DNA of 50,574 nucleotides, filler included, from Jimgerdemannia flammicorona (lineage: Eukaryota): the NCBI GenBank assembly GCA_003990765.1. It is 2 parts of 2 records of this genome, joined end to end, with 100 filler letters (N's around TTAATTAATTAA, not from the genome) between each part and the next. Parts side by side here need not be neighbours in the genome. Positions count along the whole stretch, not along the records: positions 25,339 to 50,574 come from RBNJ01000865.1; 1 more part is not named here. One strand, 5' to 3'. The notes below the pieces were generated by a model. That model had not been told where the DNA came from and ran no database searches. It saw nothing but the letters and a program-made list of their open reading frames with translations. Of the stretch, positions 1-50,574 are shown one piece after another. How positions within the stretch are numbered: position 1 is the first letter of the stretch; every line of letters starts with the position of its first letter. The translations under genes were made by a program, and so were the position numbers.

Positions 1-172
1 GCTAAATCGGGGTATTCGATTTGGATAATGTCTAAAATTTAGACAATGTCTAAGAAATTAGACAATGTCGAAATCGAGGACTGCTAACTATAAGGCTATA
101 CTACTTTGGGAATGGGTGCGATCAAGTGTCTATTCCCTATTTCCTTCTTCCAAATTCGGCTGTACCGTCACA
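1..172 (-). mobile_element. 5' part of a family-A Gypsy LTR, cut by the window edge and inserted into the Copia relic
   Basis: Reverse complement (TGTGACGGTACAGCCGAATTTGGAAGAAGG...) matches the LTR starts at 15358 and 21610. It keeps CpGs that those copies have lost. Confidence 0.92.
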
Positions 173-2171
173 GTATATATATGTTGGCAATCTATTGATA
201 GATCTACTTCTTATTATATATTCAAAACTTATCTTACTAATATATATATCCTAAGTATTAATACCATATGTTGGACATATCATATATAGTTATTGTATAT
301 ATAGAGACTTTTATACTACTTAGTATACTATTGATCATATAAAGATTGCCATATTTTGAGGCTATTATTAATCTCTTGTTATTATATGAATCATATACTA
401 TTATACTCTTTAAATATATATATATCTCTTTATTACTATAGATCATCATTTTATCTATAGAGAAGAGGTTCTTTTCTATCTCTAGAGCATATAGTATATC
501 TATAAGAGTAGTAGCAGATTTGATGATATTTCTGTAGAGATATATACTGCTATCTCTTTTTCTTGAGTATAGATGATGTTATTATCTTCTAACTTATGTA
601 ATAGGTACAGAGTATTTGAATAGTTGATATATAGAGAACTATTCTCTATATGGTGTTATATATTGTATGGCTCCAGAATCCATTAATCAGACATCATTGT
701 CATTGGCTGCATTGATATATTTGCTGGATATATAGCTAGGTATATGGTTGGTGGTTTTTCTATCTGTACTACTGATAGTACTGATATTATTAATACTTTT
801 TATTAAGTGAAAGTATTTTGCTTTTACTGTTGACCAGAATTTATAAATAATGAGTTAGTGGATTTGGCAGTAGATCTTGTGCTGGCAGAACTGGCAGAAC
901 TGGTAGAACTGATATCAGTGATATATTTGGTGGGATTTTTCTATTATCCTTGCTAGGCTTTGTAGATATAGAGGGACTGGCAGCTTGTGCAAAAAATAGA
1001 TTACTACTTTTAATAGTTTTAATAGTATTTATATTGCTACATTTCTCTCAATAGTTTCTACTACTTCTATATTACCAATACTGACTTTTTCTATGCTTAT
1101 TTTCACTGCTTTCCTTATTAATCTCTCAGCAATAACATTGGTACTTCTTATATTCATGCTTGCCATAGTATTCATAATAACCATTATACTTAATTAATTA
1201 GCTGTCACATTATTAAGCTTGGGTTTAGATTCATTGGCTTTATTGACTACATCTTTGATCTTATTTAGTGTTATATCTGCAGAATTCATAAAATGCCCTT
1301 TTATTATTGTTTTTTTCAGCACTATTTCCCTGGTACATTTCCTCATTCATGAGGCTTATTATTATATAACAGTAGTCTAAAAGACTGTCACTCTCATGCA
1401 TAGCTGTGATAATAACATTATACATATCTAGAAGTCCTCTTGTGAGTGCTATAACCTTATTCATTGTCAATGCAATCTGTAGATATGCTAAGAGAATTTA
1501 CTTGATTTATCAGATCATCAATATAACTGGTATATTTGTAGATATTCTTCTTAGGCTTTATTCAAAGATTAAATAGCTGAGATTTCAGATAGAATCTATT
1601 TAATATAAATGCTTATATATGATGATTTCATAGAGCTTTTCACACCTCATTGACTATATTTATATATATTATGAGTTTTTTTTTTTTACAAATTTAACAA
1701 TATGAATACAATCTTATATAATACTCAGTAATTATTTATAGAGTTATAATCTTGAATCTGTACTTGTGGCTTCATATACTCTGCTAAGCCATATTCATCA
1801 AGAAAATTCATCATATAGAATACTCAGATGGTATAATCTTTCTTATCAAAGATTGGAATAAATCTCTTAGCTATGTTTATATTTATGAAAGAGACTGCTT
1901 CAATTACTGGAATGCTCATGGTTAGTATATCTATATTGCTTGCATTGCTAGACTAGTTATCTGACATTTTAAGTATATATTATATAATATATATTTATGA
2001 GATATATTTGCTATAACTGCTTAATACTAGTAGGGCTCATAACCTTTGTTAGAAAGAGAGGTATTTTTATTGAGTTTGTATAGGATGTATATTTTATATA
2101 TTACTGATAGATAATATAAGACTGATGAAATTATCAATTATATATTGATATATTGAGTTGCCATCCCAACA
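173..2171 (-). mobile_element. Degenerate Ty1/Copia retrotransposon, 5' half (LTR, PBS, gag, protease, GAG-pre-integrase)
   Basis: On the minus strand: short LTR TGTTGG...AACA (2171-2047), then the Copia-type PBS GGTTATGAGCCC (2044-2033). Gag-like ORF remnant 1261-1470, protease (W)LMDSGA(T)Q(H)ITP near 690-650, and decayed W(H)(Q)(R)LG(H) near 270-245. Bracketed residues are restored by reverting C>T/G>A changes. Confidence 0.82.
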
Positions 2172-3574
2172 AATATTACTCTCAATAGCTCTTAGTAATA
2201 TATAAGATTAGACTCCAGTTATTTAGAGTTATTGAGGGATCTGAGACCACTTAGGTCAGATATTTAGACTATATTTAACTGAAACTAAGAGCTGATATAG
2301 TAATATAATTGAAGTCTACAGACTTAAGTAGTAGAGTATTAGAAGTCTTCTTCTGTTTTATATGTAAGTTCTTTACTTATTTTATTAAGTAAAACTAGGT
2401 TCTATCTACTATTCTATATCTTTTGAGAGATTTTTTTCTTTATCTATTACTTTATTTAAAGTAGTAGAGACTTTGTTATCTAACTTTAGTATAGTCATAT
2501 ATATATATTGGAGTTTTGAGTATATACTTTCAGTTATTGATATATATATAATTATTTCTCTTTAGTAGTAAGAAGAGTATAATATATAGAATAAGATGTG
2601 AGCTATATCTGTTCTACTATACTTGATATAGTAGAGCTGCTAAATAATAACAAGTCTTGATTTAATAGAGGTAAAGTGTTCAGAAGAGAGGTGGGAGAGA
2701 AGTTTGATCTATATGATCTAGGTTCTCTTTTAATAAAAATCTACAGGACATTGAGTCCATTTAATATATATATATATATATATATATTATCAGAATTAAG
2801 TCTGTAAATTATATTTTAATAATATACTCCATCTCTGACTATATATAATATAATCCTTTAAGATATAAATAATTAAATATATTGAATAATAAAATTAAAA
2901 CCAAAAATACTATCAAAAATATTATAAATTTCATTAGTAAAGATTTTATATTTATTATTATATATTTTGACAATTGGTCCTCTAATATAATAGCTACAAT
3001 TTTCTTATAGCTAAATATAATCAAAGATCTCTAAGTAAATGTTTAGTCAGTATTTTCATTCAAATTTGCTTTTTTATATTAAATTCTTTGAATATATAGT
3101 CTATTTATAATGAGATCACTTTATAGATTTTGCTGTCCAGAATATCACAGCATAAGCAAAATGCAACAAAATATTATACAGTCATCATTATAAATAATTT
3201 TAGATAATACACAATTGCATTATTTACAATTACAAATTGACATAATCACTATTTGTGATTCGAAAAATACTGTATCAGAATTTCAATGTCCGAGTGATAT
3301 ACATATCCAGAGTTCGGTGATGTGCCCCTGTTAGAAACTGGATTGCTGTGAATAGATTATTATATCTGCTACTTTATTAAGGAGCATGTTGTAAGTGCCA
3401 CATGATAAATGGTACTGTTAACAAATGACCAGAGAAAGTACAGAACAACAATCGCCGCTGATACCAGGATCGCGAACGAAATCACGTTTTTTGCGCAGTT
3501 GACCATTATGATGATATAGGAATATCTATACTAATAACTAGCCAATAGCAAAATGGGGTGATATTATTTTTTTA

Positions 3575-4717
3575 CTAAAATTTGCACTCTAAACCGTAAA
3601 GCTCGCCCACTCGAACGCGATCCCCTATGCTTGGGGAGCCCCTCATATATCTAGGTACATGTTCTCCCGTGCCGGGCTTGTCCTGGAGCGTCATTCTCCC
3701 GGACTTGGCAAACATATGGGCGGGAAACTGCATGATCGAGTCGATATCGTACACGCCGTAAGGTTTATAGTCATGGGAAATGCGGAACGCACACGCCAAC
3801 CCCAAACAATTATCGGATTCGCAACTATGATTTTTCGGGTGGAAGTCCAAAACGTTTTCACAATGGAACTCTTGGTGCTCGTTGCGGTCGGCTCGCAGTG
3901 TTTCGTGGTTCAGGCCCAGTACGTGACCGAACAAGTGCGTAGCATCGTCTTCGAAGCAGCCTTTGTTGCTCAAGCCCGGGGGTTTACAGTAAGACGGTTG
4001 CTGCAAATTCATATACAAAGGTTCAGTCGCCGAGTAACCGTAGGTGGCAATGCAATTGGCGCAGTTCATGGAGTCGATGGTCAGTTGGCCGGGAACTTCT
4101 TCACAGCAGACGCCCACTTCCTCGAACTGGAGGAACGAACTCTTCCGACGCCATCGTTCGATGGCCTTATCCACGTACTTTTGAACCTTGTTCTTGACCT
4201 CATGGGAACAGTACTTGTAAACGATCGTGGCGTTGGGCCACAAATTTTCCGGAGCGGGGTGCAGCGTTAAGCCGGCGCCATACGGCTTTGGGTAGACGCC
4301 GGCCTCGGGTGCGTATTCGGAGCAGGGGCACAGGTTGACGCCCAGCGGGACGTTGTCCGGGTTGATGATTCGTGCATACTTCTTGAAATTATGAAATTTG
4401 TCGAAGACAATGTCTCCATCGATGACAGTAAGATTTCCCGGGGTGACGTAGAAGGGCACACGTTCAAACCTAGAAGTGCGCCTGCGCGCAATGGTGGCCG
4501 CAATGGTGGTCGCAGGGTTGTTCGTAGGTTGAGGAGTAGCCGTAGGTTGGGGAGTCGTAGGATGGGGAACAGGAATATCAGCACCGGCCGAATAAGGCAC
4601 TACAACGGCATTAGTGGCGGCAGAGTGGGGCCTCTCATTGTCTTCATCAGCTTGTACCATCACCGCACGGAACATGACGACAAGGCTGATGATGCAGGCG
4701 AGGGAAGGTTTCTTCAT
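3575..4717 (-). CDS. Secreted astacin-family (peptidase M12A) metalloprotease homologue, probably catalytically inactive
   Basis: 380-aa intact single-exon ORF. It has an N-terminal hydrophobic signal, a Pro/Thr-rich linker, prodomain DGDI, WPNATIVY, zinc motif HLFGHVLGLNHETLRADR (canonical HExxHxxGxxHExxRxDR) and Met-turn YDIDSIMQF (canonical SIMHY). Confidence 0.9.
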   Translation of the reverse strand: MKKPSLACIISLVVMFRAVMVQADEDNERPHSAATNAVVVPYSAGADIPVPHPTTPQPTATPQPTNNPATTIAATIARRRTSRFERVPFYVTPGNLTVIDGDIVFDKFHNFKKYARIINPDNVPLGVNLCPCSEYAPEAGVYPKPYGAGLTLHPAPENLWPNATIVYKYCSHEVKNKVQKYVDKAIERWRRKSSFLQFEEVGVCCEEVPGQLTIDSMNCANCIATYGYSATEPLYMNLQQPSYCKPPGLSNKGCFEDDATHLFGHVLGLNHETLRADRNEHQEFHCENVLDFHPKNHSCESDNCLGLACAFRISHDYKPYGVYDIDSIMQFPAHMFAKSGRMTLQDKPGTGEHVPRYMRGSPSIGDRVRVGELYGLECKF

Positions 4718-7700
4718 GATTAATGTAATTGATTAGAACACGAGAAGAATATACAAACCAAAATCACCAGTTGGTCCTGGTCGTTTTATAATAATAATAG
4801 CTATGTTCTCACAAGTGATGGGGATGTGCTACCGAAAGGATCACATGTCAACGGAGGCCGTGCGGCAAATCCCTGTATGTGTGATTGTCCATCTATATTA
4901 CTAAGAGATGCAAAACGAATAGCCATAAAGAACCTTGTTTGTTGGTGACTATTCGTTTTTATGCCACAGTATTATTTATTTATTTGCGTGACAACACCAA
5001 TCACATGTTACCTAAAGAGTGACCTCGGTCACAAACATAAAATAAAAAAATTGGAGTTACATGATATTTTATAATTATAATGATTTATATTAACTATAAC
5101 ATAATACCGTGGAAACGTCAAGCCTCGGGTCAGGTGCAATCTCGCCTATTTTGGCGACCTGTGCCATATTCGGTTATGACACGGGAGATGTACTTGGTGT
5201 TCACGACCAATATTTGGTATTTTTTCATTTTACCCGTTTTCCCATATATGTTTCATATCTGGCTGGTTATGCAGAATATACCTCTTAGGCCACTGTCAAA
5301 GAAAAGCCGTCTTTGGGATTGCTTACTGACCGCATTGTGATTGACGATGGTCCCAAATAAACAACTTCATTGGGATATGACGATAGCCCGTTTCCAAAAT
5401 ACACTTTCGGACGCAAAGACCTTGTGCAACAAGGAAGTGACAATTTTCCGGTTTTTAGCCGGGTGAATATTCTTGACACAGTTATAATCCTGTTCACGCT
5501 GTTATTAGCGGTGATATTGAATCTCAGATTTTCTAATATATCGCAACCATTACATTTCGAAACGTGACACGAGATTTTGCTCGGACTCGTAACAATACGC
5601 CAAACCCGAAAAGAGCCCTTCCCAGGCGAAGGCACACAATATAATAGATATATGAGGACGTTCAAATCATAAACGGCCTTATTTTCTTTTGTAATGGTAA
5701 ATGTGGCTGTTAATCAAGTGAGAAGAGAAATGTCATGATCTTTGGCTTAGATTCCCCAATTGGCCTGATTCACCCTACCCAAACTAAACCTGCGAGCTGA
5801 CCCGATCCTACCTAACCTTGAACAGACCTGACCCGCACCCAAATTCGCATACTTCGTAGGATTCACTTTTGCAAGGACCGTCGAACAAACGATTAGATTG
5901 AGAGTCACATATATGTGACGTCAATTTTTAAATTTTGTAATGGTGCGCGAAATCTCGTCGTCCGAAAATGATTATGCCACAGTGAGATCAAGTAACACGC
6001 CATGAATATGTAGATTACGTTGGCTGCGCGGCGCATTTTCACTCAGCTTAGCGGATGAAGAACGTCATCTTTGAGTACTGCCCGCAGCACTGCGCAATAA
6101 AACAAACATGCAGTGACCGTATCAAAACTGAGACATAAACACAGAGTGTCAGAGCCTCTGCCATATTTAATGTGGCTGATGACCTTAATTCGTTTCATAC
6201 ATTTGATTATGTTGCAGTATCGCGCGACTAAAGCTCACTATAGTTAGTGAAGTTTGAAGGCTTGTGCAGGTTGTTCTATGGCGTACCAAAACTTAGGTCC
6301 TCCTCCCACAATTGGATTTTGAAGTGGCAGACATAAATTGTAACAGTCCTGCTAGTCTCCCAAAGCCCAACGTCTTAGTGGGTTCAAAAGTATTTCAGAC
6401 CGAATAGGGCAATTGAAAATGTCAGTTTTGGTACGCCATAGTAATCCTTTAATACCGCTTATGATTGACGGCAGACCATTACTGGCGAAGTCTTATAAAT
6501 GCACTGTCGTTACCGAAACCCGTTGCTCTGTCTTTCACCAAGGAGCATCTTTTAACATGAACTATTACGAACGTTTCATTAAATTCATTCAATTCCCAGC
6601 CACATGCTTCGGAAAATACCGTCAGCACGAGGGCAAAAAGATAATATTCTTGCGCAAAGCCATCTCGTGGGTCTTTTGTTGTTTACTTTTGGGGATATCC
6701 CTTAAGGGATTAGAAGACATGATGACCAACAACATGTCTGTAGAGCAGTCCACTGAGATGACGCCGTCCGTGCCACCTCCAGGTACTCCGTTGTTTGGAG
6801 CATATCACGTGTGGTTTCTCCCAATTATTCTGCCGGTGCTAACATTTTTTTGCCGGGTTTGCCCCAGATATCATCGTTTGTCCACGTACGCCGGGCGTTA
6901 ACTTCACCTTTTATTGCAGCTGCGTCAACGCAGCTGGCACCTTTCAATCGTTCGACCACCCTGAATGCCCACACGTGTCGCCTATCTACAATCAAAGTGT
7001 AATCTTCCTAAGTAGACGGTATTGCTATTCCGTCCAACCAGTTGGCGTCATCCTGAATAGCACCCACTGTACCGCCTATGTATTGACAGTGAATTTTGTT
7101 AATTCGACGACCGGCTATATCGCCAAAGACCCAACCCTCCAAGCGGACGTACAATTCTTCCACCCATGTAAGTCGCGGGAGGAGACCCGATCGGTTTCAA
7201 AACTGAACTTTTGTAACTCACATCTTTCCCTTACTTAGCCTCAAATATATTAGTAAATCCTCGCCCTGAAATAGCAAATGATAGCAACCCGTTTTTCTCG
7301 GATCTTTTACGAACCCAAAGGGTGATCGGACAGAAAACAGAGGTCATTTTCGGATTCAGCCAAGTCGAATGGAAATACCCTATTGGTACGGGAATTTGGT
7401 TGAGCAAATTTGTAAGTGTTTATACTTTCTATTACTTTCTTGATCTAATGAATGTGTCTAGTAAAACATTGCTCTGCTCTCTATATTATTCAAAAAGGGT
7501 CTGCCCTTCGCCTACCGAGGTAGCATCACGACACTGGACTATACAATCCAGGAATTGTCTAGGAACGACAACAACAGCGTGCTTACAGTTTATTGTAACG
7601 GCCTGACGAAACGGGTCAACAAGCTGGTTCCGTAAGTTTGTCTCGTATTGACTTCGCAGGCTTCATGGCGTCTATATGTTATAATTCACAGAGCTTCCCT

Positions 7701-9194
7701 GTTTTTCCCATGACAGCACCACGACCCTGTCATCCGTCGCGTCGTCGATCGGAGGCTTCTTCGGTAGGTGCAATAATCGTTAAAATCATTTATAAGGAAT
7801 GCCACCCACTGACCCTTCGCATGATCGCCCAGGCTTACTATCCACTATCTACGCACTACTCTTCGGAGCGAAACGCTTGGATGTCTGGTAGGCAATCGAA
7901 ATCCGCAGCATCTCCATGTTTTCCCGTCTCTCGCTCTCATCCTTCCCGCCCCTGTCACATTCACAGGGGGTGGCTGCACGCTCTTCTCAAATCTTCAGAC
8001 GACGAAGAAATATATAAGGCTTACTCTCCTTCTAAGAATGAGGGGTTGGACAAAGCTGAGCTGACGATGATCACTGACCACTACGTGGATTTGGGTTACC
8101 TGAAGGATACTATTCGTGCGAAATTGGCGAAGGAGACGGGGGGTAATAATGATGAAGATGATGAAAAGACGCATTGCATTGAAGTGAAGGATTAAACTTA
8201 CATGCACCAAATAAATCGCAAAACCTTAATATCATTTCATGAACGTTCCCGTATTGCTAGAAAAACTGGGTTCTTTGGTAGAGCTTCGTGTGGCCATTTT
8301 TCAAAGACTAAAACTTTAGATCTTTTCGATCCCAATGATAACATGTAAATGGAACCACATTATCCTAATACAATTGCAGGATAGCCCCGCGCTAAATTGT
8401 GTCATGTTCGTGGACGTCACATGAACACAAGATCGACCACCCACCCCTGCTATTCCTTTACAATATCACGCTTTCAGGCTGATTCCGTCGATGCCATCTG
8501 GTCTCAGGACAATGCAATAGGTCGAGAAGTGAATCTCGCCATCATCGTCGACACTTGTAAGTGCCTTTCTGTAGTTGACCCTGATTACAAAGGGGCAGCT
8601 GGTCCTTGTGGTCATGTCCTCTGCCTTTTTTCTAACATATTGGCCTTGCTTCTTGCAAACAAAAGTTGCCTTGAGATAGCTGCCATCGTTTTCAAACCTC
8701 TACTTGGAAGGCTATGGTGATTATTGTTGAGCAAAAGGGATGTTTCAAAGCGTGTATCTAAAACGCGTAAAAGCATGCGTATGGAATTATTTAATTTTGC
8801 CATTGGGTACGATGTCATGGGTGACCCAATGGTGCAAATTTCGTATTGTTGTCAGCCTGCTCACAAAATTTATTGTATTCGTAGGCATTTCTCTCTTGAG
8901 CAATGTGACCTATCTACTAGAGGTCATCTGAAGGACAGCCATATACTGTCAGATGTACTTAAGCCACTTCCCCATGTGCCCAAATCAGTCACATGATTAA
9001 ATTTCATATACTCAAGCTATAATAGTACATATATACCATATATATATCTAAATTAGTTATGTTCAAATATATACTATAATTCTTTATTATAACTATTATA
9101 GTAATCTCTAATAATAATATATCTCACCTAGATCTTACTTTTTTAATATTTGAAGAAGTTTGATATTTTATTATTTACTATATATATATATATA

Positions 9195-12100
9195 TTTTTT
9201 ATAGTCTCATAGACTATATCCTTTATTAATACACCCATCTATTCCATATATAATACAATGAGCCCACTCTACTCAATCTCTCTAGAAGGTCTCTCTCTCT
9301 CTCCCCTATACTCTCTCAATTAAAGACCACTAGATCATTAATCATCTCTACTCTTTCACTACTCTGCTCACAGATCTCCTTTATCAAACAGTGCCAATGC
9401 CCACCCTGGGGACCCTATCCAACCCACCACCCTGTCAATACATCTTCTATAAATCTCTCTTATCTTAATAGCCTCTTCTGTAAATTCAGCTATTATTTCT
9501 CCTCAAAAATAAATAGCTAATATCTAGCTATCTTCATCTATACAGCTAACACTCATCCTACTATAAGCCACTCATTGTCCACCCCTTCCATCAACCTAGT
9601 TCTCAAATATTCCCAATGATTGCTCTCTTCATCTAGTCTCCTCTTGACATCCAGCTATTTATCAACTATTATCCAAAAGTTCTCCAGAACCTCACACTCT
9701 CTCAGCCAATATTCTGGGTCTCCACAAATCCCCCAACTTGTCCAATATTATAACACTCCTCACACTCTAGTTGTCTACCATCTACCAGATGCTTAGTACA
9801 GAAATTCAACATGATATTCCTCTATAGCATCTACCACCATACTACTTAGAACATAGGAGAAAGCCACCTCTATACCTCAGTACTCTATGACCAGACTCCT
9901 GCCCAGTCTCACTCCTTACCAATCCTCACTACTTACTAACTACTAGGCCAAAGATCCTGACCAAGTCCCCACTGATACTCTACTCTATCTCCAATATCAA
10001 ACTCAATAAGTAGATTGCCCCCCAATAGTAATTAGTCTCATCTTTACATAGCTGGTCCCCATAGCATCTCTCCTTTATTGCTACATCAGCACAAGTCTAT
10101 ACAGTGTGCCCTATCTGCCACTCTCTATCAGAAGTCTTTATATTATAGTCAATGGCTTCTACCCAGATCCACCAGAGATAACAGATCCCCTAAGGACCCT
10201 CTTAGAGAGAATCTTATCTCCCACACCTTCTGCATCAGTGGCACCCATCCTCCTCTCTACAGTTCAATAGCTTGCTTCAACCACCAGACTCTTAGACAGT
10301 GCAGTCTCTTAGAAAAATCCACCAGTTCTAGCCTCTCTCAAATGACTGATATTGAAAGGATATCCCAACTGATCTGGGACTGCCTCCTAGTCCAAATCCA
10401 ATCCCTAGTCAGCTTCATCAGTCTCTTTACCACTTAAGCTGGAAAGTCTAAGTAATAAGTAATATACTATAGCTTAGAGAACTAGTAGATATTCAGAATC
10501 AATACCTAGTCTACCAGAGAGATGTAGTAATCTCTCCAACCTCTAAGAGCCTCTCTCCAGATAGCCACCCTCCTTTCCTATTATACCCATGACAAGACAG
10601 ATCCATATACTGAAAGGAAGATATCCAGATACTACACTGCCTCTTCTGTAGAAACAATTGTTCCAATGACATTCTCTCTCACTAGCCTATTTCTCAACAC
10701 CATTGTCTTATACTTATGCCAGTTGAGTTTTGCTCTAGAGTATGTTTCATACCATTTCACCATCTCCTTAAGTACCTCAATATCTGCTACTGATCCAAGT
10801 CCAACCACTATGTCATCTGAAAAGGCCCCCATCTTCTACACCACACTATAGATAGAGAGCCCTGCCCTCTTCTGTTAAATCCTATCTATCAAAGGTTCTA
10901 ATAAAAGAGCATATAGAATAGGAGACAGTAGATCTCCCTGAGAAACTCCTCTCTCCAGGAGAAATACTAGACCTTAGTGATTATTATATATTAGTGCCAC
11001 CCTACTGCCCTTCCATAGATTCAATATAAAAACTCGAAATAGTAGAGGAATACTAATTCTGTCCAGTACCTTGCCCAGCCACACTTACTGAATATAGTCA
11101 TAGGTCTTCTCCTGGTCCAAAAAGACCAGCCTCCCATCCAATTCACTAGCCTGTATCCCTTCAATGATATCATGGACCCAAGCTGTCTCATCTCTAATAA
11201 GTCTATCTCTAATAAAGCCCTGCTGCTCCTCACCCAGTATCTGTTGAGCAACCTTCTGTAATCTCACTACAATCACCTTAGTAATCATCTTCCTGTTCAT
11301 ATCCAGAAGTTTGATCAGTCTCCAGTTCTTCCAGTCCTCCCTCCTTCTCTTGTCCTTATACAACAGAGCTATCAGCCCTAGGTCCTACCCTCCAACCCAC
11401 TCACTATTCAGAAGAATAAGATCACAGAGGGCTACCATCTCTCCTAATACTCTAGGAACCCTTGCTATCTTCTTCCAAAAGTCCTAAGATAATCTATCCT
11501 CTCCTGGTACTGTTCCAAGCTTAGTTGCTATAAGGACTCTCTGGATCTCCTCCTCTTAGACTGATAGGATCAAATCTCCCAGGTCCTCTACTTATAGTAG
11601 CTCCTAATCCTCCAGAGTGTCTTCAATTGCCTCTGCATCAATACTCCCTTCCTTCTTGCTCCACAAACCCCTCCACTGCTCCTTCAGCAGCCCCAAGATC
11701 TATTGTATACTATGTATTATTTTCCTCTCTGCATCAAGGACTCCATTCCATCAATACTATACTATTCTTGTCTGGAGGAGCCTTGACAAGTACCTAGTAG
11801 GCCTCTCACTCTCCTCAAGTCCCTGCCACCTCAGCCTAGCTGTCATTCCTTTCATATATATCTCCTTCTCCTCTCTTTGCATCTGTTGCAACTCCATTAC
11901 CTCCAGCTTAGCTCACACCAATCTCCAATTATCCACCTCTCTAGAGTTTATCAAATCTGCCCATTCCATCTGTAGTCTAACCAATCTATTTGATATATAC
12001 CTCACCCTTTTCCTTCTTTATCTTCCAGCATCTCTACCAGCTCTACCTCAGTAAACCCTCACAGCCTCTTTCAACTTCATCCACTGGATACTCACTGGTG

Positions 12101-14990
12101 AGCCCTCATGTATCCAGCTAGCAATCTTTACTTAGATGTCCTCCACTCAAGGGGTCTCACAATATCTTCTTAGCTAGCAGAGAGGAGTTAAGATACCAAT
12201 ATCCAGGTCCATCTCTACTTCCCCCAAACTGCCCCTGCTCTAACCGTCTCCAGTGATCTGACCATAGGCACCACTCCATTTCTAGAGTCCTCCAAACATC
12301 TATACCCCAGTATTTGGCTGTCAGGATCCAGTCTTCTTGTACCTAGGCCATTCACTCAGTGTATATAGATCCTCTTTTCTCCCCACTATATTCTGTCTAT
12401 ATCTCCTAAGAAGCTAAGATTCTCCACCTTCTCCTATATATCCAGGCCACTACTCCTTCTACCAGCACTCCTTCCTCCATTAGTTCTATCCAACTGAGGA
12501 TTCCTCACCATATTGAAATCACCACCCAGAATATCTACCCTATTCTCTAAGAGAGTGTCCTCCTCTAAAAGACTCTTAATCTATGCAATCTGCTCACCCC
12601 TATCTGCAGAGAAGTAGTAAGCACCAACTCTCACTAGCTCTCACCCAGGTTGATGCTATTTCCCCTATACAAAATGGTCTCCCCAGCTCCTGATTCCACC
12701 TAGATCCCCTTTACCACTCTATATCAAAATCACCACTATACCAATCCAAGTTATAGCACCTCTCCATTCTCTAGTCCACTTTACTTAATTTACATCATCC
12801 TTGTAATATACATCCTACAGCAGAAAGAGATCAGCCTCCAATTCCTTAAGCCAAGTGAAAATGTTCTTATACTGCTCAGATCCCTGTAACCCATTTATAT
12901 TTAGTGAAAAAATATTAGTTATACTATTCATTGAGAATAATATTTAGAAGAAAGGTCTCTTTACAACTCAGTCCTCCTCTCCTCTCTTACTAGATCTATT
13001 CTCTGCTCTGCAGTAGACTCTATCCTCACTAGCTTATCTGCCTCCAATCCAGCCAGAAGGTCAGCCAGTTCTACATCCTCCTTCTCTTTTATTGAGTCTC
13101 TATACTCCTGATACACACTTTGCCAAAGTTGAAGTCCCCTCCTCTGCTTTTACCAGAATACAGCCTATTCTCCAGCAGCCACTGCTAACTCTTTCTCTCT
13201 TGTCTCATCAACCTCATACTCCTCCTTCTCTATGAAGATTGCTAATATCTCACCCTTAAGAGCCTCCACCACACCATCTCTCTGAAGTACTCTTTCCCAA
13301 TACTCCTCACTGACAACTCTCAAGTCTACCTCTCCCAACTTCTCAGCTGCTAAGTTATGCATAATGTAGTATATTTACTACAGGTCCCCAACATCTTTCC
13401 TCCCAGATATGTCTGGCCTTCTCTCATTTAGCATAGAGATATCAATCTCTGTACTAGCAGATTCTTCCTACTCTCTATCTGAGATATCTACCAGCTCATC
13501 CTCCTAAAGTCCTACTACCTGTCCTTCCATCATCACATCAGAGACCCCAAACCTGACCCTATACATATCCCTCATCTTAACATCCTCACTATCTTGTATC
13601 TTTTTAGAGCCAGCTAGTGTCCTTCTATTCTCATTATCCTCAAAGACCTCCAGTACACCATCATCATATAGTGCCTAATTCTGAGCTCTTCTCTCTGCCT
13701 GATCATCTGCCTCTCTCAGCTCCTCTTCACTACTGGCCCAAGTACTTACCTTTATCCCCTCAAGCTCTCTTGCTCTACTCATACTAGTCAACAGCTCTCT
13801 CTGCTACTTCCTCTCTTAGGCCCTCTCCAACTGCCTCTTATCTATCTAGACATACTTCTCCTCTATTATCTCCAAATGTATCAAATCCACATAGATCTTC
13901 CAAAATGTTCTACTGCTTCTCCAAGTTCCTCCAATGCTTCCAGAAGATCCTTCTCCTTCTTCTCACTCCCTTTCACCCTCAATATCTTGCAGATGAAGGC
14001 CCCCCACAATATTACTGAAGGCCAGTCACTCCTTTTCCCAGTAACCTCTCTCCCAATCAGCCAAATCCCAATATCCACATCTTTAGTCCTAAAAGCAGTC
14101 CCCTCTTACATCTGGAATCCAATATCCACCACATCACTATACTCTACCATCACCTCCTCAATCCTCCCTCTAGTCTCAACCATTGTTACTATAGGCACTC
14201 TCTTCACTAGTAACTGAACTACTCTGGGATCCTATCTTAGATAGTACACTATGGAGACCACCACCTCTCCTATAGCCACTTCAGTCTTCAGTACTTCCTC
14301 CAGTAGGCCCACCTCCTCAAACCCCACTTTAACTCCCTCCAGTCTCTTCAGGAACTTTACTGAGACAGCTCCAGTCACTTGCTTCAAGATAATTCCCAGA
14401 ACTATCCTCACTGTCACCATTAAGCTCTGAAAGTACAAAATTGTAGCAAACTCTAAGATTTACTTCTTGAGTAACAGTACTACTACTAGCCCTATTACAC
14501 TATCAGCTAGGTCTCCCTTCCTCTTTGGTCCCATTAGCTCAGCTCTTTTATCAATAGTCACATCTGGATTTTTTTCCAGATCCTCAGTTATGCCACTATC
14601 AGCAGTCCTACCCCCTACTCTCAGCTGCTGCTATATCAGCCTTTCCACCCACTAATCAAGATGCTGAACCCCCTGTTTCCACTTCTCTTTGCTTCTCCTT
14701 CTCTCTTGCCTGTCCTCCTCAAGTTCCAATAGGCTATTCTCCATTCTTCAGTATATCAGTAAAGCTCCTTTCCCTCTGTCCTCCTACTCCTCCTCTAGTA
14801 CTGCTACTACTGCCTGAACTGCCCTACCCACTTTGACTACTGAAAGACACCATCTCTAATCTATATCCTCATCTAATATATTACTAGTCAAAGGCTCCAG
14901 ATCTACCCAACCTAGTATATATATTGGCTTACTTATTGATTGCTATGACCTTAGTACTGTTCTCTAATAAATGCTTTAAAAGTGTGTTGT
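9195..14990 (-). mobile_element. Near full-length degenerate non-LTR retrotransposon (LINE, L1/Tx1-like): ORF1 about 14900-12945, ORF2 (APE endonuclease + RT) from 12931
   Basis: ORF2 starts MNSITNIFSLNINGL and has APE motifs ILGGDFN (~12520) and WSDH (~12260). RT motifs are NWRLIKLL, QQGF, FLDQEKTYD, GVSQGDLLSP and AFSDD. An AATAAA and an A/TA-rich tail lie near 9230-9180. Many stops, almost no CpG; ends approximate. Confidence 0.88.
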
Positions 14991-15357
14991 AAAAGTGTGT
15001 ATAATGTGAATAGTAACTGAGAAAGATACTATTTATTATTTACTATATATCATAAATCAATATGAATAAATATACTTAAGAATAAAATTAATAGTAACTA
15101 TTTTAAAATAATATTTACTTATAAAAAGTTAGACAAATATATTAAAAAAAAAGACTGAGTATTGTGATAGTTGATCTAAATTTAATTATCAAACATATAT
15201 AGTATAGTATTATAGTGGATAGTTATCTAATCTTATAGATATAAAAAAATCATATAATTATAAAAAGCTTATACTTAATAATTTTAGAAAAATCTTATAA
15301 CTATAAGATAACTTATAGAAAAATAAGTTATAACTTAATTACTATATACATATATAA

Positions 15358-15833
15358 TGTGACAGTACAGCCAGATTTGGAAGAAGGAAATAGGGAATAG
15401 ACACTTGATTGCACCCATTCCCAAAGTAGTATAGCATTATAGTTAGCAGTCCTCGATTTCGACATTGTCTAACTTCTTAGACATTGTCTAAATTTTGGAC
15501 ATTATCCAAATCAGATACCCCGATTTAGTATAGCATTTAGACATTGTCCAAATGTTTCGACAAAGTCCAAATGACTCATTTATTACTTAACCACCTTCTC
15601 ATAGCCAGCAAACTTGTATAAATAACCCAGTATCTTCGAGTGAATAAACCTCAGATCGAAATAGTTCAAAGCAAAGAGATAGCAAAGGAACTAGTAAGCC
15701 TGCAGACAGATACACTTCGAACTCACCCACCCTCCCCTGCCACTTCAAGAGACTCTGCGAGAGTCAGAACAGTCAAGTTTTCAAGATACAGAAATCTGAC
15801 ATACTTTCAAGAGTAAGTGTCTGCTACGTTACA
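15358..15833 (+). repeat. 5' LTR of A1 (476 bp)
   Basis: TGTGAC...GTTACA termini, TATAAATA at ~15617 and AATAAA at ~15643. Near-identical to 21610-22084. Confidence 0.95.
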
Positions 15834-15947
15834 ACTTGGTGCCCATTGGCTGGTGATTCAAGATGAATCCCTCACTTTCAAGCTGAACAACAAACAACTG
15901 CCACTACCCGAACAACTATACAAACCGAGCCCCAATACCCAGACAAG

Positions 15948-18900
15948 ATGGATATGAGACCACCAGTATTCCATGGATATACCTCAGATGAATCAATCAT
16001 CACATTCATTGACGATTTCGAGCAGTATGCTGCCATAAGGACCCTGACAGCAGCACAGCAAGTAGCCCTCATGCCCTTCAGCCTACGAGGCCCTGCCAGA
16101 GCAGCATTCACAGCCGCAACCCATGCAGGAAATGATGCCGATGCTGTACTGATAGCACAGAAGACCTGGCTTCGAAATACATACTACACAGATGAGATCA
16201 AGCAAGCCCTGAAGGATCAGCTCAACACAACATGCCAAGGAATGAGCGAGGATCCAAACACATTCTATACCAGAATTCGATATCAGATAATCCTTGCAGA
16301 TTATGCTGCTGCTACCCGAGATCAAGTAGCCGAAGCAACCTTCATGAAAGGAGTCCATCCAGAAATAGCCATGGCCATCTGCTCATCACCAGTGATTCTG
16401 GATCTGCCACAGAGGGTCACCTATGCTCAGCGATACTGAACAGCCAGACACCCACAAGACCATACAATGGAGAGGGTCACAGGAGTCAGAATCGAGGCAC
16501 CCAAGGCAACCAGTGTGATCCCCACCACAATGATCAATTGAAACACACCTCAGCCAAAAGCTACAGAGCAGCAAAAGAATAGTGACCCTATGGAGGAACT
16601 CACCAAAAGATTTGCTGAAATAACTGCCCACCTAGGAGACGTGGTAAAGGAAATCCAAGGAAGAGATCGCCGCCCTGTTCAGAAGTTTGCCGCCACCTCG
16701 GACAAGAAGAAAGGTACCTGCTACAGCTGCAGAGAAGAAGGCCACTACTCCTATGAATGTATGAGTGAAACCAAATACAAGGCTCAACCAAGCAATGCCA
16801 CACGAAACAAGGAGCAGGCCAATACAATCACCTTTGAAGAAATTGGAGAATCTGATGAAGAAGAATGGGAGGCCTATTCTGCTCAGACCACTAAGAAGAA
16901 TGTTTACAAAGAACCCTACAAGAGACCGCCAGGAAGACCCAAGAAGAACCCGGTGGAAAGCAGATGGAAACTGCCACAGAAAGTCAAGCCGAAGAGATGG
17001 ACCAGGATATCGAGCTGGAGCAAGCAGTTCAAGATATCATCCGAGGAACCACTCCAGCCAGTGAAGGAGAAAAAGAAAAGAAGCTTCGTAAGACCAAGAC
17101 CTTCAAGTATGATATCTTCAAGGATCTCAGTCAACAAAAGGTCAATGCAACCTTTGGTCAGCTTGCAGAAATCCCAACATTCAGACAGCAAATGAGGTTT
17201 GGACTTGCCGAAACAACCAAGGAACAAGGATGGAAGATAACTGAGGCCAATAATGTTCAAGAGGACTCAGGAGAAGAAAGTGAGGACAATTGCAAAACCT
17301 CTGCCTATGCAACATGCCAAATTGAGGATTGAGTCTTTGAAGCCATCATTGATACAGGAGCAGGAGGATGTCTCCTCAGTAAGAAGGCAGCAGACCGCCT
17401 AGGTTGGGATGTAGAAGAAGCAACTAAGCTAGTATTCATCACAGCCGATAGCACAAGAGCCACACCTCTGGGAAAGATCCAAGATGTTCCCATCAAGATC
17501 AGAGGAGCAACAATTCCAGTAGATGTAATTGTAACCAATGCCACCAACTATGACATCCTCATCGGCAATCAATGGCTTCACAAAGCCAAGGCAGTAATCA
17601 ATCTCAATGCCCAGAAGATGCAAATTACCTACCGGGGACAAAAGATACGAATTCCCATCAACATCAACAAAGGAGTCCTGCCCGATATGGAGGAAGAAGA
17701 GAGCGAGCAAGAGGAAGCTTATATGGTAACTACCCCGAAGAAGAAGAAAGTCGGATGGATGAGTGAAGAAGAATGGTACAAGAAGATCACTGAAGGCTAT
17801 GCCCCACAAGGAGTCTGTCCTCATGGAATCAAGATATACTGTATAGAGCATGTCAATTATTGCTACCAGTGCACCATCGGAACCAAGAAGATCTACCAGG
17901 AAAGAAGCCAGAAAGCTCTCGAAAAACAGATCAGGGAAGAAGAGAAGGAGGAAGATGATGAACCACCAGCCCTCCTGGAGGACAGCAATGACAAAGAAGA
18001 AATCAAGGTCAAGATTCGAAAGATCCACCCTGATGTAGTCTTGCCAGAATACAAGTCAGAAAATGCAGCCAGAATGGACATCGCTACAGTAGAAGAAACT
18101 GTACTTGAACCCCAGACAACCACCCTACTCGCAACTGGACTGGAGATGACCATCCCAAAGGATCATATTGGGATTCTCAAGACAAGAAGCAGCCTGGCTA
18201 GAAGCGAAATTGCAATCAAAGGAGGAGTCATCGATTCAGACTATACTGGAGAAATTCTACTCATTGCTAGGAACCACAATCCTACAATTCCATTCCCAGT
18301 CAAGAAGAAGGACCGATTGGCACAGATGTTGATCTTCCCAATCATACAGCCAAGGATCATAGAAGTCAAGAATCTGGAGGAAACGAAAAGAGGAAAGAAA
18401 GGATTCGGATCTACAGGAAGAGGAGTATTCGCCAGCACCAAGATTACTGAACTCGAGCATAAGAAGGAGGAAAACATGAGCAAGCACAGTTATACCATTG
18501 GAGACGAATTCCCACTCAAGGAGGAACTCAAGAAAATACTCCACAAATTTGAGGATATCCTCGCCACAGATTTCAAGGATATCAAGAGAAAGACCCCACA
18601 CTACTATCACGAGGTAGATACTGGAGACACCGAACCAATTTACCAGAAGGCAAGACCTGTCCCACCAGCTTACTGAGAATGGCTCAGAGAAGAAATCAAG
18701 CAGATGGAAGAAGCCGGCATCATCAAAGAAGCCAGTAGCCCCTGGTCTTCACCAGTTGTACTAGCCCTGAAAAAAGGAAGCAAATCTGGAGAATTTGCCC
18801 CAAGGCTCTGTGTCGACTACAGAAAGCTCAATGTAGTCACCAAAAAGGATCGCCAACCACTGCCACTCATCAGCGACATTCTTATAACACTGGGAGACAA

Positions 18901-21125
18901 AGCACAGTACTACAGCACCTTGGACTTATACTCAGGATTCCACCAAATCGGACTCACAGAAATGGCAAGTGAAAAGTCAGCCTTCATCACCCCAGACGGA
19001 ACCTACATCTACCTATGAATGCCATTTGGAATGTGCAATACACCAGCAAGCTTTCAGCGAATGATGAACAAAATCTTCTGCTATGATATGGGAAGATGGA
19101 TGATGGTCTATGTCGATGATGTAATCATCTACAGCAAGACAGCCGAGGAACATCTGCAGCACATACAGCAGATAATGGAGAGACTAAGACAACATGGCCT
19201 TTACATCAAACCCAAGAAGTGCAAGTTTGCGGAAATCGAGATCTCCTATCTTGGCCATATCATCAATCGAGATGGAACACACACGGACCCCCTCAAGATA
19301 CAAGTAGTAGTAGCATACCCAAGGCCCACTACTGTCACAGAAGCCCAAGTCTTCATAGGACTTGCCTCCTACTATTGCAGATTCATTAGAGGATTCTCCA
19401 ACATCGCAGGCCCAATCTACAAACTCAACAAGAAGGATACCAAGTTCCAGTGGACTGGCATACAACAAAAAGCATTTGATGAACTCAAGGTCAGACTAAC
19501 TCAGGCACCCATCCTCAGACGACCCAATTGGACCCAAGAATTTATCCTTTAGACAGATGCAAGCGCACAGGGACTAGGAGCAGTCCTAGCTCAAAAAGAA
19601 GACAAAAAGGAGTATGTCATCGCATACCTCAGCTGTGGAACCCGAGGAGCTGAAAAAGAATACGAGTCCTATAAGTTGGAATGCCCCGCAGTCATCTGGG
19701 CTGTGGAAAAGTTCCACTACTATCTGGCTGGAAGACACTTTACTATCCAGACGGACCACTCAGCTCTCACCTGGCTACTGACAACTGGACAACCCAAGGG
19801 AATCTATGCCAGGTGGATAATGAAGTTACAAGCCTATGATGTAACTATCGTGCACCACCCTGGAAGAACAAATTCCAATGCAGATGCTCTCTCACGGACA
19901 CCTTGAACTGCTTCCAATCAACAAATCAATCACGAATAAGGAGCTCTACTACAGAATTATCACATACCTGGGACAGTGAAAGATGCCCCAACATCTGGAA
20001 GAATGGACACAAACGATTATCAACAGAACATGGAAACAATTCGAAACTGATGGAGAAACACTGAAGAAAGGAAAACTACTAGTCATACCAGAACACAAGA
20101 AGGAGCAAGCAATGAAATCAGTACATGAACTTGGCCATCTAGGAGGAACAAATACATACGACAAGGCAAGAAAAACAATATGGTGGCCAGGGATGGAGGA
20201 AGATATCAGACAATTCGTCAAGACCTGTGACAAATGCCAGAAACAGAAACAAGACCAATGAAATCAAGCCCCAGGATCAGCACACATAGAACCAGTACCA
20301 TTCGCCCACATTGCAATGGATGTAATCGGCCCCCTACCATTGACTTTGACTGGCAACTGATACATCATTGTCATCGTAGACCTTTTTACAAAGTGGATAG
20401 AAGCGGGACCCCTTATGGAAGCTAATACACAGTCAATCACCGACTTCTTTCACAAGGAAATCATCTGCTGATTCAAGACCCCAACACAAGTAACTACAGA
20501 TAGAGGAACCGAATTCATGAACCAGTTCTTCGAAGTTCTCTACAAGAAGTACAAGATCCAGCACATTCGGACCACAGCCTATTACCCTCAAGGAAATGGA
20601 CAAGTAGAAAGGACCAACAAGACCCTCAAGAATGTTATCGCCAAGATCTGTGATAGCTACAAGAACTGGGATCACTATCTACCAATAGCATTATCTGCTC
20701 TCTGGGATATCCGATCACAAAGTACCCACTTTACCCCTCGAGAAATGCTGTTCGGAGAAGAATGTTCTCAGGGAACCTTGTCATTCAATGGAGATGCTGT
20801 ATGGAAACATGTGGACATGGAAATACGGAGACTACACCAAATCAGGAAGAAGGCTGAGGATTACATAACCAAGGTGCAGACCCTACAATGGAGGAATGCA
20901 GAAAAGACCCACAAGCCCTTGGAGATTATCAAGATAGGAGACAAAGTCCTGGTGTATCGGAATATGGTAGAAGCTTCATGATCACGAAAACTGGAGCCCA
21001 AGTGGGAAGGACCTTACCTTGTGCAAGATATAAAAGGGACCACCTTTTGGCTACAAAAACCCTCAGGCACAATAATCCCCACCACCATTCACCAAAACCG
21101 ACTCAAGAAATATCATGACCAGTAA
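15948..21125 (+). pseudogene. gag-pol of A1, interrupted by stops and frameshifts
   Basis: Capsid-like gag, zinc knuckle CYSCREEGHYSYEC (~16719-16760), protease IIDTGA (17351), dUTPase (~18005-18420), RT YVDD (19109), RNase H TDAS...NADALSR, integrase HHCC, core TDRG...GQVER and C-terminal WEGPY. Most stops are explained by CGA>TGA, CAG>TAG or TGG>TGA. Confidence 0.95.
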
Positions 21126-21645
21126 CAAAAGTACCGCGATGGCACTCAAGATCACTAGTGCTGCCCAAAGAGCCATCGAAAGACAATGGCACACCACCGA
21201 GCCTCCAACCATAGAACCATTCTATGAGGATATTCAGAGTATTGTGCAGACTCATCTCTCTCGGATCTCGCACTTTAGAGCCTATCAATATCGGGCAGAA
21301 TTCCAAGAGTACTTCAAGCTTGGACAAGTGCTCAATCAGGATCCAGCAAAGACCAAGGAGGACTGGATTGCCGAGTGTCAACTCTCCCACTCATAGATCA
21401 CTGTTGCCAAAAGGATCCACAAGTTATTCCGAGAAGATGAAGCAGCAATAGACCACCTGAGAGGAGTAACCCCTACTGACTTCGAGAAAGTGAGAAGACA
21501 TCATTGGGAAACAGTTATGCAGCAAATCGCACAGTACAAGACCAGACTGTTGAAGCCTGGGAGTTTGAATAGATGCCTCAGGGACGAGACCATCCATTCA
21601 GGAGGAAGTTGTGATGGTACAGCCAGATTTGGAAGAAGGAAATAG
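21115..21645 (+). pseudogene. Accessory ORF3 of family A (~176 codons, one internal TAG at 21394), function unknown
   Basis: The ATG overlaps the integrase end in another frame, and the frame stays open through the PPT into the LTR if TAG is read as CAG. It is similar to 48365-48660 and to the B-family LTR ORF. Confidence 0.75.
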
Positions 21646-22084
21646 GGAATAGACACTTGATTGCACCCATTCCCAAAGTAGTATAGCATTATAGTTAGCA
21701 GTCCTCGATTTCGACATTGTCTAACTTCTTAGACATTGTCTAAATTTTGGATATTATCCAAATCGGATACCCGATTTAGTATAGCATTTAGACATTGTCC
21801 AAATGTTTCAACAAAGTCCAAATGACTCATTTATTACTTAGCCACCTTCTCATAGCCAGCAAACTTGTATAAATAACCCAGTATCTTTGAGTGAATAAAC
21901 CTCAGATCAAAATAGTTCAAAGCAAAGAGATAGCAAAGGAACTAGTAAGCCTGCGGGCAGATACACTTCGAACTCACCCACCCTCCCCTGCCACTTCAAG
22001 AGACTCTGCGAGAGTCAGAACAGTCAAGTTTTCAAGATACAGAAATCCGACGTACTTTCAAGAGTAAGCATCCGCTACGTTATA
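21610..22084 (+). repeat. 3' LTR of A1
   Basis: Direct repeat of 15358-15833 preceded by the PPT. Confidence 0.95.
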
Positions 22085-24077
22085 ATAACTAATAAACTTA
22101 TATAAACAACTCTAGTATCTAGAGTAAATAAATCTTAGATCAAAATAGTTTAAAGTAAAAACTAAGTAAGTTTATAGATAGATATACTTTAAACATACTC
22201 CAATACTTTGCTGAAAACTCTGAAGAGTTAAGAAGACTAAAAAACTAAAATAAAGAAATTTACTATACTTTTTAGATTAACTTAGTATTTATTAATTAGT
22301 AATTTAAGATAAATCTCTCACTTTTAAGTAAAATAATGAACAGCTATCACAACTCAAATATCTACTCAAATTAACTCAAGATATATTATAAAAATTATCA
22401 GAGATATATATCTATAAAATCTAAATATATATATCTAGATAATAAATTTACAATTATATTCTAGAGTACTAAGTATGATCTTATATTGATCTTGTAGTAT
22501 ATAATAGATATAACAGAATATCTCTAGATATATTTTATATATATATACAATTTTACTTCAGTACTATTTCTAAAGTTTAGATAATTCTACTTTAATAGAT
22601 TCTAGATTCTTTATATATTTTAATATAGTTCTTTAATAATATAATACAATATATAACAATAAACTATATAATAGACCACAAGATATAAAATAACAATAAA
22701 CTGCAAAATTTAAATGATAATGAATAGTAATAGACTATAAAGATAATAATAAACTATAATATTATAAGATATTAATAATTAGAAACAATAATAGATTATA
22801 GAACAAATTCAGTATCTAAAAAACTAAATGAAATCTTACTTAAATCCAACTGTCTAGTATTTCTAAGATGTCTAGTTTTAGTTCTTTAGCTATAATATTA
22901 TTCTGTAAATTTGTTCTAGCTATAATTACTTACTTCTGCAAAGTGCTAAGATTTAATTTCTTCTTATAAACTATATTTTGAATTTATTTCATCTACTTAT
23001 AATATCTGAGAGACTTATTTTTATCTTTAAATTTCTCAATTAGGCTATCTATATACAGGTGCTCTAGCTATATTTAATAATTGAAATGAAAATTATTATT
23101 TAAGTCTATTATTAAACTGATTGCAATCTAAACTAAAAAAATAATGAACTTATCAAGCTACAGATAAATAAAAGCTGAGATATTTAATGATATATCTTTA
23201 AATCAAGATTTCTCTCCAAACTATAATAACCAAAAAAATAGAGATAATATATAGAGAGAAGAAGGATTCTTAAGCTAGTGTTAGAATAATATAATTGTCT
23301 ACCTTTATTCAGATTATATATTAGTAGTATATAAATAAATCAGACATTTGAACTATTCTCTATAAGTGACTATAATACCTTCTATTTAAGATCTTTGATA
23401 TCTTTGAGAGATATATTATTTAGAAACTGAAAGTTAATATTCAAGAAAAATATGCTCAAGAAATTGAAATAACATTTCTTTGCTTTACTTTAAACTTATG
23501 ATATCTCTCTAGAAATCTAATATAAATATATAAAAAATAAATAAAAAAAAAAATTATTATTAGCAAAATGATAATTAGTATTACAAAATATATAGTTATT
23601 TGTAGAATAATTAAATTATTATAAAAATTTATAACTATTATTAAGAATAGCCTTATAGATCTCTTTTGTCACTAACAATAAAAGATATTATAGAGAAAAT
23701 CTTATTGCTAAAATCCTTCTATTATGTAATATCTGACCAGATATTTTTTAGAAAAATAATATTGTAAACTTAATATATAGTTCACTTCTACTGAGTATTA
23801 CTATATCTATGCTTCACAAGTATAGTATCAATTTTGATATTTTTACAGTATATATTATTACTAATTTCTGACTGCACAGTTGATCTATAAATAGATGCAG
23901 ATATAAAAATTAATATCTAAATATCAGATATTATACTAAAGCTCTTAGAGAATTATATTTACTTCCAAAAAACAGATATCTTAGTCATAAGATTAATATT
24001 TATTACTGAGACTTTTTATAGTTTTATAATATACTCTTATTACAATTATAGAGGAGACTCTTGATGAAATCTTTAAT

Positions 24078-24360
24078 CTGGACTTAAACAATATCATGGA
24101 CTTGAATAATGCAGTAGACTTAAATAATATAATAGACTTAAATGATATAGTAGACTTGAGTAGTATGATAAACTTAAATGATATAATAAAACTGAATAAT
24201 ATAATGAACTTGAACATTGTGATAGACTTAAATGATATGATAGACTTGAATAATATTGTAAACTTGAATAATATAGTAGTATTGAATAATATAGTAGACT
24301 TGAATAATATGATTATGAACTTAGACTTAAATGATATAGTTATGAACTTGAACTTAAATA
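24078..24360. repeat. Degenerate 18-bp tandem repeat (about 15 units, consensus near GACTTGAATAATATAGTA)
   Basis: Periodicity is visible directly and produces hexapeptide-repeat ORFs on both strands. Confidence 0.8.
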
Positions 24361-24734
24361 AAATAGTAAGTTCTAATTTTAAAGTTATTATCAAAATTAT
24401 TATCTTTAAAATTAGTATCCTCTAAGTTATTATTTAAATATTCTATAATATTTATAATTTAAAAATATGAATTAAATTTAATTTAAATGTTACAAATAAT
24501 ATAAACATATTTATATTTATACTTACAAACTCATCTAACTCATCTTTATCTTACATTTGATGAGAATAATAATGATATAGATGTATCCTAACAGCTTTCT
24601 TATCTTTATCATTTTGATATATTACTGAGAGAGTTGTAGTATCATCAAGATTACTTCTAGATCTATTTTGAAAATTTTACTTGATATCAAAATAACTTTT
24701 TAGCCTACTATTATTTTAGTAAAATAATGACCTA

Positions 24735-25010
24735 TAGAGTAATTGCTTGGAGAGTAACACATTGAAAAATGACAGCCCAGAGAGTGATAGTTTGGAAAAC
24801 AATAACTTGAAGAGTAATGGCCCAGAGAGTGATAACTTAAGAAGGAGTAATAGCTTAGAAAGTAATGATTTGAAAAGTTAGAGCTTAGGGAGCAATAACT
24901 TAAAAAGTAATAGATTGGAAAATAGTAACTTGAAATGTGGTAGCTTGGAGAGTAAAGACTTGGAGGGCAAAGACTTAGAGAGTAATATCTTAGAAAACAA
25001 TAGCTTAAAT
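24735..25010. repeat. Degenerate 15-bp tandem repeat (about 18 units, consensus near AGAGTAATAGCTTGG)
   Basis: Units such as AGAGTAAAGACTTGG, AGGGCAAAGACTTAG and AGAGTAATATCTTAG recur at 15-nt spacing. Confidence 0.75.
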
Positions 25011-25205
25011 AGTTTATTGTTTAATTTAAAAATAGTCTATAGCTTAGAGATATTACTTTAATTAAGAAATAACTTAGGGAGACTTCTATAATTATATATA
25101 AGCTCAGCTAGACTATTGATATTTGAAGGAGACTCAGAGTGTAGAGGGAGATTTTGATCATCTAGAGATAGCTCAATGATGTTGGAGTATTTACTATCAG
25201 AGACT

Positions 25206-25238
<33 letters not shown>

Positions 25239-25338
25239 NNNNNNNNNNNNNNNNNNNNNNNNNNNNNNNNNNNNNNNNNNNNTTAATTAATTAANNNNNN
25301 NNNNNNNNNNNNNNNNNNNNNNNNNNNNNNNNNNNNNN
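25239..25338. other. Artificial contig spacer
   Basis: 44 N + TTAATTAATTAA (stop codons in all six frames) + 44 N, exactly 100 bp. Confidence 0.95.
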
Positions 25339-25545
25339 TTGAGGGAGGATGATGAGGTCATGGTGGCATGGTGGAGAGCGTGACATCGGTCAGATGCCAC
25401 TGCGGTATATGGAATGCAACCAACCCCGCCCCCGCCAAATAATAATGTCTAGGTACATCAAACAAATTCTTGAATAAACTTCTCCGCGCACCCAGAGGAT
25501 TCCAATAGTCCCCTCCACTCCACTAAAATATAGACAATTTCATAC

Positions 25546-27333
25546 CAGTTCCGCCCTCTTCAGCAGATCCCTCTCCTGCAACGGCGCGCGCGTGATTCCG
25601 ACATCGGCGCCGAGCTGACTCAGCAGGATGGTGTAGTTCTCGCCGTCCGAAACGTCCTTGCTGAAGTTGCTGACCCTGGGAACGGAAAATGAGTGTCGTA
25701 GTTAGGGAGGTGATTGGACGGAGATCCTCTAGGTAGGTAAGGCTACCCATCTCGCGAGGCACAATTTCAGGCAAAACAAGGTGCCGCGACGTTCTTCGTG
25801 TCACGCAAAAAAAGAAAAAAAGAAAAAGAAAAAAAAAAAAAAGAAAAGAAACACGTTGCACACACCTCCTCTGCCAATTCGCAGCCTTGAGGTGATAGTT
25901 GAACCACCTTAACAAAATCTGGTCGGGAGGCAGCCGGAGGAACTCGTCGAGGGTCTCGTCCTCGTCGAGGAGTCGGTAGAGCTCCGGGTGATGCTTGATG
26001 TCAATCTTTGAGAGGAGGCCGCGTTTGATGATTTGCCAAATAAGGCCGAGGATGAGATGCTCGCGGCCCTCCATGATATCGTTCGGCCCGATGTTGACGA
26101 CGGAGCAGCCAATGGCCTTGGCCGAGTTGATGACGATGTTGTTGTTCTCGATCATCTGGAACTGGTTGATCTTCTTGCCCGTGTTCAAAACCCGCTCGTC
26201 GATCGTGTCGGGGACCGCGTCGTTGATCAGTTTGCATAGGATGAGGCCGTCTGGCGGATGAGTGGGTGAGAGATTTCAATGATTGAATGCGAGGGAGAGA
26301 TTTTTATGTCTCAAACAACGGTATCCACATGCACACGATGCCGGTCATTCCCATTCCCCGACATCTTTGCTCTCCCATCATCCAACATACAGATCATAAA
26401 CCACCCAATGGTCCCAAACATGTACCTCTGCATTCATCAAACAGTTGCATTGTATTTGTGGGGATGGGCAGCTTCTTGCCAATGTCGCGGTCGCCGTCCA
26501 GCTGGGAGTTAATGTGATGGGTAAACTCAGTACGCTCGTCCTCATTGATGGTGTGCGAGGTGTTTTGGTTGGCACCCATCACCGTGATCTTGTGCTGGTG
26601 GACGTCGAAGGCACCCTTGTTGCGGCCCTCGCGGAGCTTAGAGGCGAGCTGTTTAGTATGAGAATGAGATAGTTTGGATGAGAAAATGTTTCGGATATTA
26701 GGTATTGCCGGATTTCTTTCCGGATACTGTTGTAAGAAGCCGGTTTGGCAACAAGAACCCTCATATATAGTTCATGACCTATTTAATCATCACCGATCCT
26801 CGGCATTACTCTAGATATTCCATATCAGATGATCTTGCTCATTCCATGCATATATACCCTGGGTTCACCCTTCCGTTTATCTAAAGTAAAGTACGTTTCC
26901 TCACCTCAACAAATTCATCAACGTCAATTTTGCCGGATGAGTTGGTGTTGACCTGCTTAAGCGTGGCGCGGATCTCGTCATAGCTCTCGCTCAGACGAGC
27001 TTCTTGGCACGCTTTGATGAGCTCGCTCTGTTCCAGGTAGCCGTCGGCGTCCATGTCACATTGCCTGCATGAATAGAGTAGCCGGCTCAGTCGGTAGCAG
27101 AGAGGTTGGGGGGGGGAGGGGAAGGGGGTGGAAAGGATCTCGCCAGTAGCCCCCCCCCCCCCCCCTCCTCTCTCTCCTTTGAGGCTAGGGAAGCCATGCG
27201 AAAGTATCGGCAGGACGCAAGCGTCACTAGGTTAGGAAAGGCATACGTACTCGAACTGGGCGATCAGGCCATTGATATCGTTGACAGTGAATGCTGGGTA
27301 TCTCTTCTGAAGCTGAAACACGTTGACTGGCAT
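25546..27333 (-). CDS. SAC6: Fimbrin/plastin, 5' part. Exons 27333-27251, 27064-26905, 26648-26426, 26250-25866, 25675-25546; the rest is lost at the contig end
   Basis: GT-AG introns with consistent phases. The translation gives EF-hands (DMDADGYLE, NTNSSGKIDVDEF), then CH domains DGLILCKLINDAVPDTIDERVLN, SAKAIGCSVVNIG, HLILGLIWQII, ILLRWFNYHLK and NFSKDVSDGENYTILL. Confidence 0.95.
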
Positions 27334-27519
27334 TTTGTGGGTATGTGAATTTTCTTTACAGAGGTCAATGTCGAGTGGACAGAGGTGAAGGAAAGCATTA
27401 TAACGTGTTCAAGTCAAGGAAAGGTTACACACAGACTCTCGCTGATCGGTTACGTCACATCTACAGCGATACCTGCCAAGAACTAGTTTATATATATACT
27501 ACTTGAACACAACTAACTA

Positions 27520-27583
27520 TCCGCATTGGTCTAGTGGCTAGGATCACTCGCTCTGGCCGGGGTTCGATTCCCCGATGCCGGAA
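27520..27583 (+). pseudogene. tRNA-Glu-like pseudogene lacking the 3' half of the anticodon arm
   Basis: TCCGCAT pairs with ATG(C)CGGA. A-box TGGTCTAGTGG and T-arm CGGGGTTCGATTCCCCG are intact. After ACTCG-CTCT about 9 nt are missing. Confidence 0.7.
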
Positions 27584-28994
27584 ACATTGGCGCCAAGCAC
27601 GAACAACGCCAACGATTTGTTTTCTTTTTTTTGGTGGTAGCATTCCATTCACCCCCAATCGGCCTTTCTACCATAGTGTGGTATATGCACAGTTCGCCAA
27701 GAAATTTTACATTCATCATCCCATCTGCCAAGAAAACTGCGCATGCATGTTTAGTATCGAAACCATGACGTTTCTGCATCACGATGGCGATGTATTTCGT
27801 AAGAAAAGTACTGCTGAGGAAATCTTTGCCGCTGAAGCATCCTATTTGCTATATCAATGACATAATAGAACATGAACGCATTGAAACATTGGCACAGACA
27901 AATAGTATCCTTAATTAACGGGATATTTGTGCCAACTGAATGCCAAGCAAATCGGTACTTGCGAACAAGGGGTAGGAGGGGGCCTATTAGGGAACGGTCC
28001 TATGGAATAATAGCAACAAAACTCGAGGACAGGACTTTGTAGCGGTTATCCGCTCAGACAAAGTCCGATTCCCGAGTACCAAAGGTCATCGTGGTCATGC
28101 GAACGCGCTATACAATACCTCTCACGGTTGTTTGACGGAAAGAGACATAAAATATCCGTTTCCACGATCAGTTGCACGATGAATGCCACGCTTGCGAGCA
28201 CGATGCTCGCATTTATATACCTAACCAGAAGTTAGTCCGCCAATTCTCCGCGCAGACGACAAAAATCATATATTTTAATTGCACGGAGTAGTTCCCAGTT
28301 AGCTTGTTTGTTTCTTCACAGGCGTCTGTCCTAATGTACGCAGTGTTTGACAACATCGGCAGTATTGTCGTTCACAGTGGCGGGGCTAGCAAACGATTGT
28401 CGTCTTTGGCTCGCCGTGCACAATGTGTTGATGCGTCCTTCACAACGGCCGATACTCCTGGACAGCGCGACTCAATTCCGAAAGCCTATCATTGGCAAAT
28501 AAATGACAATTTCTCCCGTCGCCTTATTGGCGGGATCCGTCGATGATGCCATACCGTCGGCTTTTTCCGTCGTGGTGCAAAGAGAACTTTTCGACTGAAT
28601 CGCACCTAGACATCCAGTATCAATACAAAAAAGGTTACGGGAACCCCCCCCCCCCCCAAACTAGAGTTCATGGTTCACGCACATTCAAACCGCGATGCAG
28701 TCTCAAAAGCTTCAAGAATATTTCTATAGCCAATTCCACATGATTATGGATGGCGATGGGAATATATTACGGTTGAAATGAGGACGCAAGAGCAACATAC
28801 GAAGACAGAACACAACAGGAGGTCTGGGAACATGACAGAAACGATGAAAGGACAGCCAACAGCTGAAATGTGAGCAACAGCTGGAGGAAGGACTATTGTG
28901 CTTACTGATGATATCAGATTTCAACTTTCTAATTAGTATTACTAATAATGTTGATACATATAGTATATAAAAGCATTATATGATAAAATTAATA

Positions 28995-29280
28995 TGTTGT
29001 GGATAATCTGGGTAGACTATTGGCCCTAGGTTCTGAGTTCTTGAGGAAGTACTAGGTTTCAAAGCCTATTGCTGAGGTATAGTCTAAGTATCACTTTCAG
29101 GATCTTGTGCCAGATAGAGGTACCATAAGTTGATCAGGCTTGGAATTATTAACAAGTCAGGTCAGAGGATTCTTTGATAAGAATACTTTTTTATTCTTGA
29201 GAGGAGAAAGTAGAGCTGAGATTACAATATACTTAGTATAGAGAATATTTATACAGATTGGAGCTATAGCTAAATATGGT
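28995..29280 (-). repeat. Probable 3' part of an LTR of another family
   Basis: Minus strand shows GTATAAATA, then AATAAA, ending CCACAACA. It is CpG-free. No second copy is in the window. Confidence 0.35.
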
Positions 29281-29806
29281 ATACTGGATATATCTATATA
29301 TAGTTAAACTATATATATATAGTATATAACTACTGTATTGAAATTTTTTTTAGAAATTCTATTGTAATTTTCATTAGCAATTTTGTTGGAAATTCTATTA
29401 AAATTGTCAGTAGTTTATTACTATATAATAAACTATTATATCCTTTTCTTATTTATCTGAACCTATTTATTTGATTCTATACTAAACTCTAGATATTTTT
29501 CAAACTAAAGAGCTATATATTAGACTACTTGAAAAGTAATATCACTTTAATATTCATCTATCAGATTAGTGATATTTTTAGAAAATATTCTATAAAGATA
29601 GTTAAGAACTTGAAGTTATAGACAAAAAAAGACATAAGTATAGTTGTTAATGAAAAGGTAGGATAGGTATTTGGCCTTACTGAGAGTAGTCTATTAGTAG
29701 ATATTTTATTTTATTTTATAGTATTTCTTCAGTTTTTATTAGTAGCAGAAGGCTTAAAAGTATTGAATTCTTCTAAGATATTATTGGGCTTAATTTGGAT
29801 CTAGAC

Positions 29807-30122
29807 TAGTATTCTCAATAAATTGAATCAAAGATTCTATTTGATTCAAAATTCAATTTAAACCCTATTTTTTGAAATATAATAACTTAATGAAAACACA
29901 TTCAAATTTAATGATCTTTAGCTTGTTAAATTTCTCTATATAAGAGAAATCTAATAAGCCAAAGATCATTAAATTTAGATATAAATATATTTTATTGAGT
30001 TATTATATTTCAAAAAATGGAGTTTGATTCAAACTTTATTTAAATTAAAAAATCTGCAGTTTGATTCAATTTGAATAACTCTCAATTTAATTTAAATTAA
30101 TTCAATTTATTTGGAAGTATTA
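29807..30122. mobile_element. hAT-type MITE, older copy
   Basis: Termini TAGTATTCTCAA...TTGGAAGTATTA, 8-bp TSD ATCTAGAC/GTCTAGAC. Similar to 32159-32570 in the opposite orientation. Confidence 0.75.
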
Positions 30123-31665
30123 GTCTAGACTTTCAGAAATTTATATATTAATAGTCCTTAGGCTATAAAAGTAGGCAAATTTGTCTGCAAAAATATGTAT
30201 ATATTTTTTTTTTTATTTTATGAACTCTATGTCCTGTGGATTTTTATTGGAAGAGAACCTAGACTATATAGGCCAAAACCCTCCCTCACCACCCATCAAG
30301 CACTGCCTCCCCATTAATCTAGGCTAGCTATTGTTCAGCAGCTCAACCATACCAGACACAGCAGGGCCTATATTAGCCCATACCTCATTCTGTACACCAT
30401 GCTCTCCCTATCACCAGGGGAAACCCAGCTATATGTCAATGACTGAAAGTACATACCCAAGAACCCAACATATATATGTATAAGACTATGCCCGAGCTGA
30501 ATAGAATAGCTCCTGCCACCCCAAAGAGAATGACAGGTAAAGAAAAAACCCTCATCAAAGTACAACACAGTAGGTAGAGCCTGATTCTCTCAGTCAAGAT
30601 GAGTAGAGGACTTACATATGAGACAGGAGGAGACCTCCAATACTCCACTACTCAAGCCTGTGGGCCTTGATCACGTTGCCATATCAGCTCTCGGTTCTAG
30701 TTGAGTGCAGCCAAGATGCCTGAAATAGGTAGCCTCGGGCCCCCCGACCCTCTCAGATAACCAGGGCCCAATCCCACAAATCGCCAAAAGAAGCCGAGAG
30801 TGATACCTATTACCTAACTGCACTGCACCAATCAAAAGGCCCCACTGAAGCAGCACCTGCCTCAGCCCTGATGACCACCCCCAGCCTAGCACCCTACTGG
30901 TTCACTGTTATCGCCCTTCCTCCTATCTGTAATAGCCATCTCCCCTCTCAACCTGACAACACCTGAAAATCAGTTACCTATATCAGAACTGTACTTGCTG
31001 GAAAGCTCGCCAAAGCCAGAGGGCCCCACTACAGGCACCGAGGACCTGCAAGTAACCTATACTGAGCACTTGATGCCCAAGGTCAGCTGACTCCCTACGT
31101 AGCCTGAGATATACTGAGACAACTCCATGTTGGCAATGGCAAAAGGAAAAAGGTGCTACATTAAAATGGGTATACCCCAGATGCAGCTGAAGGCACCAGA
31201 ATCTGCAAAAAAGTGGAGGAAGCATCGATCTGACATTGATAAAGGGGCAACTCATCACCATTGCCCTCCTTCCACCATACCCCTGCAGGCACAGCAAACC
31301 AACCCAAGGTAGAGGGGGTAATATTAGGGGAAAGGGGACTCAGAAGATCGCCTACCAAATCTTGTGACCAGTAAGGTAGCAGAGAAAGGAGCTGTGCAAA
31401 AAAATATATATATATATATATATTGTAACAGTGACTCCAGAATGATAATATCAGCACAGGAGACAGTCTTTCTTTGCAAGCCACCAGATTGGAACACAAA
31501 AAGATTATATAGCATATGAGATGAGCAATGATGACCAACTGTAAGTCATTATGACCACAGTACAAGTATCCTGAAGAATATAAAAGAAGGATCAAGGAAC
31601 TGCAGTAGCAGTAACTAACAAGAACCACTAATTCCAAATTAGCTCAAAGACTTACCATAAACAAA

Positions 31666-32895
31666 ATACCTGCTGCCCACCAAACCTCAAGGTCAAGGAA
31701 CCACCAAGGTATCTCAGTTGAAGAAAGAATGTTCTAAGACATCAGAAGAGCCATAAGGACCTGCTCAAGAAGGACTCCTAGTATATATCAACCTGGGTAC
31801 TAGAGACCCCTATCACTTTATTCTCTACTACTATGAAATGGAAACAAGGATCACCATTGCTATCGAATGCCTCCAAATGTAGCAGGAGTATGAAATAGGA
31901 AACCTCCTCTGCCGGGAGTTCCCACAGGCCAGCACTCAAGAGCTAAAAGATGCTACTTCCATAGATATATATGAAACAAGGACAACTAAGAAGATCCATC
32001 AGATCTTCAGGAATAGTTGATCCCCAACTTGGAATATGTTAGAGTCTCAGATTTCAGAGATCTGTCATCCCACCATATCAATGCACTAGAAGCCAGAGTG
32101 GCTACAGAAGCCCAGTCCACTATTACTCTCAATAATAATGAAGTAGAAGACTTCTGGCTAGTGCTCTCAAATGAGTCGAATCAATTCAAATTAAATTGAA
32201 TTGAGGGTTAAATAAGTTGAATCGAATTGGGGATTTTTCAATTCAAATCAATTTGAATCAAATCAAAAGTCAAATCAAATTGAGGGTCTGATTCAAACCC
32301 TAATTTTCAAAATGCAATAACTCACCATAAACTCATCCAAATCTAACATACTTTAGCTTATTAGAATCACATTAATATAGTGAATCTAACAAGTGAAAAT
32401 ATGTTAAATTCAGATAAGTTTTCATCGAGTTATTATATTTTGAAAATTAAGGTTCAAATTGAATTAGACCTTTGATTCGATTCGAATTGAATTGAATTGG
32501 ACCCTTGATTCGATCAAATTGAATCAAGTTTGGGCCAAATTCGATTTGATTTGATTTGTTGGGAGCACTACTTCTGGTACCCTATCCTTCAGGACAACCC
32601 AGACCAATTCCTGTAAGGGTTGATCTCAGTATTCCAAGGCCCAAGCATCTAGGTTAGATCTCCCCAAGACCCCACATTTGTCTCCTATTTTGTGGAAGAG
32701 AACCTCATAGACTAGAGAGCTCCAGATCTTGTTCCCAATTTCTCCACTACCAAAAGTGATGACATCATCAGCAATGATGTCATCCTGTATGATATTGAAG
32801 CACGTGAAAATGATGAATTCATGAATCTCATCTCCTTCAGTAATGATGATGATGATGAGGATGAAGCCCCCATGGTCCTGAACTTTCTGCTCTAA
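31666..32895 (+). pseudogene. LTR-encoded accessory ORF, copy in the B1 5' LTR (ATG>ATA, MITE insertion, small indels)
   Basis: Collinear with 39313-40125. Confidence 0.75.
32159..32570. mobile_element. hAT-type MITE (412 bp) inserted in the B1 5' LTR
   Basis: TIR TAGTGCTCTCAA...TTGGGAGCACTA and 8-bp TSD CTTCTGGC/CTTCTGGT. The empty site is seen in the other B LTRs. Subterminal TCGAAT/TCAAAT arrays are present. Confidence 0.92.
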
Positions 32896-33494
32896 GGTCT
32901 TTGTTACACTAAATAATGCCAGCACCAGTATTCTCATGTAATATTAGATAATGCCAGCACTAGCATTCTGAGGTAATGTGAAATTGTTCCAGCATCGGTA
33001 TTCTGATATAACACTAAATTATACCAGTATCCTTAACCTGTACAACCATCAGTGCTGACTCTGAAACTTAGTAGTTTTAGTTATTAGAATTTATATTTAG
33101 CTTTATATATTAGCAACCATTGAATTATATTTTGTATAAATACTCCTCTTATTTCCTCTGAAATAAAGTCAGTCTTTTCAGTGTAATATACACAATCTAT
33201 TACAAGCAATCTAAGAGATAACAAGACAGTTAAAGATAAGAAGTTTGAGGACTATAAGACCTTGAGAAGGCACTCCAATAAGAACTTGCTTATAACAAAA
33301 CTTGAGTTAGTCTAAGAGATATATCTTGAAGAGAATCTGGCATATTTGAAGAACTCAGTGACTACTACATGACAACTTGGTGCCCATTGGCTGGTGATTC
33401 AAGATGAATCCCTCACTTTCAAGCTAAAAAACAAACAACCCCCACAACAACTACTCTGACTATAAGAGTCACCTCTGCAAGAATTTAAGATAAG

Positions 33495-36400
33495 ATGAAA
33501 ATACATCCCCCCACATTCTATGGATATACTACTGAAGAGTCAATCTTAATCTTCATTGAAGACTTTGAAAAATTTGCTGCCATATGAGCCCTTAGTGTGG
33601 ATGCTCAATTAGCCCTTCTACCAGTTAGCCTCAGAGGACCTGCTAGAGACAAGTTCAATGCAGTCACTATTGCTGATGCTGGTACAGCCAAACTTACCAA
33701 CATAAAGGCCTTCCTCAGAACAATATATTATACCAAAGAGATCAAGCAAGCTCTCAAGGATCAACTCAATACTATCTGCCAGGAACTTAGTGAAGATCCT
33801 AACTCATTCTATATCTGAATCTGCTACCAGATTGTCTTGGCTGGCTATGATGACTGCCTTAAGGAACAAATAGCAGATTCAACTTTCCTCAAAGAAGTTC
33901 ACCCTGAAATTGCTCTAGCAATCCAGTCTATCCCAGCTGCACTGACCCTTGATCAGAAAGTGATCTTTGCACAGAGATATTAGACTGCCAGACACTCTGC
34001 CAAACACTCAATGGAGAAAATAACTGGCATCAAGATGGAGCCATCAAAGCCAACTAGTATCTTACCTGCCACAGTTGTAAACAGACAACCAACCCCACCT
34101 ACCCCTAAGACAGCCAAAGCTGACCCAGTGGAAGAACTCACCAAGCAGTTCACTGAGATGACTGCACACTTTGGTGATGTTGTTAGAGAAGTCTGAAGCA
34201 CCAACAGAGACCAGTGCAGAGATTTGCAGCTGCTACAGAAGAATACAATATCACATGCTTCAGATATGGAGAAGAAGGCCACTATGCAAAGAATTGCATG
34301 ACTGAAACAAGATGTAAAGCCCAACTAAGTAATACTAGCAGAACTAGAGAACAAGCCAATGCAATAGTCGTCAAGGAGATTGGTGATACTGAGGATGAAG
34401 AATACTATAAGGAGCTTGAATTCTACCCTGCTATTGAAGGTATCAGAACCCAGTCCAAGCCCTATGACAAAAAGAGCAACAGCAAGCCAGTTGGAAGACC
34501 AAAGAAGATCCCAGCCATCACTATTCAAAGCAAGCCCAATCTGAGGAGATTGATCAAGACATGGAGTTAGATGAAGCTGCTTGCCAAATTATTGAAGGCA
34601 CTACTCCAGTCTCAGGAGAAAGCAAAAGCAAGAAGGAACAGAAGCTGTGCAAGACCAAGATCCATCAGTATGACATTTACAAGGACCTCAAGAAACAGAA
34701 GGTCAATGCTACTTTTGGACAACTAGCCAAAGTCCCTGCCTTCAGACAGTAGTTGAGAGTAGGACTTGCAACTACTACCAAGAATCAAGAGTACAAGATT
34801 ATAGAAGCTCACAATGCACAGAAAGAATCTGAGAACTCAGGTGAAGAATCCAAAGACCAGTACAAGATATCAGCCTATACCCCATGTCAGATTTAAGACT
34901 GTATCTTTGATGTTATCATTGATACTGGTGCTGGAGGATACCTCATGAGCAAGAAGGCAATTGACTGCCTAGGCTGGGACATTGAAGAGTCCACCAAGAT
35001 AGTCTATGTTACAGTAGATGGTACATAAGCTACTCTCCTTGGCAAAATCCGAGAAGTCCCCATCAAGATAGGAGGAGCTACCATCCCAGTAGATGTGATT
35101 GTTATAAGTAGCACCAACTATGACATCCTTATTGACAACCAATGACTTCACAAGGCCAAGGTCATCATTGATCTCAATACCCAGAAGATGCAGATCAACT
35201 ATAGAGGAAGAAAGGTACAAGTCTCTATCAATGTCCACAAAGGAGTTCTACCAGACATGGAGGAAGGAGATGAAGAAGATACAGAGGTCTTCATGCACTC
35301 AGTAAATAAGAACAAGAGTAAGACACCTAAGCTCACAGATGAGCAGTGGTACAACAAGATCATCAATAGCTATGCCCCTCAAGGAAGATGCCCCCATGGT
35401 ACTAAGATGTACTGCTCTGAACACCTGGATAACTGCTGGTCCTGTATCAGTGAAGTCAGGAAAATCTGCCAACAGAAACATTAGCAAGAAGCTGCCAAAG
35501 CAAAAAGGAAAACTGAAGAAGATGACCAGCCCCCAGAGCTCCAAGCTGACAGTAATGATGAGGAGGAACAAGAATCAGACATTACTCTCAAGGTTAAGAA
35601 GTTTCACCCCAAAGCCAAGATCTCAAAATATAAGACTAAAGGAGCTATAGAAATAGACCTTACCAGCATTCAAGATACTACCCTCAAACCACAGACTACT
35701 ACACTACTTAGTACTGGAATTAGAGTCAAGCTGCCAGAGAACTATATCAGAATTATTAAGACCAGGAGCAGTCTGGCCAAAAGCAAAATCTCAGTTGAAG
35801 GAGGAGTAATTGACCCCAATTACACTGGTGAGATCTTCCTCATAGTTAGAAATCATAACCACACCACCCCCTTTGAAGTCAAGAAGTATGACAGGATTGG
35901 CCAGATACTGATCCATGAAATCAAGAAGCCCAAGATCATTGAAGCCATCAAACTCATCAAGATCAAGAGAGGAGAACAAGATATTGGATCTACTGGAAGA
36001 GGAGCCTATGCTACTACCAAGATTACCAAACTCGAGCACAAGAAAGACAAGGACCAGAACAAGTACACATATACCATTGGAGAAAACTTTCCCCTAGAGA
36101 AACAACTTCTCAAGATCCTGCACCAGAATGAAAGAGTACTTGCTACAGACTTCAGGGATATCTACAATCAAGAACCCAAGTACTACCATGAAGTTAACAC
36201 TGGCGATACCAAGCCCATCTACCAGAAAGCCAGACCCATACCACCTGCCTACAGAGAGTGGCTGTGAGCAGAACTCAAGGAAATGGAAGAAGCTGGGATT
36301 ATCAAGCAAGCTATCAGCCTCTGGGCCTCACCCATTGTCCTTGCCCTGAAGAAAGGAAGCAAGCTAGGAGAGTTTGCACCAAGACTCTGCATTGACTATG

Positions 36401-38706
36401 GAAGCTCAATACCATCACCAAGAAGGATAGGCAGCCCTTGCCAAATATTTAAGAAATCCTTACCATCCTTGGAAGTAAAGCCAAATACTACACCACCTTG
36501 GATCTGTTCTCAGGCTTCCATCAGATTGGTCTCACTCAAGATGCCAGTGAGAAATCAGTCTTCATCACACCTGATGCCACCTATATCTACCTGCAAATAC
36601 CATTTGGAATATGCAATACCCTAGTAAGTTTTCAGCAAATGATTAACAGAGTCTTCAGTAATGAGATTGGAAAATAGCTCTTTGTCTATGTTGATGATGT
36701 GATCATCTTCAGCAACACTGCATGGAAATATGTCAATTATATACAGCTAGCCCTCAAGAAGCTCAAGGAGCATGGCCTCTACATCAAGCCCAAAAAATGC
36801 AAGCTTGCAGCTCAAGAAATTGCCTACCTAGGACACCTCATCAATCAGACTGGAATCTATACAGATCCCATGAAGATTGAGGCTATTGCAGCCTACCCAA
36901 GACCCAGAATAACTATAGAAGTCCATGCCTTCCTTGGACTGGCCAGCTACTACAGAAGATTCATCAAAGAATACTCCAATATTGCAGCACCTATCTACAA
37001 GTTACTGAAGAAGGAGACCAAATTCAAATGGACCAAGGAGTGCCAAGAAACCTTCAATGAACTCAAGACCAGGTTGACCCAAGTACCTATTCTCAGAAGA
37101 CCAGACTGGAACCTAGAATTCATCTTGCAGACAGACACAAGTGCTATAGGATTTGGAGCAGTCCTAGCTCAGAAGAAAGATAGATATGAATATGTCATCT
37201 CCTATGCAAGCCAAGGTACCCATGGAGCAGAACAGAACTATGAGTCATGCAAGCTTGAATGCTTAGTAGTAGTTTGGGCAGTAGACAAGTTCCACTACTA
37301 CCTAGCCAGGAAACACTTCACTATTCAAACAGACCACTCTGCTCTTGCCTAGCTATTCCACACTCTGAACCCCAAAGAAATATATGCTAGATAGATCTAC
37401 AGGCTGTAAGAGTATGACTGTACTGTCAAGCACTGCTCAGGAAAGACCAACACCAATGCTGATGCACTCTCAAGGACACTCTGAAACACCTTCATCAAGA
37501 CTATTTAATATGAATAAGAAGCTATACTATGGATTAATCAGCTACTTTGGGTAGCAGAAAATGCCCAACCATCTCAAACCTTGGACAATCAACATCATCA
37601 ACCGGACTTAGAAACAGTTTGAACTAGACAATACTATACTCAGAAAAGGAAGAAAGCTAGTAATACCCAAATACAAGAAGTATTAAGTAATAAAGGAAGT
37701 ATATAAGCAAGGATACTTAGGAGGAACTAACATATATGATAAGGTAAGAAGAACTATATAGTGGTCCAAGATGGAAGAAGACCTGTACCAATTTGTCAAA
37801 GGGTATGACAAGTGCCAAAAACAGAAATAAGATCAGCAAGACCAGGCACTTGGGTCATCAAGAATTGAGCCTATCTCCTTCTACCACATTGCAATGGATA
37901 TCATTGGACCACTACTAGTAATACTATTAGAAAACCACTATATTATAGTTATTGTAGACCTCTTCACCAAATGGATAGAGGCAGGAGTATTACAAGAAGC
38001 CAATGCCCTCTCTATAGCTGACTTCTTGTACTGAGAAATCATCTGCCACTACAAGACACCAAAGCAAATCACAACAGACCACAGGACAGAATTTGTCAAT
38101 GGATTCCATGAGATAATGTATCAGAAATATAAGATCTAGCATATCAAGACCACTACATACCACCCTCAAGGAAATGGACAGACAGAGAGAACCAATAAGA
38201 CCCTCAAGAACATCTTAGTGAAGATCTCAGAGATATATGAGAATTGGGATAACTATCTCCCAACCACCCTCTCTATCCTACAAGACATACAGTCACAGAG
38301 CATACACTTTACCCCAAGAGAGCTGCTCTTCAGAGAAGAAGATTCTGATGGAATCTCAGCTACAAATCTAGACCTAACTTGGAGATGGGTTGATGTAGAA
38401 ATCTGGAGACTACACCAAATCAGGAAGAAGGCTAAAGATTACATCACCAAGTCATAAGCACTGACAAGGAAGAATATAGAAAAGAATCATAAGGCCCTAG
38501 AACTCATCCGAATCAGAGAAAAAGTTCTACTATATTGAAATATGGTAGAAGCCTCATGGTTGCAAAAACTGGAGCCCAAATGGGAAGGACCCTTCTACAT
38601 ACAAGATATCAAGGAAACCACCTTCTGGCTTAGAAAAATCTCAGAGACCATACTGCCTACTATAGTATATAGGACCAGACTCAAGAAGTACCACAAACCT
38701 ATATAA
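33495..38706 (+). pseudogene. gag-pol of B1
   Basis: Homologous to A1 throughout: IIDTGA (~34915), CPHG cluster, dUTPase GVIDPNYTG (~35805), YVDD (~36688), TDTS, integrase WEGPF. Many stops and indels. Confidence 0.92.
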
Positions 38707-39312
38707 AAGAAGCAAAATGTGATGACCACCCATGAGGTTCTAGTCCACAAATTGTAACAGTATGTCCTGTGACCAGCAGGCTATCTGTCTGGACCATTCT
38801 CTAAGGGATACAGCACTGGCAACTACTCATCCATGAGACTTTTGAAGTCAGAGGAGTTTGAACCATCAACTGATTGATCAAGATCAGAATCAGGCCCTTG
38901 CTCTATATGAAGGGAGTGACTCTTCACCATCACACCAAAATACAAAAAGAAGATGCCAGCCCATAAACACCACTTTTCGACCCCTTGCCAGAGGTTATGG
39001 GATCAGCAAATTTTTCAAAACTGGACTAATGAATAAGGATGCTCAGGAAGATCCTTATTCAGGAGGAAGATGTAACAGTGATCCCAGAATGATGATATTA
39101 GCACAGGAGACAGCCTTTTCTTGCAAGTCACTAGATTGGAACACAAGAAGATTATATGACATATGAGATGAGTAATGATGACCAACTGTGAGTCATTGTG
39201 ACCACAGTACAAACATTCTGAAGAATATAAAAGAAGGATCAAGGAACCACAGTAGCAGCAACCAACAAGAATCACCAATCTCAAATTAGCTCAAAGACTT
39301 ACCACAAATAAA

Positions 39313-40125
39313 ATGTCTGCTGCCCACTAAACCTCAAGGTCAAGGAACTACCAAGATATCTCAGTTGAAGAAAGGATGTTCTAAGACATCAGAAGAGCCA
39401 TGAGGACCTGCTCAAGAAGGACTCCTAGTGTCAACCTGGGTACTGGAGACCCCTATCACTTTATTCTCTACTACTATGAAATGGAAACAAGGATCACCAT
39501 TGCTATCAAATGCCTCCAAATGTAGTAGGAGTATGAAATAGGAAACCTCCTCTGCTGAGAGTTCCCACAGGCCAGTACTCAAGAGCTACAAGATACCACT
39601 TCTATAGATATATGTAAAACAAGGACAGCTAAGAAGATCCATCAGATCTTCAGGCATATACTATAGTCAATCTCCAACTTGGAGTATGTTAGAGTCTCAG
39701 ATTTCAGAGACCTATCATCCCACTGTATCAATGCACTAGAAGCCAGGATGACTATAGAAGTCCAGTCCACTATCACCCTCAATAGTGATGAAGTAGAAGA
39801 CTTCTAACACCCTATCCTCCAGGACAACTCAGATCAATTCCTACAAGGGTTGATCTCAGTATTCCAAGGCCCAAGCATCCGGGTTAGATCTCCCCAAGAC
39901 CTCACATTTGTCCCCTATTTTGTAGAAGAGAACCTCATAGACTGGAGAGCTCCAGATCTTGTTTCTGATTTCTCTGCTACTGAATGTGATGATGTTATTG
40001 GCAATGACATTATTCCACATAATATCGAAGTATGCAAAAATGATGAATTCATAGATCTCATCTCCTTCAGTGATAATGATGATGACAAGGATGAAACCCC
40101 CATGGTCCTGAACTTTCTGCTCTAA
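39313..40125 (+). pseudogene. LTR-encoded accessory ORF (270 codons), copy in the B1 3' LTR
   Basis: ATG to TAA in one frame with no frameshift. Internal stops are sense codons in sister copies. TATAAAAG lies about 85 nt upstream. Confidence 0.82.
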
Positions 40126-41049
40126 GTTCTTTGTTATACTAAATAATGCCAGCACCAGTATTCTCATATAATACTGGATAATGCCAATACTGGCATTCTG
40201 AGGTGATGCGAAATTATTCCAGCACTGGTATTCTGATGTGATACTAAATTATACCAGTATCCTTAACCTGTACAATCATCAGTGCCGACCCTGGAACTTA
40301 GTAGTTTTAGTTATTGGAATTTATATTTAGCTTTATATCTTAGCAACCATTGAATTATATTTTGTATAAATACTCCTCTTATTTCCTCTAAAATAAAGTC
40401 AGTCTTTTTAGTACAATATACACAATCTCTTGCAAGCAATCTAAGAGATAACAAGACAGTTAAAAATAAGAAGTTTGAGGACTATAAGACCTTGGGAAGG
40501 CACTCCAATAAGAACTTGCTTATAACAAAACTTGAGTTAGTCTAAGAGATATACCTTGAAGAGAATCTGGCATATTTGAAGAACTCAGTAACCACTATAT
40601 GATAATATATATAATTTTTATTTAAAAATATTTTTTTACTAATAAATATAAAGTTAAAAAAAAATTTAAAAATTTTTGCAAGTAAATTTACTTATAAAAA
40701 TATATAGTCTATTAGATAGAAAATAGCTTAGTATATGTCTATTGATATTCAATAGTTATAAAAATAGCTGCAGTAATCTTATTCTTAGTTTGTTCTTAGT
40801 ATTATTATTAGTTATTTATATTATAGACAAATTATCTATATAATATTTGAGAATATTTATACTTATCTTGTCAAGAGTATAACTATTCTTTAGAAATTCT
40901 ATTGGAATTTTCATTATACTATATATTTATATCAGATTACTACTTCTTCTATATTTGGTAAAAGATTGTCTTCTTTTTTTCAAGTAGTATATATGAATAC
41001 TCTTAAGAGAATACTAATTGATATACTGATTCTGATTAGCTCTAATTCT

Positions 41050-41639
41050 TTAGAACTCTTCACTATTACTACAGATATCTTAAATACTATTACTGAAGCT
41101 ATACTGATCTAGTATAAATATTCTATTATATATCTATTCTAGAAGCTAAATAAGTATAAAAAGAGTTATACTATATATATATATAGGATAAGAAACTCCT
41201 TACTATTATCTGATCTTTACAAATATAGAGATATTTTCTTCTTAGTAAGAAATTCACTCTATAGACAGACTATTAGACTCTTTGATATATTCAGATACAA
41301 CTAATCTTTATAGAAAGATAGATATAATAGATGTAGATTCTTATATTCTTTATATCAAAATCAAGTATATTGCTAATATCAAGAATAAAGTGGCTAATAC
41401 ACTCTCCTGAAGTACTCAGAAGAATGACCTTATAGTAATTAGCAATATTGTCACCAAATTATTTAAGAAAGTCAAGAAGAAGTATATCAAGAATACTGAT
41501 ATATAAGAAATTACCAAACAAATCCTCAAAGAAGATACATAGTAATATTATAAAGAAGTTATATAAGAATAATTTCATCCAAAATAGTTATATATATCTT
41601 AATAATATAAGAATTTAAGTTTCTGATACTCTTATCTAT
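41050..41639 (+). mobile_element. Highly eroded RNase H/integrase fragment of another Gypsy element
   Basis: Decayed DKKLLTII...LLSKKFTL(Q)TD(H) and (G)IKNKVAN(A)LS motifs. Confidence 0.55.
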
Positions 41640-44600
41640 TATAATGGTGACCCCAGTATAGGAGACAGTCTTTCCTTATAAGCCATCAGATCAGAGCACA
41701 AGAAGATCATATGGTATATGAGATGAGCAATGATGACTAACTGTGAGTTATTGTGACCACAGTTCAGATATCTTGAGAAATATAAAAGAAGGATCAAGAA
41801 ACCACAGTAGTAGCAACCAACAAGACCCACTAATCCCAAAATAGCTCAAAGACTTACTATAAACAAAATGCCTACTGCTCACCAAACCTTGAGGTCAAGG
41901 AACTACCAAGGCATCTTAGTTGAAGAAAGGATGTTCCAAGACATCAAAAGAGCTATGAGGATCTACTCAAAAAGGACTCCTAGTGTCAACCTGGGTACTA
42001 GTGATCCTTACTATTATATTCTCTATTACTGTAAAATGGAAACAAGGATCACCATTGCTACCAAATGCCTCCAAATATGGCAGGAGTATAAAATAGAAAA
42101 TCTCCTCTACCAGGAGTTCCCACAGGCCAGCCCCCAAGAGTTATAAGATACCACTTCCATGGATATATGTGAAGCAAGGATAGCTAAGAAGATCCATCAG
42201 ATCTTCAGGTATATACTATGATCAATCCCCAACTTAGAGTATATTAGAGTCTCAGATTTCAGAGATCTATCATCCTACCATATCAATGCACTAGAAACCA
42301 GGGTAGCTATAGAAGCCCAGTTCACTATCACTCTCAATAGTGATGAAGTAGAAGACTTCTGGCATCCTATCCTCCAGAACAACCCAGACCAATTTCTACA
42401 AGGATTGATCTCAGTATTCTAAGGTCCAAGCATCCAAGTTAGACCTCCCCAAGACCCCACATTTGTCTCCTATTTTGTAGAAGAAAACCTCATAGACTGG
42501 AGAGCTCCAGACCTCCTTTTTGCTGCCATCAAATGTAATGATATCATCAGTGATGATGTCATCCCACACAACATTGAAGCATGTGAAACATGCAATGATG
42601 ACAAATTCACAGATCTCATCTCCTTCAGTGATGATGAGGATAAAGCCCCTATGGTCTTGAACATTCTGCTCTGAAGTTCTTTGGTTATACTGAGCTATGC
42701 CAGCATCGATATTGTGATGTAATACTGAGTTATACCAGTACTGGCATTCTGATATAATACTGAATTATTCTAGCACCATTTTCCTGTATTACCAGAATTA
42801 TATCAGCATCCTGAACCTGTACAACCATCAGTGCTGATCCTAAAACTTAGCAGTTTTTCCTGTTCTGGCATTTTATTTTAGTTATTGGAATTTATATTTA
42901 GCTTTATATCTTAGCAACTATTGAATTATATTTTGTATAAATACTTCTCTTATTTCCTCTAAAATAAAGTCAGTCTATTCAGTCTATTCAGTACAATATA
43001 CACACTTTCTTACAAGCAATCTAAGAGATAACAAGATAGTTAAAGATAAGAAGTTTGAGGACTATAAGACCTTGGAAAGGCACTCCAATAAGAACTTGAG
43101 TTAGTCTAAGAGATATATCTTAAAGAGAATCTGGTATATTTGAAGAACTTAGTGACTACTACATACATAACAACTTAACACCCATTGGCTGGTGATTTAA
43201 GATGAATCTCTCACTTTCAAGCTAAAAAATAAACAACCTCCATAATAACTACTCTGACTACAAAAGTCACCTCTGTAAGAATTCAAGATAAGATGGAAAT
43301 ATGTCCTCCCATATTCTATAGATATACTACTGAAGAGTCAATCCTGACCTTTATTGAAGACTTTGAACAATTCACTACCATACAAACTCTTAGTGTGGAT
43401 ACATAATTGGCCCTTCTATCAGTCAGTCTCAGAGGACCTGCTAGAGACAAGTTCAATGCAATCACTATTGCTGATAATAGTACAGCCAAACTTGCCAACA
43501 TAAAGATCTTTCTCAGAACAATATTCTATACTGAAGAGATTAAGCAAGCTCTCAAGGATCAACTCAACACTATCTGTCAGAGACTTAGTGAAGATTCCAA
43601 CTTATTCTATATCTGAATCTACCACTAGATTGTCTTGGCTGACTATGATAATGCCCTCAAGGAACAAATAGTGGATTCAACCTTTCTTAAAGAAGTTCAC
43701 CCTGAAATTGCCCTAGCAATCTGGTCTACTCCAGCTGCACTGATCCTTGATTAGAAAGTGATATTTGCACAGAGATATTGGACTGCCAGACACTCTACCA
43801 AACCCTCAATAGAGAAAATAACTGGCATCAAGATAGAGCCATCAAAGCTAACTAGTATCATATCTGCTACAGTTGTAAACAGATAACCAACCCCATCTAC
43901 CCCCAAGGTAGCCAAAGCTGACCCAGTGGAGGAACTTGCTAAGCAGTTCACTGAGATGACTATACATCTTGGTGATATTGTTAGAGAAGTCCAAAGTGCC
44001 AACAGGAGACCAGTATAGAGATTTGTAGCTGCTATAGAAGAATATAATATCACATGCTTCAGATATGGAGAAGAAGACCACTATGCAAAGAATTGTATGA
44101 CCAAAACAAGATGCAAAGCCCAACCAAGCAATACTAGCAGAACCAGAGAACAAACTAATGCAGTAGTCATCAAGGAGATTAGTGATACTGATGAAGAATA
44201 CTATGAGGAGCTTGAATTCTACTCTGCTACTGAAGGTACCAGAACTCAGTCTAAGCCCTATGATAAGAAGAGCAATAGCAAGTCAGTTGGAAGACCAAAA
44301 AAGACCCCAGCTATTACTATTCAAAGCAAGACTCAACTCAAGGAGATTGATCAAGATATGGAGTTAGATAAAGCTGCCTGCCAAATCATTGAAGGCACTA
44401 CTTCAGTCTCTGGAGAAAGTGAAAGCAAGAAGAAATAGAAGCTGTGTAAGACTAAGATCCACCAGTATGATATCTACAAAGATCTTAAAGAACAGAAGGT
44501 CAATGCTACTTTTGAACAGCTAGCCAAAATCCCTGCCTTCAGACAGCAGTTGAGAGTAGGACTTGAAACTACTTCTAAGAATTAAGAGTACAAGATTGTA

Positions 44601-46754
44601 GAAGCTCACAATATACAGGAAGAATCTGAAAACTCAGATAAAGAATCCAAAGACCAGTACAAGACATCAGCCTATACTCTATATCAGATTGAAAACTGTA
44701 TCTTTGATGCCATCATTGATACTGGTGCTAGAGGATGCCTCATAAGCAAGAAGGCAATTGACTGCCTAGGTTGGGACATTGAAGAGTCTACCAAGATAGT
44801 CTATGTTATAGCAGATGATATACAAGCTACCCTCCTTGGCAAAATCTGAGAAGTCCCCATCAAGATAGGAAGAGCTACTATCTCAGTAGACATGATTGTT
44901 ACAAGCACCACCAACTATGACATCCTTATTGGCAACCAATGGCTTCACAAGGCCAAGACCATTTATTGACCTTAATATCCAGAAGATGCAGATCAACTAT
45001 AGAGGAAGAAAGATACAAGTCTCTATCAATGTCTATAAAGGAGTTCTACCAGACATAGAGGAAGGAGATGAAGAGAACACAGAGCTCTTTATACACTCAG
45101 TGAACAAGAACAAGAACAAGAACAAGAACAAGACACTCAAGCTCACAGATGAGCAGTGGTACAACAAGATTATTAATGGCTATGTCTCTCAAGAAAGATG
45201 CCCCCATGGTACTAGGATGTACTGCACTGAACACCTGAATGACTGCTGGTCCTGTATTAGTGAAGTCAGGAAAATCCACCAACAGAAACATGAGCAAAAA
45301 GCCACCAAAGCAAAAAGGAAAGCTGAAGAAGATGACCAGCCCCCAGAGCTTTAAGCTAATAGTGATAATGAGGAAGAATAAGAACCAGATATCACCCTTA
45401 AGATCAAGAAGTTTCACCCTGAAGCCAAGACCCCAGAATACAAGACTGAAGGAGCCATAGGAATGGACCTTGCCAGCATTCAAGATGCTACCCTTGAACC
45501 ACAGACCACCACCCTACTTGGCACTGGAATTGGAGTCAAGCTGCCAGAGAACTATGCCAGAATTATCAAGACCAGGAGTAGTCTAGCCAAAAGTGAAATC
45601 TCAGTTAAAGGAGAAGTAATTGACTCTGATTACACTGATAAGATCTTTCTCATAGTCAGAAATCACAACCCCACCACCCCATTTGAAGTCAAGAAGCATG
45701 ACAGGATTGGCCAGATGCTGATCTATGAAATTAAGAACCCCAAGATCATTGAAGCCATTGAACTCATCAAGACCAAGAGAGGAGGAGGAGCCTATATCAC
45801 CACTAAGATTACTGAACTTGAATACAAGAAAGATAAGGACCAGAACTAGTACATATATACTATTAGAGAAAACTTTTCTCTGAAAGAACAACTTCTCAAG
45901 ATCCTGTATCAGAATGAAGGAGTACTTGCTACAGACTTCAGGGATATCTATAATCAAGAACTCAAGTACTATTATGAAGTTAACACTGGTGATACCAAGC
46001 CCATCTACTAGAAAGCCAGACCTATACCACCTGCCTACAGAGAATGACTGTGAGCAGAACTCAAGGAAATGGAAGAAGCCAGAATTATCAAGCAAGCTAT
46101 CAGTCCCTGGGCTTTACTCATTGTCCTTACCCCAAAGAAAGAGAGCAAATCTGAAGAGTTTGCACCAAGACTCTACATTGACTACAAGAAGCTCAATGCC
46201 ATCACCAAGAAGGATAGACAGCTCTTGCCAAATATTCAAGAAATCCTTACCATCCTTGAAAGTAAAGCCAAATACTACACCACCTTGAATCTGTTCTCAG
46301 ACTTCCATCAGATTGGTCTCACTCAAGATGCCAGTGAGAAATTAGCCTTCATTATACCTGATGCCACCTATATCTACCTGCAAATGCCATTTGGAATGTG
46401 CAATGCCCCAGCAAGTTTCCAGCGAATGATGAATAGAGTCTTTAGCAATGAGATTGGAAAATAGCTCTTTGTCTATGTTGATGATGTAATCATCTTCAGC
46501 AACACTATATGAGAACATATCAATCATATATAGCTAGCTCTCAAGAAGCTCAAGGAGTATGGTCTTTATATCAAGCCCAAGAAATGCAAGTTTGTAGCTC
46601 AAGAAATCACCTATCTAGGACACCTCATCAACCAGACCAGAATCCATATAGACCCCATGAAGATTGAGACTGTTGCAGTCTACCTAAGACCCAGAATGAC
46701 CACAGAAGTCCATGCCTTCCTTGGACTGGCCAGCTACTACAGAAGATTCATCAA
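41640..46754 (+). mobile_element. 3'-truncated family-B element (copy B2): 5' LTR 41640-43172, gag, PR, dUTPase, RT
   Basis: Collinear with B1 and breaks off at FLGLASYYRRFIK. dUTPase motif V is removed by a 24-nt deletion. Confidence 0.93.
41868..42674 (+). pseudogene. LTR-encoded accessory ORF (268 codons), copy in the B2 5' LTR
   Basis: ATG to TGA in one frame. Net indels relative to B1 preserve the frame. Confidence 0.82.
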
Positions 46755-47352
46755 GCCTGAAGATCTGATGAATCTTCTTAACTATTCTTATTTTACATAC
46801 ATCTATGAGAGTGATATCTTATATCTCTTAGAGACTAGCCTGAGGGAATTCCTGGTAGAGAAGATTTCCTATTTTATATTTTTGTCACATCTAGAGATAT
46901 TTAGTAGCAATGGTAATCCTTGTTTCTATTTTATAGTAGTAGAGAATATAATGATAAGAGTCACTAGTATACTCAGATTGAGACTAGAAGTTCTTCTTAT
47001 ATGAGTCCTTATGACTCTTCTGATGTCTTGGAATATTCTTTCCTAGACTGAGAGGTCTTGATAGTTCCTAGACCTTAAGGTTTGGTAAATGGCAGGCATT
47101 TTATTTGTGGTAAGTCTTTTGAATTATTTCTGTAAGTCTTGTTTGAGTTGCTACTACTGTGGTTTCTTGATCTTTCTTTTATATTTCTTGAGATATCTGT
47201 CTTATGATCATAATGACTCATAGTTGGTCATCATTACTCATCTTATAGCCTGGGTGAGTTATGCCATATGATCTTCTTATACTCTGATCTGGTGACTTAT
47301 AAAGAAAGACTGTCTTCTATAATAATGTTATCATTTTGAAATCACCATTATA
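46755..47352 (-). mobile_element. Inverted 5' fragment (~600 bp) of a family-B LTR
   Basis: Reverse complement matches the B LTR from its start to KKIHQIFR of the LTR ORF. Confidence 0.88.
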
Positions 47353-49192
47353 CCAAATATAAAAAGGAGTAAGTAATGAAATCAGTATATAAACTTAGCT
47401 ATCTATAAGAAATAAATATATATTAAAGTAAAAAGAATAATATGATGGCCAGAAATAGAGAAAGATATTAGATAATTTATCAAAACCTATAATAAATATC
47501 AGAAATAAAAATAAGACAACTCTGAGATCAGTACATATAACTAGCACTATTTGATAATATTGTAATGAATATAATTAGCCCTCTACTCTTAACTTTGGCT
47601 GACCAACTAATATATTATTATTATTATAGATATTTTTATAAAATAGATAGAAGTAAAACTACTCAAAGAAGTCAATATATAGTTAATTGCTGATTTCTTT
47701 TATAAAGAAATTATCTGCTGTTTCAATACTTCAATACAAGTAACTACAGACAGAGGAATAGAATTTGTAAATCAGTTCTTTAAGGTTCTTTATAAGAAGT
47801 ATAAGATTCAGTATATTTGGACTACAGTCTATCACTCTTAAGAAAATAGATAAATAAAAAAGACCAATAAGACTCTTAAGAATATTATTATTAAGATCTA
47901 TGATAACTATAAAAACTAGAACCAGTATCTGTCAATATATAGTATTATCTATTCTCTGAAATATCTAATTACAAAGTATCTATTTTATCTCTTAAGAAAT
48001 ATTGTTTAGAGAAGAAAGTTCTCAAGAAATTCTATCATTTAATAGAGATACTATATGGAAATATATAGATATAGAGATATGGAGACTATATCGAATTAGA
48101 AAGGAGGTCAAGAATTATATAACTAAGATATAGATTCTATAATAGAATAATATAGAAAAGATTTATAAGCTTTTAGAGATTATTAAAATAAGAGACAAAG
48201 TTCTGCTATATTAGAATATAGTAGAAGCTTTATGGTCATAAAAACTGAAGCCTAAGTAGAAAGGGTCTTATCTTATATAAAATATAAAAGAAACTACCTT
48301 TTGGCTATAAAAACTCTCAGATATAATTAGCTTTCTACCATTTACTGAAACTGACTTAAGAAGTTCTATCAGAACTAGACTGAGTTTCAAGAATACTTCA
48401 AGTTTGGATAGCTACTGAATTTATAGTTAAAAATGAGAAAAGAAGACTAGATCAGAGAGTATCAGCTCTCTTATACTCAGATTACTATTACTAAATAAGT
48501 ATATAAGCTATTTAAGATTATAAGCCAGCTCTAATACATTTCTAAGGAGTAGTCTCAGAAGACTTCAGATATATTAAGAGATACTATTGAGAAAATATAA
48601 TAATACAAATCACATAATATAAGAAGATACAACTTATAGAAGCTTAGGAGTTTGAGTGAATAAGATGTTTTAGGAATAAATTACCTATTTAGAAAGAAGT
48701 TATGATAGTTGATCTGAATTAAAAATATAAATCAAAAAAATAGATATTTGATCATAGTATCTGAATTCAATTTCCAAATATAGTATAGTTTTATAAATAG
48801 TAATTATTCTATCAAATATAGAAATTTTAACAAATATTAGAATTTTATAAATATCAAGATTTAACAGATGTTAAATTTTGATAATTATTGAAATCTTATA
48901 GATATTAAGGATCCATACTTATAAAAAGTAACTCATAAGAAATATAGTCATAACTTAGCCATCTTATAGCTAGTAAACTTATATAAATATTCTCAGTATC
49001 TAGAGTAAATAAACCTCAGATCAAAATAGTTCAAAGCAAAGAGAAAGTAAAAGAACTGATAAGTCTATAGATAAATATACTTCAAACTCACCTATTCCTA
49101 TATCCTAAGAACTCTACAGAGTTAAAGAAGATCAAGTTTTCAAGATACAGAAATCTGACACACTTCTAAGATTAGATATCTACTATATTATA
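47353..49192 (+). mobile_element. Old family-A-like element, 3' part (copy A2): integrase, ORF3 remnant, 3' LTR 48701-49192
   Basis: Collinear with A1 from about 20088 to 22084, with massive C>T/G>A erosion. Decayed PPT AGAAAGAAGT. Confidence 0.88.
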
Positions 49193-50367
49193 ATATATTT
49201 CAATATTATTAAATAATAATCTAATAAAGTTTTACTCTTTCTCATAGACTTATCAGTTTATTTAAAAGTAATTGAGACTAATATAAAGAAATATATAAGT
49301 AAGTTTAGTAAAAAAAAAAAAAAAAAAAAAAAAAAGAACAAAGTTTATAATACTTATCTTTAAAATAGATCTTATCATATTTTCTAAGAGTAGTAAAACT
49401 CATATATGTATATATAGAAAGGTCAACCTAGATTATTATCTCAGAAATAGACAATCACAATTACCTAACAGCAGAAAACTTACTGAGACTATTATAAATA
49501 AATATAATAGTAAATCCTAGATGTCTACCAGTGAGTATCCTTTGTGAGTATCCTTTGTGAATTATGACAGAGAAGCTTAAAGGAGAGAGGGAAGATATTC
49601 ATACTGGAATCCTGTAGAGTAGATCTTGGGGGGAATAAAGGGAAAAATGAAGTTCGCCTCTCATTGGAAAATGGACACTATTTACTCCAAAAAAAAAAAA
49701 AAAAAAAAAAAAAAAAACACGTCACGCGAAGAGCGCAACGAACGTCTATTGGTCCATCGGTTCGTCGCAGCAGAGTCGCACATGAATATATTCACGTGTG
49801 TTTCGCTGTGTATCGAAAGGCATTGCACACATAATGATGATCCAGCTTATACGTTTCCACCTGCATGAAACCTTTCAAACTTTGACATCCGTCACCCCGC
49901 TTTTCTGGCTGGGTCGTGTGGGGGTGCCTGGAAAACCCTGGCGATGGGGATTGGGAGGATCTGGAACTTTGGCGACGGCATGTAGCATGTTGGGCAAACA
50001 CATACAGTACAAACGCCAGTGCTGTCATCGATCGAGGGATCGAGGAGGTCGGGAGGCTGTGCTGACGCACCGAGACGACGACGCGCAATGTCGATCTTAT
50101 TCGGTTCTGCGACCAATTTCTGGAGGCCTTTTTATTCAGGTAGAGTTTCTTTACATGCACAAGGGTGAAAATGAGTTTGCTATTGGTGACAAGTGAACAA
50201 AAAATTACATGTGTGGCGGTCCCCAGCTGTTCAGATGTGCGGAGATCAGAGATGTAGGGTGTGTGTTGTATCGGATGGAGTTCTATATCTATCTATAAAT
50301 AGCTCTTGTAGATAATGGGTCATAAATGTCTATGCGAGTGTGGTGGTGTATTATTCTACATGCGGGA

Positions 50368-50454
50368 TTAAATGTCGCTGATCGTCGGTATGGGAACGAT
50401 ACTCAGCTTCTTGACGTAGTCGAAAATCAGGAAGTTGAGGGCGCCGAAGGGAAC
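50368..50454 (-). CDS. Probable last exon of an unidentified host gene (VPFGALNFLIFDYVKKLSIVPIPTISDI*)
   Basis: Pyrimidine-rich acceptor CCTTCCCTCCCTACCAG, C/G-ending codon bias like the fimbrin exons, and a TAA stop. Confidence 0.55.
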   Translation of the reverse strand, partial: VPFGALNFLIFDYVKKLSIVPIPTISDI

Positions 50455-50574
50455 CTGGTAGGGAGGGAAGGCGAAGGACATGAGAAACGGAGGTCGTGAA
50501 TCGAAAATTTCGAATGATCTGCCAACCACGCCCTCCTTCCGCACTCCACCCCTACCATAAAATGCCAAAAAAAA

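Follow-up and report, generated by a model that had tools for sequence, protein, structure and literature searches.

A third open reading frame of a fungal Ty3/Gypsy element and its probable homologue in the U3 region of a related LTR

Extra genes are known in LTR retrotransposons, few of them with a known function, and protein genes inside the LTRs themselves are known mainly from vertebrate retroviruses. Among these, the sag gene of MMTV is an ORF in the U3 region of the LTR and the nef gene of lentiviruses is an ORF that spans the polypurine tract (PPT) and U3; both are accessory genes that lie partly or wholly in U3 and are hence duplicated with the LTR. In plant elements, additional ORFs (aORFs) that lie in sense orientation after pol and before the 3′ LTR have been reviewed and are mostly env-like, according to the sections of the review consulted here (PMC7264820). 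The ORF3s of bdelloid rotifer LTR retrotransposons are described, in the portions of the report used here, as env-like proteins, GDSL esterases or DEDDy exonucleases, all with recognisable domains (PMC5408684), and the CERV protein of the Cer1 LTR retrotransposon of C. elegans is presented in the consulted part of its report as required to export genomic RNA from the nucleus (PMC10309623). A literature search of titles and abstracts returned nothing on the protein family considered below or on an LTR-borne gene in fungal retrotransposons.

The window, that is, the whole stretch of 50,574 nt of Jimgerdemannia flammicorona DNA that was analysed, contains decayed elements of two related families, A and B, the features of which are collected in Table 1. 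It is probable, at roughly 80%, that positions 21115–21572, here called ORF3 of family A, hold the decayed remains of an accessory gene that was real and under selection and that has a homologue in the U3 region of family B.

The gene of family B resembles MMTV sag and lentiviral nef as a 3′-end accessory gene that lies in U3 and is duplicated with the LTR, whereas sag and nef belong to vertebrate retroviruses and encode unrelated proteins, and here the host is a fungus and the homologue in the sister family lies wholly upstream of the PPT. Like the aORFs in the consulted sections of the plant review (PMC7264820), ORF3 of family A is in the sense orientation between the integrase and the 3′ LTR, and this holds in all three A-type copies; unlike them, it is fungal, lacks a hydrophobic segment and falls into no named family, and its homologue lies within an LTR. 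The rotifer elements, as far as the quoted report describes them (PMC5408684), share with families A and B a dUTPase-bearing Gypsy-like organisation and family-specific third ORFs, and in both cases one ORF type is found in different elements, which amounts to modular exchange; the portions of that report on ORF3 give no LTR-internal position, in contrast to the gene of family B. CERV, a non-env accessory protein for element RNA biology in the part of the report consulted (PMC10309623), may be a functional analogue of ORF3, to which it is likened by description only.

Table 1. Coordinates of the family A and family B features in the window.
Feature	Position	Strand	Remarks
Family A 5′ LTR	15358..15834	+	TGT..ACA; 96.4% identity to 21610–22085 over 477 nt; TATA-like TTGTATAAATA at 15614
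Family A PBS-like TGGTGCCCATTGG	15837–15849		After the 5′ LTR
Family A gag-PR-dUTPase-RT-RNaseH and integrase, decayed	15949..21126	+	Broken by several in-frame stops and one or more frameshifts; integrase stop TAA 21124–21126
Family A ORF3	21115..21572	+	153 codons; dead copy; in-frame TAG 21394–21396 and 4-nt gap near 21541 relative to L001
Tail of the originally predicted ORF	21573..21645	+	Read-through outside the gene; intact relatives stop at the position of 21570–21572
Family A PPT	21596..21609	+	ATTCAGGAGGAAG plus T; abuts the 3′ LTR; 13-mer also in L001
Family A 3′ LTR	21610..22085	+	TATA-like motif at 21865
Family B 5′ LTR	31424..33373	+	Gene copy at about 31666–32892, broken by an insertion of about 415 nt (32156–32569) and a frameshift
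Family B spacer	38707..39056	+	350 nt, from the integrase stop (38704–38706) to the PPT
Family B PPT	39057..39070	+	13-mer identical to that of family A
Family B 3′ LTR	39071..40605	+	1535 nt; TATA-like ATATAAAAG at 39225–39233; TATA motif common to family A at 40362
Family B LTR (U3) gene, decayed	39313..40125	+	Five internal in-frame stops in the translated part, 39385–40125
Third B-type LTR	41654..43164	+	5′ LTR of a second, truncated B element; gene copy at about 41868–42674 with three in-frame stops and no frameshift
Inverted B-type LTR fragment	46755..47361	-	First ~115 codons of the LTR gene, 47099–46756
A-like ORF3 remnant	48361..48656	+	Directly 3′ of an A-like integrase end; first ~55 codons missing

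Family A is a Ty3/Gypsy element with a dUTPase (15358–22085) in a fungal host, recognised by 96.4% identical LTRs with TGT..ACA ends, the PBS-like TGGTGCCCATTGG and the PPT at 21596–21609, and the LTRs, PBS and PPT of family B are likewise those of a Ty3/Gypsy element. A metagenome scan with the family A alignment yielded one locus, L001, which is a near-intact A-type element: Pfam finds zf-CCHC, aspartyl protease, dUTPase, RVT_1 and RT_RNaseH in this order and Integrase_H2C2 with rve in the next ORF, so that the Ty3/Gypsy domain order Gag-PR-RT-RNaseH-IN is present. The gag-pol and integrase regions of the window copy are 65–82% identical to the proteins of L001 (tblastn).

The original prediction was a third ORF at 21115–21645 that overlaps the integrase stop. 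The ORF is real and its ATG (21115–21117) does lie 9 nt upstream of the integrase stop TAA (21124–21126), whereas its downstream bound has to be corrected, the gene being 21115–21572 as judged from intact relatives. These relatives end in ...QTVEAWEFE, and the window copy reads the same ending in the next frame, with the stop at 21570–21572; the last 24 codons of the predicted ORF (21573–21645) are a false tail because the 4-nt gap near 21541 shifts the frame. The true stop lies 23 nt before the PPT, and ORF3 is wholly outside the LTR. The family A string FQEYFKLGQVL-x21-ITVAKRIHKLF-x6-IDHLRGVTPTDFEKV is found as it was quoted, from 21301 in the frame of the 21115 ATG, except that its x21 segment includes the in-frame TAG at 21394–21396; the corresponding family B string is a composite with no exact counterpart in any of the three full LTR copies, each of which has in-frame stops or a frameshift. 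The near-identical spacing of the three blocks was recovered (35 and 24 residues in both families), and the reported lack of DNA similarity agrees with the best blastn match between the ORF3 region of family A and the LTR of family B (E 2.7). The description of ORF3 as a gene in the env position with no membrane segment also stands, the maximum 19-residue Kyte–Doolittle mean being 0.19–0.74 in all seven proteins from three families (A, B and a third family, D, described below). Since env-like proteins are expected to have a signal peptide and/or a transmembrane segment and these seven proteins have no hydrophobic segment in 19-residue windows, ORF3 is predicted not to be an env gene.

The gene of family B is found in all four B-type LTR copies of the window, and because it lies inside the U3 region of a 1.5-kb LTR there is a copy in every LTR. 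In the 3′ LTR it occupies 39313–40125, downstream of the LTR start (39071) and upstream of the TATA motif (40362), a placement that ORF3 of family A does not have. Its N-terminal ~130 residues are homologous to ORF3 and its acidic C-terminal extension of ~120 residues is specific to family B. The TATA-like box ATATAAAAG lies ~80 nt 5′ of the first ATG of the gene and is kept in all four LTR copies.

Judged by its sequence, ORF3 is a member of a protein superfamily that has no name and comprises three or more branches. Branch A consists of proteins of 153 aa; branch D, known only from database proteins, has 11 members of ~165 aa with a short acidic tail; and branch B comprises proteins of 215–271 aa with the same ~130-aa core and a strongly acidic extension of ~120 aa. 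Family D bridges A and B, and the core motifs [FW]Q.Y..G..(L/M) and A.(K/R)(I/V)(H/Y).(L/I)F(R/K) and a DF-containing helix are found collinear in the alignment. The fold models are of low confidence (mean pLDDT of 57.0 for A and 33.7 for B) and too uncertain for superposition or for a fold search; in both of them the core is predicted as all-helical with a similar helix order. No Pfam family scored above threshold for 11 proteins of A, B and D, a profile search of the PDB gave no significant match (best E 0.38), and the best ESM Atlas score was 0.86, below the 0.9 lead level. The database members are all short stand-alone ORFs without context, and no cellular (non-element) member is found among them; scans of viral contigs with the A, B and D alignments gave no confirmed locus.

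The genes of families A and B are placed around shared landmarks. The two families have an identical PPT 13-mer, found in the window at 21596 and 39057 only, as well as an identical PBS and leader, and the TATA motif TTGTATAAATA is present in all five full LTRs of A and B, 220–243 nt before the LTR end; beyond the termini and this motif, the LTR DNA of A and that of B have no significant similarity. The gene of family A ends 5′ of the PPT and that of family B lies 3′ of the same PPT, in U3. The proposal that the gene moved between the internal region and U3 is thus right about the opposite sides of one PPT, whereas a simple displacement fits neither the identity gap nor the spacer of family B. 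Gag, Pol and integrase of the A-type locus L001 are 49–67% identical to those of family B in the window, the core proteins of the two families being put at 58–67%, and the accessory domain is only about 20–24% identical between A and B; it is therefore unlikely that one orthologue simply changed its place. At the position that ORF3 takes in family A, family B has a spacer, the end of which aligns with the 3′ end of ORF3 and the pre-PPT segment (blastn, 65.5% over 87 nt, E 3e-4, in an alignment that takes in the functionally constrained PPT and LTR start), which suggests that a resident ORF3 preceded the takeover by the U3 gene. The spacer as a still-recognisable ORF3 was rejected: positions 38707–39056 do not match the ORF3 profile (hmmsearch E of at least 2.2) and have five stops in 115 codons in the only frame that links the spacer ATG to the conserved end. 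A relic PPT 3′ of the family B gene, expected if an upstream PPT had taken over, was not found, the 13-mer occurring only twice in the window. These sequences fit either the putative gain of a distant paralogue in U3 together with the loss of a resident ORF3, or a move after which the gene diverged fast.

It is possible, if doubtful, that the two genes are homologous and yet were captured independently from an older gene family, of other retroelements or of host genes, between the integrase and the PPT in family A (and perhaps D) and in U3 in family B. The same identity gap between the accessory core and Gag, Pol and integrase speaks for such captures, as does the finding that within the A type ORF3 diverges about as much as Gag does (67% and 65% identity, respectively), that family D is about equally distant from A (22–33% in pairwise BLASTP) and from B (16–35%, over shorter stretches), and that unrelated bdelloid rotifer retroelements share ORF3 types, according to the portions of the report used here (PMC5408684). 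Against them stand the database members, which are short stand-alone ORFs with no cellular protein identified among them, and the spacer of family B, which lies at the A position with its end aligned with that of ORF3. Since this spacer suggests a resident ORF3, independent capture shades into the best explanation, in which a diverged paralogue would have been installed in U3 of an element that already had an internal ORF3.

Homology of ORF3 and the LTR gene of family B, as originally proposed, is supported by BLASTP, by profile–profile comparison and by reciprocal HMM searches, and would extend over a core of ~130 residues, longer than the three blocks first noted. The window copies of A and B align in BLASTP with 29.3 bits (E 2e-5, 24% identity over 78 aa). 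In hhalign the comparison of A with B scored 38.4 (probability 71%), D with A 79.7 (97.8%), D with B 33.1 (42%) and A+D with B 44.5 (87%, E 3.7e-6). Comparison with shuffled controls was the refuting test named beforehand, and 239 of 240 column shuffles stay at or below 23.8, compared with the real score of 44.5: none of 120 shuffles of A+D reached it (mean 13.7, maximum 22.5; the real score lies 11.8 sd above), 119 of 120 shuffles of B scored at most 23.8 and one scored above 44.5, and reversed B scored 17.1. The lone shuffle of B, with a score of 135.9, was discarded as an evident hhalign artefact (27 columns, 15% identity). When the whole window, in 510 six-frame chunks, was searched with an A+D profile built without any window sequence, the copies of A were followed by copies of the LTR gene of family B (E 1.1e-5 and 1.3e-4), with the best unrelated chunk at 0.25; the two most decayed B copies reached no better than E 0.38 with the A+D profile. 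Conversely, the B profile found ORF3 of family A at E 2.8e-4, with the best unrelated chunk at 3.1, so that the reciprocal matches are three to four orders of magnitude better than the best unrelated chunk. A profile built from D alone matches four of five B proteins (E 2.9e-7 to 2.1e-5) and also matches A.

That ORF3 and the LTR gene are unrelated small helical proteins with a chance similarity is quite improbable. The family A profile search of the full library (1.84 billion representatives) returned no B protein at E ≤ 0.001, the hhalign probability for B never exceeded 87% at an identity of about 18–25%, the structure models are unusable at the pLDDT values given above, and the A/B pair was chosen by eye among many ORFs, all of which would be compatible with chance; the A–B link is detectable only in small search spaces and by profile–profile comparison. 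Chance would, however, have to account for a score that no column shuffle of A+D came near and that 119 of 120 shuffles of B failed to reach, for the reciprocal whole-window matches, for the rise from 38.4 to 44.5 when the independent family D is added, and for the match of the D-only profile to both A and B. It would also have to account for an alignment in which A, D and B are collinear from the N-terminus over ~130 residues, and for the recovery of all four B copies in tblastn (E 0.002 to 1.4) by P0004, an intact database protein of family A.

As to whether ORF3 is a gene, eight relatives at E 1.7e-71 to 2.4e-38 were found among 23 candidates, and three intact 153-aa forms with a common end are available from two database proteins (P0004 and P0020) and one metagenome locus (L001, 5795–6256); start and end are conserved across the three. 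The claim that the gene was kept under selection is borne out by a pN/pS of 0.26 (0.204/0.777) between window A and L001 over 141 codons, compared with 1.16 and 1.75 in the off frames over ORF3; the values for comparison are 0.23 for gag-pol and 0.17 for the C-terminal part of the integrase. ORF3 lies between the integrase and the PPT in all three A-type loci (window A, the A-like remnant and L001), and it has what defines an aORF or ORF3, namely a sense ORF between pol and the 3′ LTR in most copies and coding constraint. An accidental open frame in an untranslated 3′ region of the element, to which the stop and frameshift of the window copy and the lack of a Pfam family might point, is hardly conceivable given the three intact forms with conserved start and end, the in-frame pN/pS at the level of gag-pol and the 11 members of the related family D. 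Selection on the U3 gene of family B is weakly indicated by a pN/pS of 0.36, compared with 0.63 and 0.70 in the off frames, from two decayed window copies.

On the reading favoured here, translation of ORF3 of family A would take place at the 3′ end of the element RNA, either through re-initiation coupled to the integrase stop that it overlaps or on a spliced or subgenomic RNA. The gene of family B may be a transcription unit of its own, served by the TATA-like box ATATAAAAG, and its transcript would terminate at the poly(A) site of the LTR itself. The ancestor of family B would have had an internal ORF3, which disappeared once a diverged paralogue had entered U3, probably through recombination or template switching between co-packaged RNAs. 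The protein might act as an adaptor or regulator of the element, with the mildly basic helical core binding nucleic acid or a component of the element, and with the acidic tail, which contains aromatic residues, recruiting a host factor; this is a guess, and rather unlikely to be right as it stands.

One unnamed, selected protein family thus appears in two placements in related fungal elements that have common PPT, PBS and promoter landmarks, and the two placements around shared landmarks offer a natural experiment on the acquisition, exchange and expression of accessory genes. The A/D/B proteins form a defined family that can be tested for a part in retrotransposition or in defence against silencing by the host. 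Since the gene is borne by the LTR in family B, scattered solo LTRs may still be coding units. We suggest only tentatively that the accessory superfamily of fungal Gypsy elements is modular around the PPT, placed either inside the element or in U3, that its U3 form is a self-contained LTR transcription unit (TATA-like box, ORF and poly(A) site), and that solo LTRs could keep expressing the regulator; if true, fungi would offer a parallel to the way in which nef/sag-type genes arose, and domestication by the host would have an easy route.

Among the database sequences, P0025, a 455-aa repeat protein with an E of 8.7e-7 to the A profile from six weak stretches, was set aside as an artefact of its repeats, since 33 unrelated Pfam families 'match' it too, 24 of the 25 listed among these 33 matches being without an individually significant stretch. 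In the window, the A-like remnant of ORF3 resides in a heavily mutated A-like fragment at 47350–49195.

The third open reading frame of the family A element (ORF3), located 3′ of integrase, is a real, selected and unnamed accessory gene. A word-index search with ORF3 returned eight relatives out of 23 candidates (E = 1.7e-71 to 2.4e-38), and two database proteins (P0004 and P0020) and the ORF at 5795–6256 of L001, a near-intact A-type metagenome locus, are intact at 153 amino acids with a common start and end. Comparison of the window copy with L001 gives a pN/pS of 0.204/0.777 = 0.26 over 141 codons, against 1.16 and 1.75 in the two other frames, which bears out the original prediction that ORF3 is kept under selection; elsewhere in the element the ratio is 0.23 for gag-pol and 0.17 for the C-terminal part of integrase. 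ORF3 follows integrase in all three A-type loci, namely the family A element, L001 and the A-like fragment, where a remnant at 48361–48656 lies directly after the integrase. The layout of L001 is that of the window element: its ORF3 ATG lies 41 nt upstream of the integrase stop, and its ORF3 stop lies 27 nt upstream of the polypurine tract (PPT) ATTCAGGAGGAAG, after which the LTR begins.

The window copy of ORF3 is dead. Its ATG at 21115 is 9 nt upstream of the integrase stop TAA (21124–21126), and this arrangement, as well as the family A peptide blocks originally quoted, is present in the window. An in-frame TAG (21394–21396) falls within the 21-residue spacer of that quoted peptide, and, compared with L001, the copy has a 4-nt gap near 21541. 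Intact relatives terminate in QTVEAWEFE, an ending that the window copy carries in the next frame, where the stop codon is 21570–21572. The gene therefore spans 21115–21572 (153 codons), leaving 23 nt between its end and the PPT; the tail formerly drawn to 21645, apparently entering the LTR, is an artefact.

The elements of the window were mapped by self-comparison and by reading of the element ends, and are listed in the table.

Retrotransposon features located in the window
Feature	Position	Description
Family A LTR retrotransposon	15358–22085	LTRs 477 nt, 96.4% identical
Family B element	31424–40605	LTRs ~1.5 kb
Insertion in family B 5′ LTR	32156–32569	~415 nt, inside LTR gene; missing from that element's 3′ LTR, hence gained after integration
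Second B element, truncated	41654–43164 (LTR)	Opens with this LTR
Inverted B-LTR fragment	46755–47361	
A-like fragment	47350–49195	Heavily mutated

At 2–180, in inverted orientation, lies a piece of the family A LTR region that is ~94% identical to 15350–15528 and 21610–21779; it probably represents a truncated solo LTR or a further A copy leaving the window.

Family A, a Ty3/Gypsy family bearing a dUTPase, and family B are sisters. Their internal regions share 67% DNA identity across 5.4 kb in the self-comparison, and L001 is 49–60% (Gag), 58–64% (Pol) and 59–67% (integrase) identical to the window B element. The PBS and leader are common to both, as is the 13-nt PPT ATTCAGGAGGAAG, which stands immediately 5′ of the TGT LTR start and occurs in the window at 21596 and 39057 only. 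A TATA-like motif, TTGTATAAATA, is present in all five full LTRs of the two families, 220–243 nt from the LTR end. In L001, Pfam matches to the Gag zinc knuckle, protease, dUTPase, reverse transcriptase and RNase H fall in a single ORF and that to integrase falls in the next, a separate ORF whose ATG (4516) lies 104 nt upstream of the gag-pol ORF end (4619) and which carries a single in-frame stop (5074–5076). The start of the L001 3′ LTR (6390–6479) contains tandem units of ~20 nt (GATGTAGAGATCTTAGCA...), which are absent from the window A LTR.

The gene carried in the family B LTR is likewise real, with six relatives out of 60 candidates (E = 3.6e-103 to 8.5e-36); the intact proteins are 215–271 amino acids long and all have an LNFLL terminus. 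The family B peptide first quoted is not one sequence but is pieced together from three decayed LTR copies. That ORF3 and the B LTR gene are homologous has good support, though short of certainty, and we place the probability of true homology at about 85%. Compared directly, the window A and B copies align at 29.3 bits (E = 2e-5, 24% identity, 78 amino acids), and profile–profile alignment of A and B gives a score of 38.4 (probability 71%). An exhaustive profile search with family A (E ≤ 0.001) returned five proteins: two A members, one A fragment, P0025 and P0026 (E = 5.3e-5). No B protein was returned at this threshold, which counts against the A–B link at whole-database stringency. P0025 (455 amino acids, ~76-residue repeats; E = 8.7e-7 against the A profile) also 'matches' 33 unrelated Pfam families and was rejected as an artefact, a case of HMMER scores inflated by repeats.

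Starting from P0026, a third family, D, was identified: 11 proteins out of 38 candidates, each of ~165 residues. D aligns end to end with A in hhalign (79.7, 97.8%) and scores 33.1 (42%) against B, and the combined A+D profile raises the score against B from that of A alone to 44.5 (87%, E = 3.7e-6). None of 120 column shuffles of A+D reached this value (mean 13.7, sd 2.6, maximum 22.5). One of 120 column shuffles of B did, at 135.9, a score implausible over 27 columns at 15% identity and regarded as an hhalign artefact; the remaining 119 scored 23.8 or less, and reversed B scored 17.1. The proposed relationship thus stands above its shuffled controls. When an A+D HMM built without any window sequence was scanned over the whole window as 510 six-frame chunks, copies of the B gene came next after the A copies (E = 1.1e-5 and 1.3e-4), with the two most decayed B copies reaching just 0.38, against 0.25 for the best unrelated chunk, and a B HMM found ORF3 of family A at 2.8e-4 (best unrelated chunk 3.1). 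An HMM of D only matched all five A proteins (6.6e-18 to 2.2e-9) and four of five B proteins (2.9e-7 to 2.1e-5); the remaining B protein, at 0.022, is missing its N-terminal half. The A, B and D proteins align collinearly over ~130 residues, in the order N-terminal helix, [FW]Q.Y..G block, A.(K/R)(I/V)(H/Y).(L/I)F block and DF helix.

The two genes lie on opposite sides of the PPT, which agrees only in part with the suggested move between the internal region and U3. ORF3 terminates upstream of the PPT, and the B LTR gene (39313–40125) starts 242 nt into the LTR and stops 236 nt short of TTGTATAAATA, which locates it in U3. Genes borne in U3 include sag of MMTV and nef of lentiviruses. The B gene is present in all four B-type LTR copies, and the B U3 is ~1035 nt longer than that of A, about the size of the gene and its flanks. 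Simple displacement of a single orthologue from one side of the PPT to the other does not fit, since the accessory core is only ~20–24% identical between A and B, unlike Gag, Pol and integrase (49–67%); within the A type, ORF3 (67%) has diverged about as much as Gag (65%). The 350-nt spacer between the B integrase stop (38704–38706) and the PPT is not recognized by the ORF3 profile (E ≥ 2.2), and its 3′ part can be aligned with the final codons of ORF3, a short following segment, the PPT and the LTR start of A (65.5% over 87 nt, E = 3e-4). It is more likely that a diverged family member was placed in U3 and the resident ORF3 decayed, or that a move and the gain of the acidic extension were followed by very fast divergence.

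In both window A and L001, ORF3 begins before integrase ends, an overlap which suggests that ORF3 may be translated by coupled re-initiation or from a subgenomic or spliced mRNA. The B gene is far from the upstream ORFs and has its own TATA-like box, ATATAAAAG, ~80 nt 5′ of its first ATG and kept in all four copies (a motif match only), so it may form a short transcription unit within the LTR. No description of the accessory protein family was found in the literature searched; plant elements are known to carry extra ORFs in sense orientation between pol and the 3′ LTR (PMC7264820), and rotifer elements show modular sharing of ORF3 types (PMC5408684).

Searches for a Pfam family, a relative among PDB sequences and an Atlas cluster were all negative. 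A hydrophobic segment was found in none of seven proteins, in agreement with the originally noted lack of a transmembrane segment, and the accessory protein is therefore not env-like. The model of A (20-sequence alignment) is all-helical with a mean pLDDT of 57.0 and a pTM of 0.48, and that of B (eight sequences) has a mean pLDDT of 33.7; the predicted helix order is similar in the common core, but both models are too poor to be superposed or used in a fold search. The C-terminal parts are acidic, with net charges of −11 (D) and −20 to −24 (B), and follow a core that is neutral to basic. With its predicted helical core and acidic, aromatic-rich tail, the protein could conceivably be an adaptor or regulator, a best guess that we regard as doubtful.

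Elsewhere in the window, an 18-nt tandem repeat located in the AT-rich spacer (24063–24331, at least 11 copies) reads as a long low-complexity ORF on the minus strand. Over ~6 kb (9000–15000), C far outnumbers G (GC skew −0.33 to −0.58), and the plus strand there contains open frames rich in Pro, Ser, Thr and Leu. A 385-residue open frame on the minus strand (3575–4732) has a hydrophobic N-terminal stretch and, by eye, a motif resembling that of zincins, H..GH..G..HE, which lacks the Glu that normally follows the first His; judged from these features, its product may be an inactive secreted metalloprotease-like protein. A fimbrin/plastin-like gene of several exons with introns (25523–27231, minus strand), recognized by eye from EF-hand and calponin-homology-like sequence, is adjoined by N runs at 25239–25282 and 25295–25338.

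Follow-up and report, generated by a model that had tools for sequence, protein, structure and literature searches.

Can the LTR of a Ty3/Gypsy element carry a complete protein-coding gene, and, if it can, how would such a gene be expressed and to what end? The question is raised by a window of 50,574 nucleotides from Jimgerdemannia flammicorona (assembly GCA_003990765.1; two parts of two records, joined end to end with 100 filler letters), in which a preliminary description had placed a frame of about 270 codons within the LTRs of one Gypsy family. We examined the layout and decay of the frame in the window, its relatives in sequence databases, the signals that flank it, and its relationship to an open frame in a sister family.

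Layout and decay of the frame in family B

The repeat that carries the frame is a true Ty3/Gypsy LTR, as seen from the repeats themselves, the Pfam domains, the termini, the PBS and the PPT. The family in question (hereafter, family B) has a dUTPase within pol and LTRs of 1.53 kb, with the termini TGTAAC...ATGACA, the PBS TGGTGCCCATTGG and the PPT AGGAGGAAGA. It is 67% identical across 5.3 kb to a second family (family A), for which the Pfam matches are zf-CCHC, an RVP-type protease, dUTPase, RT_RNaseH and rve, and the PBS and the PPT/LTR start are common to the two. The family B element has no env. Scans for tRNA genes and Rfam families found neither in the window.

One family B element, B1, is represented by both of its LTRs. 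The 3' LTR (39071..40604, plus strand) has TG..(C>T)A ends, with the PPT immediately 5' of it. The 5' LTR (31424..33374, plus strand) is split by a MITE of 412 bp (32159..32570, no strand assigned; read directly from the sequence), whose TIR begins TAGTGCTC and whose TSD is 8 bp, CTTCTGGC/CTTCTGGT. B1 sits in an (AT)n tract, such that any TSD of the element itself, for which 4-6 bp would be expected, is ambiguous. A second element, B2, contributes its 5' LTR (approximately 41640..43172, plus strand), and an inverted partial B-type LTR (46755..47361, minus strand) has the first TATA box and approximately 115 codons from the start of the ORF.

Re-reading the B1 3' LTR bore out the layout originally described, in which 1.53 kb holds a TATA box, an ATG at 39313, about 270 codons, a stop ending at 40125, a repeat, and a second TATA/AATAAA. 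The first TATA box (TATA1, TATAAAAG, 39226..39233, plus strand) lies 87 nt 5' of the ORF start. The ORF itself (39313..40125, plus strand) comprises 270 codons and a stop (40123-40125), with an HMM score of 393 bits, and the B2 copy (41868..42674, plus strand) comprises 268 codons and a stop, with a score of 427 bits. Downstream of the family B ORF comes a short repeat, which in B1 is a 35-nt unit present twice (40189..40257, plus strand; detected with TRF), and then a second TATAAATA/AATAAA module. In the B1 3' LTR this module (40363..40397, plus strand) consists of TGTATAAATA (TATA2, 40363-40372), with AATAAA (40392-40397) 27 nt on.

Three near-complete copies and one partial copy had been claimed. 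All four were located, but the B1 5' copy (31666-32894, plus strand) proved to be badly broken, with ATA in place of the start codon, indels of +4 and -7 that are private to it, stops, and the MITE. In fact, all four family B copies of the ORF in the window are dead, with 3-7 stops of the C>T type, frameshifts, and the MITE among their lesions. The frame is nevertheless depleted of stops: the B1 3' copy has seven in 270 codons and the B2 copy three (TAA, TGA, TAA) in 268, with 12-29 in each of the remaining five frames, and the Poisson chance of so low a count is 2e-3 and 9e-6, respectively. When aligned with intact homologues from elsewhere, every stop falls on a Q, W or R, as expected if each arose by one C>T or G>A change, which upholds the earlier attribution of the stops to transitions. 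Of the 146 differences that separate the B1 5' and 3' LTRs, 140 are likewise transitions. Further, the claim that indels between B1 and B2 preserve the frame was substantiated by a comparison of the B1 3' and B2 copies, where all three indels inside the ORF are multiples of three (6, 9 and 9), compared with only one of the five outside it (2, 2, 22 and 16 nt, the other being 9). A 2-nt gap that shows at 39806 is an artefact of excising the MITE.

Three stops, at codons 24, 71 and 118, are common to both B1 LTRs. If these were inherited, then B1 transposed with a broken ORF, and the gene would be dispensable in cis. However, B2 and the partial copy each have independent mutations at the same TGG codons, and the shared B1 stops are thus possibly parallel. 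A dN/dS comparison of the window copies was obtained but does not discriminate, since omega in the ORF frame is already 0.42 for the neutral pair of B1 5' and 3' LTRs, and the B1-B2 comparison gives 0.31-0.68.

Intact homologues and the protein

Support for a gene comes instead from intact homologues elsewhere. Fifteen database proteins match the LTR ORF; among public metagenome proteins, four are complete and uninterrupted (271-342 aa, including P0003 at 271 aa, P0011 at 342 aa and P0014 at 325 aa), with fragments besides, an ascertained sample in that gene callers report open frames only. Identities of the intact homologues are 28-79%, and the lineages with an open frame reach down to 28-41% identity. 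The consensus protein quoted in the preliminary description has a natural, intact counterpart in P0003, which reads much alike, from MPAARQTSRSRN to DEDEAPRILNFLL.

Scanning metagenomes for related DNA with P0002 returned one locus, the contig L001; the alignment query A1 returned none in metagenomes, and no related DNA was found in viral contigs or genome contigs. L001 carries TATAAAAG, an open ORF of 323 codons, TGTATAAATA and AATAAA in the same order as family B, and it ends short of any LTR terminus. From flanking signals of this kind, we infer that the intact homologues are likewise located in LTRs. The longest open frame of L001 has 343 codons, compared with a maximum of 193 among 2000 shuffles. 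The family B and L001 proteins are approximately 55% identical, and their genes give an omega of 0.16-0.44 (four methods) at a dS of about 1 or more, with most changes at third codon positions (134-140) and the fewest at second positions (66-71). In the first 216 aligned columns, transversions affect 8 of 40 four-fold sites versus 15 of 212 second positions (p = 0.016), a difference that is weak over the whole alignment (9 of 43 versus 29 of 265, p = 0.079). Compared in this way, the LTR frame is a genuine, conserved protein-coding gene that lies wholly within the LTR, and it is the intact homologues, not the dN/dS of the window copies, that support this conclusion.

These comparisons bear on two explanations that would deprive the frame of significance for the element. 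One holds that there is no gene, and that the open frame is a by-product of composition or of a cis-acting constraint on the LTR. Such a view accommodates the stops in all of the window copies, as well as an omega for B1 versus B2 that does not drop clearly beneath that of the neutral pair, but it sits so poorly with uninterrupted frames of 271-342 codons in diverged copies, with the ceiling set by the L001 shuffles, with the frame-preserving indels, and with the preponderance of third-position changes, that we regard it as extremely improbable. The other explanation, that the ORF is a passenger, namely, a host gene or gene fragment that was captured and has no role for the element, has a precedent in the gene capture by LTR retrotransposons described in the part of PMC7264820 available to us. 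We consider it highly improbable here. An exhaustive profile search of 1.84 billion representatives yielded only five matches, all of them small metagenome ORFs of the LTR-ORF family and none resembling a host gene family; no longer or fused forms of the protein were found; and the frame has stayed open across divergent lineages, while family A has a homologue that occupies another position.

The predicted protein is an orphan: basic at its N-terminus and helical through its middle, it ends in an acidic tail that is interspersed with hydrophobic residues and rich in F, L, I and W. The first 45 residues have a net charge of +1 to +8 (+4 to +8 in near members; the arginine-rich character is weak in the most distant ones, with +1 in P0011), and helices are predicted at residues 18-32, 47-83, 100-113, 136-149 and 173-185. 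The tail, for which the figures cover five proteins with a tail boundary found by script, has a net charge of -10 to -25, a D+E content of 21-32%, and approximately 30% F/W/L/I/V/M/Y, and a C-terminal LNFLL/LNFxL motif is kept in the members that possess it. The maximum hydropathy over 19 residues is at most 1.07, and there is no membrane segment.

Checks for a known family, by sequence and by fold, gave no credible match. Pfam returned no family at E up to 1, save for one sub-threshold chance match, and PDB returned none by sequence or by profile. The ESM Atlas held nothing credible (best feature score 0.83, TM <=0.33), Foldseek found 0 matches in PDB at E <=0.001, BFVD gave 0 matches at the same threshold, and the best Z in a wide VIA-align search was 4.3, with 0 at Z >=5. 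The structure models had a mean pLDDT of 38.2 (first model) and of 53.8 with a pTM of 0.45 (second model, from a more diverse alignment); given so poor a model, the fold results weigh little, which leaves composition as the guide to function. Two specific ancestries were tried and rejected: an origin from gag, for which hhalign against the family A gag gave a probability of 0.1%, and membership of the MMTV Sag family, for which there was no Pfam match and the hydropathy maximum was too low. The protein contains no retroelement Pfam domain and is not a fragment of gag, pol or env, an outcome that would have refuted the original proposal.

Flanking signals and a second gene position

All five ORF-bearing copies, L001 included, have TATA1, and in all five an 11-nt motif, GAATATAAAAG, lies 65-89 nt upstream of the start codon. 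The leader between TATA1 and the ORF is free of ATG in each of the five, whereas the 155 and 141 nt of LTR upstream of TATA1 contain 7 and 6 ATGs, respectively. The second module, TGTATAAATA followed 26-27 nt on by AATAAA, was found in all four LTR types examined (B1, B2, L001 and A). The family A 3' LTR (21610..22085, plus strand; 477 bp) is ORF-less, and its sole TATAAA belongs to one such module, TGTATAAATA, 26 nt, AATAAA. Because the module is common to this ORF-less LTR, we read TATA2 as the genomic promoter, with the AATAAA as the poly(A) signal; the pair probably marks the U3/R border. The family B ORF, being upstream of this putative genomic start, as judged from the signals, would then lie wholly in U3, and the AATAAA, at approximately the expected start site, would act in the 3' LTR only.

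By the same signals, TATA1 might drive a separate mRNA of approximately 1.1-1.2 kb that ends at the LTR poly(A) signal, a proposal for and against which we find the balance even. Were it so, each LTR, solo LTRs included, would be a self-contained gene. The earlier suggestion that the factor would persist in solo LTRs agrees with the gene having its own TATA box and ATG-free leader and sharing the LTR poly(A) signal, whereby a complete unit would be present in any LTR.

A further ORF on the plus strand of family A (21115..21645; 176 codons, with one TAG at 21397) begins with an ATG that overlaps the end of pol, and continues past the PPT to take in 12 codons at the start of the 3' LTR. It is thus a sense ORF downstream of integrase, in the aORF position, whereas the family B copies are inside the LTR. 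In hhalign, it aligned with the LTR ORF across the latter's N-terminal two thirds (88.9%, E 2.4e-6, 116 columns), and it was also matched by the LTR-ORF profile (HMM, i-E 4e-7). A third element has a decayed remnant of an accessory ORF of the family A type (48361..48516, plus strand; tblastn 50% identity over 52 aa, E 3e-10). Very probably, the family A ORF is a shorter, remote homologue of the family B LTR gene, and its place at the pol-3' LTR junction would mean that the gene has held two positions within the clade. A remote homologue between pol and the 3' LTR, across the PPT, is new among these findings. In the literature covered, from which most subscription journals are absent, LTR-located ORFs were found only for MMTV and other retroviruses, and none for retrotransposons.

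How such a gene is expressed admits of other answers. MMTV sag and HIV nef are expressed from spliced subgenomic RNA with U3 in its 3' end, and a real gene in U3 could similarly be made from a spliced subgenomic RNA of the genomic transcript, with TATA1 being incidental or an enhancer. With TATA2 as the promoter, the genomic RNA would necessarily include the ORF in its 3' portion, and the family A homologue, with no TATA of its own and an ATG overlapping the pol stop, would need an element-length or spliced RNA; moreover, a spliced mRNA gives rise to Cer1 CERV, according to the part of PMC10309623 available to us. Even so, this route seems unlikely to us, albeit one to be taken seriously, because the 11-nt motif is conserved from family B to L001 despite the divergence of the proteins, the ATG-free leader follows directly on an ATG-rich stretch of LTR, and no splice acceptor conserved between B and L001 was identified by eye. 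Alternatively, TATA1 could itself be the genomic promoter, with an R of approximately 1.15 kb and the ORF as the first cistron, upstream of gag, where the ORF0/ORF1 genes of some plant elements are found. The conservation of TATA1 and the clean leader that follows it fit such an arrangement, as do the upstream extra ORFs of plant Gypsy elements, such as Retrosat2 ORF0, in the part of PMC3485330 available to us. We nevertheless consider it improbable, as the one module in the family A LTR is of the TATA2 type, again spaced 26-27 nt from its AATAAA, and a complete AATAAA approximately 1.1 kb downstream of TATA1 should end the transcript before gag. Such an arrangement would also need an R of more than 1 kb, which would be exceptional.

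A proposed accessory gene and its relation to known systems

Returning to a gene in U3 with TATA1 as its own promoter, four components of the proposal can be taken jointly as very likely: a gene resides inside the LTR, such that B1 has a copy at each end; intact homologues occur elsewhere, and the flanking signals of one are the same; the four window copies were inactivated by transition decay, frameshifts, and the MITE; and a shorter homologue is found in the sister family A, where pol meets the 3' LTR. The overall reading, that of an accessory gene of a dUTPase-bearing Ty3/Gypsy clade that is located in U3 and encodes a self-transcribed regulator acting in trans, is one that we moderately favor. 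More tentatively, the protein may be a nuclear regulator that acts in trans on the expression of its own family, in which case an activator of the LTR promoter would be the most likely role, and an RNA-export or anti-silencing factor a less likely one. An acidic C-terminal region with bulky hydrophobic residues matches acidic activators of the Tas or VP16 kind, in composition only. A Rev/Rem/CERV-like export factor would be expected to combine an arginine-rich RNA-binding motif with a leucine-rich export signal and to bind genomic RNA; the N-terminus here is basic in near members and only +1 in P0011, and the LNFLL/LNFxL motif is found in the members with the tail.

One conceivable, if doubtful, history is that the gene moved from the pol-LTR junction (the family A state) into U3 (family B), gaining a promoter, such that the pool of LTRs could boost or protect the family. 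Each insertion would then carry two copies of the regulator and each solo LTR one, and the function, whether it be to activate the LTR promoter or to counter silencing, would survive the loss of gag-pol. If true, solo LTRs, which are usually deemed inert scars or enhancers, could make a family-specific protein, and gene dosage would follow the number of LTRs rather than that of intact elements. Accessory genes separate complex retroviruses from simple retroelements, and the arrangements in the two sister families would offer a natural experiment on the movement of an accessory gene relative to the PPT/U3 border, a question also asked of sag, nef and bel. The orphan family, comprising the 15 database proteins together with the window and L001 copies, would be repeat-masked by annotation pipelines.

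Among known systems, MMTV sag resembles the family B gene in being an ORF of approximately 300 codons that is complete in U3; both LTRs hence contain it, as does the genomic RNA in its 3' portion. Sag, however, comes from a vertebrate retrovirus and is a membrane glycoprotein, whereas the LTR-ORF protein lacks a hydrophobic segment and a Pfam match and, going by one gene, probably belongs to a fungal host, in an element without env, and its ORF has a conserved TATA box of its own. A second transcription unit or promoter within a retrotransposon LTR is, in itself, familiar from Cassandra TRIMs, whose LTRs have 5S rRNA-like units, and from BARE1, whose LTRs have two TATA boxes, although neither has a protein encoded in its LTR. 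HIV/SIV nef and foamy-virus bel/tas are 3'-terminal accessory genes that overlap U3, much as the family A homologue extends over the PPT to include 12 LTR codons, and foamy-virus Tas, which has an acidic tail, transactivates its own LTR, the function that we would favor for the LTR-ORF protein. There is no sequence or fold similarity to these proteins, and the family B ORF lies entirely inside U3, rather than overlapping it. Finally, the LTR gene shares with the aORFs (plant env-like and antisense ORFs, Boty, Retrosat2 ORF0 and Cer1 CERV) the character of a lineage-specific, fast-evolving orphan added to gag-pol. In the parts of PMC7264820 and PMC3485330 available to us, the aORFs described are internal, with none inside an LTR, Retrosat2 ORF0 being in the internal region (PMC3485330), and, in the part of PMC10309623 available to us, CERV is a nuclear regulator needed for the export of genomic RNA. 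The family A homologue, for its part, occupies the classic aORF position between pol and the 3' LTR.

Two sister Gypsy families and their surroundings

Self-comparison of the window resolved nested LTR retrotransposons of two sister Ty3/Gypsy families, A and B. Family A is represented by an element at 15358-22085, whose 477-bp LTRs are 96.4% identical to each other, and family B by B1 (5' LTR 31424-33374, internal part, 3' LTR 39071-40604) and B2 (5' LTR ~41640-43172, internal part ending at 46754). The same comparison placed an inverted, partial B-type LTR at 46755-47361 and the 3' end only of a third, A-like element at 47350-49195. The internal sequences of A and B are 67% identical across 5.3 kb, and the families have in common an identical 45-nt stretch with the PBS TGGTGCCCATTGG within it, as well as the PPT/LTR junction ATTCAGGAGGAAG|TGT. 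Further, a Pfam dUTPase match is situated between protease and RT in family A, with a dUTPase motif, judged by eye, at the corresponding place in family B. Passages of PMC2864245 describe Gypsy elements with a dUTPase in basidiomycetes and Tuber, and passages of PMC5408684 report a Gypsy dUTPase, also between PR and RT, in bdelloid rotifers.

The B1 5' LTR carries a 412-bp MITE-like insertion (32159-32570), which interrupts its copy of the ~270-codon frame present inside each family B LTR (hereafter, the LTR ORF). The TIRs begin TAGTGCTC, and the 8-bp target duplication (CTTCTGGC/CTTCTGGT) suggests hAT-type mobilisation; the insertion is younger than that of B1 itself. Elsewhere, the minus strand holds a decayed, LINE-like non-LTR element (9000-15300; Pfam RVT_1, E 1.5e-20) with unusually strong strand asymmetry (plus-strand GC skew of -0.33 to -0.58), and an intron-less ORF of 385 codons (3575-4732) that opens like a signal peptide and contains an astacin (M12A) domain (E 4.6e-8), whose zinc motif reads HLFGH...H, so that the catalytic Glu of HExxH is presumably absent. 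Also on the minus strand is a fimbrin/plastin gene (25523-27231) with EF-hands, CH domains and short introns; its fragment 25886-26275 scores 232 bits to PDB 1rt8 and 192 to 1pxy, the fission-yeast and Arabidopsis fimbrins, respectively, and 159 to human plastin-3. The host is probably a fungus; the sequencing runs that contain small shares of the window are soil metagenomes. An AT-rich minisatellite (23993-24425), which translates as repeated NIIDLNN-like units, is set in a spacer of 21-24% GC that separates elements.

The LTR ORF in the window and beyond it

The preliminary description had proposed, from the sequence alone, an unknown gene within a Gypsy LTR, and every feature that it listed was located in the B1 3' LTR: a TATA box 5' of the frame (TATA1, TATAAAAG, 39226-39233), the ATG at 39313, the stop codon at 40123-40125, two tandem copies of a 35-nt unit (40189-40257), a second TATA (TATA2, TGTATAAATA, 40363-40372) and AATAAA (40392-40397). 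The LTR ORF frame holds seven internal stops in the B1 3' copy and three in B2, against 12-29 in the remaining five frames (Poisson probabilities of such low counts, 2e-3 and 9e-6, respectively), and every stop aligns with Q, W or R in intact homologues. The three indels that separate B1 3' from B2 inside the frame all have lengths divisible by three (6, 9 and 9), whereas four of the five outside it do not (2, 2, 22 and 16; the other is 9). The B1 5' copy is the worst damaged, with ATA as its start codon, private +4 and -7 indels, more stops and the MITE; stops at codons 24, 71 and 118 are present in both B1 LTRs, which may mean that B1 already carried a dead ORF when it transposed. CpG is strongly depleted throughout (observed/expected 0.02-0.07 in the window copies and 0.10 in L001, a metagenome DNA locus with an intact homologue), and the C>T changes private to the B1 LTRs lie mainly at CpA (23 and 27 of those polarised), a pattern that may reflect a RIP-like process or methylation-driven decay.

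On the window copies, the proposed dN/dS test does not discriminate. The two LTRs of one element are identical when inserted, and the 146 differences between the B1 LTRs (140 of them transitions) are therefore neutral; even so, this pair yields an omega of 0.42 in the ORF frame (Nei-Gojobori), which renders the 0.31-0.68 of B1 versus B2 uninformative. Thus, the window by itself cannot decide coding status, and the decisive support is from sequences found elsewhere. Searching a word index of 5.8 billion proteins with the B2 read-through recovered five homologues, among them P0003, which is 271 residues long, stop-free and alignable from first Met to last Leu. When 1.84 billion representatives were searched exhaustively with a profile, only five proteins reached E <= 0.001, and a broader alignment used as profile matched 12, bringing the database total, cluster members included, to 15, all from short metagenome contigs. 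P0003, P0011 (342 aa) and P0014 (325 aa) are complete, P0002 and P0007 (247 aa) begin at an internal Met, and the others are fragments, some plainly decayed (P0015); identity to P0003 spans 28-79%. In L001 (1345 bp) the ORF is open over 323 codons, and the longest open frame of this locus (343 codons) compares with a maximum of 193 among 2000 shuffles. Between B and L001, omega is 0.16-0.44 by four methods at dS >= 1. Transversions, which deamination decay scarcely affects, number 8/40 at four-fold sites versus 15/212 at second positions over the first 216 columns, which align well (p = 0.016), and 9/43 versus 29/265 over the entire alignment (p = 0.079). Database ORFs are an ascertained sample, and the window copies contribute neutral changes of their own to these comparisons.

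A second position in family A

An HMM from the family alignment, run on the six-frame translation of the window, matched all four B copies and one more region, in family A (21301-21540, i-E 4e-7). The family A accessory ORF (21115-21645; 176 codons, one TAG) starts at an ATG that overlaps the final codons of pol (ATGACCAGTAA, 21110-21125), an overlap that points to termination-reinitiation coupling or to a spliced mRNA; the ORF crosses the PPT and ends 12 codons inside the 3' LTR. In hhalign it matches the family with 88.9% probability (E 2.4e-6, 116 columns, P0003 positions 13-151), without the conserved core (WNPILQDNPDQFLQG...IDWRAP) or the acidic tail. A decayed remnant lies in the third, A-like element (48361-48516; 50% identity over 52 aa, E 3e-10). 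Given this homologue and this remnant, the LTR ORF protein is, on sequence grounds, an accessory gene of this Gypsy clade, placed nef-like at the junction in A-type elements and probably entirely within U3 in B-type elements. Since the PPT/LTR border is homologous in A and B, the difference is not a simple border shift.

Expression, protein and relation to known systems

The module of TGTATAAATA, 26-27 nt and AATAAA occurs in B1, B2, L001 and the 477-bp, ORF-less family A LTR, where its TATAAA is the only one; ~190-215 nt of LTR remain 3' of AATAAA in A and B. From its presence in the ORF-less LTR, we infer that it serves both as promoter of the genomic RNA and as poly(A) signal. AATAAA would then roughly coincide with the expected start site; the genomic RNA would either lack it at the 5' end or carry it close to the cap, so that only the 3' LTR could use it, an arrangement known from retroviruses. 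U3 would measure ~1.3 kb in B versus ~0.26 kb in A, the excess being TATA1, the ORF and the repeats. In five of five copies, TATA1 stands 65-89 nt 5' of the start codon and the leader is ATG-free, and the LTR 5' of TATA1 has 7 and 6 ATGs within 155 and 141 nt. This arrangement fits a separate mRNA, which would be ~1.1-1.2 kb long and end at the shared poly(A) signal. The signal order of L001 matches the B layout (GAATATAAAAG 1-11; ATG 69; stop 1038-1040; TGTATAAATA 1216; AATAAA 1244). The family A U3 (15450-15600) has at least five copies of a GACATTGTC(T/C)AA(A/C)T motif 5' of its TATA box, an enhancer-like repetition analogous to the 35-nt repeats of B.

The LTR ORF protein matched no Pfam family, no PDB entry by sequence or profile, and no BFVD entry; its model had no match by Foldseek against PDB, no credible fold in the ESM Atlas (best 0.83) and none by VIA-align against 48,161 chains (best Z 4.3). 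It did not match the element's own gag either. Two weak models (pLDDT 38.2, later 53.8) agree in predicting helices at ~18-32, 47-83, 100-113, 136-149 and 173-185 and a disordered tail. A hydropathy scan found no membrane-like segment. The N-terminal 45 residues are basic (net charge +1 to +8), and the tail beyond IDWR is acidic (-10 to -25, D+E 21-32%, in five proteins with a script-located tail boundary) and rich in bulky hydrophobics, with repeated DLI(S/N/T)F motifs and LNF(L/x)L at the terminus. Acidic activation domains have such a composition, and on that basis we tentatively, and with low confidence, read the protein as a nuclear factor that regulates expression of its own family; SUMO-interaction motifs or an export signal would suit the composition as well. 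Alternatively, the protein could act in RNA export, in the manner of CERV or Rev, or against silencing.

Among retroviruses, MMTV sag lies within U3, which nef and bel overlap; the family A ORF resembles nef in its junction position. PMC7264820, PMC3485330 and PMC10309623 place LTR retrotransposon accessory ORFs in the internal region, and our literature search for LTR-located ORFs returned retroviral cases only. What is new here is an orphan accessory-protein family, located where our search found no retrotransposon precedent, together with a sister family that has the gene at the classical position.
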